From NCBI GenBank assembly GCA_964606405.1, contig CAZSGH010000002.1, positions 34,719-98,718 of the forward strand: a stretch of 64,000 nt of DNA. Reading direction: 5' to 3'. Of the stretch, positions 1 through 64,000 are shown in pieces. This DNA comes from an uncultured Francisella sp. Lineage in GTDB: Bacteria; Pseudomonadota; Gammaproteobacteria; Thiomicrospirales; Thiomicrospiraceae. Position numbers and translations under genes: made by a program. Position 1 is the stretch's first letter. Every line of letters begins with the position of its first letter. The notes under the pieces are model-generated. The model searched no databases and was not told the origin of the DNA. It was given only the letters and a program-made list of their open reading frames with translations.

Positions 1-102
1 TACTTGTGCTATAAGCTTTTGTTTAACAGAAGCAGACTCATCAGCAGCTAACCCATAACCAGACAAGAGCATCAATCCAAGCAGAGACATTAACTTCATC
101 AT
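1..102 (-). CDS. 5' end of a secreted-protein gene that continues past the left edge
   Basis: ATG at 102 is preceded by AAGGAAG. Translation MMKLMSLLGLMLLSGYGLAADESASVKQKL.. looks like a Sec signal peptide and stays open to position 1. Track ORF 41..337 is in another frame and antisense to rplS. Confidence 0.35.
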   Translation of the reverse strand, partial: MMKLMSLLGLMLLSGYGLAADESASVKQKLIAQV

Positions 103-141
103 AACATTCTTCCTTAGGAGCGAATAAAAAACAGAACATAC

Positions 142-172
142 AAAAAAAGCGCCATCTCTGGCGCTCTTTTTT
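142..172. terminator. Bidirectional rho-independent terminator downstream of rplS
   Basis: Stem AGCGCC/GGCGCT with loop atctct, flanked by an A7 run and a T6 run, 20 nt after the rplS stop. Confidence 0.6.
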
Positions 173-191
173 GCTACTAAGCTTAAGGCAA

Positions 192-539
192 TTATACCTT
201 TTCGCGAATACGAGCAGCTTTGCCGCGTAGTGCACGCAAGTAGTACAACTTAGCACGACGAACATCACCACGACGCACAACAGCAACCGAAGCAATTGAA
301 GGGCTGTGTGTTTGGAAAACACGCTCAACACCCACACCGTGCGAAATCTTACGCACAGTGAAAGCAGAGTTTAAGCCACGATTACGTTTAGCAATCACAA
401 CACCTTCAAATGACTGCAAACGCTCGCGCGTGCCTTCAATTACTTTAACCTGAACGATCACTGTATCACCAGGACCAAAAGCAGGTACATCATTCTTTAA
501 CTGGGCAGTTTCCAGAGCTTGAATTTTAGCGTTAATCAT
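192..539 (-). CDS. rplS: 50S ribosomal protein L19
   Basis: 115 aa, colinear with E. coli L19 ([50 protein letters not shown]). Confidence 0.97.
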
Positions 540-621
540 TATTACTCACCTTAAATCATCATCGCATTCAATGCGATTCAATCTATTAAAATACTTGGTT
601 TTCTATACCATACAACAAATT

Positions 622-1377
622 TTATTCTTGCGTTATCTTCTCAACCGAAAGACCTGCTTCTTGCAACCAGCGCTTATCTTGCTTCGTCAGCTCAACATTT
701 GCTAACAACTCAGGACGACGTTCAGCCGTTCGAATGAGTTGCTGCTGTCTGCGCCATTTCGCAATATCAGCATGGTTACCCGATTGCAACACTGCTGGCA
801 CTTCCTGTCCTGCAATCACAGGCGGACGTGTGTAGTGCGGGCAATCCAGCAAGCCTTGCGCAAAAGAGTCTTCAACAGCCGACTGAGCATGTCCCAAAAC
901 ACCAGGTATTAAGCGCACCACCGCATCCATCAACATCATCGCAGGCAGCTCGCCACCCGAAACAACGAAATCTCCTACCGAGATTTCTTCATCGACAAAT
1001 GAAGTAACAAAACGCTCATCCACACCTTCATAGCGACCACACAACAAGGCAACTTGCGGCAGTTTAGCTAGTTCGGCAGCTCTCGCTTGTGTTAGCGGTT
1101 TACCCTGTGGTGAAAGATAAATAAAATGAGGTTTAACATCGGCACACTGTGCGACCAAGCCTACGAACGTATCAGCCAAAGGCTGATACATCATCACCAT
1201 ACCTGGACCACCACCATAAGGACGATCATCAACCGTATTATGCACATTATGTACATAATCACGTGGATTGTGACACACACAAGACCATCGTCCGTTACGG
1301 TGTGCCCTACCTGTCACTCCGACATCCGTTACTGCGCTAAACAGCTCGGGAAACAGAGTAATGACATGAAAGTCCAT
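622..1377 (-). CDS. trmD: tRNA (guanine37-N1)-methyltransferase
   Basis: Start moved to [13 protein letters not shown] (ATG 1377) by comparison with the E. coli TrmD N-terminus. Motifs [21 protein letters not shown] and SGGELPAM are present. Sits in the rpsP-rimM-trmD-rplS order. Confidence 0.95.
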
Positions 1378-1381
1378 CTGC

Positions 1382-1906
1382 TTAGTTGTTAAAGTAACCA
1401 GATTCCCAGTCAACGATAATGCGCTTATTTGCAATATCTACGGCTTTAACCACCACATCCATCACAAAAGGAATCAGCTCATCGCCCGATTCACCGCGCA
1501 CACGCATCACGTCGTGAGCACCTGTTTCCATCATTTCTTTCACCACACCTAAAGAAACACCCGACTCATTTACTAGCGTACAACCCACAAGGTCAATCCA
1601 ATAATAATCATCTTCATCTTTGGGCAGTTGCTCTGGCATAATTGCCACATCACAACCCATCAACAAGCGTGCTTCTTCGCGGTCGTCAAGACCCTTAAAC
1701 TTCGCAACCAATCGACCATCAGCATGGGCTTGCGCCTCTTCGACGTCGAACGATTGCCAACCTTCGGTTGTCTTTACCCACAAGGGGTTATAACTCATTA
1801 AATTGGCAGCAGGGCGAGTATAGGAAAAAAACCGCAACCAACCACGCACACCAAATAGACCATTAATACGGCCTACTAAAATTTTGTTGTCTGTTAACGT
1901 TTGCAC
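1382..1906 (-). CDS. rimM: 16S rRNA processing protein RimM
   Basis: 174 aa with VGRI.G.FG.RGW.R near the N-terminus. Located between rpsP and trmD. Confidence 0.92.
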
Positions 1907-1913
1907 GTTAAAA

Positions 1914-2159
1914 TCAAGCAGCCTTAGACTGCTTAGCCAAGGTCAAAACACGATCAGACGCTTGCGCACCCTGACCTACCCAGTAATCGTAACGGTCGCT
2001 GTCAAAGCGCAATTTTTCTTCATTGCCACGAGCGACAGGGTTAAAGAACCCAATACGTTCGATAAAACGACCATCACGACGCATGCGGCTGTCCGCTACG
2101 ACGATCGAATAAAAAGGTTTTTTCTTAGCTCCACCACGGGCTAGACGGATTACAACCAT
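1914..2159 (-). CDS. rpsP: 30S ribosomal protein S16
   Basis: 81 aa, [37 protein letters not shown], full-length S16. Confidence 0.96.
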
Positions 2160-2470
2160 CTGTCACTCCTTATAACGTTTAACAGCGACAACAGGAATTC
2201 CTGCTGACTATTTCTTTAGCCTTCCCCACCCAATAGCAGGGAATCGCACATTATGACAGATTAGAGAAAATAAAACAACAAATTAAGACACCGTCAGTAG
2301 TGCAGGGCGATCACTAAAAATCGATCACGAAAGCGGAAATTTATTTCATTGCCTTTATGGATCCCCGCATACGCGAGGATGACGAAATATTGGGTTATTT
2401 AGAGATACCCATTAGTAGATAACGCAGCACGATTAACGTTGCATCAACACAAGAGCCAGCGCAGTAGGTT

Positions 2471-3835
2471 TTAGCGCATGAAGGGCATCTTACCCATCGC
2501 CCCACCAGCCATACCACGCATCATGTTTTTCATGCCGCCTTTTTTCATGCTCTTCATCATTTTTTGCATTTCTTCGAACTGCTTAATCAGGCGGTTTAAC
2601 TCTTGCACACTTGTACCAGAACCCAGCGCAATACGACGCTTGCGCGACCCCTTGATAATACTCGGGTGACGACGCTCTTGTAGCGTCATCGAATTAATCA
2701 TCGCTTCGATGCGCTTAAACTGCTTTTCGCCCTGAGCTGCATCGACCTTTTGCGCCATACCACTCATACCTGGGAGCTTATCAAGCAAGGAAAAAACGCC
2801 ACCCATTTTTTGAATTTGCTGCAGTTGCGATTTAAAGTCTTCGAAGGTAAAACCTTCACCTTCTTGCAAACGCTTAGCAAGCTTTTCTGCCTCGACTCGA
2901 TCAACTTTCTGTTCAACTTGCTCAATCAGACTGAGGACATCGCCCATACCCAAGATGCGCGATGCCATACGTTCGGGATGAAAAGGCTCCAAGGCATCAA
3001 GTTTTTCGCCTGCACCCAAAAATTTAATGGGCTTGCCTGTTAGCTCGCGCAAAGACAAGGCCGCACCACCACGTGCATCACCGTCTGTCTTAGTTAAAAT
3101 CACACCCGTTAAAGGCAAAGCTTCGTTAAAGGCTTTGGCGGTACGCGCCGCATCTTGCCCTGTCATAGCATCAACAACAAACAAGGTTTCGATTGGGTTA
3201 ATGGCGGCATGAATGGCTTTCGCCTCTTCCATCATCTCGCTGTCGATGTGCAAACGACCTGCCGTATCGACAATCAACACATCGAAGAACTGCTTACGCG
3301 CGACATCGACGGCGGCTAAAGCAATATCGACAGGCTTTTGTTGTGCGGTTGAAGGGTGAAAGCTCGCCCCCACTTGCTGCGCGACCGTTTGTAACTGCGA
3401 AATCGCAGCGGGGCGGTATACGTCAGCAGAAACGACCAATACTTTCTTTTTCTCACGCTCTTTTAAATAGCGCGCCAACTTACCAACAGTGGTGGTTTTA
3501 CCCGCCCCCTGCAAACCCGCCATTAAAATAATCGCAGGTGGTGCAACATTAAGTTTTAAACCATCATTGGCTTCGCCCATCACGGCTGTAAGCTCGTCTT
3601 TAACGATTTTAATGAACGCCTGCCCTGGTGTCAGGCTCAGTGCTACTTCTTGCCCGACTGCACGCACTTGCACACGATCAACAAACAATTTAATGACTTC
3701 TAAGGCAACGTCTGCCTCTAATAAAGCGCGACGCACCTCACGCAAAGCATCCTTGACGTTCTCTTCGGTGAGTCGTCCTTGCCCACGAATCGATTTTAGG
3801 GTACGTTGTAAGCGTTCACTTAAATTTTCAAACAC
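2471..3835 (-). CDS. ffh: Signal recognition particle protein Ffh
   Basis: GTG at 3835 with an AGAGGA RBS gives VFENLSERLQRTLK, matching the E. coli Ffh N-terminus MFDNLTDRLSRTLR. GTPase motifs GLQGAGKTT, DTAGR and TKTDGD are present, and the C-terminal M-domain is Met-rich. Confidence 0.95.
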   Translation of the reverse strand: MFENLSERLQRTLKSIRGQGRLTEENVKDALREVRRALLEADVALEVIKLFVDRVQVRAVGQEVALSLTPGQAFIKIVKDELTAVMGEANDGLKLNVAPPAIILMAGLQGAGKTTTVGKLARYLKEREKKKVLVVSADVYRPAAISQLQTVAQQVGASFHPSTAQQKPVDIALAAVDVARKQFFDVLIVDTAGRLHIDSEMMEEAKAIHAAINPIETLFVVDAMTGQDAARTAKAFNEALPLTGVILTKTDGDARGGAALSLRELTGKPIKFLGAGEKLDALEPFHPERMASRILGMGDVLSLIEQVEQKVDRVEAEKLAKRLQEGEGFTFEDFKSQLQQIQKMGGVFSLLDKLPGMSGMAQKVDAAQGEKQFKRIEAMINSMTLQERRHPSIIKGSRKRRIALGSGTSVQELNRLIKQFEEMQKMMKSMKKGGMKNMMRGMAGGAMGKMPFMR

Positions 3836-4043
3836 GATGATTCCTCTTTGTGCACTATGCATTTTTGATATTATAAAGCATCGAAGGCAAACAGTCTGAA
3901 AATAAGTTTTTTCTCAAAGAGCACATGTATAAATTACAATAAAAACAATGCTGTGTCAACAACCTATACCCTCGATTATTATACCTTAGCAGCTTATACA
4001 CGACTCAACTTGTAACAATGTTGCTTCAAAATAGATCATTAAT

Positions 4044-4958
4044 TTACAACCGATAAATATTGGATATTACGTTTATTGCCTGTTGCATTGACGCTCGCAT
4101 ATCACCTCGATCATATCCCAATGTAGTATCTACTTTGCTATGCCTAGCAATTGCCTGAACCACCCTAGGACTAATATTCTGATCTAGTAGGTTTGTTATT
4201 AGCGTTCGTCTCATATCGTGCGGAGTCGTTTTGTTCTTGACCCCAGACTTTGAAACTACTTGTTTATAACTGTACATAACTGCTTCGCCTCGAATGCCAG
4301 ATAAGTTTAGGATTTTTCCAGACGAGTGAATTGATCCAAAAACATATCTTCCATAAACTCCTTGCAGATTACATTCTTTGTACCATAATTTTATATATGG
4401 CACGGCAAGACTTGCGATAGGAATTGTTACCTGTTTATTGCCTTTTCCAGTAACTTTGCAGGTTCCAGATTCAAAGTCTAGGTCATCTCGTTTTAACTTA
4501 GCGATTTCTTCTCGCCTTAAACCCATAAAAATGCCCAGCGAAAGCATTGCGGCACTTCTTAATCCTCTCGTTTTATTGGCATCGTTGGCGCATACCGAAA
4601 ACAACTCCTCGACTTCTGAGTTTTCTAGTTTTCGGCCCGCAACCTCTCTTGAGCCTTTTCTATTTGGAATATGGTTGATATGCATATAGGAAACTGCGGT
4701 GATTTTACCCAGGTACCAGCACTGCTTTGCAACACCCTTAAGTATTGATAAATAAGAATTAATACTTCTATAGGTCAACCCTTTTGTCTCTAATTCAGCC
4801 ATTTTTTTAATAACGAATTGATGATTGAGTAGCTTCCAATTATATTTCTTGGCACTTTTATCGTCACTAAACCCAAATATGGCCTTGCAGACGGATTTCG
4901 TTTGTTGACGAGAATTTTCACTATTTAAAGATAGCAGATACAGCTCTATTGGAGTCAT
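4044..4958 (-). CDS. Tyrosine recombinase / integrase (short XerC/D-like)
   Basis: 304 aa with catalytic signature R (MGLRREE), HxxR (PHDMRRT), H (ARHSK) and Y (TLGYDR). It is the first gene of the element next to ffh. Confidence 0.85.
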   Translation of the reverse strand: MTPIELYLLSLNSENSRQQTKSVCKAIFGFSDDKSAKKYNWKLLNHQFVIKKMAELETKGLTYRSINSYLSILKGVAKQCWYLGKITAVSYMHINHIPNRKGSREVAGRKLENSEVEELFSVCANDANKTRGLRSAAMLSLGIFMGLRREEIAKLKRDDLDFESGTCKVTGKGNKQVTIPIASLAVPYIKLWYKECNLQGVYGRYVFGSIHSSGKILNLSGIRGEAVMYSYKQVVSKSGVKNKTTPHDMRRTLITNLLDQNISPRVVQAIARHSKVDTTLGYDRGDMRASMQQAINVISNIYRL

Positions 4959-5049
4959 TACGGTCTTGTTGTCCTTTGGTATTTAACAGCACAACCGAAT
5001 ATTTAGCAAATAAAGTACCAATCAGCATTTATCGCTAATAACCAAAATG

Positions 5050-5742
5050 TTACCAGTATTTTTTATAAAACTTCCACTGTAAGCGTACGCTAAGCCAGAC
5101 AAATGTCAACCAAACCGCAACGAACGCTTGTGCATTCGTTACAGCGTCAAACCATAGGCAGTATATGGTAATCAGAAGCATCATTCCGCCCCAGTGTAGC
5201 GCCTTTGCGTGCAAGTAAATCGATGTAGACTCTCTTCCCGCACTATCAGTTCTAATACCACGCTCAACCATACCATCGACAAACGCCAACGCATAAACCA
5301 TTCCCACTAATGGCAATAATGAGATGATCGCCCCAATTCTAATGCCGACGATATGAACTGACTGAATAGCGACAATAAACTGCCAGTTAAACGTTTTAAC
5401 AAAACGCTCAGTCCAGTTAGGTTGGTTAGGATCTGTTGCTTGTACGAGTGCTTGATAGATACCTGGTTCCTGAAACAGGATCCAGTCAAGGAAGTCAGCT
5501 ATTGTCAGTGATAGATAACCTGACGGAGACTCGTTTACGATTGATTGTGATAGTTGCATCAATTCTTGAATCGTTTCAAGCCCATTAGATACACGATAAA
5601 TATCGATGCCAATACGAAAAAACACAATCATTGAGCTAGTAAGCAAGACAAATAAAGCCAACCCAAAGATACCAACTGCCAAATTAGTTGAAGGTTTATC
5701 CAGTAAATAGTGTTTTTGTTGCGGGCTATTATCTTGAGCCAT
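5050..5742 (-). CDS. ICE inner-membrane protein (multi-TM), conserved partner downstream of TraD
   Basis: 230 aa with 4-5 hydrophobic segments. Its start overlaps the TraD stop by 1 nt (5742). Confidence 0.55.
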   Translation of the reverse strand: MAQDNSPQQKHYLLDKPSTNLAVGIFGLALFVLLTSSMIVFFRIGIDIYRVSNGLETIQELMQLSQSIVNESPSGYLSLTIADFLDWILFQEPGIYQALVQATDPNQPNWTERFVKTFNWQFIVAIQSVHIVGIRIGAIISLLPLVGMVYALAFVDGMVERGIRTDSAGRESTSIYLHAKALHWGGMMLLITIYCLWFDAVTNAQAFVAVWLTFVWLSVRLQWKFYKKYW

Positions 5743-7907
5743 TAAGCTGCCATCCTATCATTCTCTGGCAAACTCCACATGTCCTGCCAATCATTCCTAA
5801 ATTGACTGATAGAGGTATCCCAGTGTGTTTCTGTATGTTCGTACTTAATGCGCATATCGCGCACTAATTGCGCTAATGAGTCTGGTAGCAGCTTGTCATC
5901 ACTTTCATCAGGCAATGGAAGTCTGATTTTCCAAAGCTGACCACCCTCCAGTAATGCAAAAGCTTGTCCCTTAGGAAGCTGAACAATGTCTGAAGGAGAA
6001 ACAACAGGCAAACGTTCCATCTGAATTCGATCCTCATTTTTGGATACAAAGCTCGTTTCACCGCTAATACTATCCTTATCAGACACGCCTGAGCTGGCAA
6101 CAATGGTGGGTATTTGTACCTCCTCAACCTGATTAGTCAAAATTTCAGCGGTTTCTTTATTTTTCACCCTGAGCATGATCAGCGTGTTTAAGTTACCACC
6201 TATTTGCTCTGCTTTAGCGGCAGAACCTATTTTTGCCTCAACATCAGACCATGTCTGCGTGTAAACGGTAACTTGGAAACCAGCACCACCGGCCTTATTG
6301 AGCAGCGGTATGAACTCATCGCCAATCAATTCATTGAACTCGTCAGCGTGAACGCTAATTTTTCGTTTCTGATTAGGATTAGCAAAGCCATAACCCGTTC
6401 CGTGTTTGTAGATTCGACCGGCCTTACTGGTTATGTCTGCAAACATCGATGCACCAACTGTTGCGGCCACCATCGGGATGCTAAGCGAATCCAAACCGAC
6501 GTACACGATCGCTTTACGGCTAATAGCCTCCATCCAATCAAATACGGGTCGTTGATCGTCAATATCTTCTAAATCAGGAGAGATTAGCTCTCCAACTTGA
6601 CCAGTTGTCAGCTTTTCAAGTAATGGATATAAGCTTGAAACAAGCTTATCGAAGTAACTCTTTTCATTACCTAAAATAGCAATGAGTGCCCTTGCAATAT
6701 CGGCTAACTCTAGGCTAGATGACTCAGCATCTGCCTGAGTTGCTTTACCAAATAGCTCTTTACGCTTGGCAAACTCAATCATCTTGACCGCATCAAAGTT
6801 GCGCTGCTTCATGACTTTGTCTTGAATTTCTTTGACATCAAAATCAAACAAATCAAGTTCAATCTGCCATCCTGGTATCATCTTGTCGAAGAATAGCGCG
6901 AGGAAGTCGATGAGTAGGCTATCGATATCAGAAGCATAGCGATAGAGCTTCTTGAAATCTGGCTTAATACCTAAAGCAACGAGTGCGCGGGTAATTACGT
7001 TCACAAATCGCCACACAAAGTCCCTAAATGCTCGACTATTGCCTTCGCTTGGTAATTGGCCAGCAATGCGATCGGCCACTTCGGTTACTTTCTCGAAGTC
7101 ACCAATAGGGTTATAGCGCCATGATATTTCTGGGAAGCCAAGGTGGAAAATAATGAAGTCGTCTAATCGACCAGCAAGCTTAGCCTCAAGATACATGCGT
7201 TTTAATAAACTCGCATCGCCTTTAGGGTCGAATACGATAACCACGTCGCCTCGACGAATATCCTGAGCGATCATTAACTCGGCTAGGCGCGTTTTACCCA
7301 CACGAGTTGTACCTAGAACCAGCTTATGACCGACACGCTCTGATAATGCTTCCCATACAGGGCGCTCTCCTTCCCAAAGACCTACAGCATGAATGGCGCT
7401 GTTACCACCAATAGGCGGCAAAGGAGAAACTGGATTCCACCACGCATCGTTTTGGCTGATTCGTTTAACGGTTAGTCTAATTGACTCAATCGACTTATTC
7501 TTATAACGACGCATCTCTAAGTCGCGTACAAAGTCATACAATCGACCAGGAACAACAAATCGCCTGTTTTTGGGAACTCTTAACTGCTCTATGCGTTGTT
7601 TATGGCGTTGATCCCAACGAAACCCCATGCCAAGGTATAGTTTTTCGTGAGACCATTTAAGATCTCTACTGCCCATCTCGAACTTGGGCATTCGACTTAA
7701 TCCACGTTGATACTGGTGCAAGTTCCAGCCTTCTTTAAGTCTCTTTGCTCCCCATAATGCGGTCAACGACGCTAAAGGTGTACTCCATGATGGATTGCTG
7801 ACTATTACCGCACCTAATGGCGATAGAGTTATGCCTGCAGCGGCAGCATATATCGCTCCACCATATAACTCATAGAGTGGTCGCAGTAGGTTTTCGACTT
7901 GGCTCAT
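5742..7907 (-). CDS. traD: Conjugative coupling protein TraD (VirD4-like ATPase)
   Basis: 721 aa with N-terminal TM segments, Walker A GTTRVGKT and Walker B-like VVIVFDPKGD. Adjacent to the relaxase. Confidence 0.88.
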   Translation of the reverse strand: MSQVENLLRPLYELYGGAIYAAAAGITLSPLGAVIVSNPSWSTPLASLTALWGAKRLKEGWNLHQYQRGLSRMPKFEMGSRDLKWSHEKLYLGMGFRWDQRHKQRIEQLRVPKNRRFVVPGRLYDFVRDLEMRRYKNKSIESIRLTVKRISQNDAWWNPVSPLPPIGGNSAIHAVGLWEGERPVWEALSERVGHKLVLGTTRVGKTRLAELMIAQDIRRGDVVIVFDPKGDASLLKRMYLEAKLAGRLDDFIIFHLGFPEISWRYNPIGDFEKVTEVADRIAGQLPSEGNSRAFRDFVWRFVNVITRALVALGIKPDFKKLYRYASDIDSLLIDFLALFFDKMIPGWQIELDLFDFDVKEIQDKVMKQRNFDAVKMIEFAKRKELFGKATQADAESSSLELADIARALIAILGNEKSYFDKLVSSLYPLLEKLTTGQVGELISPDLEDIDDQRPVFDWMEAISRKAIVYVGLDSLSIPMVAATVGASMFADITSKAGRIYKHGTGYGFANPNQKRKISVHADEFNELIGDEFIPLLNKAGGAGFQVTVYTQTWSDVEAKIGSAAKAEQIGGNLNTLIMLRVKNKETAEILTNQVEEVQIPTIVASSGVSDKDSISGETSFVSKNEDRIQMERLPVVSPSDIVQLPKGQAFALLEGGQLWKIRLPLPDESDDKLLPDSLAQLVRDMRIKYEHTETHWDTSISQFRNDWQDMWSLPENDRMAA

Positions 7908-7911
7908 AGCG

Positions 7912-10320
7912 TTAACTTAACCTCAGCTCATCAACTTGCACCATAAACAAGTTTGGCTCGGGTACTTCTTGGACATATTTTTGTGGATTAGCAAGTAACA
8001 CAACGTTGAGTACCGCTGTTCTCTTTTTACTATCATCATTAGACTTAATCGCAAATCGAAACAGCTTGTCTCCGCTAGGCTTGCGCACGATTAAATTGCT
8101 TCTTATCAGGCTAGCTTGTACCTGCCGCCAGTCATCTAAGCCCGCAAACTCACAGAACAGATTGAAAATAGCTGGCGATACCAATCCAAGCCCTTCTTTT
8201 AGGAAGTGCACAGGCGCTTTAGGCACGTTATAAGCAACAGTTCCATTAGCAAGAGAGGTTTGCAGCCAGTAAATAAACTGCATGGTTAATGGCTCTGGCT
8301 CCCTATCCTGAGCGCTCAGTAAATTAGGTGAAGGCAACTTAATTGGAATGCCTAATACAGGCTCTTGCTTGGTTAAGGCATCATTGATCGCAGTGCGAAC
8401 ATCTTCATTCTCTGGTAAAAATGCAGCTGGCTGAACTTGAGTTGACTCATGATCTTCTGGAAGCTTAGGCAAATCATTGGCATCTTCTTCGTTTACTACT
8501 GACAATGATTCTGGTTCATCCGATGATTGCACCTCTATTACAGGCTGTTCCGACTGAGAGAAATCAGCGAAAGGGTCGTCTTCGTCAATCTCAGAAACAG
8601 GCTTCACTTGAACAGCTAGTGTCGCTTTTTTATCTTGTTTTGGTTTTGGTGACGGTTTGAAAGCTGCCAAGTTAGGCGTTGGTAAGGATTCTGTTTTATT
8701 TTTTACTTTTGGTTTAGGTGCTTCATCTCGACTAACGGCCGCATCGTCGTTTAATGGAGTGCTTACTGAATCACCAATATCCTCAATTATTGTCTCAACG
8801 TTCGTTTCTTCTGATGGCAAAGAGTGATTTGAATCAACTGTTGCTGGCTGTTTAACGGTTGTCTCAATATCTGCTGGTTGCGTAGACTGTGTTTGATCCT
8901 GTTTGACAGGTACGGTCTTAGCTTCTGATGGCTTGGCTACTTTATCCCATGTATTTTTGATGGTAACACTACCCGTAAACTGCTTTGGATAGGCTGCAGT
9001 GTTATCTCCATACACGCAGTGCAGCGGGAATCTAAGTACGGTCAACTCATGTTTGAACTTGCCATTATTATTCGCTCCTTCAAAAATGCACGTCCAAATC
9101 GCTTTATTGTCAGGTGTCGGTACAATCTGTCCAAAGTCCTGCCAAGTGCTAAATAGACGGTCATTATCGGTCGGCAAACTCACTAGATAACTACTTCGGT
9201 TGGCAGTAATCCAATCCCTAACACGGTCAGCGGTCGTCTTACTCACCATGTAGATGTCACCTTCATGCACAAAGGCAGCACCACCTGACTGATTTAGCTT
9301 AAATCCATCACTGAGCAACAGATGATTTAGGGACTCCATTAAAATCTCAATGAGCGGTCTGGTGCGAGCGACATTAAAGCGTACTTGTGTTCCTTGACCA
9401 ATATCCATTTTGACAGAGGCTTGGTCAGCCTTGGTAACGATGTCACTAATCGACTGCACCTCAAGCGTCGTATCACGGGCACCAGTCAAATAAGCACGCA
9501 AGGCTGTCATTAATGATGCGTTAGCACCAAGCCAGCTCATCATCGGTTTGGGGCATAACATCGGCAATAGATCAGCACCTAGCTGTGCATGCTCGCTATA
9601 GTTGTGATCCGCAAAGGTTACTCGATAGCGATCGATGCCAATCGCCGGCATACTGCCGCCTGAAGGATTCCAGCGCAATTGCTTGCCGTCACGACTCAAT
9701 CCATCAACTTGAATATCAGAAATAACTTTACCCGCATCATGTAAGCAGGCTGCGAGAATAATCGCTACTGTCCATCGATGTTGTTCGGCAGTACGTTCTT
9801 CTTGCGATACCCCTTTAGGTAATAGTCGTCCACGGCGAATACGACAGGCAATATTAGCGACTTCTATCGTATGTCGCGCTAATCCACCTGGTCCTGAGTG
9901 ATGATGCGATTGAGATGCGGGTAGCAGCTGCACCATTTCGACAAGCGCGTAAAATGTCTCTGATAGCCATTGTGAAGTTTCGGCATCGAGACCACTTTGC
10001 GCCAAAATAAGCTTTATTTTTGGTTCAACGCCCAAATGTTGCGCCAAAAGCTTGCCTTGGGTGGCAAGCAGGTAGCCATTTTGCTCCAATGAGTTTATGT
10101 TGAATGATTGTGGCAATTGCTTTGGTTGTTGGTCAACTTCTAGCTGTTGCTTCAGTTGATTGCGACCTTTGTGCCAATAATAAGCACTAGCAAGCGTTAT
10201 AGTCGTGCTGGCTACCAAAACACTTGCTTTAACAGGCTGGTTGATAGCCCAGTCGATGATGGTTGTTAGTTGGTCCAAGGTATATACAGCTTTGTATAAA
10301 CAACAAACCCAAGAAACCAA
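7912..10320 (-). CDS. traI: ICE relaxase TraI, HD-domain (PFGI-1/ICEclc class)
   Basis: 802 aa with an HD-type metal site (HHSGPGGLARHTIEV ... CLHDAGKV). A long acidic, Pro/Gln-rich linker separates the N- and C-terminal domains. Position next to traD. Confidence 0.72.
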   Translation of the reverse strand: MVSWVCCLYKAVYTLDQLTTIIDWAINQPVKASVLVASTTITLASAYYWHKGRNQLKQQLEVDQQPKQLPQSFNINSLEQNGYLLATQGKLLAQHLGVEPKIKLILAQSGLDAETSQWLSETFYALVEMVQLLPASQSHHHSGPGGLARHTIEVANIACRIRRGRLLPKGVSQEERTAEQHRWTVAIILAACLHDAGKVISDIQVDGLSRDGKQLRWNPSGGSMPAIGIDRYRVTFADHNYSEHAQLGADLLPMLCPKPMMSWLGANASLMTALRAYLTGARDTTLEVQSISDIVTKADQASVKMDIGQGTQVRFNVARTRPLIEILMESLNHLLLSDGFKLNQSGGAAFVHEGDIYMVSKTTADRVRDWITANRSSYLVSLPTDNDRLFSTWQDFGQIVPTPDNKAIWTCIFEGANNNGKFKHELTVLRFPLHCVYGDNTAAYPKQFTGSVTIKNTWDKVAKPSEAKTVPVKQDQTQSTQPADIETTVKQPATVDSNHSLPSEETNVETIIEDIGDSVSTPLNDDAAVSRDEAPKPKVKNKTESLPTPNLAAFKPSPKPKQDKKATLAVQVKPVSEIDEDDPFADFSQSEQPVIEVQSSDEPESLSVVNEEDANDLPKLPEDHESTQVQPAAFLPENEDVRTAINDALTKQEPVLGIPIKLPSPNLLSAQDREPEPLTMQFIYWLQTSLANGTVAYNVPKAPVHFLKEGLGLVSPAIFNLFCEFAGLDDWRQVQASLIRSNLIVRKPSGDKLFRFAIKSNDDSKKRTAVLNVVLLANPQKYVQEVPEPNLFMVQVDELRLS

Positions 10321-10362
10321 ACAAGATAAAGTAGCACTAAAAATGATGCGAAAGCAGAGTCT

Positions 10363-10620
10363 TTAGTCATTATTGCTGCCTTCTTCAACGGTTCTATTGG
10401 AAGCTAGAACTGCCTTTTCGATTTTCTCTAGCATCTCAACAATGAAGCTTGCCATTAATGCTATAAACGTTAACGCAAAAAAGTACGCGGTATGTGAATA
10501 GGCTAATTCAAACGAAAAGATGAATCCCAACACTGCCGTAATAGATGCAAATAGCGTTAATACAAAAGAATAAGTAAATATTTTTTTAAACTCGGTAGTT
10601 TTCATGTCAATAATCCTCAC
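10363..10620 (-). CDS. Small membrane protein (2 TM)
   Basis: 85 aa with two hydrophobic helices, in an operon with its neighbours. Confidence 0.45.
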   Translation of the reverse strand: MRIIDMKTTEFKKIFTYSFVLTLFASITAVLGFIFSFELAYSHTAYFFALTFIALMASFIVEMLEKIEKAVLASNRTVEEGSNND

Positions 10621-10632
10621 TTCATTTCTGTA

Positions 10633-11376
10633 TTATTTTTTTCGCAAAAAAGAGAAGAAAACATCAGTTATAGATTCTAAAAATGGAATTAGCTTATTCA
10701 TAAAAAGAAATGATGTAATCCAGTAACTCATTATGGAAGCAAGAACTATCGCAAGAGCAAAAAGAAGAGCAATCGCGCCTTTAACGAAAAACATATCATA
10801 ATCATTCAACTTCCACTTAAACGCAGCGTGGTTAAACATATCTGTAGCTGCTGCACCTATTAACGAAACGAATAAATACAAAGCAACTAAAATGATCAAT
10901 CCGAGAAAGGCGTTACGTGAAATAATCAGTACCAATAAAAAACACACAAGAAACGTTACAATAACCGTCGTACTAATTGTCTGCTCTGTTTTTTTGTTTT
11001 GCTCTAATGATAAGAGGTTGTCTGCGGGCGGCATTTCTCTAATATTGCCAATCGCAAGTAATTTGTTTCTTAATTCATTAATATCTTCAGTGTTGACTCC
11101 TGTTTGAGAACTTCTTTTTTCGATGTCGGCTAGCGTTAAAAGACCGTAGCCATAAGTGTTAGGATTAAGATTGCCATTGCAAATACTGGCTTTCACGGTG
11201 AGCAACATCATAAAGTCAGATAATTTTTCGTCTGGCTTACTATCATTAATCAAACTAAAAACGTCATCACACGTCCCTGAATGGATTACTGTTTGGATGT
11301 CTGAAGACGTTGATGCTTGAGCTATTGTTGATAAAAACAACCAACTTAACAAAATCAATTTTAAAACTTTCATCAT
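10633..11376 (-). CDS. Exported protein with C-terminal multi-TM region
   Basis: 247 aa with signal peptide MMKVLKLILLSWLFLSTIAQA and 3 C-terminal TM helices. Confidence 0.5.
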   Translation of the reverse strand: MMKVLKLILLSWLFLSTIAQASTSSDIQTVIHSGTCDDVFSLINDSKPDEKLSDFMMLLTVKASICNGNLNPNTYGYGLLTLADIEKRSSQTGVNTEDINELRNKLLAIGNIREMPPADNLLSLEQNKKTEQTISTTVIVTFLVCFLLVLIISRNAFLGLIILVALYLFVSLIGAAATDMFNHAAFKWKLNDYDMFFVKGAIALLFALAIVLASIMSYWITSFLFMNKLIPFLESITDVFFSFLRKK

Positions 11377-11391
11377 TTGATCTGCTCCATA

Positions 11392-11880
11392 TCAATAATC
11401 ATCACTTGCTTCAAGAAATACATTAATCAGGGTTGTGGCAAAACTTCTTACCTGTTCGTCTGCTAGGCTTTCAACGCGCAATATGTTTCGGTTGTAGAGC
11501 AGCGCTGCAATCGTCGGTGAGTCTTCATTCAATTCACCTTCAATTTGCATATTGCTGTCCGAACACTCAAATGATTGCTTCAAGCAGTAGTTGGTAAATG
11601 TTTGGCGCAATGGGTTCCATTGAGCGTAGCGTGTTGCAGCAAGCCAATGTAGAAAGTCGCTTTCTACTAATAGGTTGCTTAAACTTGGGATGCTGACGTA
11701 TTCAGGGATGATGTTTTGCTGCAAGCGTTCAATCAGTTGATCGATCTGCTGATCGATTGGTTCAGTGTCTGCCACTTCGTCAATGCCACAATATGCTTCT
11801 GACATAAAATGAACCAAGGTTTTAAGCCATGGATGACCCAAGGCATCTAGCTTGGCTAAATTGTCAGTTGAAATCGGCAT
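11392..11880 (-). CDS. Acidic hypothetical protein, first gene of the leftward transfer operon
   Basis: 162 aa with AGGAG-type RBS (caggagtccttt ATG). No recognisable motif. Confidence 0.5.
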   Translation of the reverse strand: MPISTDNLAKLDALGHPWLKTLVHFMSEAYCGIDEVADTEPIDQQIDQLIERLQQNIIPEYVSIPSLSNLLVESDFLHWLAATRYAQWNPLRQTFTNYCLKQSFECSDSNMQIEGELNEDSPTIAALLYNRNILRVESLADEQVRSFATTLINVFLEASDDY

Positions 11881-11946
11881 AAAGGACTCCTGTTAGAATA
11901 GGAGACAGTGTGCCAAGGTGCTTTTCAAAAGTCGTGCGACCAAGTT

Positions 11947-11981
11947 CAGTGAAATAAATAATTTAGCACTTGCGCGTTTGA
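11947..11981. repeat. 35-bp perfect inverted repeat, left copy
   Basis: CAGTGAAATAAATAATTTAGCACTTGCGCGTTTGA is the exact reverse complement of 12287..12321. Confidence 0.95.
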
Positions 11982-12286
11982 TTTTGTTGGTGTAGAGTTT
12001 GCGTTGTGGCAGAATCCGTCTTTAAGTCCTTATCTTTATTCTTCTTTACCCCTTATCCTTTATAAGTCCTTGAGTCTTAACCCTTATCTTTTGTCTTTTG
12101 ACCCTTTGATGCGGCTTTTAAGCAGCAAAGGGGCTTTATTAGTCTTTACGATAGAATCCCTTAACCATTTCCAAGAAATCGTTATATCTTTTTGTTTTTA
12201 TAGTCTTTATTGTATTGGTCGCGCAGTGGCGAAGTGACATGTTTTCGATGGTTAACCTTTAATTATATCAAATCAAGTTATAGAGT

Positions 12287-12321
12287 TCAAACGCGCAAGT
12301 GCTAAATTATTTATTTCACTG
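12287..12321. repeat. 35-bp perfect inverted repeat, right copy
   Basis: TCAAACGCGCAAGTGCTAAATTATTTATTTCACTG. A TTGACA -35-like hexamer at 12344..12349 follows 22 nt downstream. Confidence 0.95.
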
Positions 12322-12390
12322 TACCTAGTCACGTGATTAGTTGTTGACACCTTTTTAAGATTGTCATAACTCAAACACGGGCATTGGTAG

Positions 12391-12882
12391 ATGAATAGTT
12401 CACATCCTAAAATTAGCAGCATACAAGCAACATTGATTGCCATTTCGTTATTGGCTACCAATGCGGTCAATGCTTCTTCCGTGAAACAAATTCCTAATCC
12501 CTACCCTACTTGCTTCGATAGCGCTGCTAAGCGCGTTGGTGTATCGCCACTCCTTTTGTCCTCATTAGGATGTGTTGAGTCTAAATTTAATGCCAATGCA
12601 ATTAATCGTGCTAACAAGAATGGCAGCTCAGATTATGGGTTGATGCAAATCAACTCTGCTGAGTTGCCACGATTGGCGCAAAAAGGCATTGGGGTTGAGC
12701 AACTCATGGAGCCTTGTACCAATATCCAAATCGGTGCCGAAGTGTTGGCGCAAAAGATTAAATCTAAAGGTGATACTTGGCGTGCTATCGGTGCCTATAA
12801 CGCTGCTTCTGAAAAAAAGCGTCAAGGCTATGCGTGGAAGGTTTACAACGTCATGAAGGCTGGGGTGTGCGTTAATGCGTAA
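12391..12882 (+). CDS. Lytic transglycosylase (SLT domain)
   Basis: 163 aa with a signal peptide and the catalytic region ESKFNANAIN...GSSDYGLMQIN. Confidence 0.88.
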   Translation: MNSSHPKISSIQATLIAISLLATNAVNASSVKQIPNPYPTCFDSAAKRVGVSPLLLSSLGCVESKFNANAINRANKNGSSDYGLMQINSAELPRLAQKGIGVEQLMEPCTNIQIGAEVLAQKIKSKGDTWRAIGAYNAASEKKRQGYAWKVYNVMKAGVCVNA

Positions 12883-13483
12883 GCTCTTTAGTCTCTCATT
12901 CGTGTCTTTTATCTCTGGTTGCACGATGCTACCGTCACAAGAGATGATTGTTGAGGCAAAGCCAATTGTTTGGCAAATATGCCCTAGCGCGACCGGCTAT
13001 GAGCGAGTGAATCACGATTGCCTCATAACGCATAAATCGCCAATTGTTGCACCAATGAGAACCAGCAGCTTAAGTGCATTGTCACAATTAAATAAAGCCG
13101 ACAATAGTGGTTCAACTCAATTTACGTCGAAAGTGGTTCAACAAGATACCACTTGTGAGGTCATTACGGCCTATTTCGATACAGGTGTTAGTCACCTTTC
13201 TAAAGCAGACATTCAACACATTAGCGTTTGGTTCAAAGCAAATCGTCATTCATTAAAAGGTAAGCATTTCGTTGTGACTGGTTATACCGATAACACAGGT
13301 GCGCGAGATTTGAATGAACGTATTGCTTTATCCAGAGCAAGTTCTGTTGCCAAGCTACTAACCCAATTAGGTGTTTCTAGTCGCGCAATTACGTTAACCA
13401 GCCTACCTGATTGTTGCCGTGCAGGTGAGTTGGATTCAGATTTAGCACGGCAACGCAAAGTAACCCTAGTGGTTAAGGAGTGA
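12875..13483 (+). CDS. OmpA-like C-terminal-domain lipoprotein (PilL-like)
   Basis: Lipobox ISGC and peptidoglycan-binding motif TGYTDNTGARDLNERIALSRASSV. Confidence 0.78.
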   Translation: MRKLFSLSFVSFISGCTMLPSQEMIVEAKPIVWQICPSATGYERVNHDCLITHKSPIVAPMRTSSLSALSQLNKADNSGSTQFTSKVVQQDTTCEVITAYFDTGVSHLSKADIQHISVWFKANRHSLKGKHFVVTGYTDNTGARDLNERIALSRASSVAKLLTQLGVSSRAITLTSLPDCCRAGELDSDLARQRKVTLVVKE

Positions 13484-13704
13484 GTATGTCTTCAATCGAA
13501 GAAAAGCCCACCAAACAAGCACGACCTAAACCAGACTTTATTGATGTGTTTATGTTTGGTGCGCCGATGTTTGCGGGTATTTATTTTTCAGGTGGTCCCA
13601 TTACAAGCATGGCTGTAGCAGGATTTTCTTTCGGCATTATGGCTGGTTGGGTAGGTGCAAAAATTTACCACAGTCCAAAACAAATTGAAGGACAAGCATC
13701 ATGA
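13480..13704 (+). CDS. Small T4SS membrane protein
   Basis: 74 aa with 2 TM helices and 4-nt overlaps with both neighbours. Confidence 0.55.
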   Translation: MSMSSIEEKPTKQARPKPDFIDVFMFGAPMFAGIYFSGGPITSMAVAGFSFGIMAGWVGAKIYHSPKQIEGQAS

Positions 13705-14045
13705 TGACAGCCAATATGTCACTGAATGCCTTTCATGGTATGCAATTTAAAACTGCAACATTTAAGGCTATTAAATATAGCGTACTCGGTGCGATGGTGG
13801 CAGCACCATTAATTGCAGGTGTCTTAGAAGCCGCAACATCAGCCTCTATGACAAGCATCTATACAGCAACACAAACTAACGTTGGTGGTGGCGGTAAAGT
13901 TGCTGGCTACATTGGTGGTTTGTTTGCGTTATATACAGCCGCATATTTGGGCAAATGGACTTCTGCATTAAGTATGGGAGCAGGAATTATCGGTGCTGCC
14001 AATTGGAGTTCATTCAATGACGCTATTTGGGGCGCATTAATCTAG
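13701..14045 (+). CDS. Pilin-like small hydrophobic protein (TraA position)
   Basis: 114 aa, Gly/Ala-rich with hydrophobic helices. It is the first gene of an F-like order A-L-E-K-B-V-C. Confidence 0.5.
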   Translation: MMTANMSLNAFHGMQFKTATFKAIKYSVLGAMVAAPLIAGVLEAATSASMTSIYTATQTNVGGGGKVAGYIGGLFALYTAAYLGKWTSALSMGAGIIGAANWSSFNDAIWGALI

Positions 14046-14109
14046 TCGAAGTAGCGTAGCGGATAAACAAGACGAGATTAGGTAACTACTGTTTAAGCTG
14101 GAGAATAAC

Positions 14110-14421
14110 ATGTCATCTTTCAATAAGTCCTACATCCCACAGAATTTGGATGTTGCTGAAAAGTTTTTGATCTGGGGATATGACCAGTTAGCGTTTTTTA
14201 TGCTGGGCATGTTCATCGGTCACATGATCAAAGACATCAATACTGGGTTGGTGCTAGGGCTTATTGTTTCTTACCTTTATACCAAAATACTCAAGCAAGG
14301 TTCTCATCCTTATTTTTGGAAGCATTTAATGTATTGGTTTTTACCTAAAGAAATGAGTTCTATCGGTGGTAAGCGATTGAAAAAGACGCCACCAAGTGAA
14401 ATTCGGAGATGGTTATTGTGA
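14110..14421 (+). CDS. TraL-like membrane protein
   Basis: 103 aa with 2 TM helices. Assigned by synteny position only. Confidence 0.5.
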   Translation: MSSFNKSYIPQNLDVAEKFLIWGYDQLAFFMLGMFIGHMIKDINTGLVLGLIVSYLYTKILKQGSHPYFWKHLMYWFLPKEMSSIGGKRLKKTPPSEIRRWLL

Positions 14422-15008
14422 GCCTTAAAGATATTGCGATTAAAACCTTTGATCCAAGAGATTTCAAAACACTTAAAACAACCTTGCGATACACGCAAGC
14501 CCTATTGTTCATCATGACGCTTGGTGTTGTTGGTCAAGTCTACAAAGACATTCTTCTTGATGAAGAATGGGTAACGTTGATTCCGCCAATGCTATCCGAG
14601 CCACTATCGATTAGTCGTTTTAATCCTTCTGGCGATCAGCTGCAGAAATTGGGGTGGTTCATCTCTGAGAACAATATGACGTTTACGCCTACCACCATTG
14701 CAGACCAACAGAAAACGGTGCTGATGTACGTTCACCCCGCTATTCAAGGTGAAATGCAGAAAAAACAAGATGAAGCAAGAGACTACATTACGAAAAACAA
14801 TTTGTCGCAAATATTCGAGCGACGCACGGTTAAGTATAACCCACAAAATTTAACCGTCGTTTATATCGGCACAGTGCAAACGTGGGTCGGCGATAAACGT
14901 ATGGATCCCAAAGAAGCGGCCTATAAAGTTGCCTTCGCATGGGAAGATCACAAGCTTTACGTCAAAGAGTCGCGTGAAGTACCTATGAACGAAGGAACGG
15001 TGAAATGA
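14409..15008 (+). CDS. TraE-like bitopic protein
   Basis: 199 aa with an N-terminal TM helix. Assigned by synteny position. Confidence 0.5.
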   Translation: MVIVSLKDIAIKTFDPRDFKTLKTTLRYTQALLFIMTLGVVGQVYKDILLDEEWVTLIPPMLSEPLSISRFNPSGDQLQKLGWFISENNMTFTPTTIADQQKTVLMYVHPAIQGEMQKKQDEARDYITKNNLSQIFERRTVKYNPQNLTVVYIGTVQTWVGDKRMDPKEAAYKVAFAWEDHKLYVKESREVPMNEGTVK

Positions 15009-15754
15009 TCTTAACAGCCTTACGACTAGCGCAATATTTATTGCTCTCATCGCTCATTATATCAAGCCAAACAGCTATCGCTGAGTCTATCGTATCTCTG
15101 GATACAGGCTCAGTGCCGAGTGCTACTGTCACGGCTGGCAAACCGTTTCTACTTGAGTTCGCAACAGGTAGCGTTCATCGTATCGATGGACGTAATGGTA
15201 TTGATTGGTCCATTGATGAAGAAAGTGGTGTCATGAAAGATCTAGGAAAGGTCATGATTGAGCCAATCACTGATAAGCCATTTACCTTATTGGTAACGCG
15301 CGATGACGGTAAGAGCTATCAACTTGAAATTAAGCCCGTTAAAAATATTGGAATTGAGCATCTTGTTCTCAAATCAGCCCTAACAGTTAGTGATGACAAC
15401 ACTGCTGATCCAGCAGTGATGCGTAACCTATCTAAAGCCCAAACGCGCGATAAAACCATTCGTTTGTTTATTGAGGCAATGGCTAATGATAAGCGTGCCA
15501 AAGGGTTAACGCTTACAACTGTCAATACGCCGGTTTCATTGTGGTTAGAAACACATATCGTTGAAACACGCAGGGTTAAAGGCATGGGCATGTCAGGTAA
15601 GGTGTGGGAACTCACTAATATTAGCGATCAAGTAATGACGTTAGATGAGCGTGAGTTTTTCTTTGAAAATACAGCAGCTGCTGCAATCCAAAAATTGGTG
15701 CTGCAACCAGGTGAGAAGACACGCATTTTGATGGTATTGGAGTCTGCACGATGA
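15005..15754 (+). CDS. TraK/VirB9-like periplasmic protein
   Basis: 249 aa with a signal peptide. Assigned by synteny position. Confidence 0.5.
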   Translation: MILTALRLAQYLLLSSLIISSQTAIAESIVSLDTGSVPSATVTAGKPFLLEFATGSVHRIDGRNGIDWSIDEESGVMKDLGKVMIEPITDKPFTLLVTRDDGKSYQLEIKPVKNIGIEHLVLKSALTVSDDNTADPAVMRNLSKAQTRDKTIRLFIEAMANDKRAKGLTLTTVNTPVSLWLETHIVETRRVKGMGMSGKVWELTNISDQVMTLDEREFFFENTAAAAIQKLVLQPGEKTRILMVLESAR

Positions 15755-17259
15755 GTGATAAAGATTTCATTAATACCAATGAGGCTGTTAAGCGTCGTCA
15801 AAACATGCTCGGTTTTGGCGTCGTAATTGGCGTCGGCGTTCTTGTTATGGTTGGTATGAGCGTTTCTGAGCAACCACAGCAGTCAGAGCAAAAAATTGCA
15901 GATCAGAAAGCAGAGCAAGTCAAACAAATAGAGCCTAATAGCGTTGCGGTAAATCCTGCTCAGGTATGGATGGCAAAATCAGCTAATCAGATGGATGCGA
16001 TTCAAAAGCAAATTGATGGATTAAACAATCAGGCAGAAGAACAGCGCAAGATTGCTGCACGAATAGAAGAGCGTGATCGGGAAATGATGGCTGCCTTAGA
16101 GCGCAGTCGTCTGGACCAAGCGAATAAAGACAAAGAAGCAGAACAACCAGCATCGGCTTCCGTACAAGCAACCACTGTAACGGCTCAAGCATTCTCACCT
16201 GCTGTTCAAGTAGGTCAACCTACGAATACGGGCGCACCATTTACGCCCATGCAACCAACGCAATCGACAACGCCTGTGCAGATAAATGCCCAATATTATG
16301 GACAGAGTCAGCAAGCAAATACAAATAACGTTGTAACGCAAGGCAATGGCTATCCACCAGGACAACCTAATGCGGTAGAGCCTCGTCGTCGCGGTGGTGT
16401 AGTGGTTGGCGAATTAAAAAAAACCGCTTCGGTTACAAATAGTGATTCTCCAACGCCTGTAAAACCGAATAGACCCAAAGCAAAAAACTTCTTAGCGCCA
16501 GGTACTTTCACTAAAGCAACGATTTTAACGGGAGCATACGCACCAACTGGTGGTAATGCACAGCAAAATCCTGCACCAATGTTATTTTGGGTTGACGACC
16601 TAAGCCAAATGCCCAATGAACAACAAGCGGACATTAAGGGCTGCATGGTTTTGGCCTCAGTAGTTGGCGATAAGACAACTGAGCGTGGCAAAGTCAGACT
16701 AATGAGTCTGTCTTGCATCAATAATGAGGATGAAGAAGTTATTTCTCAACCATTATCTGGTTATGCCGTAGGAGAAGACTCAATGGAGGGCATTCGCGGT
16801 GAGATGATCGTTCGCACTGGTGATTCTCTCACTATGGCGATCATGGCTGATGTCGTGGGAGGATTTGGCCGTCAATTGCAATATCAGTCTATGCAAACTG
16901 CAATGACACCTTTTGGTCAAACATCAACCATTGATCCTGGCAAAGCAATGGAGTCTGGTGCAGGCGCTGGTTTTGGACAGGCGGCGCAACGGTTGAGTCA
17001 ATACTACATTCGCTTGGCTGAGGACTTGTTTCCTGTAATCGAAATTAATGCCCTACGTGAAGTTCATTTGGCGATTACAAAAGGGGTAGATATGAACGCT
17101 GATTATCAGGAAGCCTCATCACAAAGTAACACAAGCATGAACGCAATGCCGATGAACCCAGCCGCTGCAGCCGCCATGATGAATCCAGCTATGGCAGGTA
17201 TGGTTGGTGCATCTAACATGCTTCAACAGCAATCAACGAATAACGCATACCGTCAATAA
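15751..17259 (+). CDS. TraB/VirB10-like protein with Gln/Ala/Pro-rich linker
   Basis: 502 aa with an N-terminal TM helix, a low-complexity middle and a conserved C-terminal globular part. Assigned by synteny position. Confidence 0.6.
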   Translation: MSDKDFINTNEAVKRRQNMLGFGVVIGVGVLVMVGMSVSEQPQQSEQKIADQKAEQVKQIEPNSVAVNPAQVWMAKSANQMDAIQKQIDGLNNQAEEQRKIAARIEERDREMMAALERSRLDQANKDKEAEQPASASVQATTVTAQAFSPAVQVGQPTNTGAPFTPMQPTQSTTPVQINAQYYGQSQQANTNNVVTQGNGYPPGQPNAVEPRRRGGVVVGELKKTASVTNSDSPTPVKPNRPKAKNFLAPGTFTKATILTGAYAPTGGNAQQNPAPMLFWVDDLSQMPNEQQADIKGCMVLASVVGDKTTERGKVRLMSLSCINNEDEEVISQPLSGYAVGEDSMEGIRGEMIVRTGDSLTMAIMADVVGGFGRQLQYQSMQTAMTPFGQTSTIDPGKAMESGAGAGFGQAAQRLSQYYIRLAEDLFPVIEINALREVHLAITKGVDMNADYQEASSQSNTSMNAMPMNPAAAAAMMNPAMAGMVGASNMLQQQSTNNAYRQ

Positions 17260-17272
17260 TTGAGGCAATACC

Positions 17273-18046
17273 ATGTTAAAAAAAGCAATCAAAACTCCAT
17301 TGGCAATCGCGCTACTTACTGTCTTATCACTGCCCGTTATGGCGGACGAAGTAACAAAGGCGGCAGTTCAAGCCAAGTTCCCTGCTACACCGATTACCGA
17401 TGCGAGTCCTGTTGCAGACTTCCCTGGACTCATTGAGATGGTTGTTGGTAAGAATCAGATTTTCTACACCAATGCTGATGGCTCTCGTTTATTGATCGGT
17501 CATATTTTTGATCCAAAGACAAACACTGACTTAACACAGCAAAAGATTGAGTCAATGACTGTTATGGATTGGTCTTTATTGCCATTGAAGGATGCTATTA
17601 CGATCAAAAAAGGGAAAGGCGAGCGTGAAATGGCGGTGTTTACTGATCCAGAATGTCCCTACTGTAAGAAGTTGGAAGAAGAACTTAAGCTGGTTGATAA
17701 CGTCATTATTCATGTATTCACCTATCCGCTGCCGATGCATGAACAAGCCAAACCCATTTCTGAATCAATTTGGTGCGCTAAAGATAAAGCGAAAGCGTGG
17801 AGTGATTTTACGCTAACAGGTGCAAAGCCAGCGAATGATGGGACTTGCACAGCAGCTCAGGCAGTTTCACGCAACCTTGCTTTAGGTGAAAAGCTAGGCA
17901 TCACAGGAACGCCAGCCATCATTGCCCGTAATGGCAAGATAAAGCCGGGCTATATGCCTGCAGCGCAACTGGATATTTGGCTCAATGAGAACGCTAAAGC
18001 GCCCATTACCAATGGTATGAAACCTCGTGTCGGGGAGAAGAAGTGA
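17273..18046 (+). CDS. DsbC/DsbG-like thiol:disulfide interchange protein
   Basis: 257 aa with a signal peptide, CPYC active site and the C-terminal thioredoxin-fold motif GTPA. Confidence 0.85.
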   Translation: MLKKAIKTPLAIALLTVLSLPVMADEVTKAAVQAKFPATPITDASPVADFPGLIEMVVGKNQIFYTNADGSRLLIGHIFDPKTNTDLTQQKIESMTVMDWSLLPLKDAITIKKGKGEREMAVFTDPECPYCKKLEEELKLVDNVIIHVFTYPLPMHEQAKPISESIWCAKDKAKAWSDFTLTGAKPANDGTCTAAQAVSRNLALGEKLGITGTPAIIARNGKIKPGYMPAAQLDIWLNENAKAPITNGMKPRVGEKK

Positions 18047-18528
18047 TGATTAAATACACGATGATGCTTTTACCCGCACTGGCACTTTGCTTGTCTGGTT
18101 GTTCGGTAACTGGTTTAGGTGGCAAAAGCTCTTTTTCATGCGGCGCTCCCGAAGGATCTACCTGTAAAAGTTTAGATGCGGTATATGAGCAGGCTGTTTC
18201 TGGTAATTCGTCTACTCAAGTTGCAGCAAAAAACAATACCACTAGCGTGACCACCGATGAGGTTAAATCTACACCTCGCCCTCGCATCATTCACGAAGGT
18301 GTTCAATCTGGTATGCCTGTTCGCTCTGAACCAGTTGTCATGCGAATTTGCCTGTTTCCTTGGCAAGATAGTGATAACGTTTTGCATGATATTTCGTATC
18401 AATATGTCACGGTTAATTCAGGCGATTGGTTGATTGAACATAATCGTGCAAAGGTTCGCGCTAGTGTTTTTACGCCACTAGCGCCGCAAACTGTACCTAC
18501 TGTAGGCGAAGAGGCTGCTTCACGATGA
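18043..18528 (+). CDS. TraV-like outer-membrane lipoprotein
   Basis: 161 aa with lipobox LSGCS, located just upstream of the TraC ATPase. Confidence 0.6.
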   Translation: MMIKYTMMLLPALALCLSGCSVTGLGGKSSFSCGAPEGSTCKSLDAVYEQAVSGNSSTQVAAKNNTTSVTTDEVKSTPRPRIIHEGVQSGMPVRSEPVVMRICLFPWQDSDNVLHDISYQYVTVNSGDWLIEHNRAKVRASVFTPLAPQTVPTVGEEAASR

Positions 18529-21143
18529 GAGGCGAAACCACATTTCAGGACAGCATTTTTAATGACATTAAAGCACTATTAAAAGAAGTGTTTGATGCTG
18601 TTAAAGAACAGTTTGAACCGACCGATGCAGAAAAAGAGAAGGCTTTTTTTGATGCCGTTAATAGCTTTCCTCGGCTTAGAAATCTGTTGCCATATTCAGG
18701 CTATATGAAAGACCTTGGCTTATTCATCATTGATGACGGTGCTAATGGTCAATCCTTCGGTTTCATGCTGGAGTTTATGCCGCAGACCGGTGCTAATGAT
18801 GAAATGGAAAAGGTGCTACAACAAGTTTACCGCATGGGACCGACCAATACAGGCATTCAAGTCATGATGTATGGTTCACCTAACATCGAGCACTCATTAC
18901 AAAGACAACAGGAAATGGTGACTTCTGAAGATGATATTCATCATGATCTACTACGTTATCGTCATGCCTATCTTCGCAAACACACCAGTCAAAGCCTTTT
19001 AGAGGGTGGTTCCTACATTCTTCGTGATCTAAGATCATGGATTGCTGTAACGGTACCTGTAGAGGACATCAATACATCCGTGTCTCAAGATAAGGTCGTA
19101 CATTTTCGTAATGAGTTGAAAGGTGTTTTAGAGTCAGCACACCTTAAATCCTGGTCATGGGATCCTGCCGACTTGATTGATTTCTTGCTTGATGTAACAG
19201 ATCACCGTCGTATGTTCCAAAGGCGTAATGAGGCCAAAGCCAGTTACGATGAGGGCTTGTTTATTCGTGACCATGTTCGCTCCGGTGGCATGACCGACAT
19301 CAAGCCAAGTGAGTTTGTGAACTGGTGGCCTGATGCAGAAAACTTACGAACACGAACCATTGCTATGTCAGCTGTTAAATACCCTACTGAAGGATTTGAT
19401 TTATATCAGGCTGGCGGCATGATTGGAAGTTTCTTTGACCAGGTCATTTCATACCCCTGCCCCTTTCTAATCACGCTTGGTTCATGGGCATTGAACAAGG
19501 ATTCTGCTTATAAACGCGCGTTATTCAAAAAAGAACGCGCTAAAAAGCTGTATGAAGGGCAAATGGGCAATCTACTCCCAGAGATTGGTCAGAATTATGC
19601 CGACTGGAACAACATGATTCAAGCATTGGATGCGGGTTACGTGTCCGTTCGCATGTATCATCAAGTTTTACTCTTTGCGCCCTACGACACAGCACCTCAG
19701 ATTACGACGAAAGTTAACTCCTTGTGGAGTTCTCTAGGCTTTACCATGTTGCCAGACACCTTTGAAATGGGGCAGGCTTTTTTTTCAAGTATGCCTATGA
19801 ATCTTACTGAAGGCATGCAGGAAGACTTAATCAATCATGGGCGAGCTGGAACTAAATATTCAAACAATGCGATCGCAACCAGTCCTGTTATCGGGGAATG
19901 GAAAGGATCTGGTACGCCAAGCATTTTGCTGCATGGTCGTCGTGGTCAGCAAATGGATCTTGATTTATACGACAACAAACAAGGCAACTATAACGCATCA
20001 ATCGCTGGTGCTCCAGGATCAGGAAAATCAGTGTTTATGAATGAACTGCAACGCTCATTTATTGCACAAGGTGGACGCGTGTGGAACTTTGATTCTGGCT
20101 ACTCGTATAAAAAGTTAAATAAGGTTTTAGGTGGGCAATATATTGAGTTCACGTTAGACTCAAACATCAATATCAACCCATTCACGCATGTCAAAGACAT
20201 TGAAGATGAGATGGAGGCCTTGGTTTTTATTCTGGGGCGCATGATTTCACCGAGCAATCAATTAACAGACTTCCACCTTGCTGCATTGGATACATCCATT
20301 CAAAAAGTCTTTGCAGAGTACGGTACTGATACAACACCAACGCAATTATGGCATTACATCAAAGATGAATGGCGTAACAGCGATGGCAATCGTGATGATC
20401 GCGTCAATGACATGGCTCAGATGTTAGAAAAGTGGACAAAGAATGGGTCACTTGGTCGTTGGATGAGTGGTCCTTCTAACGTTCAGTTTGATAATGACTA
20501 CGTTTTGCTTGAAATGAACGAGCTTAAAAACAAGTCGATGTTGCGTGACGTGGTGATGTCACAAATGACTTTACGTATCTCACAAGAAATGTTCTCAAAC
20601 CGTACCTTGCGTAAGATGATGCTGATGGACGAAGCTTGGGATCTGATGGCTGGTATGACTGGTGGCTTCATGGAAGACTTAGCACGTCGCGTTCGTAAGC
20701 AAGATGGTTCTCTCGTTACGGGTACTCAAGGCTTGGCAGACTACTATGAAAAGTCTGATGCTTCTCGTGCGGCACTGATGCAGTCTGACTGGTTATTCTT
20801 GCTACGTCAAAAAGAAGAGTCGCTCAAAACCTTAGAAAAAGATAACCGGTTGTCTGCTTCAGAATACGAGTTGCGTATGCTTCGTTCACTCAACACCATT
20901 CGCTCTGAGTTTAGGAAAACACCACTACCCAATGGCGATACTTACCGTGGTGGCTACTCGGAAATATTTGTTAAGTCGCCCATGGGAAAAGGTGTTGGAC
21001 GTCTTATTTTAGACCCCTACTCACTCATGCTTTATTCAACACTACCAGCTGACTTTAATGCCATGGAAGAGAAGCTCTCAATGGGCATGGACGTATCCAC
21101 AGCCATTAAATCTGTCTTGGCTGATCGAGGCGTTAGCGTATGA
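18525..21143 (+). CDS. traC: Conjugative transfer ATPase TraC/VirB4-like
   Basis: 872 aa with Walker A GAPGSGKS and Walker B MLMDEAWD. Confidence 0.9.
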   Translation: MRGETTFQDSIFNDIKALLKEVFDAVKEQFEPTDAEKEKAFFDAVNSFPRLRNLLPYSGYMKDLGLFIIDDGANGQSFGFMLEFMPQTGANDEMEKVLQQVYRMGPTNTGIQVMMYGSPNIEHSLQRQQEMVTSEDDIHHDLLRYRHAYLRKHTSQSLLEGGSYILRDLRSWIAVTVPVEDINTSVSQDKVVHFRNELKGVLESAHLKSWSWDPADLIDFLLDVTDHRRMFQRRNEAKASYDEGLFIRDHVRSGGMTDIKPSEFVNWWPDAENLRTRTIAMSAVKYPTEGFDLYQAGGMIGSFFDQVISYPCPFLITLGSWALNKDSAYKRALFKKERAKKLYEGQMGNLLPEIGQNYADWNNMIQALDAGYVSVRMYHQVLLFAPYDTAPQITTKVNSLWSSLGFTMLPDTFEMGQAFFSSMPMNLTEGMQEDLINHGRAGTKYSNNAIATSPVIGEWKGSGTPSILLHGRRGQQMDLDLYDNKQGNYNASIAGAPGSGKSVFMNELQRSFIAQGGRVWNFDSGYSYKKLNKVLGGQYIEFTLDSNININPFTHVKDIEDEMEALVFILGRMISPSNQLTDFHLAALDTSIQKVFAEYGTDTTPTQLWHYIKDEWRNSDGNRDDRVNDMAQMLEKWTKNGSLGRWMSGPSNVQFDNDYVLLEMNELKNKSMLRDVVMSQMTLRISQEMFSNRTLRKMMLMDEAWDLMAGMTGGFMEDLARRVRKQDGSLVTGTQGLADYYEKSDASRAALMQSDWLFLLRQKEESLKTLEKDNRLSASEYELRMLRSLNTIRSEFRKTPLPNGDTYRGGYSEIFVKSPMGKGVGRLILDPYSLMLYSTLPADFNAMEEKLSMGMDVSTAIKSVLADRGVSV

Positions 21144-21550
21144 AAATTGAAATAGATCCTATCAAGTCTGCGAAATTTATTGCAGTCATCATGATGGTTG
21201 TTGGTGTTGGGTTATTTGTTGTTCCAAGAGTGATTGATAGGGTTACTGATGGTGTTTATTCCCTGACACAACCACAAGTTGCGATTATCAATACCAATGG
21301 CCTGCTGACTGAGAAAAGCAATAGCATCAAACAGCGTTTGATTGATGCAAAAACGGATGATGAGCGTCAAAAGGTTCTCTCAGAGTTGAATGCTTTTGGT
21401 AATCAGTTGAATCAATGGTTGGACAAGCGTGTACCTGAAATTTGTGGCAAGCATTGCTTGGTGCTCGATGAGCGTATGGTTATTCGTGGTGCGAAAGTCG
21501 ATCTTACCCCTATTTTTATGAATGAACAAACAACACATGAGAAGCCATAA
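21140..21550 (+). CDS. T4SS bitopic protein
   Basis: 136 aa with an N-terminal TM helix, overlapping the traC stop. Confidence 0.5.
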   Translation: MKIEIDPIKSAKFIAVIMMVVGVGLFVVPRVIDRVTDGVYSLTQPQVAIINTNGLLTEKSNSIKQRLIDAKTDDERQKVLSELNAFGNQLNQWLDKRVPEICGKHCLVLDERMVIRGAKVDLTPIFMNEQTTHEKP

Positions 21551-21717
21551 TGTCTACTAATAACCTAACACAACAGCCTAATACGACAGAACCTACAACA
21601 TCACCTGCGCCACAAAAGCCGCCTATGCACTGGTTCTTAAAGTTAATGCTGGAGTCCTTATTTGTTGGTGCTGCAACCTTAGCCCTGGCTTTTTCATTGG
21701 CTTGGTTTGGGAACTAA
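21550..21717 (+). CDS. Small membrane protein (55 aa, not in the ORF track)
   Basis: Its ATG overlaps the TAA of the previous gene (ATAATG). Sequence MSTNNLTQQPNTTEP...LKLMLESLFVGAATLALAFSLAWFGN has a C-terminal TM helix. Confidence 0.4.
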   Translation: MSTNNLTQQPNTTEPTTSPAPQKPPMHWFLKLMLESLFVGAATLALAFSLAWFGN

Positions 21718-21721
21718 TCTC

Positions 21722-22564
21722 ATGAAGCATTTAGGTTCTTTCATCGTAATGACTATGCTGACCATGCTGTCATCTCAGTCTATGGCTTGGGATGCTTTTA
21801 ACTATCCCTCTCCTTTTCAGTGTGATGGTGAAAGTAAGTGGCTATGGTACTGCGATGAGGCACCTCAAAAACCAGAGAAGCCAAAACCTGAACCAGTAAA
21901 ACCTGTACCAGTTGAAAAGCCAAAAGAGATTGTGATCAGTAAACCAAAAGTACCCGAGATTGAGGCTTATGAGCAGCTACAGAAGAACCTACAAGATGCG
22001 TTAAAAATAGCTACCATGAATCCAACAGAAGCGAATGTTAAGCGTTGGGTCGAACTCAATAACGAGGTAGGCGATCGGTCATCTAATTTCGCTGATGTTG
22101 GCAAGCGGGTGATTTGGCAAAACCCAATCTTAGACTATTCGCAGCGCTTCCCGACCTCCGAGATCGCTAAGACGGCCCAACGCGACCAATTACGGATGAA
22201 GAAGCAGCAGATATTTTCCCAGCTTGCTGCTGATGGGTGGGGTTTGTTTTTCTTCTTTTCTTCGGACTGTCCTTATTGTCATAAACAAGCCCCTGTTCTG
22301 CAATTTGTTAAACAGGATACTGGCTTACCAATATTGCCGATCACCATGAATGGTGAAAGTTTTCAAGCTGCTGATGCACTTGGTAATGTCATGGTCAACC
22401 AAGGACAGGCAGCGATGATGGGCGTAACCATCTGGCCGTCATTGGTATTAGGTAATGTGAATACCAAACAACTTGTGTTCATCAGTTCTGGTATTCAGAG
22501 TGCAGAAGAAATCGAAAACCGTATTTACGTGCTAACGAGCACCAAGCCAGGAGACAACTTCTAA
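21722..22564 (+). CDS. TraF/TrbB-like thioredoxin-fold protein
   Basis: Signal peptide from MKHLGSF and a CPYC motif in FFFSSDCPYCHKQAPVL. Confidence 0.72.
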   Translation: MKHLGSFIVMTMLTMLSSQSMAWDAFNYPSPFQCDGESKWLWYCDEAPQKPEKPKPEPVKPVPVEKPKEIVISKPKVPEIEAYEQLQKNLQDALKIATMNPTEANVKRWVELNNEVGDRSSNFADVGKRVIWQNPILDYSQRFPTSEIAKTAQRDQLRMKKQQIFSQLAADGWGLFFFFSSDCPYCHKQAPVLQFVKQDTGLPILPITMNGESFQAADALGNVMVNQGQAAMMGVTIWPSLVLGNVNTKQLVFISSGIQSAEEIENRIYVLTSTKPGDNF

Positions 22565-24030
22565 TGCGATCAATTTGGACCATAGCAACCAATCTAGCCT
22601 TAGTTGTATCAGCATTAGGATGGCAGCCTGCTATCGCTGGCGATGCAGGCATGCAACAATGGTTTAATGATATGGGTATGTATGCCAATAGCACACCATC
22701 AGGTGCTTTTAAAGGGCAGACCATGAACACCTATACAGGCGGTGGACTCTATGCCCGTGCTCCACAAAAGAGTTATCAATTTGCTACCTTTGATCCACCG
22801 AGAATTGGTGCGGGATGTGGCGGTATCGACCTCTATACAGGGGCATTTTCATTCATAAACAGTGACCAAATTGTTAACTTACTAAAAAACGCCTCGACCA
22901 ATGCCACAGGTTATTTATTCTCTACTGCGCTAGAGTCAATCTGCCCTTCATGCTCGTCAGCGATGAAATTTTTACAAGATCAGTCAGCCAAAATGAATGG
23001 GCTGAATATGAATTCGTGCGAGCTGGCTAAAGGCACAGTGAATGCGACATTAACAACAATTGGATTAAGGGATGGAAGAAACGAAGCTGGGCTATATGGG
23101 AAGATGGCTGGTATTGGTGATGACGTGACCGCTGCATGGCAAGGCATTAAAGAAGATGCCAGTAAAATTGGTACTGCTACAGCCGCAAAACGCGCAGATC
23201 CAACAGTTCCTGAAGGCTCTAAAAACCGCAATGTCAATCTCGTATGGGCAGCCTTATCCGACATCACGCGTGATGGCGCACCGCTGAGCCAAGAAGAAAA
23301 AGAGCTTGCAATGAGCATGGTCGGTACAGTGATTGTGACGGATATTCCACCAGGACAAGTAACCTCTCCCGCTGGCTCTGGGCAGAATATCTATTTTCAG
23401 CCACCTACAGTGGTATTTGATAGGTTTGTCGATGGTGATAATGGCCAACTCAACATCAACAAATACACCTGCACCACAGCCGCCACTAAATGGGACTGTG
23501 CCGACATTAGCAGTGGTGGCTTAGCAACGACACCTTGGCCAACTGGCTCATTGAATTTCAGCTTTAGAGACATGGTTGAAAGATCAATTACCAACCTTAT
23601 GGCTGGCATTGATGCCAGACAAACCTCTACGACAGGCAATAGCGACTTTACGCTTATTAATAGCAGCTCACTTCCTGTTTGGAAAATGATTTCCACCTAC
23701 TCACAGCTACCAGGTGGTGCGTCACTCACGCAAGAGTATATCGACATGATTGCCACTGACATCGCATATCAATACTACGCTGAAGGTATTCGTGCAGTAC
23801 ATGCGGCCTTGGCGCGTGAAAATGGCAAAACAGGCAATCCTATGGCTGCGATGGCAATTGAAATGCTACTTAAAGAAGCTAAAGACAAGCAATCAGCGGC
23901 AATTGCCATTGTGCAAAAAAGGTATAGCGCAGGCATTGCAGTTACCTCTCTTAATGAACAAGTGCAGCTTTTAGAAAAATCATTGCGAAATCAGGTTAGC
24001 GCATATAGTTCGGTTCGCACAGGACAATAA
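22564..24030 (+). CDS. TraH-like mating-pair-formation protein
   Basis: 488 aa with GCGGIDLYTGAFSFINSDQIVNLLKN and the spaced Cys pattern typical of F-type TraH. Confidence 0.78.
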   Translation: MRSIWTIATNLALVVSALGWQPAIAGDAGMQQWFNDMGMYANSTPSGAFKGQTMNTYTGGGLYARAPQKSYQFATFDPPRIGAGCGGIDLYTGAFSFINSDQIVNLLKNASTNATGYLFSTALESICPSCSSAMKFLQDQSAKMNGLNMNSCELAKGTVNATLTTIGLRDGRNEAGLYGKMAGIGDDVTAAWQGIKEDASKIGTATAAKRADPTVPEGSKNRNVNLVWAALSDITRDGAPLSQEEKELAMSMVGTVIVTDIPPGQVTSPAGSGQNIYFQPPTVVFDRFVDGDNGQLNINKYTCTTAATKWDCADISSGGLATTPWPTGSLNFSFRDMVERSITNLMAGIDARQTSTTGNSDFTLINSSSLPVWKMISTYSQLPGGASLTQEYIDMIATDIAYQYYAEGIRAVHAALARENGKTGNPMAAMAIEMLLKEAKDKQSAAIAIVQKRYSAGIAVTSLNEQVQLLEKSLRNQVSAYSSVRTGQ

Positions 24031-24032
24031 CG

Positions 24033-27000
24033 ATGGAAATTATTACCTACTGGAACGGCGAGGAATTATCCTACGTATTAAATGCGATTTCCTCGCTGAT
24101 GAATAGCTTGGATTTTGCATCACTGCTAAAGACTATTTCTTATACAGCGGTGATGGTTGCTTTTATGATGGGCGTAACAGGCCTCATGAAGCAAGAAGAT
24201 TGGCCAAAGTATGTTGCCGTGATGGTTGTCTTCATCTATGTCATGACCGGACCTCGATCGACAGTCACCATTACCGATCAATCTGTCTCTATGCCTGCAA
24301 CCGTTGTTGGTGGTGTACCAATGCCATTAGCATGGATCGGCAGTACGACTTCTGGTATTGGTGCTTGGCTAACCACAGCTGTTGAGACAGTGTTTCAGGT
24401 GTTACCGCCGCTTACGAGCGGCAATGTGCCCTACCCACCTGAACTCAGTTTTACGGGTGGCGGTGGTCCATTATTCGGTCATCGCATTATTCAAGAAAGC
24501 GGGATGTTATCCATCAACTCGCCTGTTTTGTCTCAAGACATGATGTCTTTCTACCGTGAATGTGTCATTCCCGACATCAATACGGGTTACCTTAACGTCA
24601 ATGACCTGAATACAACCAGTAATATATGGTCAATGCTCAACGATACCAACCCAGCACGTTATGTCACCATCCACTATTATGACTCTGGGACAGGAAAGTG
24701 GGCATGGGATGCCAGTGCCATTAACTGTCAGCAAGCTTATGCTCGCCTAACAGGTTATTTAAACAGCGAAGCAACGACTACCTTACATCAACTTGGTCGT
24801 CGCATGAATTACAAGTCAAACCAAGCGGCAGCTGAATCAATGATTGTTGGTCAACTGCAATCAGGTTATGGCGCAATGTTGGGCATATCCGCCAATGCAG
24901 TGGACATTGTGAAACAGAAGATGATGACTAACTTCATTCGTGAAGCGTCATACAAGATACCCGCAATGTCAGGTGATCCTGCTTCAACTCAAATTGGTCT
25001 CGCACAAGCACAGGCTGAAGCACAGTATGCTTCATCATCGCTAACCATGCGCAAAGTAGCCGAAGGTCTACTACCTAAGGTCAGAAACATCATTGAAGCT
25101 CTGATATACGCCCTATTTCCGATATTGGTTATCTATGTCATTATGGCTGGTCACAACGCTCTAAAGCCATTAGCGATGTACTTAAAATTAGCGGTGTGGA
25201 TCCAGTTATGGCCGATGCTATACGCCATCATGAACTTCTTCACCACCTTTGGCATGGCGAAACAGTGGCAAGCTGAAACGCTCGGCAATGGACTGGCCAT
25301 GCAGTATTCTGCACTCATTCATGCTGGTGCTGCATCGGATATGTCGGTAGCAGGCATGATGATTTCTATGATTCCCGCCATTGCATGGATGCTGGCAAGT
25401 GGTTCCGTCTATGCCGCGACCCAAGTCGCCACAGGCATGATGCAACCCGCTAACTCAGCAGCCAGTAGCGCAGGCTCACAAGCTGCTTTAGGCAATATTG
25501 GTATGGGGAATACCAACCTAAACAGTGCCAGTACCGACAAATACGACATGTCTCCTAATATCAGCACTGGTACGATGAGTATGAGAGGAGGAAATGGCTC
25601 TGAACATAACTTCACATCATCTGGCGGACTTGGTGGCGGTGGTGATGTTGCTCGAAACGATGGCTTTAGAATGAATAACCTATCAGCTAACGCATCGCAG
25701 GAATGGGCGGCAGTACAAACAGCACAAAAAACGTTAACCAATGCAGAAGCAGCATTGAAAACCTCTCAAGAGTCTTATCAAAGCGCTATTGGTTCTAATT
25801 CTGGCACAAGTTATGACTTTGCGAGTAATGCCAGTAACATGCAATCCTTCACCAAGGGTATGGGAAAAGATGAAAGTAATGAGTTTGCTAAGGGCGCACA
25901 GTCCTATCAATCATCTGCGGATTCCATTGCTAAGTCTTTGGGTATTGATAGTGCACAAGCCAAGCAATTGATGGCCAGTACTGGTTTTGGTTGGAATGGC
26001 GGCTGGCTGCCTGGATTAGAAGCTAAAGTTAACGGCAGTGCTCAGTACTCGCAAGCTCAAAAAGATGCATTTAATCAAGCCACGACAGGCGAAAATGGTA
26101 AAAAGCTTGATGAAGCATCGCGCTGGGCTGAGAAAGTCAATCAAAATAGCGGTTGGAGTGATGTTGCTCAACATGGCAATACTGCGTCTAAAAAGATTGC
26201 TTCTGGTGTGATGGAAACCAGAGCCAGAGCATCGGCTGTCACTGCTGCTAAATCTAATGTGTTAACAGCACAACAAGCCTTGAGTGACGCGGAATCATCA
26301 GCTGTTAAGGCATCTTTTAACGATAACATCGGCAGGAATGCAGGCAATGCAAAATTACAGGGATTTTTGGAAGAAGGACAAAAAATAGCTCAACGCAAAG
26401 GCATGACAGATCCAGGCGACATTGCATACTTTGCACGTCAATACGCTGGTCAAAAAACGAGAGACTGGGTGAAGAGTATGGGCGGTAGTGACGATTTAGC
26501 AAAAAGAATTATCGCAGCCAACGAGAATCCTGGCGTGACAATTGAGCAAAGGCATAAAAAAAATGTGGGCAGCGTAGATGCTGCTGGTGACCCAACTGCT
26601 TTAGCGAACAACGCGAAAGGATTATACGAAGGTGAAATGGGTACGGCTCAAGCTAAGGTGAATGCTGGAATGCAAAAACTGGATAAAGACGTAAACGGCA
26701 TGAAACAGCGCGTCGATTCCTTCCGAGCATCCACGGGAAAAGATATGGATGCTAAACAAACCGAAGCCTTAAAAGCAGCTGAAGCAGCTGGCTTAATTAC
26801 CTTTGATGACAAATCGGGTAAATACACGATCAATGACCCCGACATGGGCAAGAACATTGATAAAGCCGCTACAGAGGTATCCGACCTTACGGGTGGTAAG
26901 GTTACACCCGAGCAGGTTAAAGATGTTGTTGGTACCTTGGCAGCAGCTCGTACGGGTGCTGTTCTGGGTAAGTCAGCTGGAACAGTTGTAGGTGGTACTG

Positions 27001-29234
27001 TGGCAAGGACTGTCGATATGCAAGTGCTTACTGGTGCAGCAGGCGGCATCGCGGGATTCGGAGCTGGTGGTGCAGCACTTGGAGGAGCTGGAGGCGGTAA
27101 TCATAATGGTTCTGGTACAACCACAGCATTGCCTGACGGTAGAACATTCGGTTGGAATGGTGATGTTCCCGTTGTCATACCCGCGCAGACTGGTAGTACA
27201 GGACAGAATAAAGACAATCCAACAGTGACTACTGACCCAAAAAATATACCAGATGGTTATTCTGACGCTGGAGGCCTAACTTTATCTGATGCAGGGAACA
27301 ATAAGCCACTCGTTACAAATAACACCAGACTAGCGCCTGTCGATGGAAAGAGAATTGACTCAATGACAAATGCACTAACGTCAATGCTTGGTGGCACACC
27401 AACTACTGGCAACGGTAAACCTAAAGTTACGAAATCACGTACAGTCAAGCCTGCTGCACCAGCACAGCCGACATCGATCGGCACCTCCGATGCGAGCCGT
27501 TCGGATGTCAGTACAGCGAATACAGGCGCGACGACTATTGCTAATGGCACAGCGCAAGCCGCTCAGCCATTAGAAACATCACAGGTGCATGCTGATGTCC
27601 CTGCTGCAGCTCAATCTTCGACTCAGCAGCTAATAACAGGTGGACAGTCGTCAACCACTGCTGCGCCTGAATCTAAGGTCGATGCTAAATCAACACCTGC
27701 GGCAGATGCGGCTCAACTGAGCACAGGCACGGCTAACGCCCAGCCTGCTCAATCAAGCCAAGCAATGACAACAGCTGGTGATAATACCAACCGTCCTGAT
27801 GTGAGTCACAACCAGGGCGCTCACCAAGGTGGACGCTCACCCGTGGGTGAGTCAGGTACTGGCAGTGCTGGTCAAGCGAGTGTCACACCAGGTCAGCAAG
27901 CAACGCAACCTGCTAAAGCATTTGATGACGTACCTGCTGCACCAGCACAGCCGACATCAATCGGCACCGCTAATGCGAACCGTTCTGATGTCAGTACCGC
28001 GAATACAGGCACAAGTCATCAAGCGAGTGTGACGACGATTGATAATGGCACAGCGCAAGCCGCTCAGCCATTAGCAACGTCACCGGTGCATGCTGATGTC
28101 CCTGCTGCAGCTCAACTGAGCACAGGCACAGCTAACATCCAGCCTGCTCAATCGAGCCAATCAATGACAACAGCTGGTGACAACACCAACCGTCGTGATG
28201 TCAGTACAGCCAATACAGGAGCAAGGACTCAAGCCAGTGCTGCGACGGTTGAAAACGGCACCGCGCAAGCCCCTCAGCCATTAACAACGTCACAGGTGTA
28301 TTCTGATGTGCCTGCAGCAGCTACAGCTCAATCATCCACTCAAAATCTAATAGGTGGTAAATCGTCGGCCACTGCTGCGCCTGAATCTAAGGTCGATGCT
28401 AAATCAACACCTGCTGTTGATGCGGTTCAACCGAGCACAGGCACGGCTAACGCCCAGCCTGCTCAATCAAGCCAAGCAATGACAACGGCTGGTGACAACA
28501 CCAACCGTCCTGATATCAATCACAACCAGAGTGCTCACCAAAGTGATCGCGCACCCGTTAGTGAGTTAGCTTCTGGCAGTACTACTCAACCGAACGTTAA
28601 CCCAAGCAAGCAAGCAGCACAAGTATTTAATGATGTACCTACTGCACCAGCACAACCGGCATTGAGCGGCACCACTGATGAGAACCGTTCGGATGTCAGT
28701 ACCGCGAATGCGGGCACAAGTCCTCAAGCGAATGTGACGACAGTTGATCATGGCACAGCGCAAGCAGCTCAGCCATTAACAACCTCACAGGTGCATACTG
28801 ATGTCCCAGCAACACCTCAATCATCGATTCATAATCTAACAGGTGGACAGTCATCATCCACTGCTGCACATGAGTCTAAAGTAGACGCTAAAGCAACATC
28901 GACTACGCCTACGGCAGATTCAGCTCTATTGAGCACTGGCACGGCTAACGCCCAGCCTGCTCAATCAAGCCAAGCAATGACAACGGCTGGTGACAACACC
29001 AACCGTCCTGATATCAATCACAACCAAGGTGCTGGTGATCGAGGCGCTCAGACAGAAGTGAGAACAGTAGAAACGCAGACACAAGTTAATACTATCGAGA
29101 CGCAGCACCATACCAATACGATTACACAAAAGGTTAGCGGATCCGCACAATCACAGCCTGCACCAAAGGTTGGCAGCAACCAAACCAAAAATGCTAATGC
29201 TGCTAATAAAGGAGATAAACCTGATGTTAGTTAA
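24033..29234 (+). CDS. traG: TraG-like mating-pair stabilisation protein with a giant repetitive C-terminal extension
   Basis: 1733 aa. The first ~480 aa form a TraG_N-like multi-TM region (MEIITYWNGEELSYVLNAIS...). The remainder is low-complexity Ser/Thr/Ala/Gln-rich with long tandem repeats. Confidence 0.85.
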   Translation: MEIITYWNGEELSYVLNAISSLMNSLDFASLLKTISYTAVMVAFMMGVTGLMKQEDWPKYVAVMVVFIYVMTGPRSTVTITDQSVSMPATVVGGVPMPLAWIGSTTSGIGAWLTTAVETVFQVLPPLTSGNVPYPPELSFTGGGGPLFGHRIIQESGMLSINSPVLSQDMMSFYRECVIPDINTGYLNVNDLNTTSNIWSMLNDTNPARYVTIHYYDSGTGKWAWDASAINCQQAYARLTGYLNSEATTTLHQLGRRMNYKSNQAAAESMIVGQLQSGYGAMLGISANAVDIVKQKMMTNFIREASYKIPAMSGDPASTQIGLAQAQAEAQYASSSLTMRKVAEGLLPKVRNIIEALIYALFPILVIYVIMAGHNALKPLAMYLKLAVWIQLWPMLYAIMNFFTTFGMAKQWQAETLGNGLAMQYSALIHAGAASDMSVAGMMISMIPAIAWMLASGSVYAATQVATGMMQPANSAASSAGSQAALGNIGMGNTNLNSASTDKYDMSPNISTGTMSMRGGNGSEHNFTSSGGLGGGGDVARNDGFRMNNLSANASQEWAAVQTAQKTLTNAEAALKTSQESYQSAIGSNSGTSYDFASNASNMQSFTKGMGKDESNEFAKGAQSYQSSADSIAKSLGIDSAQAKQLMASTGFGWNGGWLPGLEAKVNGSAQYSQAQKDAFNQATTGENGKKLDEASRWAEKVNQNSGWSDVAQHGNTASKKIASGVMETRARASAVTAAKSNVLTAQQALSDAESSAVKASFNDNIGRNAGNAKLQGFLEEGQKIAQRKGMTDPGDIAYFARQYAGQKTRDWVKSMGGSDDLAKRIIAANENPGVTIEQRHKKNVGSVDAAGDPTALANNAKGLYEGEMGTAQAKVNAGMQKLDKDVNGMKQRVDSFRASTGKDMDAKQTEALKAAEAAGLITFDDKSGKYTINDPDMGKNIDKAATEVSDLTGGKVTPEQVKDVVGTLAAARTGAVLGKSAGTVVGGTVARTVDMQVLTGAAGGIAGFGAGGAALGGAGGGNHNGSGTTTALPDGRTFGWNGDVPVVIPAQTGSTGQNKDNPTVTTDPKNIPDGYSDAGGLTLSDAGNNKPLVTNNTRLAPVDGKRIDSMTNALTSMLGGTPTTGNGKPKVTKSRTVKPAAPAQPTSIGTSDASRSDVSTANTGATTIANGTAQAAQPLETSQVHADVPAAAQSSTQQLITGGQSSTTAAPESKVDAKSTPAADAAQLSTGTANAQPAQSSQAMTTAGDNTNRPDVSHNQGAHQGGRSPVGESGTGSAGQASVTPGQQATQPAKAFDDVPAAPAQPTSIGTANANRSDVSTANTGTSHQASVTTIDNGTAQAAQPLATSPVHADVPAAAQLSTGTANIQPAQSSQSMTTAGDNTNRRDVSTANTGARTQASAATVENGTAQAPQPLTTSQVYSDVPAAATAQSSTQNLIGGKSSATAAPESKVDAKSTPAVDAVQPSTGTANAQPAQSSQAMTTAGDNTNRPDINHNQSAHQSDRAPVSELASGSTTQPNVNPSKQAAQVFNDVPTAPAQPALSGTTDENRSDVSTANAGTSPQANVTTVDHGTAQAAQPLTTSQVHTDVPATPQSSIHNLTGGQSSSTAAHESKVDAKATSTTPTADSALLSTGTANAQPAQSSQAMTTAGDNTNRPDINHNQGAGDRGAQTEVRTVETQTQVNTIETQHHTNTITQKVSGSAQSQPAPKVGSNQTKNANAANKGDKPDVS
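27450..29030 (+). repeat. In-frame composite tandem repeats inside traG
   Basis: Module APAQP(T/A)(S/L)(I/S)GT..(N/S)RSDVSTAN(T/A)G occurs at about 27456, 27939 and 28646. Module STGTANAQPAQSSQAMTTAGDNTNRPD occurs at about 27712, 28110, 28430 and 28925. Confidence 0.9.
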
Positions 29235-29236
29235 CG

Positions 29237-29512
29237 TTATCGATAAGCCGGATAGGGTTGAGCTTCTTGCGAGTAAGGATTTTGATTTTGCATCATGTAA
29301 GGATTTTTTAGGTTTTGATTGTAAGGCTGTTGGTAAGGATTGCCATACTGATTTTGATATTGTTGCTGCTGACTTTGTGTTCCACGATCTACCGCTTGTT
29401 GCATCGGCTGTGTAATGGCTTGGTTAATTAAGTCCAGCATAGGATCAGCGCTCGCAATATTTGATATTGCAATGAGTGAACCTGCAAGTAATAACAACTT
29501 TGATCTTTTCAT
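29237..29512 (-). CDS. Small secreted Gln/Asn/Tyr/Pro-rich protein
   Basis: Start taken at MKRSKLLLLAGSLIAISNIASA (signal peptide). The mature part is QQQYQNQYGNPYQQPYNQNLKNPYMMQNQNPY. Confidence 0.5.
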   Translation of the reverse strand: MKRSKLLLLAGSLIAISNIASADPMLDLINQAITQPMQQAVDRGTQSQQQQYQNQYGNPYQQPYNQNLKNPYMMQNQNPYSQEAQPYPAYR

Positions 29513-29543
29513 AATGAACAACCTTTGTATAAAGAAAAATGAT

Positions 29544-30080
29544 TTAGGTAGAAGACTTGGGCGGTGCAACCAACTGAGTAATCAGCCAATCAATGTATGT
29601 AATACTGCTATAACTCACTGGCTGATGGCTACGCCAACGTGCACGCAAAATTTTAAGGCGGTGGTAGATGCGTTCAATTAACTCAGTTTCAGATTTGATC
29701 GATGTTGCCCAAGTCTTATGCGCCTTATCCTCTGCATATCGAGTATTAAGATCAATATTTCCCGAAAAATATAAGTCTATTGGCATAAATGAGTCTTCAA
29801 GCTTAGTAAACGCAGAAAAGTCCAACTCATTAGCAAGCTCTTGTGCAAAAGACTCATACTCTTTGGTTTTGGCTGCAAACTGGTCTGCACTGTTTGCAAA
29901 AGAGCTTAGCTGTTTCGTATATTCACTTATCAATGCCTTATTAAACTTTAACTCCCGAAAAACAGCCTCTCGGATAGCACCTCTAGAATTAACAAACTCT
30001 GCATCCCGTTTTAAGTTTTCAACCCCTTTCTTTACTAGATGCTCCCACGCCACAGTAAAAATCGTTTCAAACATTATCAA
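29544..30080 (-). CDS. Hypothetical helical protein
   Basis: 178 aa with no recognised family. Contains RARWRSH near the C-terminus. Confidence 0.45.
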   Translation of the reverse strand: MIMFETIFTVAWEHLVKKGVENLKRDAEFVNSRGAIREAVFRELKFNKALISEYTKQLSSFANSADQFAAKTKEYESFAQELANELDFSAFTKLEDSFMPIDLYFSGNIDLNTRYAEDKAHKTWATSIKSETELIERIYHRLKILRARWRSHQPVSYSSITYIDWLITQLVAPPKSST

Positions 30081-30120
30081 TTTCCTATTACAAATTAAAT
30101 TACTTTTCGGTCAAAGGATA

Positions 30121-30420
30121 TTAAGTACGCCACTCGTCAACGCGTTCAATTTTACCCGTGTATTTATTACGCCACACGGTGCGGGACAAAGAACCAACTG
30201 GCCAGCCATCTTCGTGAACAGCACTAAACACACGTTGTTTATTGTGTTCAACTTCTTTGATAAGGTGAGGTTCGTCAATTGGTCCGTGAACGCTATAGCC
30301 TACTTTAAGCATAAACCACATGTTGTCGAGGATGTTGCCAAGATATTTAAGGACAGTAAGCAGAAACGACATAACAGGATTAGTTGCGAATTCGTTTAGT
30401 TTGAATTTTAGAGTTTCCAT
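30121..30420 (-). CDS. Hypothetical protein
   Basis: 99 aa, 40 nt upstream of the 178-aa gene on the same strand. Confidence 0.45.
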   Translation of the reverse strand: METLKFKLNEFATNPVMSFLLTVLKYLGNILDNMWFMLKVGYSVHGPIDEPHLIKEVEHNKQRVFSAVHEDGWPVGSLSRTVWRNKYTGKIERVDEWRT

Positions 30421-30627
30421 GATACACCGCCTAAGTTTTGCGTTTCGTTATGAGCATTATTGCGCTGTGAAGTGGTGGTGTCAAGTGGTTTTGTGAAAAT
30501 AATTTGATTTATTTTATTAAATATCAACAGGTTATATTGTTACAACTATAGGATCGTAACGCCGAATACAGTCACAGTTGAGACAACCTTAAATAGTATT
30601 TTTTTGGGACAAATTAGGAGATTAGTG

Positions 30628-31239
30628 ATGAAAGATTTGGGGCAAAATGTGCTTTTTAACATAGCCAAAATAGTTCAACAAATGAAGAAAGAATTAGTGG
30701 CGAACAACGAAGATGTTTATCTTGTCATCGGCTCCGATGGCGACTTGTTTTCTGTCGAAATTTGCTCAGGTGAATTTGACAGCAGAAAAATCATTAAACT
30801 GATACACATCAATATCAAACCAAAAGCAGAACAGCCTTATGAGCTAAAAGACATCATACAACTTGCCACAGCTTCGGAATGGAACGCATTCATAAAACTT
30901 CTCTCAATTGCAGTTCAAGCGTCAAAGGTTGAGATTTGCCACCCAATAGATGGTAATGGTGAATTCTTAACTGATTGGGATTCTGCTGTTGAGATGGTGT
31001 CAACGGATAACGAAAAATTGAATAGTCTGTGTGAAGACAACATCATAATGTCTGACCATATAACCGAACATCACCCTGTACCTTGGAAACTAGAAAAGGG
31101 TAGCGAAAATTATAGGTCAGTAATATTAGATCAAAACAATGCTATTGTATTGATTGGATTTAATGGCTCTGCATCCAATGAGGTCAGCGATGACGTTCTA
31201 CAGGAAATCGTCGCTTGTGTAAACAAGTTTAATATGTAA
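30628..31239 (+). CDS. Hypothetical protein
   Basis: Start at MKDLGQNVLF preceded by AGGAG. 203 aa with no recognised family. Confidence 0.45.
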   Translation: MKDLGQNVLFNIAKIVQQMKKELVANNEDVYLVIGSDGDLFSVEICSGEFDSRKIIKLIHINIKPKAEQPYELKDIIQLATASEWNAFIKLLSIAVQASKVEICHPIDGNGEFLTDWDSAVEMVSTDNEKLNSLCEDNIIMSDHITEHHPVPWKLEKGSENYRSVILDQNNAIVLIGFNGSASNEVSDDVLQEIVACVNKFNM

Positions 31240-31268
31240 TGACCAGTCAACTGATATGTAGCAGAAAA

Positions 31269-32036
31269 CTAGTTAAATTGATTTGGAAAACTAGCCATCA
31301 TTTTTTCAACCTGAAATTTATTTGGTTGTAAAAATTGGTTTTCAAACAACCAGTTTAGATCAGGCTTTATATTTTCGTGCTCTAATAAGTCTGACTCGGA
31401 TGGCTTTGCTTTAGATGAGCATGGTGCTTGAAACGTAAGTTTTAGAATACTCCAATCTTCATTTACTCTAATCCAAATATCTTCAAGTGTTCTTACTCGG
31501 TTACTATAATAAAACCTAATCCATGTGCTTCTAACTGACCTAGCCTTAATATTTGTGGGTGGTGGAAACTCACAAGTAGTCAAAAATATGTAAGGCAGAT
31601 GCCATTCAAGTAGCCCACGATACGCCCAGATATTTTTGTTATTTAACTCTCTAATCCAAGCTATAAACAAAAATATGTCAGTCATAGGGGCAAATTTTTG
31701 TATTAGCCCCCAGTGTCGCTCCCAATTATTGAAAAAGGAAAGTTTAACCAGATTAGCATTTGCAAGATCAGGGTCATTTGGCTTTAACATCTCATATTTC
31801 GTTTTACCAAAATCTTTCAGTACACAAAATTCATTATCATGAGGATGTGACCAAGTAGGATCTCTTTTAACTGAGTTTCTATCAACAGGAGACATCTTTG
31901 CACCACATGCTGGACATAAGATATCGTGTAATACCCGATTTACTTTTTGATATTGATTAATATATTGTCCATATTGTTGATCAAAATCACTAACTGTAAT
32001 TAGCTTATTAAGTATTGGATCAAAAGCTTTCTTCAT
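31269..32036 (-). CDS. Unknown Trp-rich protein with CPAC...HPH..C cluster, last gene of the RT operon
   Basis: 255 aa. Its ATG is 6 nt after the nucleotidase stop. No family recognised. Confidence 0.6.
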   Translation of the reverse strand: MKKAFDPILNKLITVSDFDQQYGQYINQYQKVNRVLHDILCPACGAKMSPVDRNSVKRDPTWSHPHDNEFCVLKDFGKTKYEMLKPNDPDLANANLVKLSFFNNWERHWGLIQKFAPMTDIFLFIAWIRELNNKNIWAYRGLLEWHLPYIFLTTCEFPPPTNIKARSVRSTWIRFYYSNRVRTLEDIWIRVNEDWSILKLTFQAPCSSKAKPSESDLLEHENIKPDLNWLFENQFLQPNKFQVEKMMASFPNQFN

Positions 32037-32042
32037 TAAGTT

Positions 32043-32975
32043 TTACTTCACAATATTCGCAATTCCAAATGGAATATGGACTAATGATATGTTCCCTGAA
32101 TCCGTTTCAAGATGACCCTTTTGATCATCAAAAAATAGATGAGGTTTTAATATCTCCAAAATCCTAGACTTTTTCATTCCACCTAAAAAGAATGATTCAT
32201 CAGGGGTTACGCCCCATTTACTCAAGGTAGTCACTACCCTTTCATGAGCTGGAGCATTTCTTGCAGTGATAATTGCAATTCGAAGAATTTTTTTATAATT
32301 TTGATCATTTAAAGCCAGCTTATCTTCAAGACTTTGCATAAACGATAGCTTCTTAAATAAATCTGCTAATGGACCAGGATTGTGAGGAATTGATTTTTTT
32401 AAAGCCTCGTGCTCCTGAAACTCCAATAAGTCATTGTTTTCTTTGTACACTGACTCTGCCTCATCATCAGCGATTACCCCATCAAAGTCGAATGCAACTC
32501 GCAACTCTTGGTCACTCTCATCGTCTACAACGTTAGATGGCAAAACAACCCCAGCTGGATAGCCTAACTTAATAGCTTCTAAAACATCATTTTCGTTGGC
32601 ACTCAAAAAAATGGAAATATTAAATGCTGGAATATATTCATGAGGTGACTTTCCTGCCATAAAAGCTGCCCGAGAAATATTCAATCCATAGTGGCTAATT
32701 GACCTAAACACCCGCATACCAGTTTCAGGAGAGTTCTTCGATAGGAGAACAACTTCAACTGGCATTTCACTATTAAAAACTCTATTAATATTTAGAAACC
32801 TTTTTATGAAAGGAAAGGCCACACCTTTGTTAAAAGGGATATCAATATTTTTCATTTGATAATTACGATAAGCATCTACACCAGATGTTTGATAAACATC
32901 ATTAGATTCAGACAAATCAAATAAAGCACTTGACGCTACGCCGATAACTAGTTTTCTCTCAATAGGATATGGCAT
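32043..32975 (-). CDS. Stand-alone bacterial 5'-nucleotidase family protein (HAD-like)
   Basis: 310 aa. VASSALFDL..S..VY...GV.AYR.YQ, VEVVLLSKNSPETG, AFDFDGVIADDE (DxD), ITARNAPAHERV and FFDDQ match my recollection of the Pfam 5'-nucleotidase family along the whole length. Confidence 0.75.
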   Translation of the reverse strand: MPYPIERKLVIGVASSALFDLSESNDVYQTSGVDAYRNYQMKNIDIPFNKGVAFPFIKRFLNINRVFNSEMPVEVVLLSKNSPETGMRVFRSISHYGLNISRAAFMAGKSPHEYIPAFNISIFLSANENDVLEAIKLGYPAGVVLPSNVVDDESDQELRVAFDFDGVIADDEAESVYKENNDLLEFQEHEALKKSIPHNPGPLADLFKKLSFMQSLEDKLALNDQNYKKILRIAIITARNAPAHERVVTTLSKWGVTPDESFFLGGMKKSRILEILKPHLFFDDQKGHLETDSGNISLVHIPFGIANIVK

Positions 32976-32978
32976 AAT

Positions 32979-33926
32979 CTACTGTTCCTTGTTTTTATTA
33001 TTTATTTGTTTAACGATGTTCTGTTGCCCTCTCAGGCTTCCTGTCAATGATGCTATTTCGATTAAATCTGTTGAGTCATCAATCTGTTGTTTAGTAATTC
33101 TGATTTTCTTCTGTAACTTATTACTTGCTAACATTCCGCGATCTGATAGACGCACGCCAGTAACTATTTTGGGCTGTGTGCTCGCATATGTTATTGATTT
33201 TGAGTTTTTGGTTTTAAGTCCATTGTTTCTAAGTAACTGACGAACCTCTGAGAGCATTTTCTTAGTTGCCTTTTCTCCTGAAATAGTGATGTCATCAACA
33301 TAAAGCGTAAACACGCATTCGTGTGTTTGAGCCAGCGAGTTAACTTGATCAAACACATCAACATAAGTCCAAAATGCTAAGCGATCGCTAAGGAAGCTAC
33401 CTGTTGGTAATACCTGTTTAAGAGCACCTAAATCATCCCCTAATGGTACAGTGCATAAATCAGCTAACAAAGAAGCTATATCATTACCACATTGGAATTT
33501 TTTAGCGAATAGGTTAAAGATCATCTCCCTTGATACGCTAGGAAAAAAACACTTTATATCAGTTTTTATTAGTGGATTTAATGAGATATGTTCCGCTGCA
33601 TTGTCTATAAAAGATCGACCTTTTTTAGAAAAAACATAATCTGGCTGCTTGATCTTTGCCAAGTAGTTTGCTATTTTTCTATGGATAGTTTCTAAATCAT
33701 ATATGGGTTTTTGGTATTTTCTATCTTTATCAGCAATTGTCACAATACCATGGTAATAATAAGATTCGATATTTTCTGACAGGCTTTTACAGGAGTACCA
33801 ATCCAGTCCGATGATAGACTCAAACTGTGCTTTCCCTTTTATCTTAAAGAGTGGCGATTGATGTAAAGGATAAGGAGTTTTAAGCAGCTTTTGGTGCAAT
33901 ACTGTCATAGTCTGCCAACCACTCAA
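32979..33926 (-). CDS. Retron-type reverse transcriptase
   Basis: 315 aa. RT blocks are LIKTDIKCFFPSV, LPTGSFLS, FTLYVDDITISG and GLKTKNSKS. Retron hallmarks NAxxH (DNAAEH) and VTG (KIVTGVRL) are present, and the size is typical for a retron RT. Confidence 0.82.
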   Translation of the reverse strand: MSGWQTMTVLHQKLLKTPYPLHQSPLFKIKGKAQFESIIGLDWYSCKSLSENIESYYYHGIVTIADKDRKYQKPIYDLETIHRKIANYLAKIKQPDYVFSKKGRSFIDNAAEHISLNPLIKTDIKCFFPSVSREMIFNLFAKKFQCGNDIASLLADLCTVPLGDDLGALKQVLPTGSFLSDRLAFWTYVDVFDQVNSLAQTHECVFTLYVDDITISGEKATKKMLSEVRQLLRNNGLKTKNSKSITYASTQPKIVTGVRLSDRGMLASNKLQKKIRITKQQIDDSTDLIEIASLTGSLRGQQNIVKQINNKNKEQ

Positions 33927-34206
33927 GAATTTTTAAAACTTTGTCTGCTGCAGAGATTCTGATCTTATTCTTGGCAATGTTCTTATTACCATCAATGCTT
34001 TCTGAAAACAATAAAATTGTTGATACAGGCATATTAAAAATATTGGAGTATTTATTTAGCAAGTCAATACTAGGAGACTTAACACCTTTCTCAATCTCGC
34101 TTAAATACGAGTTAGATATCTCAAGTCGTCCAGCCAACTCAACTTGTGTGAGCTGATGGTAAGTTCGAAGAAGCTTTAGTGCTCTATTAATCATTGAATT
34201 TTCCAT
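33880..34206 (-). CDS. XRE-family HTH regulator
   Basis: 108 aa with LTQVELAGRLEISNSYLSEIEKGVKSPSIDLL. Its 3' end overlaps the RT start. Confidence 0.8.
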   Translation of the reverse strand: MENSMINRALKLLRTYHQLTQVELAGRLEISNSYLSEIEKGVKSPSIDLLNKYSNIFNMPVSTILLFSESIDGNKNIAKNKIRISAADKVLKILEWLADYDSIAPKAA

Positions 34207-34242
34207 TGTTGAGACAAAGGGATACTGCTATTTTTCATTCGT

Positions 34243-34368
34243 CTATAAAAACCAGTAACAAAACTGGCTAAACAACCAATAAACAAGCTTGATTACAGCA
34301 GACTTCACAAGAAATCTTTTGATACGCTTAACAACAGTTCCCTGCTCTTTGGAAGATTTTTGGTCCAT
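34243..34368 (-). CDS. Possible 41-aa small membrane protein
   Basis: AAGGAG lies 6 nt before the ATG. Sequence MDQKSSKEQGTVVKRIKRFLVKSAVIKLVYWLFSQFCYWFL has a basic N-terminus and a hydrophobic C-terminus. Confidence 0.35.
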   Translation of the reverse strand: MDQKSSKEQGTVVKRIKRFLVKSAVIKLVYWLFSQFCYWFL

Positions 34369-34399
34369 GATGGACTCCTTTATTGCACTGCAAAATCGC

Positions 34400-34605
34400 A
34401 GCCGTCGTACGCAATAAGTCCAAAGCAATGAGCAGGTTGACCCCCTTTATTACAATGCATCACTCAGCCACGTCGTGCTGAGTGATGCTTTTTTCGGCGC
34501 ACCACGTATGACTCAGTGACGAGGTGTGCAGAAGTATCAGAGCTTACGCTCCACAAAGTCAAAAAGACTTCCAATTACCGACGGTTATCTTTTTTCAATC
34601 TTCTG
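34400..34605 (-). ncRNA. Candidate retron msr-msd ncRNA (structured 5' leader of the RT operon)
   Basis: Lies between the predicted promoter (34612..34640) and the first RBS. Contains hairpins AAGTC/GACTT, GAGC-GUAA-GCUC and a 12-bp stem (34457..34488). Terminal complementarity CCGTCG (34579..34584) / CGACGG (34402..34407) could be a1/a2. Confidence 0.3.
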
Positions 34606-34611
34606 CGTCAG

Positions 34612-34640
34612 ATTCTAGCATCAACTTCCTTAATTTGCAA
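34612..34640 (-). promoter_or_regulatory. Sigma70-like promoter of the RT operon with overlapping palindromic operator
   Basis: On the minus strand: TTGCAA, 17 nt, TAGAAT. Palindrome ATTTGC-N10-GCAAAT (34633..34654) overlaps the -35 hexamer. Confidence 0.5.
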
Positions 34641-34679
34641 ACTTTTTCGCAAATAGCGAATAAAATACTCAAAACCATC

Positions 34680-34708
34680 TTGAAAATTAACGAAGACCGC
34701 ACTATATT
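34680..34708 (+). promoter_or_regulatory. Sigma70-like promoter for the 34772 gene
   Basis: TTGAAA, 17 nt, TATATT, located 64 nt upstream of the ATG. Confidence 0.5.
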
Positions 34709-34771
34709 GGTAGCTGTAAGGGCAATCCTATCTTTTGCTTTTTTATCAACAACTCAAAAGGTTAATTTAAC

Positions 34772-35014
34772 ATGAATACAAAACAAACGTCTGAAGGCTT
34801 AGCACAACTGGCCGCACGCACACTTAATGACGACAACTCATCCAAGATCGCTAAACGATTAGCTGGATCTGCATTATCACAAACGCACACAGGCAACCAA
34901 ACAAGTGCTGAGATGGAAGGCTTAGCGTCATCAGTTCTTAGAAGTACAAAGTACAGTGACGATACTAAATCTTTAGCTGGTTCGATCCTTTCTCAGTCAA
35001 ACAAACAGAGATAG
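34772..35014 (+). CDS. Small hydrophilic protein with repeated LAGS.LSQ motif
   Basis: 80 aa with three copies of (K/R)(R/S)LAGS(A/I)LSQ-like segments. No family recognised. Confidence 0.45.
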   Translation: MNTKQTSEGLAQLAARTLNDDNSSKIAKRLAGSALSQTHTGNQTSAEMEGLASSVLRSTKYSDDTKSLAGSILSQSNKQR

Positions 35015-35434
35015 AGATTTATGCTTAAACATCCTTATTTTTATGTCATGATCGTGCTATTAGTTGTCGTTTCCTTGGCATGGGGCAATAAATTGGGATT
35101 AGGTAAGCAATATGACTGTGGGCACGGATAGGTAATAACTTTTAATGCGATAACAGGAAGAACTTACCTTACATATCAATATATTCAATATGTCGGCTCA
35201 TTTTCTTCTGGGGATATCGCATGGGATACGGAGCCAAATACTGATATGATCAAGTTACCCAAAACTCTTACATTTGATACAGACAATCCTGAAATTCTAT
35301 TGAGTGGTGGTTTTGCTGGATCTTACACTCTGTGTAAGCCCCTGAACTAACTCTTTCCACCCCCATCTAAATCGTGACTACACCTTGATACTTATCGTTT
35401 TCTTGTTGATAAGCTTAATTGTGATAATGATTAA

Positions 35435-36841
35435 CTATTCCCCAAGCAGTTTACCAAAATCAATATTGATGACACTATAATCATTATCTGCAACTTCTAA
35501 AAAAGTGCTCTCTCTAAAGTAATAATATGAATCATTTAATTTTTTTATAACTTCATCAAATTCTAATAATTTAATTGGTTCATTTTTTACAAAAAAATCA
35601 TGAATGCGATTCATCGAGATAATTGATGATGCAAGACAAGTAAAAGCCAAAGCAAGCAAATTGTTCCCACTTCCTTCTTCAAGGTCTTTGATGAAGGCAT
35701 AGCTATTCGTAAGATCACAATCACACGCCCTTATCTCAACATTTAACCTATTAGTAATAATTTCAAGACGTTGACTAATAAATTTACGAAAAAGTAATAC
35801 TTCATCATATTTATTGTCCTGTATTAAACTCATCATTGTTATGAGTTCAGCAAACCAACAATTAGAGTTATTCACCAAGGATAGAAATAGTTCTTTTGCG
35901 ATCTTATTATTAAATGAAATAAGGTAATCAAACCTATTTTCAGTATACTCATCAATAAGATAAGTTTTATATATTGATGTTAATTCAAAATGAAATAGTC
36001 TATAAAGTCCATTAAGAAACTCTTCCAATGTTTGCGATTCAACCTCAATAAAAGAACGAACAAATCCATCTGGTAATAAACCAGAGAATTCTTTCATTTC
36101 TTCTAACAAACAATTTAGCTTCATCACGCCTGTAGCTACTTTATCAGCTGTCTTGAAGTTAGATTGGGAGTGATAGAATGACGTTAATTGCAGTTTTAAG
36201 TAAAATTTCGCATTAATTTCATTAATTTCATTAATATTTATAGTTGAATGCTTTATGGTTACATCCTGCCAGCTCTTATCTTTTTTCAATTCGTCATAGA
36301 TATCTACAGGGAGTACTCCTGTAATTGAACGACTCTTCCTAAGCTTAACATCAGAAAAAACGCGCGCTATAAGCTCACTACAATGAAAACTTAGTCTAGC
36401 GTCTCTTCTTTTACGTAGTTTTACTTTAAAATCAATTAAAAAGTTGTATGGTAGACCAAAATAATATAGTGCTTTACTAGAAATTTCATTTTGAAGATTT
36501 ACATTACCAGTAACCTTCTTGTTCCTCAATACTAAAAAACGTTCAACACCTTTATCGATAAAACCAGAAGATGATAAGCTGTCAATTGTTACACCTGACT
36601 TCAAAACATATTCAGGTAGCGAAAGCTCACGAGATACCATCTTCATCAACTCTCCTTTACTAGGTATTGAATGAAGCACAAGTCCCGAAGATATGACTAG
36701 ACCTACATGAGTAAACTCTTCCTGATAGCTTTTCGATCTTACTTTTTGATACAAAAGATTTATTTTAGCTAGCTTACCAGCGGACTTGATGAATAATACG
36801 TCACCAGGTTGTGGTACAAATTGTCCAACGTTTTTATCCAT
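35435..36841 (-). CDS. Permuted papain-fold (YiiX/NlpC-P60-like) peptidase domain fused to a ~270-aa helical domain
   Basis: Start at MDKNVGQF, where the ATG shares one base with the upstream TGA (TGATG). The order PGDVLF ... THVGLV (His) ... FHCSELIARVF (Cys) is as in permuted papain-like amidases. Confidence 0.6.
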   Translation of the reverse strand: MDKNVGQFVPQPGDVLFIKSAGKLAKINLLYQKVRSKSYQEEFTHVGLVISSGLVLHSIPSKGELMKMVSRELSLPEYVLKSGVTIDSLSSSGFIDKGVERFLVLRNKKVTGNVNLQNEISSKALYYFGLPYNFLIDFKVKLRKRRDARLSFHCSELIARVFSDVKLRKSRSITGVLPVDIYDELKKDKSWQDVTIKHSTININEINEINAKFYLKLQLTSFYHSQSNFKTADKVATGVMKLNCLLEEMKEFSGLLPDGFVRSFIEVESQTLEEFLNGLYRLFHFELTSIYKTYLIDEYTENRFDYLISFNNKIAKELFLSLVNNSNCWFAELITMMSLIQDNKYDEVLLFRKFISQRLEIITNRLNVEIRACDCDLTNSYAFIKDLEEGSGNNLLALAFTCLASSIISMNRIHDFFVKNEPIKLLEFDEVIKKLNDSYYYFRESTFLEVADNDYSVINIDFGKLLGE

Positions 36842-37317
36842 CACCCCACCCTCTCCAGCAGTGCATGGCAATGGGGTGACTGGGCGACAACGTCGGCGAT
36901 TTGATTGGCGAGTTCTTGATGCAAGTATTGCGAGCTTAGGTTGACCCAAACGAGTGCTAGACCAGCACTGGTGAAGGCTTCACTAAGAAAATTGTCACGT
37001 TTAATTCTGTCTTCGCGCTCATGAGATTTGTCGTTTAGTTCGACCGCGCACAGAAAGTTGAGTTGTTTATCAGTGATAACGAAATCGACATGCTTTTGAC
37101 TGACTTGAGAAAATAACCAATGCCAACCACTGCCCTTTTCGAACTGATTAACACTAGGCATAAGAATGTCGGAAACCCGAACTTTTCCGAACACACGGAA
37201 GGCATCGCCAGATATGGCATCGAGGGCATCTAAGAATTTTTGCTCCGCTTTGGTAAACAAAGCGCCTCTAGGCTTATAGAGGATGGGTGTAGTCATAATT
37301 AACTCGCTTTTCATCAT
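36841..37317 (-). CDS. DUF2726-like (restriction-endonuclease-fold) protein
   Basis: 158 aa. FTKAEQKFLDAL, RVFGKVRVSDIL, HVDFVI and AVELNDKSH fit the DUF2726 signature (D...E.x.K-like core). Confidence 0.62.
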   Translation of the reverse strand: MMKSELIMTTPILYKPRGALFTKAEQKFLDALDAISGDAFRVFGKVRVSDILMPSVNQFEKGSGWHWLFSQVSQKHVDFVITDKQLNFLCAVELNDKSHEREDRIKRDNFLSEAFTSAGLALVWVNLSSQYLHQELANQIADVVAQSPHCHALLERVG

Positions 37318-37358
37318 CGAAGTCAGCGGTTAATATACGCCTGAGCATTTAGTTTGTC

Positions 37359-37386
37359 AAAGGGGAAGAACATTCCCCTTTTTTAA
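37359..37386 (+). terminator. Hairpin plus T6; the stronger U-tract is on the plus strand
   Basis: AAAGGGGAA-gaaca-TTCCCCTTT followed by TTTT on the plus strand. The minus strand has only TTT. Confidence 0.45.
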
Positions 37387-37387
37387 G

Positions 37388-37927
37388 TTAATCGTCAATC
37401 TGTACACTCTCAAACCCACAACTGACCTTCTTAGTCTTGAGAAACTGATTGACCTCATGCAAGGTTAGCATGTCTCTATTGTGCAAAAGCTCAATACTTT
37501 CACGAAAGGTGGCGAGTTGTTGATAGTGCTTCTTCGCAAAAGCTACAATGCCATCCTCATAACTTGGCGCACTAGTTAGAAGAATACTAATATTTCGTGT
37601 TTGTTGAAACAGATCATCGCTTAACCACAATGAATGAGAAGATATTTCATTGATAATCGTGTGTGCATCTAGTAAACCATTCTTGTGTGAAAGCAGGATA
37701 TGGTACGGTAGTCTGTCATCGTCAATGACTGCTGTTTTTAAACTAGTAATCAGTTGTTGTATTGACTCGTATGCAGCGATTCGCTTTGCGATAACTAACT
37801 TGTAATAATCATGTTCATACCCACGATCTTTTACTCTGAGATTAAATCGCCCCGCTATGACTGCACCAATTGTGCCACCAATCACAGAGCTAGAAAGTAT
37901 TGCGATAACAAGTTGCTCAGTGGACAT
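37388..37927 (-). CDS. Hypothetical protein with N-terminal TM helix
   Basis: 179 aa. No family recognised. Confidence 0.45.
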   Translation of the reverse strand: MSTEQLVIAILSSSVIGGTIGAVIAGRFNLRVKDRGYEHDYYKLVIAKRIAAYESIQQLITSLKTAVIDDDRLPYHILLSHKNGLLDAHTIINEISSHSLWLSDDLFQQTRNISILLTSAPSYEDGIVAFAKKHYQQLATFRESIELLHNRDMLTLHEVNQFLKTKKVSCGFESVQIDD

Positions 37928-38133
37928 AATTAAGCTCGTTTAAAACTAAAAGTATCCCCATTGAATACTTCAGCAACAGGACTGGAAAGTTTAATACCAT
38001 ATTAGAAAGCCCTCTTATGACAGTGAATTCGGAGCTGCTCAACACGATAAATAAAATTATTGTTGTACATGATATCATTGAGGTGTGTGAAAAAGACAGA
38101 ATCATAGGCTGTTAATTTTTTAAGGAATAGATT

Positions 38134-38694
38134 GTGGTATATATAGTAAATCGCCTGTACATTGAGTTAAAAAAAGATATCCTATTCTTTGGCTCTTGTG
38201 GGGTATTAGTTGTATCTTTTTTCATATTACGCAGTGCATTTCAAGCACAAGGTGTCGGCTCCTCAGCATCATGGCCAGATGATCTTTTTTCTGATTTTAT
38301 ATCACTTGATGTCTTTGCCTTTTTATCGTTTGGATTTATTGTTCTAGCTTCTATCAATACTGCGATCTATTTGCTAGGTAAATCATGTACACGGCTTGAG
38401 GCTATAATTCAACATATTGAAAACCGCTTTACTCAACTTACAAGCTCAATCATGTCATTTAGTATCGGAATGGCCGTTGCTGCACTTGGTCATGCCATGA
38501 TGACATACACAGCTGGTGGTTTGGAGCTTGCCCTATTATTATTTGTGCTTAATACTTTACTGTTTGCTGGTTACTATGCAACGCTTTTATATGCTACTCG
38601 AGAGAAGCCTTTTGATAATTGGTGGGGTATATCAATTGGATTAACCCTAACATGTGCATGCTTTCTTTACCTTATCTTGAAAAATGTAAATTGA
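38134..38694 (+). CDS. Multi-TM membrane protein
   Basis: 186 aa with 5 hydrophobic segments, convergent with the cassette array. Confidence 0.5.
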   Translation: MVYIVNRLYIELKKDILFFGSCGVLVVSFFILRSAFQAQGVGSSASWPDDLFSDFISLDVFAFLSFGFIVLASINTAIYLLGKSCTRLEAIIQHIENRFTQLTSSIMSFSIGMAVAALGHAMMTYTAGGLELALLLFVLNTLLFAGYYATLLYATREKPFDNWWGISIGLTLTCACFLYLILKNVN

Positions 38695-38732
38695 GTAAAC
38701 CACTAATAAGGTGCTAAGAAAAACGTACTTTA

Positions 38733-38937
38733 GGTGTCGACCGCATAGCGGCGGAACCATGCTCAATCATTATTGTTTGCTACAATCAGTATTGATGGGG
38801 CATGGTTTGGGTAGTGGTGAAAGCAGGGCAGTAATCATATTCGGCTACTGCTGTTCCAACCCTAACTCGAATCGGCAATGCCCAGCTGAACTGGTCAAGT
38901 CGCACAGCCTCCCTCGCCCTCATCCGCAGTCTGTCCG
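38733..38937 (-). repeat. Conserved non-coding element, copy 1 (core only)
   Basis: About 90% identical to 40784..41078 apart from a 90-nt indel. Substitutions are spread evenly over all codon positions in every frame. Confidence 0.85.
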
Positions 38938-38960
38938 CCTTGCACGTATTGTTAGGGTAT

Positions 38961-39902
38961 TTATTTGGCATGCGTAATAGCGTTTCTTGAATCTGAAATT
39001 ACTCGGTCATAGCGCTCAATAAAGACAAGCATCTTGTCGGGGCTTTCTTGAAATGTCTTAATCCAACGAGATAATGCCTGCGCTATTTCATCTATTAAAT
39101 CTTTAAAGTTGAAGTATTGAGTGCCTAGGTCGGGATTTGGAATATATCCACTTCTTGCGACACAAAAGCTAATTCTCTTTTCTTTTCCGGACAAGACTTT
39201 TCTGGAATTCAAATTAGACATGTGAAGAACTGAATTCCGAAGCTCCCACAGTTGATGCTCGGTAATTTCCAATTTTTCAATTGATGCATACTTTGTTAAC
39301 CATTGAACGAAACCTTCTTTAACATCACCAAGCTCGAGATATGCGATCGTATCGATGAATGAAACAAGAAGCTTCATACACGATACATAGTGCTTTGCGT
39401 TAAAAAGAAGTTTTATTGCATTAAAGTAATCGTCGTTCAGCAATCGAGGCATATCAAAACCATCTGGCGTGATGTACGACTCCAGGTAATCTGCCATCAT
39501 ACCTTTGCCGAGCTTTGGATGATCTTCAAATGAGCTCACATAGAATGGATCATACCCGTGTGAGACATCTATCCGCGCCTCACCATTTACAATTGGAGTA
39601 ATGCAGAAAAGTGGGCTTTCAGGAGCATTGTGGCTAGCGAAAAACTCTTCAAAGACCTCCATGCTTCTCCCCGCCCTCACCAGTGCCATGTAGGAAGAGT
39701 ACTTAAATATGCCATCGGAAGTACCAATCGTACATGACCGCACGTTAGCAATATCTGCTATTAAGCAGTCGCTAGAAACAGATCTTCTAAGGAGTTCCAT
39801 TTTTTCTTCATCAGAGCCATCCATTTCATGCACTGCCACACCGAGCTGACTAATTTTTTCACCGTCAGTATAGAGAAAGCAGTTAAATATTTTTTCCTTC
39901 AT
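38961..39902 (-). CDS. Cassette protein with possible C-terminal HEPN-like domain
   Basis: 313 aa. WELRNSVLHM fits the Rx4H motif. No family recognised otherwise. Confidence 0.5.
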   Translation of the reverse strand: MKEKIFNCFLYTDGEKISQLGVAVHEMDGSDEEKMELLRRSVSSDCLIADIANVRSCTIGTSDGIFKYSSYMALVRAGRSMEVFEEFFASHNAPESPLFCITPIVNGEARIDVSHGYDPFYVSSFEDHPKLGKGMMADYLESYITPDGFDMPRLLNDDYFNAIKLLFNAKHYVSCMKLLVSFIDTIAYLELGDVKEGFVQWLTKYASIEKLEITEHQLWELRNSVLHMSNLNSRKVLSGKEKRISFCVARSGYIPNPDLGTQYFNFKDLIDEIAQALSRWIKTFQESPDKMLVFIERYDRVISDSRNAITHAK

Positions 39903-39931
39903 ATAGACCTTAGAAATTTCTCGTGGTCAAA

Positions 39932-39997
39932 CACCCTAACGTGGAGTTGAGTCGCCGACGCGTCTTTTCGCGAAGGTCGCCTCGAGTGCAGTGTTGT
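39932..39997 (-). other. attC-like site
   Basis: Minus strand: GCACAAC...TCGAGGCGACC..CGCG-aaaaga-CGCG..GTTAGGG. It shares TCGAGGCGACC with the site at 41137. Confidence 0.6.
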
Positions 39998-40017
39998 GCG
40001 CCTGTGGCGCAAAACGT

Positions 40018-40554
40018 TTAGAACTCATGAGGCTCGATGCCGAAAGAGATGTTTGAATAGCAGATCTTTGGATTTCCTGGATGCGGTGCATAGGACGAAC
40101 CGATGGCGATCTTATACACGGCCTTCCCCTCGAAGAGATTTCTTAGTTCGTCAGCGCGGTCTCTGAACCGATAGACGCCCTTATTCTTCAACTGGCCAAA
40201 AACCAGAAGGAACTCATTGTTCTCCGCTATAGCTTTACGCAAATCGAGATAGCATTTTGGATCTTTCGGAGAATCAGTATTGACTTTCTTGGTATCGATC
40301 CGCGAGTAGAGATTCAGCATGAGTATCTTGCCGACGTGATGGAAGTGCTCGAAAACGAACCGCTCAATGTATTCGACCGTCTTATCAGCGTGATCTGCAT
40401 TGGCGCAACTCGGGTTCTGCCCAATTACACAAAGTGTATGACCATCTTCCCTATCGAAGAACGGAAGGCAAAGCTTGCACCTGTGCTCTCCGTTGGCCGA
40501 AAAAACGGCTTCGATTTTTGACTTATCAACTTTAGCGAAGTGAGGAGTTCTCAT
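40018..40554 (-). CDS. DUF1643-like protein
   Basis: Start taken at MRTPHF. CVIGQNPSCANADHADKTV resembles the DUF1643 signature (.NPS.A....D.T). Confidence 0.6.
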   Translation of the reverse strand: MRTPHFAKVDKSKIEAVFSANGEHRCKLCLPFFDREDGHTLCVIGQNPSCANADHADKTVEYIERFVFEHFHHVGKILMLNLYSRIDTKKVNTDSPKDPKCYLDLRKAIAENNEFLLVFGQLKNKGVYRFRDRADELRNLFEGKAVYKIAIGSSYAPHPGNPKICYSNISFGIEPHEF

Positions 40555-40577
40555 TGGAATGGATACCCACAACCCTG

Positions 40578-41100
40578 ATTATACGGCAAGCCTGCCGTAT
40601 AACACCCACTAACAGTTTTCATCATAATCAAAACCTCTCCTACCACTTCATTTTAATGTGCTGCATGACATATATCAGCACCTACTTTGGCAAGATAATA
40701 GCACAACAATTAATAACTGTGTACAGTCTTAGTTAAGCATTAATAGCGCAAATGAATCCATATTAAACGGCATTATGCCCATTGGTGTCGACCGCATAGC
40801 GGCGGCGCCATGCTCAATTATTATTAGTTGCTGCAGTCAGTATTGATAGGGCATGGTTTGGGGTTATCACCCTCGACGATTTTCTGTTCGCGGGTACTAA
40901 ACCAGCTCAAAATCGGTTTAGCAGGTAGGCTAATTTTGTGCGGTGACTTGGGTAGTTGTGAAAGCAGGGTAGGCATCATATTCGGCTACTGCTGCTCCAA
41001 CCCTAACTCGAATCGGCGATGCCCAGCTGAACTGGTCAAGTCGCACTGCTCCCCTCGCCTTCATCCGCAGTCTGTCCGACTGCTTTCGTGTCGGGATTGG
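40578..41100 (-). repeat. Conserved non-coding element, copy 2 (full length, 523 nt)
   Basis: Fills the 5' part of the DUF1643 cassette. Ends in a perfect 10-bp hairpin TTATACGGCA-ggct-TGCCGTATAA. Contains a -10-like TTAAAAT box and a short leader ORF. Confidence 0.85.
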
Positions 41101-41136
41101 TAGAATGGGCAATTCAATTAGCCACGGATTCTTGCA

Positions 41137-41202
41137 AACTAACATACAAGCAACCTGCCTGCTCAGCCTTTCGAACTGGTCGCCTCGAACGAAGTGTTAG
41201 AC
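41137..41202 (-). other. attC-like site
   Basis: Minus strand: GTCTAAC (overlaps the stop codon) ... GTTAGTT. Confidence 0.65.
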
Positions 41203-41859
41203 TGTACGCTTTACAATGCGAGTTGTGATCGCGTGCGCCGGTTGAATAATGGCTTCTCTTCGGGTGTATCGCTCTTTATCTTGATCGTAATAGAGACCTA
41301 TTTCTCCAATTCTGCACTCCAGAAATTCGACTCCAAGCATTTGACCAAGTGGCTTCATCGCTCCGAGACGGTTTGCCTCCGTGCGGTTTCCATGAGTCTC
41401 GATAGCGATAGAGGTACTGCAAGCTTTGTACCCAGTTGAGCTATAGTCAATGACAAGACCTTCACCGGTTGTTTGTTCCATATCACTGGATTGAGATGCA
41501 ACAGCCTTGCTTGAGCCTCGCCAGTTGGTCTTTGCCTGAAAGGGAAGACCCTTCTGACGAAGAGTTTCTCCGAACTCATTAGACACAGATATTTGGAACA
41601 AGCCGTCAGAACCGTATAAGCGCTCAGGAGCATTGATGCCTCGCCCACGGAGCTTCCGATAGGAGACTTGTACCGTGTACTCCCCTGAAGAGCCAGTGAA
41701 CGTGATTGGACTTTTCATTGCTAACGCCTGGCCTAATGCCCCAGTTAGCGCGTCTTCATCTGCACTATTATCGTCGAAGCTTGCTTCGGCTGTCGCTACC
41801 CCTGCTATGTAACGGTCACGAAGAAAGTCAATTAGATGAGAGGGCAGTAAATCACGCAT
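41197..41859 (-). CDS. Cassette protein, unknown (possible D..QxK nuclease-like core)
   Basis: 220 aa with GSDGLFQISV ... KGLPFQAKTN. The assignment is weak. Confidence 0.5.
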   Translation of the reverse strand: MRDLLPSHLIDFLRDRYIAGVATAEASFDDNSADEDALTGALGQALAMKSPITFTGSSGEYTVQVSYRKLRGRGINAPERLYGSDGLFQISVSNEFGETLRQKGLPFQAKTNWRGSSKAVASQSSDMEQTTGEGLVIDYSSTGYKACSTSIAIETHGNRTEANRLGAMKPLGQMLGVEFLECRIGEIGLYYDQDKERYTRREAIIQPAHAITTRIVKRTV

Positions 41860-41884
41860 ACCATATCCTTTTGTTGTGTTTGCA

Positions 41885-41938
41885 GTTTAACGTCAGAGTT
41901 AACCAGGCCGCGTGCTTTCGGCATCGATCTGGTTGAGC
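41885..41938 (-). other. attC-like site
   Basis: Minus strand: GCTCAAC-CCAG-atcgat-GCCG-aaagcacg-CGGC-CTGG...GTTAAAC, with an asymmetric bulge. Confidence 0.7.
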
Positions 41939-42750
41939 GATTTGTTAGGGATCTGTTCCGGGATTGACCGGAACCAGTACTTAAAACCTCTTTCTAATAT
42001 TTCCTTATCAAAGAGTTTTTGCTCCATATTCATAAATACATACCCGTATTGGTTGAGCAACACTAGCTGAATTTCATAGCCACCTGCTTCTAGGTATTTA
42101 TTCAACTCTTTTTCTTTAGGCAAAATAACTGTGGTCTTGGTTGTTTTATGAGGGGCTATGGAAATCATTCCATTTACCGTCATACCATTTTCTGGTATCT
42201 GCACTTTTGCGCTGCCACTATATATAACAGATTGGGTCCCTGGAGAAACGGAACGCACAATATAAAATTCCGCCTTCCTATCTAAATCCGAGTTTTCATT
42301 CCATGTACTTTCAATCGTAACAGGTATCTTGATTTCCTGAAGCGCAACCTGCTGCTCTTCATTACCTTTTTTTGACGAGGATTCCAAATTTATTGTGTTA
42401 ATGAAGTTGCCAATGAATATAAGCAAAACACCAGCAATTACGCTGACCATTAAATTACCGACAAATCCTTCGTGCCATGACTTCTTGACGATTCTCTGAA
42501 CCTCGTTAGATATGGGTATGCGCTCAGAATCAGCCGATTTATCATCGGGTCCATTTGCTGACAAAAGCTCATCAATTAGATCTTTTATTGCTCTTCTATA
42601 ACCAGACCCTTCATCCCGATTACTTAATTGGTAGTCCGCTTTTTTAAGCACCGAAAGGGGAAATGACTCTAGCTCTGAGCGGTCACCATTCTTTAAGTAC
42701 CGCATTGCGGCACCCATAACCGCTTGCGATTCTTCATCTCTTGCTACCAT
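41899..42750 (-). CDS. Cassette protein, bitopic membrane protein of unknown function
   Basis: 283 aa with a single central TM helix (LMVSVIAGVLLIFIGNFI) and a beta-rich C-terminal half. Confidence 0.5.
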   Translation of the reverse strand: MVARDEESQAVMGAAMRYLKNGDRSELESFPLSVLKKADYQLSNRDEGSGYRRAIKDLIDELLSANGPDDKSADSERIPISNEVQRIVKKSWHEGFVGNLMVSVIAGVLLIFIGNFINTINLESSSKKGNEEQQVALQEIKIPVTIESTWNENSDLDRKAEFYIVRSVSPGTQSVIYSGSAKVQIPENGMTVNGMISIAPHKTTKTTVILPKEKELNKYLEAGGYEIQLVLLNQYGYVFMNMEQKLFDKEILERGFKYWFRSIPEQIPNKSLNQIDAESTRPG

Positions 42751-42763
42751 ATTTCTTATTGAT

Positions 42764-42817
42764 TCCTAACGTTTGAATTCAACGAGCTGGGCGGATTTTG
42801 CTCAGATCTGGTGAAAT
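42764..42817 (-). other. attC-like site (outer boundary uncertain)
   Basis: Minus strand: ATTTCAC...GAGC-aaaatccgccca-GCTC...GTTAGGA. Confidence 0.5.
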
Positions 42818-42834
42818 GATGGGGCAAGCGGCAA

Positions 42835-43356
42835 CTACGCATGGTTATTGACCGCTTTCCAAAGGGTGAAGACTGCTGGGTCGTTAATGCCCAAGTCGGA
42901 GAGTTTGTCAGCGATGCCGTTGACGTAGGATAAGCATGTGCCATCAGTGCCTGACGCAGCCAACACCATTGCGGCTAGCTCTTCGGTAGCCCTTCCTTCA
43001 ATGACATTTTGTCCGTTGTAGAGCGGGACAAGGGCCGACACTTCCGATTGATCCACAAGGCATACCAATAGCTTGTGAAGTCGGAATGCTTTTCCCTCTC
43101 GCTCTTCGAGGTAGGACAGAACTTCCACCTCCTGCGCATCTGGGAATTGAAAAGCAATGCCTCGACAAACGCTGGCATCAAGCTTAGAGAGATTGAGAGT
43201 TGGACCAGGAGCAGCTTTCGTACCCCAATTCCGCACCGATGCTTTGTTGAACCTGCGGCAATAGCCAGGGAGGTCAGCCACTGCTCGGCGAGTACAGCCA
43301 TGCTTGGCTTCCCAACCATCCCACATAAGCGACCCGTACCCAAACACCCACATCAT
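42835..43356 (-). CDS. Gamma-glutamylcyclotransferase-like (AIG2/ChaC family) protein
   Basis: Start at MMWVFGYGSLMWDGW, the typical FGYGSL N-terminal motif. Confidence 0.65.
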   Translation of the reverse strand: MMWVFGYGSLMWDGWEAKHGCTRRAVADLPGYCRRFNKASVRNWGTKAAPGPTLNLSKLDASVCRGIAFQFPDAQEVEVLSYLEEREGKAFRLHKLLVCLVDQSEVSALVPLYNGQNVIEGRATEELAAMVLAASGTDGTCLSYVNGIADKLSDLGINDPAVFTLWKAVNNHA

Positions 43357-43389
43357 CAATTCCTCAGTAGATCGGCGGTAGCTGTTGCC

Positions 43390-43446
43390 GCCCAACGTAA
43401 AATTAGCCGGCTCCGCGCTTTTGCGGAGTCCAGGTTGAATTTGGGT
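43390..43446 (-). other. attC-like site
   Basis: Minus strand: ACCCAAA..CTGG-A-CTCCGC-aaaa-GCGGAGCCGG..GTTGGGC, with an extrahelical A. Confidence 0.7.
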
Positions 43447-44627
43447 CAGACCTCATCGGGATATTTGAACTGTAGCAAGAAATCATAAATGCTCTCGACC
43501 GTATACCTGATATCTTCGTCACAGCTCAATCCGTCTGGAAAAGTGTAATAGATCATTCGTTTTTCCTGCGGAACAATCTTGGGATAGGGTACGCAACCCT
43601 CCTCGAGTCCAGCAAGCATATCGTCGGGGATGGGCACAATGGTTACTCTCCACTCGTCTCCGAATTCATGTTTAATGCGTTTTGCTAAACGGGTTCTGAC
43701 GGCCTCCCAGCCCGGAATGTATTTAAGCGTAAGATCCAAGGCTACAACGACAGTTTGGTGTTGAGGTTCTGCGCCTGAATTCGGTGCAGTTGGTTTTGCA
43801 GTATTGTTGAGTGCTAAAGCCGCCACTCGCTCCCTCAGTGCCCTACAGATTTGCGTGTAGCCGTCGGGCGTGAATTCGTCAACCCAGTGCCGCTGAGAAA
43901 GACGGTCTGGAACGTCACAGACCTCCAACCGAATTGGAACGACAAATATCACGCCCTCAGGCTGCTCATCGGCGACGTCCAATGCAATTCGGATTTCCTT
44001 CTGTACGAAGCCAGATTTAATAGTTGAACGCGTGGAAAGGCAGACCAACACGACATCGGCAATTTTAACGGCGCGTCTGATTTCCAGTTGCCAGTCTTGA
44101 CCAGCAATTAGATCCTCTTCATCGAGCCATGGCGAGAAGCCATCTCGCTTGAGCTTGTGATACAGCTCGCGAACTTGTGGCTTGTCTTCAGAAGCGTGGC
44201 ACAAGAAAACTCGAAGTGGGCGATTGATAGGTGCCACTATCAATGGGGTACTCGCGGAATTGATCACCGGAGTCGCTAGTCCGTTCGCGGTGTGCATGAC
44301 GTGGTCGGAGAATTGAGGACCGAAACGTTTGATGATCTTCGAACGAAGCTGCTTCACCTCATCTGGCGTCGAAATTCCAAAACGATCACACAGATCTAAC
44401 AGGAACTCGTACTGATCCTTCGGCGAGAAAACCGCGAGATTCTGTTGAAGTGCTGTTCTTTTGTTTGGAGCGTCAAACGGATAAGTGCTGTGTGGAGGAT
44501 CAACATTGCAATCTACTGCCCGTGCGTTGCAGTACTCGACAATTTTAGAACCCGAGAGTCCACGTGAGGTATCCGCCAGAATCTCTGCTGCGTGGTTCAA
44601 AAAGGATGCGGGTATTCTGTCGGACAT
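43446..44627 (-). CDS. TIR-domain protein with unknown N- and C-terminal domains
   Basis: Start at MSDRIP with an AAGGAAG RBS. TIR core is RVFLCHASEDKPQVRELYHKLKRDGFSPWLDEEDLIAGQDW...VVLVCLS...FVQKEIRIAL, including the conserved Glu. Confidence 0.78.
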   Translation of the reverse strand: MSDRIPASFLNHAAEILADTSRGLSGSKIVEYCNARAVDCNVDPPHSTYPFDAPNKRTALQQNLAVFSPKDQYEFLLDLCDRFGISTPDEVKQLRSKIIKRFGPQFSDHVMHTANGLATPVINSASTPLIVAPINRPLRVFLCHASEDKPQVRELYHKLKRDGFSPWLDEEDLIAGQDWQLEIRRAVKIADVVLVCLSTRSTIKSGFVQKEIRIALDVADEQPEGVIFVVPIRLEVCDVPDRLSQRHWVDEFTPDGYTQICRALRERVAALALNNTAKPTAPNSGAEPQHQTVVVALDLTLKYIPGWEAVRTRLAKRIKHEFGDEWRVTIVPIPDDMLAGLEEGCVPYPKIVPQEKRMIYYTFPDGLSCDEDIRYTVESIYDFLLQFKYPDEV

Positions 44628-44641
44628 GCAGGTGCTTCCTT

Positions 44642-44689
44642 GGCTAACGTTCAAGCTAAGGGGCGGAGCGCTTTTGCGCCTGATTAGCT
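44642..44689 (-). other. attC-like site between the cyclase-like and TIR ORFs
   Basis: Minus strand: AGCTAAT-ca-GGCGC-aaaa-GCGC-T-CC..TTAGCT..GTTAGCC, with an extrahelical T. Confidence 0.55.
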
Positions 44690-45559
44690 TTTCTTTGTAT
44701 CGATGTTGCATAGGCAATCTTGATTCCGAGTGAAATTATTAGCTATCTCGTTGTGGTAGTTGGCAAGCCATTTGTATTTGGCTTTTACATCATCATCATT
44801 AGCACCAGTATAAGCACGTTTGATGTTTTCTGAATGTGTTTTTAGCCATTCATCGATATTCTGGCGATACCCTTCGTCCATGATTTTGTTTTTATCTTTC
44901 GGCGAAGAAAGGCGATATTCATCGGACCGCTCTTTTGATCTCTGCCATCCAACCCCTTCCAAGCATATGGTCATATAGTCAATGTAGAAATGCTTTTTAC
45001 CATTTATTTCCAGACATCTAAAAACTCTAGGTATTGGATCAAAATCATCGCTGTAGTACTCGCGATGGGAATGCTTTGAAAAATAATCATAAACTCGATC
45101 AGTGAGTGCGATAACTGGAACTGATACAGCAACTTCCGATTTATATGCGTTAACCATACTCTGGCTAATTAATGTGGCGTCCTTCTGATACCACCACCCA
45201 AGATCAAGGCCACCACGGATAAAGAGTGAATTGAGACAACAGACTCCTTGACCATAAGCAAAACTCGTAATCTCAGACATTATTGAGTCAAAAGTGCCTT
45301 CGAATTTCGTAGCTTCGGATTCGAGCGGTATATTAACCACCACACAATCTGAGAATGCCAAAACAGTTGTCTTGTGCATTTCTTGCACTTCGCGAGTTAA
45401 ATCATCGTCGGTTTCGAAATCAAAAGCGTCCTGAATGAGTTTTACGCCTTTATGTATTTCTTTGATGTCGTCTATGCTCTTCGCAGCAAGTACCTTGTTG
45501 CCAAAACCTAATATATCGATGAAGGCAGTGACTCCGACGGAAATATCTTTTTCGTCCAT
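44684..45559 (-). CDS. Nucleotidyl-cyclase-like (class III cyclase / palm-fold) protein
   Basis: 291 aa. VTAFIDILGFGNKV resembles F.DI.GFT, VLAFSDCVVV resembles the second metal Asp strand, and IRGGLDLG...ISQSMVNAYKSE resembles RIGIH.G...G..VN.A.R.E. No search was run. Confidence 0.5.
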   Translation of the reverse strand: MDEKDISVGVTAFIDILGFGNKVLAAKSIDDIKEIHKGVKLIQDAFDFETDDDLTREVQEMHKTTVLAFSDCVVVNIPLESEATKFEGTFDSIMSEITSFAYGQGVCCLNSLFIRGGLDLGWWYQKDATLISQSMVNAYKSEVAVSVPVIALTDRVYDYFSKHSHREYYSDDFDPIPRVFRCLEINGKKHFYIDYMTICLEGVGWQRSKERSDEYRLSSPKDKNKIMDEGYRQNIDEWLKTHSENIKRAYTGANDDDVKAKYKWLANYHNEIANNFTRNQDCLCNIDTKKS

Positions 45560-45580
45560 ATGGTATCGGTTGCTCTTGAA

Positions 45581-45646
45581 AACTAACGTTTGAGTTCAGC
45601 CGCCTGAACGCTTTTTGCAAAGGTCGGCTGCAACGATGGGTTGGGC
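45581..45646 (-). other. attC-like site
   Basis: Minus strand: GCCCAAC..TT-G-CAGCCG-A-CC..GGCGGCTGAA..GTTAGTT, with two extrahelical bases. Confidence 0.75.
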
Positions 45647-46453
45647 CTAGGCATTGATTAAACCAAACCCAGTATTGAAGTAAGGATGAATGGAAACGTC
45701 CATATGATTGAGCCAGTCTGCATACGAGGACAGATCGTTCAATAGCTGCACAAAAGGGAATCCTCGCAAGTCTTCTTCCAATGGCATTAGGTAGAAGGTG
45801 TCTTTCGGAATTACGCAACCGGTCGACGCGCGTGTTTCACTTCGAAAGAACCTAATCATGTATTTCCGGTTAACGACTATTCCTTTCGGATAGCGGCGGT
45901 ACGGAATATTAGGATGGTTACTATAAAAGGCATTTACATGAGCAAGGCACGTTTCGCCGCTGATACCTTCGTAAGCGAATACGTATAGCGACGGATGGCG
46001 TTCAAGAAACGCTTCGCTTGATCCGGTCTTAAGAATTTTGAAGCCAAATGCTTCCATGCTTGGCTCAGGAATGCTGGATAAATTAGTAAGCGCATCAATC
46101 AAGGAGGCCTGATTTAAGGTCGTTTTGACTGTAATTGCACCCGCAACGCTTTCTGTTGTGACAAAGGTCTTTTCATTTTCGTCAAACCTCACACCAAGGT
46201 CATTTGAAACAATCACATCGATCTGTCCGGATTCACTGCCGTTGTGAGAAATGACCTGTCCGCCAAGAGAGGCATAGAGTCGCCTTGGGAGATGGCGAAG
46301 CAAGAAATCTCTAACAATATCTTCCCGATTTGACCCAATGTCTGGTCGGTGTTGTGCGGTGCTTGCGATAAGCGAAGCACTTGCGATCTTGTCTGCGACT
46401 CCGTTGAAGTAGTTTTGAATTCTTGTCACCGCAAACTCCCTGTGTAGGCCCAA
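45647..46453 (-). CDS. PD-(D/E)xK-like nuclease-fold protein (DUF6602-like by recollection)
   Basis: GSNREDIVRDFLLRHLPRR, SGQIDVIVSND and TESVAGAITVKT give a D...E.K arrangement. The true start may be GTG at 46429. Confidence 0.55.
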   Translation of the reverse strand: MGLHREFAVTRIQNYFNGVADKIASASLIASTAQHRPDIGSNREDIVRDFLLRHLPRRLYASLGGQVISHNGSESGQIDVIVSNDLGVRFDENEKTFVTTESVAGAITVKTTLNQASLIDALTNLSSIPEPSMEAFGFKILKTGSSEAFLERHPSLYVFAYEGISGETCLAHVNAFYSNHPNIPYRRYPKGIVVNRKYMIRFFRSETRASTGCVIPKDTFYLMPLEEDLRGFPFVQLLNDLSSYADWLNHMDVSIHPYFNTGFGLINA

Positions 46454-46458
46454 CCATA

Positions 46459-46733
46459 ATTATACGGCAAGCCTGCCGTATAACACCTACTAACAGTTTT
46501 CATCATAATTAAAACCTCAGTTTAACAACAACTTCATTATAACGTGCCGCATAACATATTCTGCACCTATTTTTGCAAGATAATAGCACAACACATAGTT
46601 ACTGTGATCAGTATCGAACGGGCATAATTTAAGGCTTCTGCACATCGGCGATGCCCAGTTAAACTGGTCAGGTCGCACACCCTCCCTAGCCTTCATCCGC
46701 AGTTTGTCCGACTGGATTTTGTGTCGAAATTGG
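46459..46733 (-). repeat. Conserved non-coding element, copy 3 (internally deleted)
   Basis: Has the same hairpin, leader ORF and promoter-like part as copy 2, plus the distal ~95 nt of the core. The central ~270 nt are missing. Confidence 0.85.
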
Positions 46734-46735
46734 TT

Positions 46736-47308
46736 TCATACTGACAGAGCGTACCCCATAAATTCATTTTTAGTTTTACTTGTTTTGGAGGACAAAAACT
46801 CTTTAAGTTTATTAAAGTCATCAGGGTATAAATTGTTATACACGTCCCATGTAACTTTTATAGCTACAATAATAGGCATAACAACAAGGAAAAAGACTAG
46901 CAACACAGGAGATCTTGCGATAACTCCAAAAGCCATAATCATTGATAGTTTCTTTTCTAATAAGGCAACTTCACTTAATAAGACTGGATTATCTTCACGA
47001 AAAAAAGTTGTTAAGGGAGCACATCTTGCGTTCACATTGCCTTTAAGAAAAAGGTGAAACGTCAGCAGCCTTTGCCAAGTGGCTTTGTGAGTAAATCTTA
47101 TGAGAGAATTGATCCTTCTAACACCTTCAATATAACCATCTTCATCAAAAGAAATTGTGTTATTAGCTGCTAGATTAAAAAGCACATCGCGTTGCTCAAA
47201 AAGCCTTTGCCTAACAACAGACTCTATCAAAGATGGCCACAAGTAAAACCAAAGCACTAATAAAAACAGAAATGCGAAACCATTAATCATATCTGATAAG
47301 CTAATCAT
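46736..47308 (-). CDS. Membrane protein
   Basis: 190 aa with TM helices at both ends, last gene of the recombinase operon. Confidence 0.45.
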   Translation of the reverse strand: MISLSDMINGFAFLFLLVLWFYLWPSLIESVVRQRLFEQRDVLFNLAANNTISFDEDGYIEGVRRINSLIRFTHKATWQRLLTFHLFLKGNVNARCAPLTTFFREDNPVLLSEVALLEKKLSMIMAFGVIARSPVLLVFFLVVMPIIVAIKVTWDVYNNLYPDDFNKLKEFLSSKTSKTKNEFMGYALSV

Positions 47309-47319
47309 ATTTCTTATCC

Positions 47320-47694
47320 TTAATTGTCACTTGGATTTGTTGAACCACTAGGCAATATACCACTAGATTGACGATTAGGATGAATCATCAGCTCTAACTC
47401 TCTGATTCGTTCATGCATTATTTCTGTTTTTGATTTTCGAAAACGTCGCTCCATAAAGCCCCACAATGCAAGCCCTACTAATGCCAATGTACACCAGATA
47501 GGTTTAAAGAAAAAACCATTATTACCATCATCGAATGCAACACTAATATCTGCCAAGGTGGTTAACCCCGCAAACTTTGGAATAATCTCTATTGCAGCAT
47601 AAGCTAAAACACCGACCTTTCCCAGCCCCGACAAAAGACTAAACGTCTTGTCGATCACCATCTTAGTAAGTTCAAATTTTTGCTGTTTAGTCAC
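47320..47694 (-). CDS. Membrane protein
   Basis: 124 aa with 2-3 TM helices. Confidence 0.45.
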   Translation of the reverse strand: MTKQQKFELTKMVIDKTFSLLSGLGKVGVLAYAAIEIIPKFAGLTTLADISVAFDDGNNGFFFKPIWCTLALVGLALWGFMERRFRKSKTEIMHERIRELELMIHPNRQSSGILPSGSTNPSDN

Positions 47695-47706
47695 TTCGTA
47701 GCACCA

Positions 47707-49074
47707 TCAAACATTATTGAACTGTATTCTATCAGAAGTCCACAATGCCATCGCCATCATTTTATCTAAGGATATTAGGCCTGCTGGAAAGATAAACTCC
47801 ATCTTATCTAGACTCACAGTTACTGGTTCACTGGTTTCGTCTGGTAGTTTGGGTGGATTAGGTACTTTAATAGCGTCCCACACCAACGTTTCGAGTTTTT
47901 CCTGTTTGTAAAAAGCCAGCTTTTTTGCCTTTTGTACAAGGTAAGCTTGCGAGTTCATTCCTAATACTTCAATGTTGACGGGCTTAGGTGTATCGAGAAG
48001 GACAAAGTCAGGCACAATAGCACCAACTCGATGTGTCAGTGGTTTTGCAAAGCGTCGTCCTTCTGCAACAAGCTTTGAAACCATAACCTCTTCGTAACTA
48101 CCTGCAATAGGAATAAAGTGGCGAGTCGTCATCATGATTGCCATGTCAGAAATCAGCATGCGCATATTCTTTTTAGAAGAATTAAACTTAAAAGCCTTTA
48201 CCAGCATGACAAAACAGTACTTGTTCTTGTCTGGTCGTGAAAAAGCCGCTAACTCACGCCCGAAGCTTCTAAATAGTCGGTCCGCTAATGATGGATGTAA
48301 ATAAAAGTTTTGCATACCGTGCATGAATTTGAGCTTGATATTGAATCCACCACTTTTGGCTTCATTGATAAACAGCAGTTCGCCCAACATAAACGATGCC
48401 GTGTCAGGTGATAAGCCATTTATTGCGACAGCTGTAAAGCCATCGACAGGCTTTACAGCTGTAGCTGGCTTCTTAATGACCGTAAGAGACTCTTTAAGTG
48501 ATTGCTTGCCGTTAAGAATAACGGGCGTATCTGTTAAGTAGTCATCCATTAAATGATGAACTGTGTTCCATGATCGAGGATACTGACGGTCAGGATACCA
48601 TTGATTCAGCCGCACCTGTTCCCACATGAAATGTAACAGTCCCAACATATTTGTTGGCGCTTCTATTCTTTTTGCATGAGCAGGTGCATAGTTTGCAATA
48701 TCACTACTGGCTGGCAACTCACCGATCTCATTTTTTCGACGGGTCAACAAACCAGCAAGTCGCACATTAATACTACCGTCACCACCTTGGGAAATCCCCA
48801 TTAAAGCATCTTTATTGGCACCAGCTTGAGGATCGTAATACAAATGACAGGTAAGCGCATGCTCGACCATAGTGCCAGTAGTCCGCATTAAGAAATAACG
48901 TTGTTTGACTCGCGAAGCTACCACATACATTGGAACACCTGAAGCCTGGCAATCACACATGGGATGATGTTTGCCTTCATAAGCGCGATGCAGCACATCC
49001 TGTGCAGCGTGGTTAAGTGGATCTGTTAACCAGTCAGCGCGATGTTTCTCATTCCCGATTGCAATACGACTCAT
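47707..49074 (-). CDS. Cys/His-cluster protein of unknown function (possibly DUF1173-like)
   Basis: 455 aa with HHPMCDCQ...HALTCH near the N-terminus. Its ATG overlaps the recombinase stop (ATGA). Confidence 0.5.
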   Translation of the reverse strand: MSRIAIGNEKHRADWLTDPLNHAAQDVLHRAYEGKHHPMCDCQASGVPMYVVASRVKQRYFLMRTTGTMVEHALTCHLYYDPQAGANKDALMGISQGGDGSINVRLAGLLTRRKNEIGELPASSDIANYAPAHAKRIEAPTNMLGLLHFMWEQVRLNQWYPDRQYPRSWNTVHHLMDDYLTDTPVILNGKQSLKESLTVIKKPATAVKPVDGFTAVAINGLSPDTASFMLGELLFINEAKSGGFNIKLKFMHGMQNFYLHPSLADRLFRSFGRELAAFSRPDKNKYCFVMLVKAFKFNSSKKNMRMLISDMAIMMTTRHFIPIAGSYEEVMVSKLVAEGRRFAKPLTHRVGAIVPDFVLLDTPKPVNIEVLGMNSQAYLVQKAKKLAFYKQEKLETLVWDAIKVPNPPKLPDETSEPVTVSLDKMEFIFPAGLISLDKMMAMALWTSDRIQFNNV

Positions 49075-49631
49075 TCGACTTCCTTGATGGTGCGGTAGTA
49101 AGTGGCTCTGCTTATCTTAAAGCGTTTTGCAATTTCAGTGGGACTAATTTCTTGATTATTAGACATCAATTTAATCATTTTTTTATCAGAATCACTTAGA
49201 CTGACAGGACGTCCACCTTTACGACCACGCGCACGCGCTGTTTCCAGCCCTGCTCTTGTACGCTCACGAATAAGGTCACGTTCAAACTCTGCTAAAGCAC
49301 CCATGATATGGAACAGAAGTTTACCCGCTGGTGTGTTTGTTTCAATCTGCTCAGTTAGCGACTCAAACCCTATTCCTCTATTGGCAATATCTTGTACTAT
49401 CGTGATTAACTCTCTAGTACTTCTAGCCAATCGATCTAACTTCCATACCACAAGCACATCACCAACACGCAGCGCTTTTAGGCAAGCAGCTAACTCTGGT
49501 CGATCTTTACCAGACTTAGCACCAGATTGTGTTTCTTCGTATATAGTGTCGCAACCAGCAGCACGCAAAGCATCAATCTGAAGATCAACTGATTGTTGTA
49601 GTGTCGAGACACGGGCGTAGCCGATTTTCAT
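49071..49631 (-). CDS. Serine recombinase (resolvase/invertase family)
   Basis: MKIGYARVSTLQQSVDLQ (catalytic Ser), DRLARS, and a C-terminal HTH (ISPTEIAKRFKISRATYYR). Confidence 0.9.
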   Translation of the reverse strand: MKIGYARVSTLQQSVDLQIDALRAAGCDTIYEETQSGAKSGKDRPELAACLKALRVGDVLVVWKLDRLARSTRELITIVQDIANRGIGFESLTEQIETNTPAGKLLFHIMGALAEFERDLIRERTRAGLETARARGRKGGRPVSLSDSDKKMIKLMSNNQEISPTEIAKRFKISRATYYRTIKEVE

Positions 49632-49667
49632 ATTAGTTGTACCTATTGCCAACTCTCGGTGATTGGC

Positions 49668-50471
49668 TTACTGCGTCAGTATAAACTGGCTATTACATTT
49701 ATTGCAGGTGATATCTAGCGTTGGCTTTCCCCATAGATTTTCACCACACTCACATGTAAACTTACACTTACTTGTCATTGGTTTATTAGGGTGCACAGCC
49801 TGAACAGATACGCTTACTGCAGCAGTTTCTATAGCCGCATCCATACTATCCTCGGCGCTTGTGTTATCCAATGTGAGGTGAGGAACAACTAACAAGGATT
49901 CCGAAGCGTTTTCCAAAATTTCTACTGCAAAGTTACGATCACTCATCATCGAGTATGTGGATGTATTTTTGGGCAAGAAGCGATCGTACCAAGCAACGAT
50001 AAATCCTTGCTCAAATAGTTTGTTGCACACCATCATGAACTTGCCGTCGGCAATTGCGTAATCTGCCATTTTTTGACCTGTTTTCTTGCCACCAATGCGA
50101 CCTGTATCGCTTGGCATTAAACCGATACTCTCCATTTTCGTCGCCCACTCTTGATTGTGGTAACTTTTCTGGCTTGGTTTACCGTATTGAGTTTGCCAAA
50201 GGTGGCACATCTCATGAACAATCGTCTGTAATACTTCAATTAATGGCTTAATACCAAAGAAATCTGGATTTAATGCCAGTTCATGCGTAAAGGTATTCTT
50301 ATCTCCTACCGCTACAAATCGATTGTACGACATATATCCGTAGGTATTCGCTTGCCTCTGCAGTGTAATCAAACTATTGTCTAAGGTACCATCGAATAGT
50401 TCGATATTGAAAGTATCATAAGCATGTTGAAGTGCGCCGTACAATTGTGGAGTTGGCTTATTCTTAGTCAT
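49668..50471 (-). CDS. SprT-like zinc metallopeptidase-domain protein with C-terminal zinc ribbon
   Basis: HEMCHLWQ (HExxH) and C-terminal CKFTCECGENLWGK...CNKCN. Confidence 0.78.
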   Translation of the reverse strand: MTKNKPTPQLYGALQHAYDTFNIELFDGTLDNSLITLQRQANTYGYMSYNRFVAVGDKNTFTHELALNPDFFGIKPLIEVLQTIVHEMCHLWQTQYGKPSQKSYHNQEWATKMESIGLMPSDTGRIGGKKTGQKMADYAIADGKFMMVCNKLFEQGFIVAWYDRFLPKNTSTYSMMSDRNFAVEILENASESLLVVPHLTLDNTSAEDSMDAAIETAAVSVSVQAVHPNKPMTSKCKFTCECGENLWGKPTLDITCNKCNSQFILTQ

Positions 50472-50748
50472 GATAGCAAACTACTAAATTAATATTATAT
50501 GGTACGATATAAATTATTTGCATATGCTCGGCTCTTGAGTTTTTTACAAGTTATGATACAGGTATTTGATACTTTGATTTTGACACAGTATTGAGACAGG
50601 ATTCAAGTGGTTTTTGATGAGTTTTATGGACAGTCTCAAAAACATCCGTTTTTAATACATAATTTTGATGTATTTAAAAGTCTAATCTTGTAGATTGTTC
50701 TCATCGTTTATGTTATAAAGAGCAGACATATAATATTTGGAAAAATAT

Positions 50749-51810
50749 ATGGCGCACTTAGAATATGTACCTTTCAGTAAAATTGACTTATCTGATAATT
50801 TTTTTGAGTCTCTTAAAGCAGATTATGCCGAGTTTTCTACTTGGTTCAACAAAAAAGCCGCTTGCGATGAGTATGCCTACGTTCTTTATGATGACGAAGA
50901 TAATCTCGTAGCCTTTTTGTATCTCAAGCTGGAACATGATGAGATCAAAGACGCTAGCCCACCTTTAACTAATAAGAAAAGACTAAAGGTGGGTACACTA
51001 AAGATCGAAGCGCACGGAACCAGGCTCGGTGAAAGAGTCATCAAGAAAATAATGGATCACGCAACAGAAAACAATGTAGAAGAAATTTATGTCACTGTTT
51101 TTCCAAAACATGAACAGTTAATCAAAGGACTTAAGCATTACGGCTTTTATCATACGGCGGACAAAAAATCAGCCAATGGAATAGAACAAGTCCTAGTAAA
51201 AAATGTTGGCATAAACTCTCACAACATCTACCAAGATTATCCTTTTGTTAAAGCGACAAGAAAAAAATGCTGGGTATTGAGCATCAAGCCAGAGTTCCAC
51301 ACTAAAATGTTTCCTGACTCAATACTTTCTAATGAGTCATACAACTTGTTAAATGATGTAGCTCCAACGAACACCATAAGAAAAATTTACATCACCGCTA
51401 TGGATTGCCTCACAATGATGTCCAAGGGTGACTTAGTATTCATTTATCGGACGAACGATGGGCAAGGTCCAGCATATTACAGATCTGTAGTAACTTCATT
51501 GTGTGTTGTAGACGAAGTATGGAACATCAATTACTTCAAAACTGAATCAGATTTTTTATCATATTGCTCGAAGGGCAGTATTTTTTCCATTGAAGAATTA
51601 AAACGATTCTACAAAGACAAAAAATATCCACATTTAATAAGAATGACCTACAACGTAGCCTTCAAAAAAAAGGTTACGAATAAACAACTGCAAGAAGAAC
51701 TAGGAATTTCACCATTCTACTGGGGATGTTTTTCTTTAACGTCAAAGCAATCTAAAACTCTTTTAGAACTTGGGCAATGTAACCCTCGCATCGTCCTATG
51801 GGAGCAATAA
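50749..51810 (+). CDS. GNAT acetyltransferase-like N-domain fused to ASCH/PUA-like C-domain
   Basis: GTRLGERVIKKIMDHA..EEIYVTVF is a GNAT motif A-like region. C-terminal KKCWVLSIKPEFHTKMF parallels VLLSIKPEFAEKIL of the ASCH protein at 53466. Confidence 0.55.
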   Translation: MAHLEYVPFSKIDLSDNFFESLKADYAEFSTWFNKKAACDEYAYVLYDDEDNLVAFLYLKLEHDEIKDASPPLTNKKRLKVGTLKIEAHGTRLGERVIKKIMDHATENNVEEIYVTVFPKHEQLIKGLKHYGFYHTADKKSANGIEQVLVKNVGINSHNIYQDYPFVKATRKKCWVLSIKPEFHTKMFPDSILSNESYNLLNDVAPTNTIRKIYITAMDCLTMMSKGDLVFIYRTNDGQGPAYYRSVVTSLCVVDEVWNINYFKTESDFLSYCSKGSIFSIEELKRFYKDKKYPHLIRMTYNVAFKKKVTNKQLQEELGISPFYWGCFSLTSKQSKTLLELGQCNPRIVLWEQ

Positions 51811-51812
51811 AA

Positions 51813-52958
51813 ATGAATAAGTTAAATTCCCTCGTCATATGGGTCGACAACAAAGAAGAGCGAGATTGGTCAAATGAATCTCTGGAGCCAACATCTAGCG
51901 AGCCAGGGAACTCTTCCACTTCTCTAGAATTAGACATAAACATATGGAAGCCTGATGACGATAACGGCTATTTGGAGATTGGCTTTAAAATAATGAATTG
52001 GAGCAATAAGTCTTGTTTGCACTGTATCCTACCTTTTTCCTTAAAGCAAACCGAGATAGTCGATAAGAGCCCTTTTTTAAGAGAGCATCCTGCTGTTTTA
52101 GAGGCGCTGTTTAACGACTCGTTAAAGATAGAAACTCATGAATTCGATCCCAGATTTGCTAAGATAACACGTTCAGAATCAAATTTTTATCTATTTAGTC
52201 CAGAAAGAAACTTGCGTATAGAAGACACCAACAATGATGACAAGCAAGAGAACACACACATCATCGTTGATATTCCCAAAGACACTTCTAAATTAGATAA
52301 AATTGATATTTACGTCCGCTTGAGATTTAAACCTTCAAGTTATGCGCCAATAATCACCAATGAAAACCTACCCGCTAGATTTTTTTCTGGCATGTCTGAA
52401 AAAATGACTTTTATAGACTTTCGCATAAACTCCATGAGAAGCATATCTTATAGCTTACGAACAAAAGCCAAAAGCACCGAAATTAACAAGGTCAAGTTTT
52501 TTCTGATAGTTGATGCCTGGAGTCAAGTTGTAATGGGAACGATTAAAAACAACTCATCAAGGCTCTTAGAAGAACAAATCTGGAGTGATTTTGTAAACCA
52601 TAATACCGAATCAAAAGATAAATCATACTTAGCTCTTCAGTGGGTAAAATGTGCTTTAATTAATCCTTTGTCATCACTGTGGAACACAATAACACTCAAT
52701 AAACAATCAAGATCTATGTATTATGTGGCTTATAACTGGTCTGAAGACAGAACAGAGAAGCCAAAAATAGGTTATGACAATTTCATTAAAGTGAAAAGTT
52801 CAAAGAGTTCTCGACGCTCCTTTTTTATAACGATAGGTGCTATACTCTTTGCGGGATTTTTAGCCTCCACAATCGCCAACATATTTTGGAGTCATGAGCT
52901 AACCCAGTGTTATCTATCACTTGCACCACAACAGGAGCAAAAAAATGCAAGTAATTAA
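51813..52958 (+). CDS. Hypothetical protein with C-terminal TM anchor
   Basis: Start at MNKLNSL with a GGGAG RBS. 381 aa with no family recognised. Confidence 0.45.
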   Translation: MNKLNSLVIWVDNKEERDWSNESLEPTSSEPGNSSTSLELDINIWKPDDDNGYLEIGFKIMNWSNKSCLHCILPFSLKQTEIVDKSPFLREHPAVLEALFNDSLKIETHEFDPRFAKITRSESNFYLFSPERNLRIEDTNNDDKQENTHIIVDIPKDTSKLDKIDIYVRLRFKPSSYAPIITNENLPARFFSGMSEKMTFIDFRINSMRSISYSLRTKAKSTEINKVKFFLIVDAWSQVVMGTIKNNSSRLLEEQIWSDFVNHNTESKDKSYLALQWVKCALINPLSSLWNTITLNKQSRSMYYVAYNWSEDRTEKPKIGYDNFIKVKSSKSSRRSFFITIGAILFAGFLASTIANIFWSHELTQCYLSLAPQQEQKNASN

Positions 52959-53427
52959 TGATCTAAGTAAGACCATTAGCAAAGAGCTTACTAGCGAGGC
53001 GGTTGTAACTGCTTTTAATCTTACGAAATCAGCTTCTGCATTTTATCCAGACTACGATACATGGTTTTGGGGTAGTGTCGCTACTGACATAGCTATGACA
53101 GATGAAAGAAAAATTATTCTTGAGTATTCTGGTTTGGCAGCGGTAGGAGTATCGATTATTAAGAATACTCAGTTTGAGAAAAAGCTGTGCAACCTTACTG
53201 TGCATCCAAACTACCGAGATAAAGGCTTTGGGATTAAGCTGTTCGAAAAAAGCTTCGAAGAACTTGGTACAGATAAGCCATTTTTAACCGTCTCTGAAGA
53301 AAAGTACCTTGAGTTTGAACGTTTATTCAAGCACTACGGCTTTAGAGTAACGAGTGTTCACGATGCCTTATATAGACCAGGAAAAGTCGAATACTTCCTC
53401 AATGAGGATGTGTCTAAGATAGTGTAA
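52945..53427 (+). CDS. GNAT family N-acetyltransferase
   Basis: Start at MQVINDL with an AGGAG RBS. Motif A is YRDKGFGIKLFEKSF (RxxGxG). Confidence 0.68.
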   Translation: MQVINDLSKTISKELTSEAVVTAFNLTKSASAFYPDYDTWFWGSVATDIAMTDERKIILEYSGLAAVGVSIIKNTQFEKKLCNLTVHPNYRDKGFGIKLFEKSFEELGTDKPFLTVSEEKYLEFERLFKHYGFRVTSVHDALYRPGKVEYFLNEDVSKIV

Positions 53428-53432
53428 CGAAT

Positions 53433-53459
53433 CAGTGCCATACGAAAGACGTACGGCAC
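53433..53459. terminator. Hairpin between convergent genes
   Basis: AGTGCCATACG-aaaga-CGTACGGCACT with no strong U-tract. Confidence 0.4.
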
Positions 53460-53465
53460 TCGACT

Positions 53466-53846
53466 TTATCTATCCAAATAACAAAATGATTGTGGTGGTG
53501 TTTTAATCCCTAGGCTTCCTAAGTTGATAGGACTATCGTAACAAAACACTCGCCCCACCTTAATTGCATACCCTTTTCTCTTCCCTTCAAAGTAAGCATC
53601 AAAATATTTCCTATCAATTCCAGATCCTTGTGATGTTTTCTCCCACAATTCTGCTGGCGACATCTCGTAAACATCGTCAATGCTAAACTCTCCAACCACC
53701 TTCTGAACGGGACTAGATGCGTATATTACAACCGCACTGATATTAGGCTCCTTAAATACAGCACGCCTGAATTCGAACGTTTTCTCGCCAGAAAGAATTT
53801 TTTCTGCAAACTCTGGTTTTATTGACAGTAGCACTTTCATATTCAT
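53466..53846 (-). CDS. ASCH-domain protein
   Basis: 126 aa. KVLLSIKPEFAEKILSGEKTFEFRR is the typical ASCH N-terminal strand-helix-strand. Confidence 0.72.
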   Translation of the reverse strand: MNMKVLLSIKPEFAEKILSGEKTFEFRRAVFKEPNISAVVIYASSPVQKVVGEFSIDDVYEMSPAELWEKTSQGSGIDRKYFDAYFEGKRKGYAIKVGRVFCYDSPINLGSLGIKTPPQSFCYLDR

Positions 53847-53908
53847 ATTGCCTTTAATTTGTTGAGTTGATATTATACCACATCACATATTCAAATATTC
53901 AAATTAAA

Positions 53909-54244
53909 ATGAAAAAAAGCATAGACATAATCAATCGCTTACTAATTGATTGGAAAGAGAAAAACCCAAGAAAGCAACTATTAATTCAAGAAAAAACAGG
54001 AATAGATCAGTCCCAAGTTTCAAAAATACTATCTGGAAAATCAAGAAGGATATCAAACAACGTCATTAAAGTATGCAAATATGCAAAAATAGACATTGAT
54101 AGTGATGATAAATTAAAAGTCAGCGAACCACTAATGTCTGCGGTATTGAATGCTTGGGACGGCAGCAAAGAGTCAGAACTATTAATCATAGACATATTAA
54201 ATAATATCGGTAGACTTAGTACTCGTTCGTTCAGTTATGACTAA
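53909..54244 (+). CDS. HTH DNA-binding protein
   Basis: Start at MKKSIDIINRL. Contains IQEKTGIDQSQVSKILSGK. Divergent from the ASCH gene. Confidence 0.6.
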   Translation: MKKSIDIINRLLIDWKEKNPRKQLLIQEKTGIDQSQVSKILSGKSRRISNNVIKVCKYAKIDIDSDDKLKVSEPLMSAVLNAWDGSKESELLIIDILNNIGRLSTRSFSYD

Positions 54245-54407
54245 TTACCATTTACACAACGCTTTGCTCAGCTCTCGTCGCATTAGGTGAACAAGTTTTA
54301 TATCTATTTTGGATAAATAGGTCGCAAACATTTCTCTAATTCTGAGACTCGTGATAGATTTTATCTCGCAGCGACTTGCTGCAGCAAAATTAGAAGTGAC
54401 ATGCAAT

Positions 54408-54662
54408 ATGCAGAAACGAACTTTAACGCTCATCTTGTTTTCACTATCGGCTTCAGCCTACGCACATGAGGACATCAAAGAACAGCCTTACTGTATTTAT
54501 GCTGACCAGAAATTCTCTATTGGCAGTGAACAAAAAGAAACGTCAAACGACAATAGTCAAAGTAATACTGGTTGGATTTGCTATAGTTGTCCAACAGGAC
54601 CACAGTGGTTAAGCTTTAGTCAAACCAGTGTTTACAAGCCCACAAAAAACAATTGCCAGTAA
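54408..54662 (+). CDS. Small secreted Cys-containing protein
   Basis: Start at MQKRTLTLILFSLSASAYA (signal peptide). 84 aa. Confidence 0.45.
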   Translation: MQKRTLTLILFSLSASAYAHEDIKEQPYCIYADQKFSIGSEQKETSNDNSQSNTGWICYSCPTGPQWLSFSQTSVYKPTKNNCQ

Positions 54663-54691
54663 CAAAAAACCCACGCCTTACGGCGTGGGTT
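54662..54691 (-). terminator. Rho-independent terminator of the helicase gene
   Basis: AACCCACGCC-gtaa-GGCGTGGGTT followed by T6 on the minus strand. Confidence 0.7.
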
Positions 54692-54703
54692 CTTGCGGTA
54701 GTT

Positions 54704-57037
54704 TTATCCTCTACCAAGGAGTTGTTTGGCTAAGGCAACCTCAACACTGTCACCTGACTGGTTGAGGATGTCTAGCCCTGAATCTGGCATATCGCCAGAG
54801 GTTGATTGGCTAACGGTGATCTTCTTGGCCATGAGTTCTAGGCAGGTAATCTGCGCTGAGTCTCCATAGCCTAAAAAGTACACGTCGACGGGCAACTTCT
54901 GCCCAATACGCCAGGAGCGTCGCGCTGCCTGTTGTACCGTGTAGACGTTGTAACCTGTCTGCATAAACACGATGGTTGGGAACTGAAGCATATCGAGGCC
55001 TGTCTTAACCAGTTCGGGATTGGTGATGATGACATCAACACCTCGATCGACCTGGTCAAGTAACCAATCTTCACGCTTCGCAGCTTCTACACTGGCTTTG
55101 AGTACCGCCACTCGAAGCCCTTCGGCTTCAAGTAGTGACTTTAACCGCCCAGTGGTATCGCGTGTGCCGGTGTAAACGGTGTACACCAGCGTGCGACGAC
55201 CTCTAAGCTTCTCAGTTTTGCATATTTCCAGCATTCTTGCTTCCTTCGGAGAAATCTCCGTTTCGTCAAAAATGCTCGGTGCATAAGCCAGCGTTGAACG
55301 GTTATGCGGATGACGTACTGTTTCCGAACGGAAACAGGTATCTGGCCAAGCCAACAAAGTATTCAAAACAACACCCATTAATGAGGTATCACCTTTCGCC
55401 AATGCTTGTCTCAACTCAGACTGCAAACTCGATGCCATTTTGCTGTACATCTCACCTTGCATCGCTGTCATCTCAGCTTTCTCAAAATGCTCCTGGTAGG
55501 CTGGCAAAATATTGCCGCCAATATCCTTGAGTTTTAAGAATGCCGTGTAAGGTACCACGTAGCGCATGATGCCTTTTGGTCCAAAGCCTGGTGCTTTTGC
55601 GGATCTCGTATCAATCTGGTCGCCTTTAGCTGTTCGATGTGAACGACGTTCGCTATCGGAGCTTTTAACACGAGTAACTTCCTTAATCACACCATGCTGA
55701 CGCAAGAATGATTGCGCTGCGCTTCCTAACCCACCTTTACGGTAGGTGAAGCCATCTTCAATCATCAGTTTAGGATTGAGACGCCATAACAAGTAAAACA
55801 AGTCATCAGCGTAGCCACCCATGAGAGTGCCCGTTAATAGCAATGTCTTCTTGCACTTGCGTGCCAATACCGCCATTGCCTGACCTTGTGCCGAACCTTC
55901 GTTTTTATATTCGTGTCCTTCGTCCACGACTAATAAACCAAAGTAACCACTGGGTAGGTAACGTTTGATGAACTCGGTTGGCTGATAACCACCCTGCCCA
56001 AATGAAAACTCCATGCGTGACATAGCTCTTTCCATTCGTCGTGCCTGGTTATCGGTAAACACCAGTTCACCTTCGGCATCCATTAGGTTAATAAAGGAGT
56101 AAACATTGTCCTCCAGCATCTTACCTAGCCCATCACCAAAGGTATCGTACAAACGCTCAGCCGTTTTCTTGCCGATCGTTGGTATCTGCACCAGCGCATC
56201 CATGACAATTTCTTGTCGTGTTTTGGCCACTTCACCTTTTCTGCGTGATAACGTCCAAAGACGCTCACCGCAACAACGGCAGTTTTGACGTTTCTCATTC
56301 AAACGTAATTGCGCAGCATGAGGTGTCAATGGAATAGGCTCTTCATCGCTATGCAAAATGTGTGTACCACACTTAGGACAGGCGGCAACTTGTGTGTTGA
56401 CCGCTTCGCCCATTTCTCCATATTGACGATAACGACGCACTGCAAAAGCAGGACGCCAGTCAAAGCCCATTCGCATCCGGACACGCCCCATGACAAAAAA
56501 CTCTGGCACATCAGGCTTATCGAGCATATTGCGAATCAAGAGCAGTTTACGAAGCGTGTCTGGGCCATTGAGCACCCATACGCGTGCGTTAGGAACTGTT
56601 TCTAGTATTTCACGTCGCCACTTGTACACCAGGTGCGGTGGTGAAACCACCAAGGTACGCTGATAGCCCTCTGCGTGCATGACTGCTACAGCGCAAATGG
56701 CCATCATGGTTTTACCAGTACCCATTTCCGCATTAATGACGGACGCAGGCGCACCTTCATCAATCATCAATTTGGTAACGGCTTGCACCACGTCTTGCTG
56801 CTGCACGAATGGCTTACGTTTGAGACCATCCATCACTGCAAGGCGTTTTTCTGACTCGTCGTGAACAAGGTAAGTTGGGCGCAGTTGCGTTTTAACCGCG
56901 TCCATCAATGTGCCACCAAAATCCTTAATGAATTGGGACAAAGGCATCACATCGTCATTGGTAGGTTGATTCAACGCATCACCTAAGACACAGTTGTCAT
57001 CGGTAATATTGGTATCGTCAACAATGTTGTCGTTCAT
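54704..57037 (-). CDS. SNF2-family helicase with inserted zinc ribbon
   Basis: 777 aa with AEMGTGKT (motif I), VVDEGHEYKN (DEGH), an inserted CPKCG...CRCCGE, and QQAARRSWRIGQ (motif VI). Confidence 0.88.
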   Translation of the reverse strand: MNDNIVDDTNITDDNCVLGDALNQPTNDDVMPLSQFIKDFGGTLMDAVKTQLRPTYLVHDESEKRLAVMDGLKRKPFVQQQDVVQAVTKLMIDEGAPASVINAEMGTGKTMMAICAVAVMHAEGYQRTLVVSPPHLVYKWRREILETVPNARVWVLNGPDTLRKLLLIRNMLDKPDVPEFFVMGRVRMRMGFDWRPAFAVRRYRQYGEMGEAVNTQVAACPKCGTHILHSDEEPIPLTPHAAQLRLNEKRQNCRCCGERLWTLSRRKGEVAKTRQEIVMDALVQIPTIGKKTAERLYDTFGDGLGKMLEDNVYSFINLMDAEGELVFTDNQARRMERAMSRMEFSFGQGGYQPTEFIKRYLPSGYFGLLVVDEGHEYKNEGSAQGQAMAVLARKCKKTLLLTGTLMGGYADDLFYLLWRLNPKLMIEDGFTYRKGGLGSAAQSFLRQHGVIKEVTRVKSSDSERRSHRTAKGDQIDTRSAKAPGFGPKGIMRYVVPYTAFLKLKDIGGNILPAYQEHFEKAEMTAMQGEMYSKMASSLQSELRQALAKGDTSLMGVVLNTLLAWPDTCFRSETVRHPHNRSTLAYAPSIFDETEISPKEARMLEICKTEKLRGRRTLVYTVYTGTRDTTGRLKSLLEAEGLRVAVLKASVEAAKREDWLLDQVDRGVDVIITNPELVKTGLDMLQFPTIVFMQTGYNVYTVQQAARRSWRIGQKLPVDVYFLGYGDSAQITCLELMAKKITVSQSTSGDMPDSGLDILNQSGDSVEVALAKQLLGRG

Positions 57038-57060
57038 GGTGGTTCTCCATTTTTTGAAAT

Positions 57061-57107
57061 AAAAAAGGGAACCACCGCCCCTACAGGGATGTGATTCCCT
57101 GTAGGGT
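57061..57107 (-). promoter_or_regulatory. Intergenic RNA motif copy H1
   Basis: Minus strand: CCCTACAGGGA-atcaca-TCCCTGTAGGG-gc-GGTGGTTCCC-T6. GGGAATCAC can pair with GTGGTTCCC. Confidence 0.7.
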
Positions 57108-57159
57108 AAAATAAATGCGGCGCTACTTCTTATTCTGACAGTAACACCATCGCTCTAAA

Positions 57160-57252
57160 TTAGTGCTTTCGCATCATAATGTGAATACCAGAAATAATAA
57201 TCGCAACCAAAAAAATGGATACGGCTATTATTTTTGCAGTTTCATGATCCAT
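57160..57252 (-). CDS. 30-aa hydrophobic peptide
   Basis: MDHETAKIIAVSIFLVAIIISGIHIMMRKH. Its ATG shares a base with the upstream TGA. Confidence 0.3.
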   Translation of the reverse strand: MDHETAKIIAVSIFLVAIIISGIHIMMRKH

Positions 57253-57347
57253 CAATTGCTACTATTTTTATGCATCTGCCATACTGTATAGGCTAATGCC
57301 ATAACAACCAAACCCATAGCAATGACTTGCATTGTAAATGTGCTCAT
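57252..57347 (-). CDS. 31-aa hydrophobic peptide
   Basis: MSTFTMQVIAMGLVVMALAYTVWQMHKNSSN. It starts 2 nt after the stop of the 73-aa gene. Confidence 0.3.
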   Translation of the reverse strand: MSTFTMQVIAMGLVVMALAYTVWQMHKNSSN

Positions 57348-57349
57348 GA

Positions 57350-57571
57350 TTAAAGCTCCTTCAGTTTGCTAATTAACTTAAAAATTATGCGCTGAACAAT
57401 TAACCAAGTCGCAATTAAAGAAACAATCGCAACTAAAGCAAATCCTGATTTAACATCTTGTCCATCGTACAACACAAACCAACCAACGACAGCAAACAAG
57501 GCTGCCAGTACAATTGACAAGATCATTTTGTAAAAGCCAATTTCTTCTTTGACTTGATCAATTTCGGACAT
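57350..57571 (-). CDS. Small 2-TM membrane protein
   Basis: 73 aa with a GGAG RBS. Confidence 0.5.
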   Translation of the reverse strand: MSEIDQVKEEIGFYKMILSIVLAALFAVVGWFVLYDGQDVKSGFALVAIVSLIATWLIVQRIIFKLISKLKEL

Positions 57572-57589
57572 ATAAACTCCTATGTGTCG

Positions 57590-58051
57590 TTATTCTACTC
57601 CCACTGGTGACGCTTTGTCACCAGAGTCAGTAAATCGCAACAGCAGCTCATCAATATTGCCTATCGTCGCCCAAACCTCTTCATGTTCAGAATGTTTGAG
57701 AGGACAAAAGACGATCAAATCGCCATCGCTGTGCACCTTAACGTGTTCGCCATCCAGTCGGTAGTCAGTTTCGAACTCGATCAGACAGGTTTCTTTAAGG
57801 TCGAGACCTTCAAGGTTAACATCTATATCACCTATATCGCTCTTGTCACCATCGTCACCGACTTGATACATGATTGAGTCAACTGCCCACCAACGCACGG
57901 CATAGTGCATATTGGCTTGTTGCAGTATCACTTGCACCCGTTTCAATTGAACCAGCATCGCCTGTTCAATTTCAACGACCAGGTACTCAGGTAAATTGTC
58001 GATCTGTTCGATATTGTGTGATGCTTTGCACAACACTTTTAGTTTACTCAT
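57590..58051 (-). CDS. Acidic hypothetical ICE backbone protein
   Basis: 153 aa, preceded by motif H2. Confidence 0.55.
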   Translation of the reverse strand: MSKLKVLCKASHNIEQIDNLPEYLVVEIEQAMLVQLKRVQVILQQANMHYAVRWWAVDSIMYQVGDDGDKSDIGDIDVNLEGLDLKETCLIEFETDYRLDGEHVKVHSDGDLIVFCPLKHSEHEEVWATIGNIDELLLRFTDSGDKASPVGVE

Positions 58052-58075
58052 AGCGGCTCTCCATTTTTTTGAAAT

Positions 58076-58123
58076 AAAAAAAGGGAACCACCGCCCCTAC
58101 AGGGATGTGGTTCCCTGTAGGGT
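58076..58123 (-). promoter_or_regulatory. Intergenic RNA motif copy H2
   Basis: Near-identical to H1. GGGAACCAC pairs with GTGGTTCCC, followed by T7. Confidence 0.7.
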
Positions 58124-58146
58124 GTCAAAATTGAATAGGATTTGAA

Positions 58147-58422
58147 TTAGCTCGTTTTTAGCAACGCTACTTCTTCCCTCACAGCCTTTTTGATCAGCTC
58201 TTCAAGCGTTAATCCACCAGACTTTATGTATTGTCGTAAAACACGGTTAATCTCTGTCTGATAACCGATTCCTTCGCTCAATGCTCTGGCTTTGAAGTCC
58301 CTTACAATGTCATCATCTAGATACATCGTTACTCGCACTTTTCCACCCTCTTCTCGAAGCTTGTTCAAATGCGGAACTTCCGTGGCTCGCTTTGCTTTAC
58401 TGAAATCATATTCCGCTTTCAT
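58147..58422 (-). CDS. brnA: BrnA-type antitoxin
   Basis: Start at MKAEYDFSKAKR. 91 aa, overlapping the brnT stop by 17 nt. Confidence 0.75.
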   Translation of the reverse strand: MKAEYDFSKAKRATEVPHLNKLREEGGKVRVTMYLDDDIVRDFKARALSEGIGYQTEINRVLRQYIKSGGLTLEELIKKAVREEVALLKTS

Positions 58423-58681
58423 AGTCAGCCTTCTCCTTGCCAGTTGCTTTTCGTGCAGAAATGAATCTGATCGTATCCTCATGTCTAAGGGCATATACAA
58501 CCAGTAGCACTCGCTCTTTCTTACTCTTACCAAGCAGCAAAAAACGCTCTTCATCAATAGATTCAGAGTCCTCCATAACCAAAGCAAATGGATCATAGAG
58601 CGACTCTTCAGCTTCATCGAATGTAACGCCATGCTTTTGAAAGTTCTTCTGAGCTTTTTGCTCATCGTATTCTATTTTCAT
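58406..58681 (-). CDS. brnT: BrnT-type (DUF497) toxin
   Basis: Start at MKIEYDEQKAQKNFQKHGVTFDEAEE, with ..IRFISARKATGKE. Confidence 0.78.
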   Translation of the reverse strand: MKIEYDEQKAQKNFQKHGVTFDEAEESLYDPFALVMEDSESIDEERFLLLGKSKKERVLLVVYALRHEDTIRFISARKATGKEKADYESGI

Positions 58682-58725
58682 GATTTTATTATACACACGA
58701 AATACATATAAAAATAGAAGCAACA

Positions 58726-59373
58726 TCAAACATGACTCACCTCCAGTACACCACTTTTGACCATATTGGAAACATAGGATGGAAAATCGCATCCCATGAA
58801 GTCCTTGGCTTGTTTGCTATCAAGATCAACTCGCCAGCAACGCACACCAATAGACAGTCTTAGATCATTCCCTTGTGACATATCAGATACAATCGCACCT
58901 GTTTTAGCTAAAGCGTTCATAATCGCTATACGCCATGAGTCCATTAAAGGAATGGGTGACAGTCGTTTAATGACTGACCATATCCTTAAATCGACATCAT
59001 ATTCATCATATTGACCTCGCAGTAACATCCAACGCACCTGGTTACTCATATCATCTTGAACGATAGACTCATCGTAAATAAATGTATGTACCAGGTTAGC
59101 CCCAAACAGACCGTTCGGTAAACGACCGGCTGTTTTAGTTAAGCGATCGCTGCTACCAATTAATAGCTTCCGTTCCCTACTCTCATAGTCAAAAGACAAT
59201 GACGTTAAGCCTCCATTGAATTTTGCTAAGGCAAAGGACGCAAACAATCGGTTAATTGACGCATCATAGCCATAACATGACATCATCATGATTTGTCCGT
59301 GTTCATCGGCAATAATGGCATCACACATGACGCCATCTACTTCGTTAAACTGAATGAGCGCACTCATACTCAT
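58726..59373 (-). CDS. Hypothetical ICE backbone protein
   Basis: Start at MSMSALIQF with an AGGAG RBS. 215 aa. Confidence 0.55.
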   Translation of the reverse strand: MSMSALIQFNEVDGVMCDAIIADEHGQIMMMSCYGYDASINRLFASFALAKFNGGLTSLSFDYESRERKLLIGSSDRLTKTAGRLPNGLFGANLVHTFIYDESIVQDDMSNQVRWMLLRGQYDEYDVDLRIWSVIKRLSPIPLMDSWRIAIMNALAKTGAIVSDMSQGNDLRLSIGVRCWRVDLDSKQAKDFMGCDFPSYVSNMVKSGVLEVSHV

Positions 59374-59389
59374 AATAGCTCTCCTAATC

Positions 59390-59436
59390 AAAAGAGAAGC
59401 CAGTCCCCACAAAGGAAATTAGCTTCCCTTAATGGG
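59390..59436 (-). promoter_or_regulatory. Intergenic RNA motif copy H8 (degenerate)
   Basis: Minus strand: CCCATTAAGGGAAGC..TTCCTTTGTGGGG..GCTTCTC-TTTT. Confidence 0.45.
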
Positions 59437-59443
59437 TTAATGA

Positions 59444-59926
59444 TTATTTTTTAATCAGGTTATTTTCTGCAAATGAAAAACTAGCGTTGCCCACAATAAT
59501 ATGATCAACAACTTTGACATCAATGGCTTTCAAAGAATCCACTAAATAATCCGTTAGTTTTTTATCCGCATTGCTTGGCTCTGTGTCTCCACTCGGATGG
59601 TTATGAGCGAAAATGACAGCGGCTGCATTGCGCTCTAGCAACTCTTTAATGATGTTTCTTGAATATACAGGTGATTCAGAAATACTACCTCTTGAAAGCT
59701 CGCACCAGTCTAGGACCTGCAATTTTGCATTTAATGCAAGCATTCCAAAATGCTCTTCTTTCAAACCTCGCAAACGATGCTCCACCATCGGTATAACATC
59801 CTTAGTAGATCGAATATTTACCATATTGGTTGAGAGCGCCATTGCAGCATAATGAGAAGCTGCTTCAAACACTGCTAGTGCTTTTGCGGGTTGATACCCT
59901 TTTTTTGTTTTAATGTATAGTTCCAT
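59444..59926 (-). CDS. radC: RadC-like JAB-domain protein
   Basis: 160 aa with HNHPSGDTEPSNADKKLT (JAMM motif). Confidence 0.9.
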   Translation of the reverse strand: MELYIKTKKGYQPAKALAVFEAASHYAAMALSTNMVNIRSTKDVIPMVEHRLRGLKEEHFGMLALNAKLQVLDWCELSRGSISESPVYSRNIIKELLERNAAAVIFAHNHPSGDTEPSNADKKLTDYLVDSLKAIDVKVVDHIIVGNASFSFAENNLIKK

Positions 59927-59944
59927 GCCATATCTCCTAAATAG

Positions 59945-59988
59945 AAAAAGGCACGCTTCCCCTATTGGGCAGCGATGCCCAATAGGGT
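59945..59988 (-). promoter_or_regulatory. Intergenic RNA motif copy H3
   Basis: Minus strand: CCCTATTGGGCA-tcgc-TGCCCAATAGGG-gaa-GCGTGCC-T5. Confidence 0.65.
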
Positions 59989-59998
59989 GTAAAGAAAT

Positions 59999-60247
59999 TT
60001 AGCTAATCGCTATATTCATTAGGTGATAGCTACCATCAGCGATACCCCAAGTCATATAACAGCCTTGAATTTGAATAATATCGCCTCTGCCCTTGGTTAG
60101 ATCATCTAACCAAAGAACATCATCGTTTGAGATTGGAAAATAAGGGTGTGTTAGCATCCTCACTGCCTGGTGAAAATCATCAGGTAAGCTCATGCTAGTT
60201 AACACAACAGATCGCTTCCAATTACGGGGGAGTTTAGTCAGTGCCAT
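59999..60247 (-). CDS. Hypothetical protein
   Basis: 82 aa, 15 nt downstream of the MTase gene. Confidence 0.45.
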   Translation of the reverse strand: MALTKLPRNWKRSVVLTSMSLPDDFHQAVRMLTHPYFPISNDDVLWLDDLTKGRGDIIQIQGCYMTWGIADGSYHLMNIAIS

Positions 60248-60262
60248 GGTGTTTTAGTATCC

Positions 60263-61345
60263 CTAGCGTATCGTCATCAAGCGACCGTAATTGTCACCGG
60301 GCGTTAGTTCGATACCCTTGATGATGGGAACAAAACGATCTAAACGAGTGATGGTTAAATTGCCGTCTTCGTCCATTTCGCGTCGTTCGTCCTTTTCCTT
60401 AAAGGTGTTACCCTTAATCAGCAAAGTTCGTCCATCATCACTATTGACGACACCCTCGATGTAGCCAGCAGCTAATGCCAAAGCCAAATGCCATTGTGTT
60501 AAATCACGCAAAGGCTTGGGTACGGCAGATTGAGACACGCCACCAAACATGGCATCAAAACCACCCCAAAGCGTTGCCTTGTTGTGTTTTTGAATCTCCA
60601 CTGCTAACTGTTCTGGCTCAAGCCGAACAATTCGCATGATAGGTAGCTGTCGCATTTCTGGAATGACATACGGATCTTGTGACGGATAATCTGGTAACTC
60701 AGGTGGTAGTTGACCACCACCAATTGACTCCAGTCGCTTAGCTGTTGCGGCATCCGTTGTGGATGATGCACGTTTCTTAGCGATAATCACGCACTGTTTG
60801 AATTGCTGCTCCGGTGCCATATAAGCCTGAACATCATAAAACCACTTGGTGATCATCAAGGAAAATTCCTTGTCGAGCACGTAGTAGGGAACGATCATTA
60901 CCAGCACACCATCGGACTGAAGTGTCGAGAAGGTTCGTCTGAAGAAAACTTTCTCCAGACGATCGGTACCTCGAGCATCACCCAATCCAGCCTTGTCGGT
61001 CACAATTTGACCGTAAGGTGGATTGAGCCACAGCAAGCCATAAGCGCGTAATGAAAGATTTACCTCGTTTAAGTCAGAATGAACGACTTGGTTCACTCGA
61101 TCACTTGCTGCGAGATAACGATCTCGATTGATCTCAACACCATGAGTTAGAATACTAGTCGGTTGCTCAAATTGTCTGACGACATCTGCAACCGCCAAAC
61201 CTTCGCCACAACACGGGTCAAGCAAGGAAAAATTAGTTGATGATGAATCCAATAGATAAGCGCAGCGCTTAACTGTTTCATCATCTGTGCGGTAATAGCC
61301 ATCTTGCGCATAGTTATGGGCAAGACGGTCAAACATGAGTGCCAT
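60263..61345 (-). CDS. Orphan SAM-dependent DNA methyltransferase (NPPY type)
   Basis: LDPCCGEG (motif I) and LWLNPPYG (motif IV). No adjacent endonuclease. Confidence 0.78.
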   Translation of the reverse strand: MALMFDRLAHNYAQDGYYRTDDETVKRCAYLLDSSSTNFSLLDPCCGEGLAVADVVRQFEQPTSILTHGVEINRDRYLAASDRVNQVVHSDLNEVNLSLRAYGLLWLNPPYGQIVTDKAGLGDARGTDRLEKVFFRRTFSTLQSDGVLVMIVPYYVLDKEFSLMITKWFYDVQAYMAPEQQFKQCVIIAKKRASSTTDAATAKRLESIGGGQLPPELPDYPSQDPYVIPEMRQLPIMRIVRLEPEQLAVEIQKHNKATLWGGFDAMFGGVSQSAVPKPLRDLTQWHLALALAAGYIEGVVNSDDGRTLLIKGNTFKEKDERREMDEDGNLTITRLDRFVPIIKGIELTPGDNYGRLMTIR

Positions 61346-61358
61346 AGTCGCTCTCCTT

Positions 61359-61401
61359 AAAAGGGAACGACTCCCCTACTGGGTGGCGTTCCCAGTAGGG
61401 T
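61359..61401 (-). promoter_or_regulatory. Intergenic RNA motif copy H4
   Basis: Minus strand: CCCTACTGGG-aacgcca-CCCAGTAGGG-gagt-CGTTCCC-TTTT. Confidence 0.65.
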
Positions 61402-61442
61402 GATAGAAAACAGCCCCGCGATGCGAGGCTATTGTTTGTTGA

Positions 61443-61565
61443 TTAACCTAAAATATTAGGTTTTGATTGTACTTCTGCTTCTCGCCTAGTAACTTCTTTC
61501 ACGAGGAAATGTGCGCCAATAGCAAGCAAGCCAAGAAATAGTGATACTGCCAGTACGCCTAACAT
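61443..61565 (-). CDS. 40-aa hydrophobic peptide
   Basis: AGGAG RBS. Sequence MLGVLAVSLFLGLLAIGAHFLVKEVTRREAEVQSKPNILG. Followed by a hairpin plus TTTT at 61411..61432. Confidence 0.35.
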   Translation of the reverse strand: MLGVLAVSLFLGLLAIGAHFLVKEVTRREAEVQSKPNILG

Positions 61566-61566
61566 A

Positions 61567-61848
61567 TCAGACTCCTTTAGACTTTGATAACGATACCAAG
61601 TATATACCAAACGCCAAAATTGGCAAAGACAACAAAATCAATAAATGATCTTGATGTTCAAGGCCTCTAACTACGTCGTACACGCCTTTTGATGCAATTG
61701 CAATTGCTGAAAAAACAGTTTTTTCACCAATGCTGTACATCAGCTTCAAAACACCTTCTTTTCCAAGAGAAACTAATGTCTCCCAAGTATAAATGAGCAG
61801 CATCCAAACAGGAATGGACACGAAGTAAACGGTTAATATAGTCGTCAT
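61567..61848 (-). CDS. Small 3-TM membrane protein
   Basis: Start taken at MTTILTVYF. Confidence 0.45.
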   Translation of the reverse strand: MTTILTVYFVSIPVWMLLIYTWETLVSLGKEGVLKLMYSIGEKTVFSAIAIASKGVYDVVRGLEHQDHLLILLSLPILAFGIYLVSLSKSKGV

Positions 61849-61859
61849 GGTATCAACCC

Positions 61860-62459
61860 CTAGACCTTCTGCCAAACTTGAGCAATTGGGTCAAACTTAT
61901 AACCATTAGCCTTCAGATAATCACGTTGCTGTCTAAACAGCTCACGATCTATCGTTGGGTCAAGTGTTATGGGTTGCCCTCCTGCGAGCACTGTTTCTAG
62001 TGTTTCAGGGTCGGCACCAAACAACTTGTTAACCAAGTCATCATCTTGCTTTGGTGACAACACCGTTCCAGTTTCTGCCTCATCAGAATCAGAGCCAACA
62101 AATACCGTTGGCAACTGAATAATAGGCGGCATCCTAACTGTTGACTGTTGCTCCACAATAGGATCTTGCACCGGTGGTGCATCTGAGGTCTGATCGACCT
62201 CATCTGAGTGAGTGGATAAGATAATATCAGCCAGTTTTGCTCTAACTTCAATCATTACTTTTCCACGCCACGCCCATGAATGTGGGTAAATTTGCTCAAC
62301 GAGAAATATGCCCTCATAGGTGCCAGGCTCAAACTGGTCAAGAATAGCATCGACGACTTTAAAGTCACCGATACCTGTTGTGAGATCACCAACAGAAAAG
62401 CTTCCATTTCTGCCAGTGACTGATTTAACAGCAATTTTGCCTTCGAGACGAATAGTCAT
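61860..62459 (-). CDS. DUF3275-like ICE backbone protein
   Basis: Start at MTIRLEGKIAVKSVTGRNGSFSVGDL with an AAGGAG RBS. The N-terminal pattern is typical of DUF3275. Confidence 0.6.
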   Translation of the reverse strand: MTIRLEGKIAVKSVTGRNGSFSVGDLTTGIGDFKVVDAILDQFEPGTYEGIFLVEQIYPHSWAWRGKVMIEVRAKLADIILSTHSDEVDQTSDAPPVQDPIVEQQSTVRMPPIIQLPTVFVGSDSDEAETGTVLSPKQDDDLVNKLFGADPETLETVLAGGQPITLDPTIDRELFRQQRDYLKANGYKFDPIAQVWQKV

Positions 62460-62482
62460 GGTATGACTCCTTATTTTGTTTG

Positions 62483-62532
62483 AAAATTCGGAGCACACCA
62501 AGCCCAACGGGACAGTCATGCCCCGATTGGGT
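62483..62532 (-). promoter_or_regulatory. Intergenic RNA motif copy H5
   Basis: Minus strand: CCCAATCGGGGCA-tgac-TGTCCCGTTGGG..TGCTCC-gaATTTT. Confidence 0.55.
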
Positions 62533-62558
62533 TAAGTAAAAAACACTAATGTGTAAGA

Positions 62559-62771
62559 TTAATAATTAGGTTCAGCTAATAGCATCATGCCTTTAGATAA
62601 GGTGATATGCTCACCCAATTCAAAAGACAACTCGACCACCAAGGTGATCCAGCACTTGGCGCATAGCGCATTAAGTTCTGATCCCTCGCAGGCAGTGATG
62701 ACTTTTCCTGTACGCTGCTTGAAGTCATCGTACAATTCTTTTAACTGGAACTTGGTTGATATAGTTTTCAT
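62559..62771 (-). CDS. Hypothetical small protein
   Basis: 70 aa, preceded by motif H6. Confidence 0.45.
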   Translation of the reverse strand: MKTISTKFQLKELYDDFKQRTGKVITACEGSELNALCAKCWITLVVELSFELGEHITLSKGMMLLAEPNY

Positions 62772-62787
62772 GGTGTATCTCTTAAGT

Positions 62788-62830
62788 GGAATACACCAAC
62801 CCCTTGGGAATAATGTATCCCCGTGGGTAA
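62788..62830 (-). promoter_or_regulatory. Intergenic RNA motif copy H6 (no U-tract)
   Basis: Minus strand: ACCCACGGGGATACA..TTCCCAAGGGGT..GTGTATTCC. Confidence 0.5.
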
Positions 62831-62845
62831 AGGTATTTTTTGAAA

Positions 62846-63027
62846 TTAAGCTGCACGAACACCAATTTTGACATTAGTGTTCCGCTCATTAATGACGCCG
62901 ATCGCTTTTAATCGACGCACGGCAGAAAACCATGCATCCATCGATGTTCGCGCGACAACTTCAATGACTTCATGACGTGCGATATTGTGTTGATAAAACT
63001 GCATATCGACGAGGTATAGTTTGTTCA
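62846..63027 (-). CDS. Hypothetical small protein
   Basis: Start taken at MNKLYLVDMQF with a GGAGAA RBS. The longer track ORF would run through motif H7. Confidence 0.4.
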
Positions 63028-63049
63028 TAAGGTTCTCCAATTTGAAAAC

Positions 63050-63091
63050 AAAAAGGAACCTTACCCCACTGGGATTGGTTCCCAGAGGGTT
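63050..63091 (-). promoter_or_regulatory. Intergenic RNA motif copy H7
   Basis: Minus strand: ACCCTCTGGGA-accaa-TCCCAGTGGGGT-aa-GGTTCC-T5. Confidence 0.6.
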
Positions 63092-63181
63092 GTTGAGTGA
63101 TGACACCGAGGCATCGCCGCGTGTGTCTGTTTGATATGTGTCAGTTATTGTGCTGACTGATTGAAGGTTACGTCCCGCCAA

Positions 63182-63432
63182 AAGGCTAGTTGCTCGAAGG
63201 GACTTAGCAACAATATTCCTAAGATAGCATCAAATTAATGCCACCTTAGGAATATCACTGTAACGTGATACCCAGGAATTCATGCCAGTGTTACTGGCTC
63301 ATGATAAAGCCTGGTCATTCGGGGTGACCGCCCCTATTTATTAATTTGAAACTGAGTAATACCGCCTGTTCACACAGGTTCTTCCAAATATCCGACGGGA
63401 CACTTGGAAGAACCTGCAAGGCAGGTCCAAAG
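63182..63432. ncRNA. ORF-free region with eight consecutive local hairpins (structured RNA or ssDNA element; strand unknown)
   Basis: Stems include GTTGCT/AGCAAC (63189..63211), ATTCCTAAG/CTTAGGAAT (63215..63253), ATCAC/GTGAT, CCAGT/ACTGG, GGTCA/TGACC, CCTG/CAGG, GGTTCTTCCAA/TTGGAAGAACC (63377..63414) and CCTGC/GCAGG. Confidence 0.4.
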
Positions 63433-63434
63433 AG

Positions 63435-63542
63435 TTAGTGTTTGCCGTGATCTCGCTGATATTTCAACCATAAGACCAATACAGTCGCTGCGACCGCAAC
63501 AAATAAGCTGAAGCCCATAACGAAAATATCCATATCAGACAT
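63435..63542 (-). CDS. 35-aa hydrophobic peptide
   Basis: GAAGGAG RBS. Sequence MSDMDIFVMGFSLFVAVAATVLVLWLKYQRDHGKH. Confidence 0.35.
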   Translation of the reverse strand: MSDMDIFVMGFSLFVAVAATVLVLWLKYQRDHGKH

Positions 63543-63584
63543 AATAATTTACTCCTTCACAAAACCAAGCACAGAAGTGCCAAA

Positions 63585-63722
63585 TTATTTTTTAGCTTGA
63601 AGTCCACGCTCTGTCACTTTGCTCATCCAATCAAGAAGGTCTTTCACTAATAGGAGTGGAGCAAAGAAACCTCGAGGCGTTTCTTTCATTCCAATAATAA
63701 ATCCTTTCATAAAGTCACTCAT
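63585..63722 (-). CDS. Small hypothetical protein
   Basis: Start at MSDFMKGF, overlapping the upstream stop by 8 nt. Confidence 0.4.
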   Translation of the reverse strand: MSDFMKGFIIGMKETPRGFFAPLLLVKDLLDWMSKVTERGLQAKK

Positions 63723-63975
63723 GGTCAAGTTCCTCAATCGCTTTTTTGGTTGATGTAACCAACCACCAAACAAAGACTACGGCATCAACGATAAAAATGA
63801 TTTTATCGATATACCCCAGTAGTGTAATGATTAGCCAGTCAAATATGATCCCTTCTGCGTAGTGTACCAAAGAGTGAATACTAATGGTTACAACGACTAA
63901 AAAAGAAAACATCAGTGCGCCAAATATGAGATGAGAAGCAAACTCACCAGCAACTTGTTTATTAGATTTAGCCAT
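63715..63975 (-). CDS. Small 3-TM membrane protein
   Basis: 86 aa with a GGAG RBS. Confidence 0.5.
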   Translation of the reverse strand: MAKSNKQVAGEFASHLIFGALMFSFLVVVTISIHSLVHYAEGIIFDWLIITLLGYIDKIIFIVDAVVFVWWLVTSTKKAIEELDHE

Positions 63976-64000
63976 AAAAGCTCCTCTGGTTAGGTTAAAA

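Follow-up and report, generated by a model that had tools for sequence, protein, structure and literature searches.

In the repZ/repA systems of IncI-alpha and IncB plasmids, pairing of a hairpin loop next to the ribosome-binding site (RBS) activates expression, and hok mRNA folds through metastable structures. In both, an upstream hairpin competes with a helix that occludes the Shine-Dalgarno sequence (SD), and the nascent and full-length folds differ. Each is a single-copy control of one replication or toxin gene, exerted via a leader peptide or antisense RNA. A review (PMC4542580) cites a 'strong translational attenuator' before the bet gene of SXT and notes its presence in IncA/C plasmids as well. 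For the IncC plasmid pVCR94, Roy et al. (2020) predict an RBS-sequestering structure at vcrx089, which is invoked as the explanation of a polar effect; the hde operon is presented there as a single mRNA, and RT-PCR reportedly puts vcrx087, vcrx089 and bet on one transcript (PMC7498323). The radC RNA motif (RF01754; Weinberg et al. 2010, PMC2864571) lies in the 5' UTRs of radC, methyltransferase, anti-restriction and integrase genes of proteobacterial mobile elements. STAXI (RF01728) consists of tandemly repeated pseudoknots with UNCG loops and occurs close to ssb, topoisomerase, anti-restriction and integrase genes, and PAGEV, associated with plasmids in gammaproteobacteria, is a motif in the predicted plasmid replication origin of Vibrionales (PMC5737381).

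The window considered here is the whole stretch of 64,000 nucleotides analysed from an uncultured Francisella sp. A covariance model (R1), seeded with four window copies and copies from other genomes and run across the whole window with filters off, finds exactly eight full-length matches (E 3e-14 to 2e-6). They span 57035 to 63092, and every one is on the minus strand. The next-best matches are plus-strand echoes of a palindromic hairpin (hairpin A), then noise at E ~1. Matches to a strict hairpin regular expression are confined to the same 6-kb stretch. The eight minus-strand copies described in an earlier note on this DNA are confirmed. Hairpin A has the consensus ACCC-UA-nn-GGG, loop, CCC-nn-UA-GGGG, with a loop of 3 to 10 nt. 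The 3' end of its 5' arm together with the loop forms a segment, x, complementary to an anti-Shine-Dalgarno segment, x'. In hairpin C, x' is paired to GGAG and the spacer, and often to the AUG too. Every window copy finishes at the start codon of its downstream gene:

H1, 57035..57109, minus strand: precedes a 777-aa SNF2-type helicase gene, 54704-57037 (ATG 57037; Pfam SNF2/ResIII/Helicase_C); hairpin A 57106-57079, x' 57078-57067, then the U-run; hairpin C 57076-57038, where x' pairs with GGAG and AACCACC; R1 61.1 bits, E 3e-14, outside the seed.
H2, 58049..58125, minus strand: precedes a 153-aa ORF, 57590-58051 (ATG 58051); hairpin A 58122-58095, hairpin C 58092-58052; R1 59.2 bits.
H8, 59371..59439, minus strand: precedes a 215-aa ORF, 58726-59373 (ATG 59373); hairpin A 59436-59406 (imperfect), hairpin C 59402-59376; R1 31.9 bits, E 1.4e-6, outside the seed.
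H3, 59924..59990, minus strand: precedes radC, 59444-59926 (Pfam RadC 1e-38); hairpin A 59987-59960, hairpin C 59955-59924, AUG included; R1 53.4 bits.
H4, 61343..61403, minus strand: precedes a DUF6094 methyltransferase gene, 60263-61345; hairpin A 61400-61374, hairpin C 61372-61346; R1 50.9 bits.
H5, 62457..62534, minus strand: precedes a DUF3275 gene, 61860-62459 (Pfam DUF3275 2.8e-37); hairpin A 62531-62503 (imperfect, one bulge), hairpin C 62500-62459; R1 31.3 bits, E 1.9e-6, outside the seed.
H6, 62769..62830, minus strand: precedes a 70-aa ORF, 62559-62771; hairpin A 62827-62800 (imperfect, 3x3 internal loop), hairpin C 62798-62771; no U-run and no canonical GGAG; R1 32.2 bits, E 1.2e-6, outside the seed.
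H7, 63026..63092, minus strand, first copy of the array: precedes a 60-aa ORF, 62846-63028; hairpin A 63089-63065 (one U-U mismatch), hairpin C 63064-63027; R1 47.8 bits.

The earlier note, whose copy coordinates are the 3' end of each U-run, placed the motif 25-45 nt upstream of eight successive genes. Hairpin A begins 55-72 nt upstream of the ATG and x' ends 16-31 nt upstream. Eight genes of this conjugative element do carry the motif, but they are 8 of ~17 minus-strand ORFs and not strictly successive; the ORFs lacking it (BrnT/BrnA and small membrane ORFs) sit at most 20 nt downstream of a motif-bearing one. A highly structured gap of 350 nt lies upstream of H7, with long Frpo-like hairpins just upstream of the array.

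R1 identifies 116 copies in 90 sources among beta- and gammaproteobacterial elements. It finds 24 in an IncC plasmid locus (L091), 7 in a pCAR1 locus (L090) and 8, one of them before bet, in an ICE locus (L096) that is taken as SXT/R391-like from its gene order and a Bet cluster of 592 members, not from annotation. The motif always has the orientation of the downstream gene, and the L091 matches end at annotated start codons, with one exception at a likely unannotated ORF. Downstream genes in the family encode SSB, RecT/Bet, YqaJ/Exo, ArdC, orphan methyltransferases, RadC, MoxR-type AAA ATPases, VWA proteins and DUF3150, and are of the establishment and anti-defence, or leading-region, type. 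The earlier note had proposed scanning related elements and Rfam with such a model; cmscan finds no Rfam 15 family that matches the module, which is thus a widespread family absent from that release. RF01754 gives no match to module copies even at E<=10 and has, in its published alignment, a different, larger multi-hairpin structure, although its genomic context is similar. In the rows of that alignment that were examined, the flank before the start codon resembles, by eye, an SD-sequestering hairpin. The STAXI model, likewise for a small repeated structure, matches no module copy, nor does that of PAGEV, which the earlier note named as an ICE-associated multi-copy motif. Identity with PAGEV, STAXI or the radC motif is rejected on these grounds and on differing structure or location.

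Two R1 matches, obtained with a model built without any SXT or IncC sequence, lie before bet, at 9659-9738 of L091 (E 7e-9) and 7938-8003 of L096 (E 5e-4), and both fold as A plus C. The cited bet attenuator and the module share an operon type (ssb-bet-exo-AAA-DUF3150-VWA-radC) and a position directly before the start codon. However, the attenuator is cited for one gene only, whereas the module precedes eight genes in the window and 24 in the IncC locus, and has, beyond what is cited for the attenuator, a conserved hairpin upstream together with a third pairing that competes. The attenuator is known here through the review's citation, and overlap with the structural model of Garriss et al. (2013) is possible; in the literature as far as it was available, the bet copy alone is cited as having been tested as a translational attenuator. 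R1 also matches the start of the AAA ATPase gene homologous to vcrx089 (L091 7098-7165, E 0.005). SD sequestration is proposed for both the vcrx089 structure and the module, but the former is a single predicted structure whose membership in a repeated family is not described there.

Stem A covaries within the window (ACA/UGU, AUU/AAU, ACU/AGU), as the earlier note had observed, and its two middle pairs occur as CG, AU, UA and GC among 96 distinct family members. In helix A pairing reaches 89%, and two-sided changes affect 6 of 10 pairs; in helix C they affect all 10 of 10. The covariation score is 0.297 against 0.153 for shuffles (0/500 reach 0.297) and 0.08-0.13 for slid partners. The second pairing, x:x', also covaries as previously noted: across 63 representatives the cognate duplex has -10.3 kcal/mol compared to -6.5 for permuted partners (z = -14; 0/5000 permutations). 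The corresponding values for x' and its partner in hairpin C (x'') are -13.2 and -8.3 kcal/mol (z = -15), while the negative control x:x'' gives z = -1.8, all in the same representatives. The two variable pairings are thus both specific to the gene. Against this, with the alignment columns kept in one register, the B pairing exceeds controls only modestly (67.8% vs 62.5% paired). H1 and H2 have identical x' but differ in x'' (AACCACC and AGCCGCU), and 3/3 differences retain pairing via G-U, only on the minus-strand RNA. In the orthologue of H4 in locus L080, A to G in x accompanies U to C in x', and both pairings are kept.

The minimum-energy fold is A plus C in 8/8 window copies, with the SD paired. 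The pairing of x' with the SD, spacer and AUG, a third partner that the earlier note overlooked, is stronger than that with x. In the alternative fold, B', an outer x:x' helix encloses a CCC..GGG mini-hairpin from the 3' arm of A, leaving SD and AUG free; as a hairpin it is strong, at -15 to -23 kcal/mol. As the earlier note proposed, A and x:x' are mutually exclusive and thus competing structures. On a nascent transcript (A plus 18 nt) B' is nearly isoenergetic with A in window copies; in the family mean it is favoured over A by 2.2 kcal/mol when the tail is cognate and disfavoured by 3.7 kcal/mol when it is not (p = 6e-16). In an ensemble model (n=105) the median probability that the SD is unpaired is 0.015 natively, 0.27 with only the first 6 nt of A blocked and 0.01 with the whole 5' arm, including x, blocked. 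Blocking the base of A clearly opens the SD in only 3/8 window copies in this model; in H8 the probability rises from 0.002 to 0.98 once the first 6 nt are blocked.

The U-tract that the earlier note placed at the end of every copy is present as at least four U directly after x' in 6/8 window copies; the U-run of H5 follows three intervening bases and H6 has none. This feature suggests a transcription attenuator, in which B' and the U-run would form an intrinsic terminator, A an anti-terminator, and the choice would set operon read-through. The U-run directly follows the GC-rich base of B', so some termination in the window is possible, the strength of B' and its near balance with A on the nascent transcript fit as well, and a consensus scan finds terminator-like sites at H1 and H2. 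However, the presence of the U-run depends on the GC content of the host: four or more T in a row are found in 32/40 copies from loci below 48% GC but in only 3/29 at 52% GC or above. There, no run reaches five T, and A, x' and C are retained. The RT-PCR-linked IncC mRNA from vcrx087 to bet also spans several motif copies (PMC7498323). Because the U-run is missing in GC-rich relatives and the IncC genes share a single mRNA, termination is not the family's conserved function. With A as the read-through state the SD would moreover be buried by C, so that expression would be OFF in either state, a scheme of little use for regulation, and the U's double as loop or A-run partner of hairpin C. We consider this reading unlikely. 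Similarly doubtful is a reading of hairpin A as a recognition or processing element (a site for an RNA-binding protein or endoribonuclease encoded by the element or the host, or an intercistronic stabiliser protecting the cistrons on either side), with C an ordinary SD-occluding hairpin and x:x' having no switching role. Hairpin A is conserved beyond the needs of pairing (its CC..GG ends are invariant, a UA/UA step is frequent, position -1 is A in 81% and the base following the stem is G in 61%), although part of this may be ascertainment bias, as most loci were fetched with an A-like pattern; upstream ORFs never overlap it. Such a reading does not need the gene-specificity of x:x', and a Pfam search finds no RNA-binding domain in the array ORFs. 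It is compatible with translational control, as the factor could be the trigger, and the shared protein-binding or processing device envisaged earlier may apply to hairpin A.

An H-type pseudoknot, with the loop of A paired to x' above an intact stem A, was the earlier note's other suggestion and now appears very improbable. The loop bases are complementary to x', and the loop-only cognate energy is slightly better than permuted (-2.4 vs -1.2 kcal/mol). However, by standard pseudoknot geometry a linker of 1-3 nt between A and x' would have to cross a stem of 10-12 bp, 0 nt separate the 5' arm from the loop segment, many copies have loops of 3-4 nt with x mostly inside the stem, and most x:x' energy requires the stem GGG. 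There is equally little to recommend a DNA-level element (a palindromic operator, a recombination or cassette boundary, or a transferred-strand hairpin serving as priming signal or ssDNA promoter). Hairpin A is palindromic in DNA, the genes are of leading-region type, the Frpo-like hairpins lie nearby, and the G-U vs A-C strand asymmetry in helix A is weak (36 vs 26), sense-versus-antisense stability tests carrying a selection bias. Against this, the motif ends at the start codon and follows the orientation of the gene, the four Watson-Crick types of the central pairs and the variable loop fit a dimeric DNA-binding site poorly, complementarity of x' to SD and AUG is meaningful only in mRNA, the H1/H2 changes are tolerated only as G-U on the sense RNA, and a consensus scan finds no sigma-70 promoter at the copies.

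The earlier interpretation holds in part, as this is a transcript-level, multi-copy structured motif. Three gene-specific complementarities, conservation across many elements and the fold energetics are established here, and together with the fold models they make it probable, though well short of certain, that each copy acts in cis on the operon mRNA as a translational attenuator module, a modular translational lock with a putative switch. In the ground state A and then C would form, x' covering SD, spacer and often AUG, which would keep ribosomes off. Segment x mimics the ribosome-binding region and could take x' instead, forming B' and freeing the ribosome site; hairpin A would thus be a lock that sequesters an anti-anti-SD. 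The U-run of this low-GC element is most likely compositional, or a partner of the A-rich stretch before the SD, and adds at most some polarity. The module shares its logic with repZ/repA and hok but repeats before many unrelated genes, and neither a leader ORF nor an antisense partner was found. Switching between A plus C and B', as we infer it, might be triggered by capture of the outer 5' bases of A by a factor or, where an upstream stop codon is 0-8 nt away, by a terminating ribosome. Alternatively, B' may form co-transcriptionally as a metastable structure, so that every newly made mRNA could be translated for a short time before settling into A plus C, or both mechanisms may operate.

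The motif lies on the minus strand between 57035 and 63092, where eight copies (H1 to H8) each precede a gene of the conjugative element. All eight leaders show the same order: A-CCC-(U/A)A-nn-GGG, a 4–9-nt loop and CCC-nn-UA-GGG-G, which together form a conserved hairpin (A), and then a variable segment of 10–13 nt (x') with CCC, UCC or CUC at its 3' end. In most copies a U-run comes next, and then an SD-like GGAG, a 5–9-nt spacer and ATG; the GGG of the 5' arm of A plus its loop is referred to here as x, and the region of SD, spacer and AUG as x''. The copies are spaced ~300–1400 nt apart, one per gene and with variable loops, and stand before eight of the ~17 minus-strand ORFs in the array. 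The ORFs that have no copy (BrnT/BrnA and small membrane proteins) lie at most 20 nt from the preceding ORF. The genes that follow H3 and H4 are radC and a DUF6094 methyltransferase gene, respectively. The eight-fold minus-strand recurrence described in an earlier note, whose coordinates correspond to the 3' end of each U-run, is recovered in full by a covariance model (R1) built on a seed of 20 copies (H2, H3, H4 and H7, with 16 from ten other genomes). Run on the full 64 kb with filters off, R1 separates true copies cleanly, returning exactly these eight (E 3e-14 to 2e-6), including H1, H5, H6 and H8 although these were outside the seed. Its next-best matches in the window are plus-strand echoes of the palindromic hairpin and then noise, at E ~1. 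Matches of a strict regular expression for hairpin A, applied to the whole window, are likewise confined to the array stretch.

The window starts in chromosomal genes that resemble the rpsP/rimM/trmD/rplS operon and ffh (read from translations). Other features of the element and of the array are as follows.

4044-4958, tyrosine integrase, where the element begins
5742-7907, T4 coupling protein
7912-10320, TraI_2 (MOBH) relaxase
18525-29234, F-type TraC and TraG_N, after the relaxase
43446-44717, minus strand, TIR-domain protein
47707-49074, minus strand, DUF1173 protein
49668-50471, minus strand, SprT-like protein
58147-58726, minus strand, BrnT/BrnA toxin-antitoxin pair (BrnT ~58406-58726; BrnA 58147-58422, Pfam 1.4e-11)
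61407-61430, minus strand, canonical GC-rich hairpin followed by UUUU (AGCCUCGCAUCGCGGGGCU GUUUU)
63093-63470, minus strand, 350-nt gap upstream of the first copy

The relaxase and mating-pair type are the same as those of SXT/R391, IncC and pCAR1. The TIR-domain, DUF1173 and SprT-like genes are downstream of the array on the same strand, and none has a motif copy. The BrnT/BrnA pair sits inside the array, also without a copy, and the stop codon of the H8 gene and the start of BrnT overlap (TGATG). The hairpin at 61407-61430 has the small membrane ORFs on one side and H4 on the other; expression of the methyltransferase gene may therefore require read-through or a promoter of its own. The 63093-63470 gap is itself strongly structured (MFE -144 kcal/mol, z = -8.6) and contains two near-perfect ~20-bp hairpins, at ~63418-63372 and ~63262-63212. 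These could act as ssDNA-promoter or priming signals in a leading region, form an mRNA leader, or terminate transcription of the upstream small ORFs.

The covariance-model check proposed in the earlier note, carried out with R1 on the window and related elements, reveals a widespread family that has no match in Rfam 15. A pattern scan of species-representative genomes gave 89 loci, which is about the chance number, and became useful only when the matches had been filtered by complementarity and context; 50 of these matches have complementary central dinucleotides, and many of the loci hold additional copies in arrays. With R1 at E<=1e-3, 116 copies are found in these loci and the window. A Pseudomonas locus (L084) has 11 matches in 8 kb at 62% GC. 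The other hosts include Paraburkholderia, Burkholderia, Comamonas, Gallionella, Sideroxydans, Cysteiniphilum, Francisella, Thiotrichales MAGs, Legionella and Paraglaciecola MAGs and one Halomonas plasmid; two loci from the Cysteiniphilum, Francisella and Thiotrichales set (L080 and L064) are near-identical to the window. The window's element is present in several metagenome assemblies, and blastn of the 6-kb array region against plasmids gave no match. Most related loci were fetched with a pattern derived from hairpin A. An IncC plasmid (L091) and pCAR1 (IncP-7) were reached by protein search, and a further ICE (L096), named SXT/R391-like on the grounds of gene order and Bet cluster size, via a cluster of Bet homologues, all three independently of the A pattern. 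The IncC locus contains 24 plus-strand matches (E<0.01) over 18 kb, among them the starts of ssb, bet, exo, DUF3150, VWA and dcm; pCAR1 contains seven, and the SXT/R391-like locus eight, including those before bet, exo, an AAA ATPase gene, DUF3150, VWA and radC. Across the family the genes 3' of the motif encode DUF3150, CobT/VWA, MoxR-type AAA, RecT, YqaJ, RadC, SNF2 helicase, three kinds of DNA methyltransferase, SSB, ArdC-N, DUF3275 and DUF3799, which is the establishment and anti-restriction repertoire. Between positions 6070 and 24488 of the IncC locus, the ~60–95-nt gaps between successive backbone genes are each filled almost exactly by one copy, and in four gaps the upstream stop codon directly adjoins the CCC of hairpin A.

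Covariation in hairpin A and in the second pairing between x and x', both reported in the earlier note from the window copies, holds in the larger set. In an alignment of 96 distinct rows, which was fitted to the model and so leans towards structure, helix A is 89% paired and six of its ten pairs have changed on both sides. The two central pairs take all four Watson–Crick forms (CG 28, AU 19, UA 12 and GC 8 for one; GC 28, AU 15, CG 14 and UA 9 for the other). A third helix (C), formed by x' and x'', is 64% paired with a variable register in the same rows, and all ten of its pairs have changed on both sides. The alignment scores 0.297 for covariation, compared with 0.153 in shuffles (0/500 reach it) and 0.08–0.13 with slid partners. 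The x:x' pairing in fixed columns is weaker, but still exceeds controls (0.263 versus 0.212, 0/500; slid partners 0.12–0.18). A register-free test compared the duplex energy of each copy's own partners with that of partners taken from other copies, and shows both pairings of x' to be gene-specific.

Duplex energies of cognate and permuted partners (one representative per distinct x', n=63)
x:x': cognate -10.3 kcal/mol; permuted -6.5; z -14; permutations at or below cognate 0/5000
x':x'': cognate -13.2 kcal/mol; permuted -8.3; z -15; permutations at or below cognate 0/5000
x:x'' (same-sense control): cognate -4.33 kcal/mol; permuted -3.98; z -1.8; permutations at or below cognate 200/5000

Individual changes follow the same pattern. 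Between H4 and its orthologue in L080, x changes from GGGAACG to GGGAGC and x' from CGUUCCC to CGCUCCC, while x'' is still paired. In some copies (e.g. L076) x and x'' are not identical and both wobble-pair with a G/U-rich x', which argues for selection on the pairings rather than duplicated sequence. Tests of sense versus antisense stability, and a weak G-U versus A-C strand asymmetry in helix A, are suggestive but biased by the way copies were selected.

All structural results are computational. When each window copy is folded through its start codon, the minimum-energy structure in 8/8 is hairpin A followed directly by hairpin C (predicted dG -12 to -21 kcal/mol for A and -10 to -19 kcal/mol for C). 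In C, x' is predicted to pair with the SD and spacer, and often also with the AUG, and would therefore be an anti-SD. The U-run is either part of C's loop or the pairing partner of an A-run. The earlier note had recognized A and the x:x' pairing but missed hairpin C and with it the part played by x' as an anti-SD. Occlusion of the ribosome-binding site is predicted by folding in the window, IncC and SXT-like copies. H1 and H2 have identical x' and differ at three x'' positions (AACCACC versus AGCCGCU); all three changes retain pairing as G-U, on the sense RNA only. The x segment mimics the ribosome-binding region, as in H1 (GGGAAUCAC versus GGAGAACCAC).

An alternative fold (B') combines an outer x:x' helix with an inner CCC..GGG mini-hairpin from the 3' arm of A, at a predicted -15 to -23 kcal/mol in the window copies. 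With its U-run, B' could be read as an intrinsic (Rho-independent) terminator or attenuator, the shared device favoured in the earlier note. It is directly followed by at least four U in six of the eight window copies; a terminator consensus scan makes calls at H1 and H2 only, via a smaller GGGG..CCCU hairpin. Across the family the U-run follows base composition: runs of at least four T occur in 32/40 copies below 48% GC, 10/18 at 48–52% and 3/29 at 52% or more, where none reaches five T, yet hairpin C persists throughout. The IncC genes vcrx087, vcrx089 and bet are reported to lie on one mRNA by RT-PCR (PMC7498323), and that mRNA spans several motif copies. Were A an anti-terminator, moreover, the SD of the read-through RNA would still be buried. 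Termination is therefore not the conserved function, and some polarity is possible at the six window copies with a U-run directly after x'. In the other form considered, an H-type pseudoknot, the loop of A would pair with x' while stem A stays intact. Such a pseudoknot would require both stems to coexist, with loops long enough to cross them. Here the linker between A and x' is 1–3 nt against a 10–12-bp stem, with 0 nt before the loop segment; many relatives have 3–4-nt loops, so that x is mostly within the stem, and the loop alone yields just -2.4 kcal/mol with x'. As such a crossing is implausible under general geometric rules and the loop energy is small, A and x:x' are alternatives, in agreement with the earlier proposal that the two compete.

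The folding models show two states encoded as alternatives, an OFF ground state that would consist of A and C and an ON state that would be B'. If the outer 5' bases of A became unavailable, the RNA would be expected to refold into B'. The nascent transcript was modelled as an RNA ending 18 nt after A, before x'' is made. When the tail is cognate, B' is favoured over the A-containing fold by a mean of 2.2 kcal/mol and equals or exceeds it in stability in 70% of copies. Non-cognate tails turn this into a deficit of 3.7 kcal/mol, and B' then equals or exceeds the A-containing fold in 19% (p = 6e-16). Among the window copies the difference between nascent B' and A ranges from -4.6 to +3.9 kcal/mol. 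Once x'' is present, in the full-length RNA, A and C together are favoured by at least 10 kcal/mol. In an ensemble model (n=105) the median probability of an unpaired SD is 0.015 in the native RNA and 0.27 when just the first six bases of A are blocked, compared with 0.01 when the whole 5' arm including x is blocked and 0.08 when the 3' arm is blocked. Such values would be expected if hairpin A held an anti-anti-SD locked within it. We infer that cells may switch between A plus C and B'.

Several candidate triggers were considered. Upstream ORFs never overlap A, and the stop codon lies 0–8 nt before A in only 20/94 copies, 11–31 nt before it in 41 and at greater distances in the others; H8 (7 nt) is the one window copy with an upstream stop within 0–8 nt. 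Translational coupling was rejected as a general trigger because these distances are too variable, and opening driven by a ribosome can be only part of the story. A separate promoter for each copy was also rejected, since sigma-70-like sites are not systematically upstream (12 found versus 15 expected). Hairpin A is conserved beyond the needs of pairing (its CC/GG ends are invariant, the UA step is frequent, and the flanking A and G are conserved as well), which suggests possible recognition by a factor, although part of this conservation may be ascertainment bias, most loci having been fetched by an A-like pattern. No RNA-binding domain was seen among the proteins encoded by the array. For CsrA, UACAGGGA in H1 and H2 resembles the SELEX site, but the GGA is situated within the stem and is not present in H3, H5 or many relatives, and no csrA-like ORF was detected among the products of the array. 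pCAR1.2 (L090) carries a plasmid-borne CsrA beside a KorB-domain gene at 21853-22026, ~5 kb from motif copies. A purely kinetic switch fits the modelled energetics equally well; metastable B' on the nascent RNA would then give each transcript a short translatable window.

Rfam 15 contains no family for the sites in the window or in the IncC, pCAR1, Pseudomonas, Sideroxydans and Thiotrichales loci (cmscan of the window at gathering score, of 52000-64000 at E<=10 and of six related loci); weak matches to AilA-thermometer, CyaR, isrJ and a snoRNA were dismissed as chance. PAGEV, which the earlier note had raised as a candidate, and STAXI (RF01728) gave no match in the window at gathering score or in 52000-64000 at E<=10. 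PAGEV belongs to a replication-origin-like region, mainly of Vibrionales plasmids (PMC5737381), whereas the window copies are intercistronic leaders of an ICE operon. STAXI consists of tandem pseudoknot units with UNCG loops, unlike the single, variable-loop copies described here. The radC RNA motif (RF01754) likewise had no match in 52000-64000 at E<=10, and its seed alignment shows a larger, multi-hairpin and unrelated architecture; what it shares with the window copies is a 5' UTR context (radC, methyltransferase and anti-restriction genes), a likeness of context and not of membership. In rows of its alignment (radC.sto, supplement of PMC2864571), the flank before the start codon resembles, by eye, a CCC..GGG hairpin and an SD-sequestering hairpin, and the two motifs may co-occur in the same leaders.

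The closest known system is an attenuator upstream of SXT bet that is reported to lower translation and not transcription (PMC4542580, citing Garriss et al. 2013). In IncC an R1 match (L091 9659-9738) ends at the annotated bet ATG, and in the SXT/R391-like locus another (L096 7938-8003) ends at a RecT-family gene. An RBS-sequestering structure has also been predicted at vcrx089 (Roy et al. 2020, PMC7498323). The attenuator of SXT/R391 and IncA/C is directly upstream of bet within the large conserved operon. The window has no bet; its copies fall in the same model family. Since that family includes the bet and vcrx089 sites, the window copies belong to the same kind. As SD-sequestering leaders they are ordinary in kind, and unusual in number, modularity and conservation. 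In the searchable literature, the scope of which does not include Garriss et al. 2013, no account was found of recurrence before most operon genes, of the conserved hairpin A or of the three-way pairing.

Among the major carriers of multidrug resistance are IncC plasmids and SXT/R391 elements, in which ssb-bet-exo and vcrx089-090 allow survival of restriction and CRISPR upon entry into a new host (PMC7498323). It is possible, if somewhat unlikely, that the motif represents a previously unrecognized class of multi-copy riboregulator, a switchable gate on translation that acts across the operon on establishment and anti-defence genes of MOBH-type elements, with A as the common handle and joint translation only in a short window. 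Such a gate would cover SXT/R391, IncA/C, IncP-7 and many beta- and gammaproteobacterial ICEs. Hairpin A would be read by a factor encoded by the element or the host, or through the kinetics of co-transcriptional folding, and the short window might fall, for example, when a new host has just been entered. Should the same three-part RNA lock stand before nearly all genes of the operon, these genes would be gated post-transcriptionally by one mechanism. A single shared lock, if true, could be studied with one reporter design and perhaps targeted, and the motif could be used as a signature when searching sequences for such operons.
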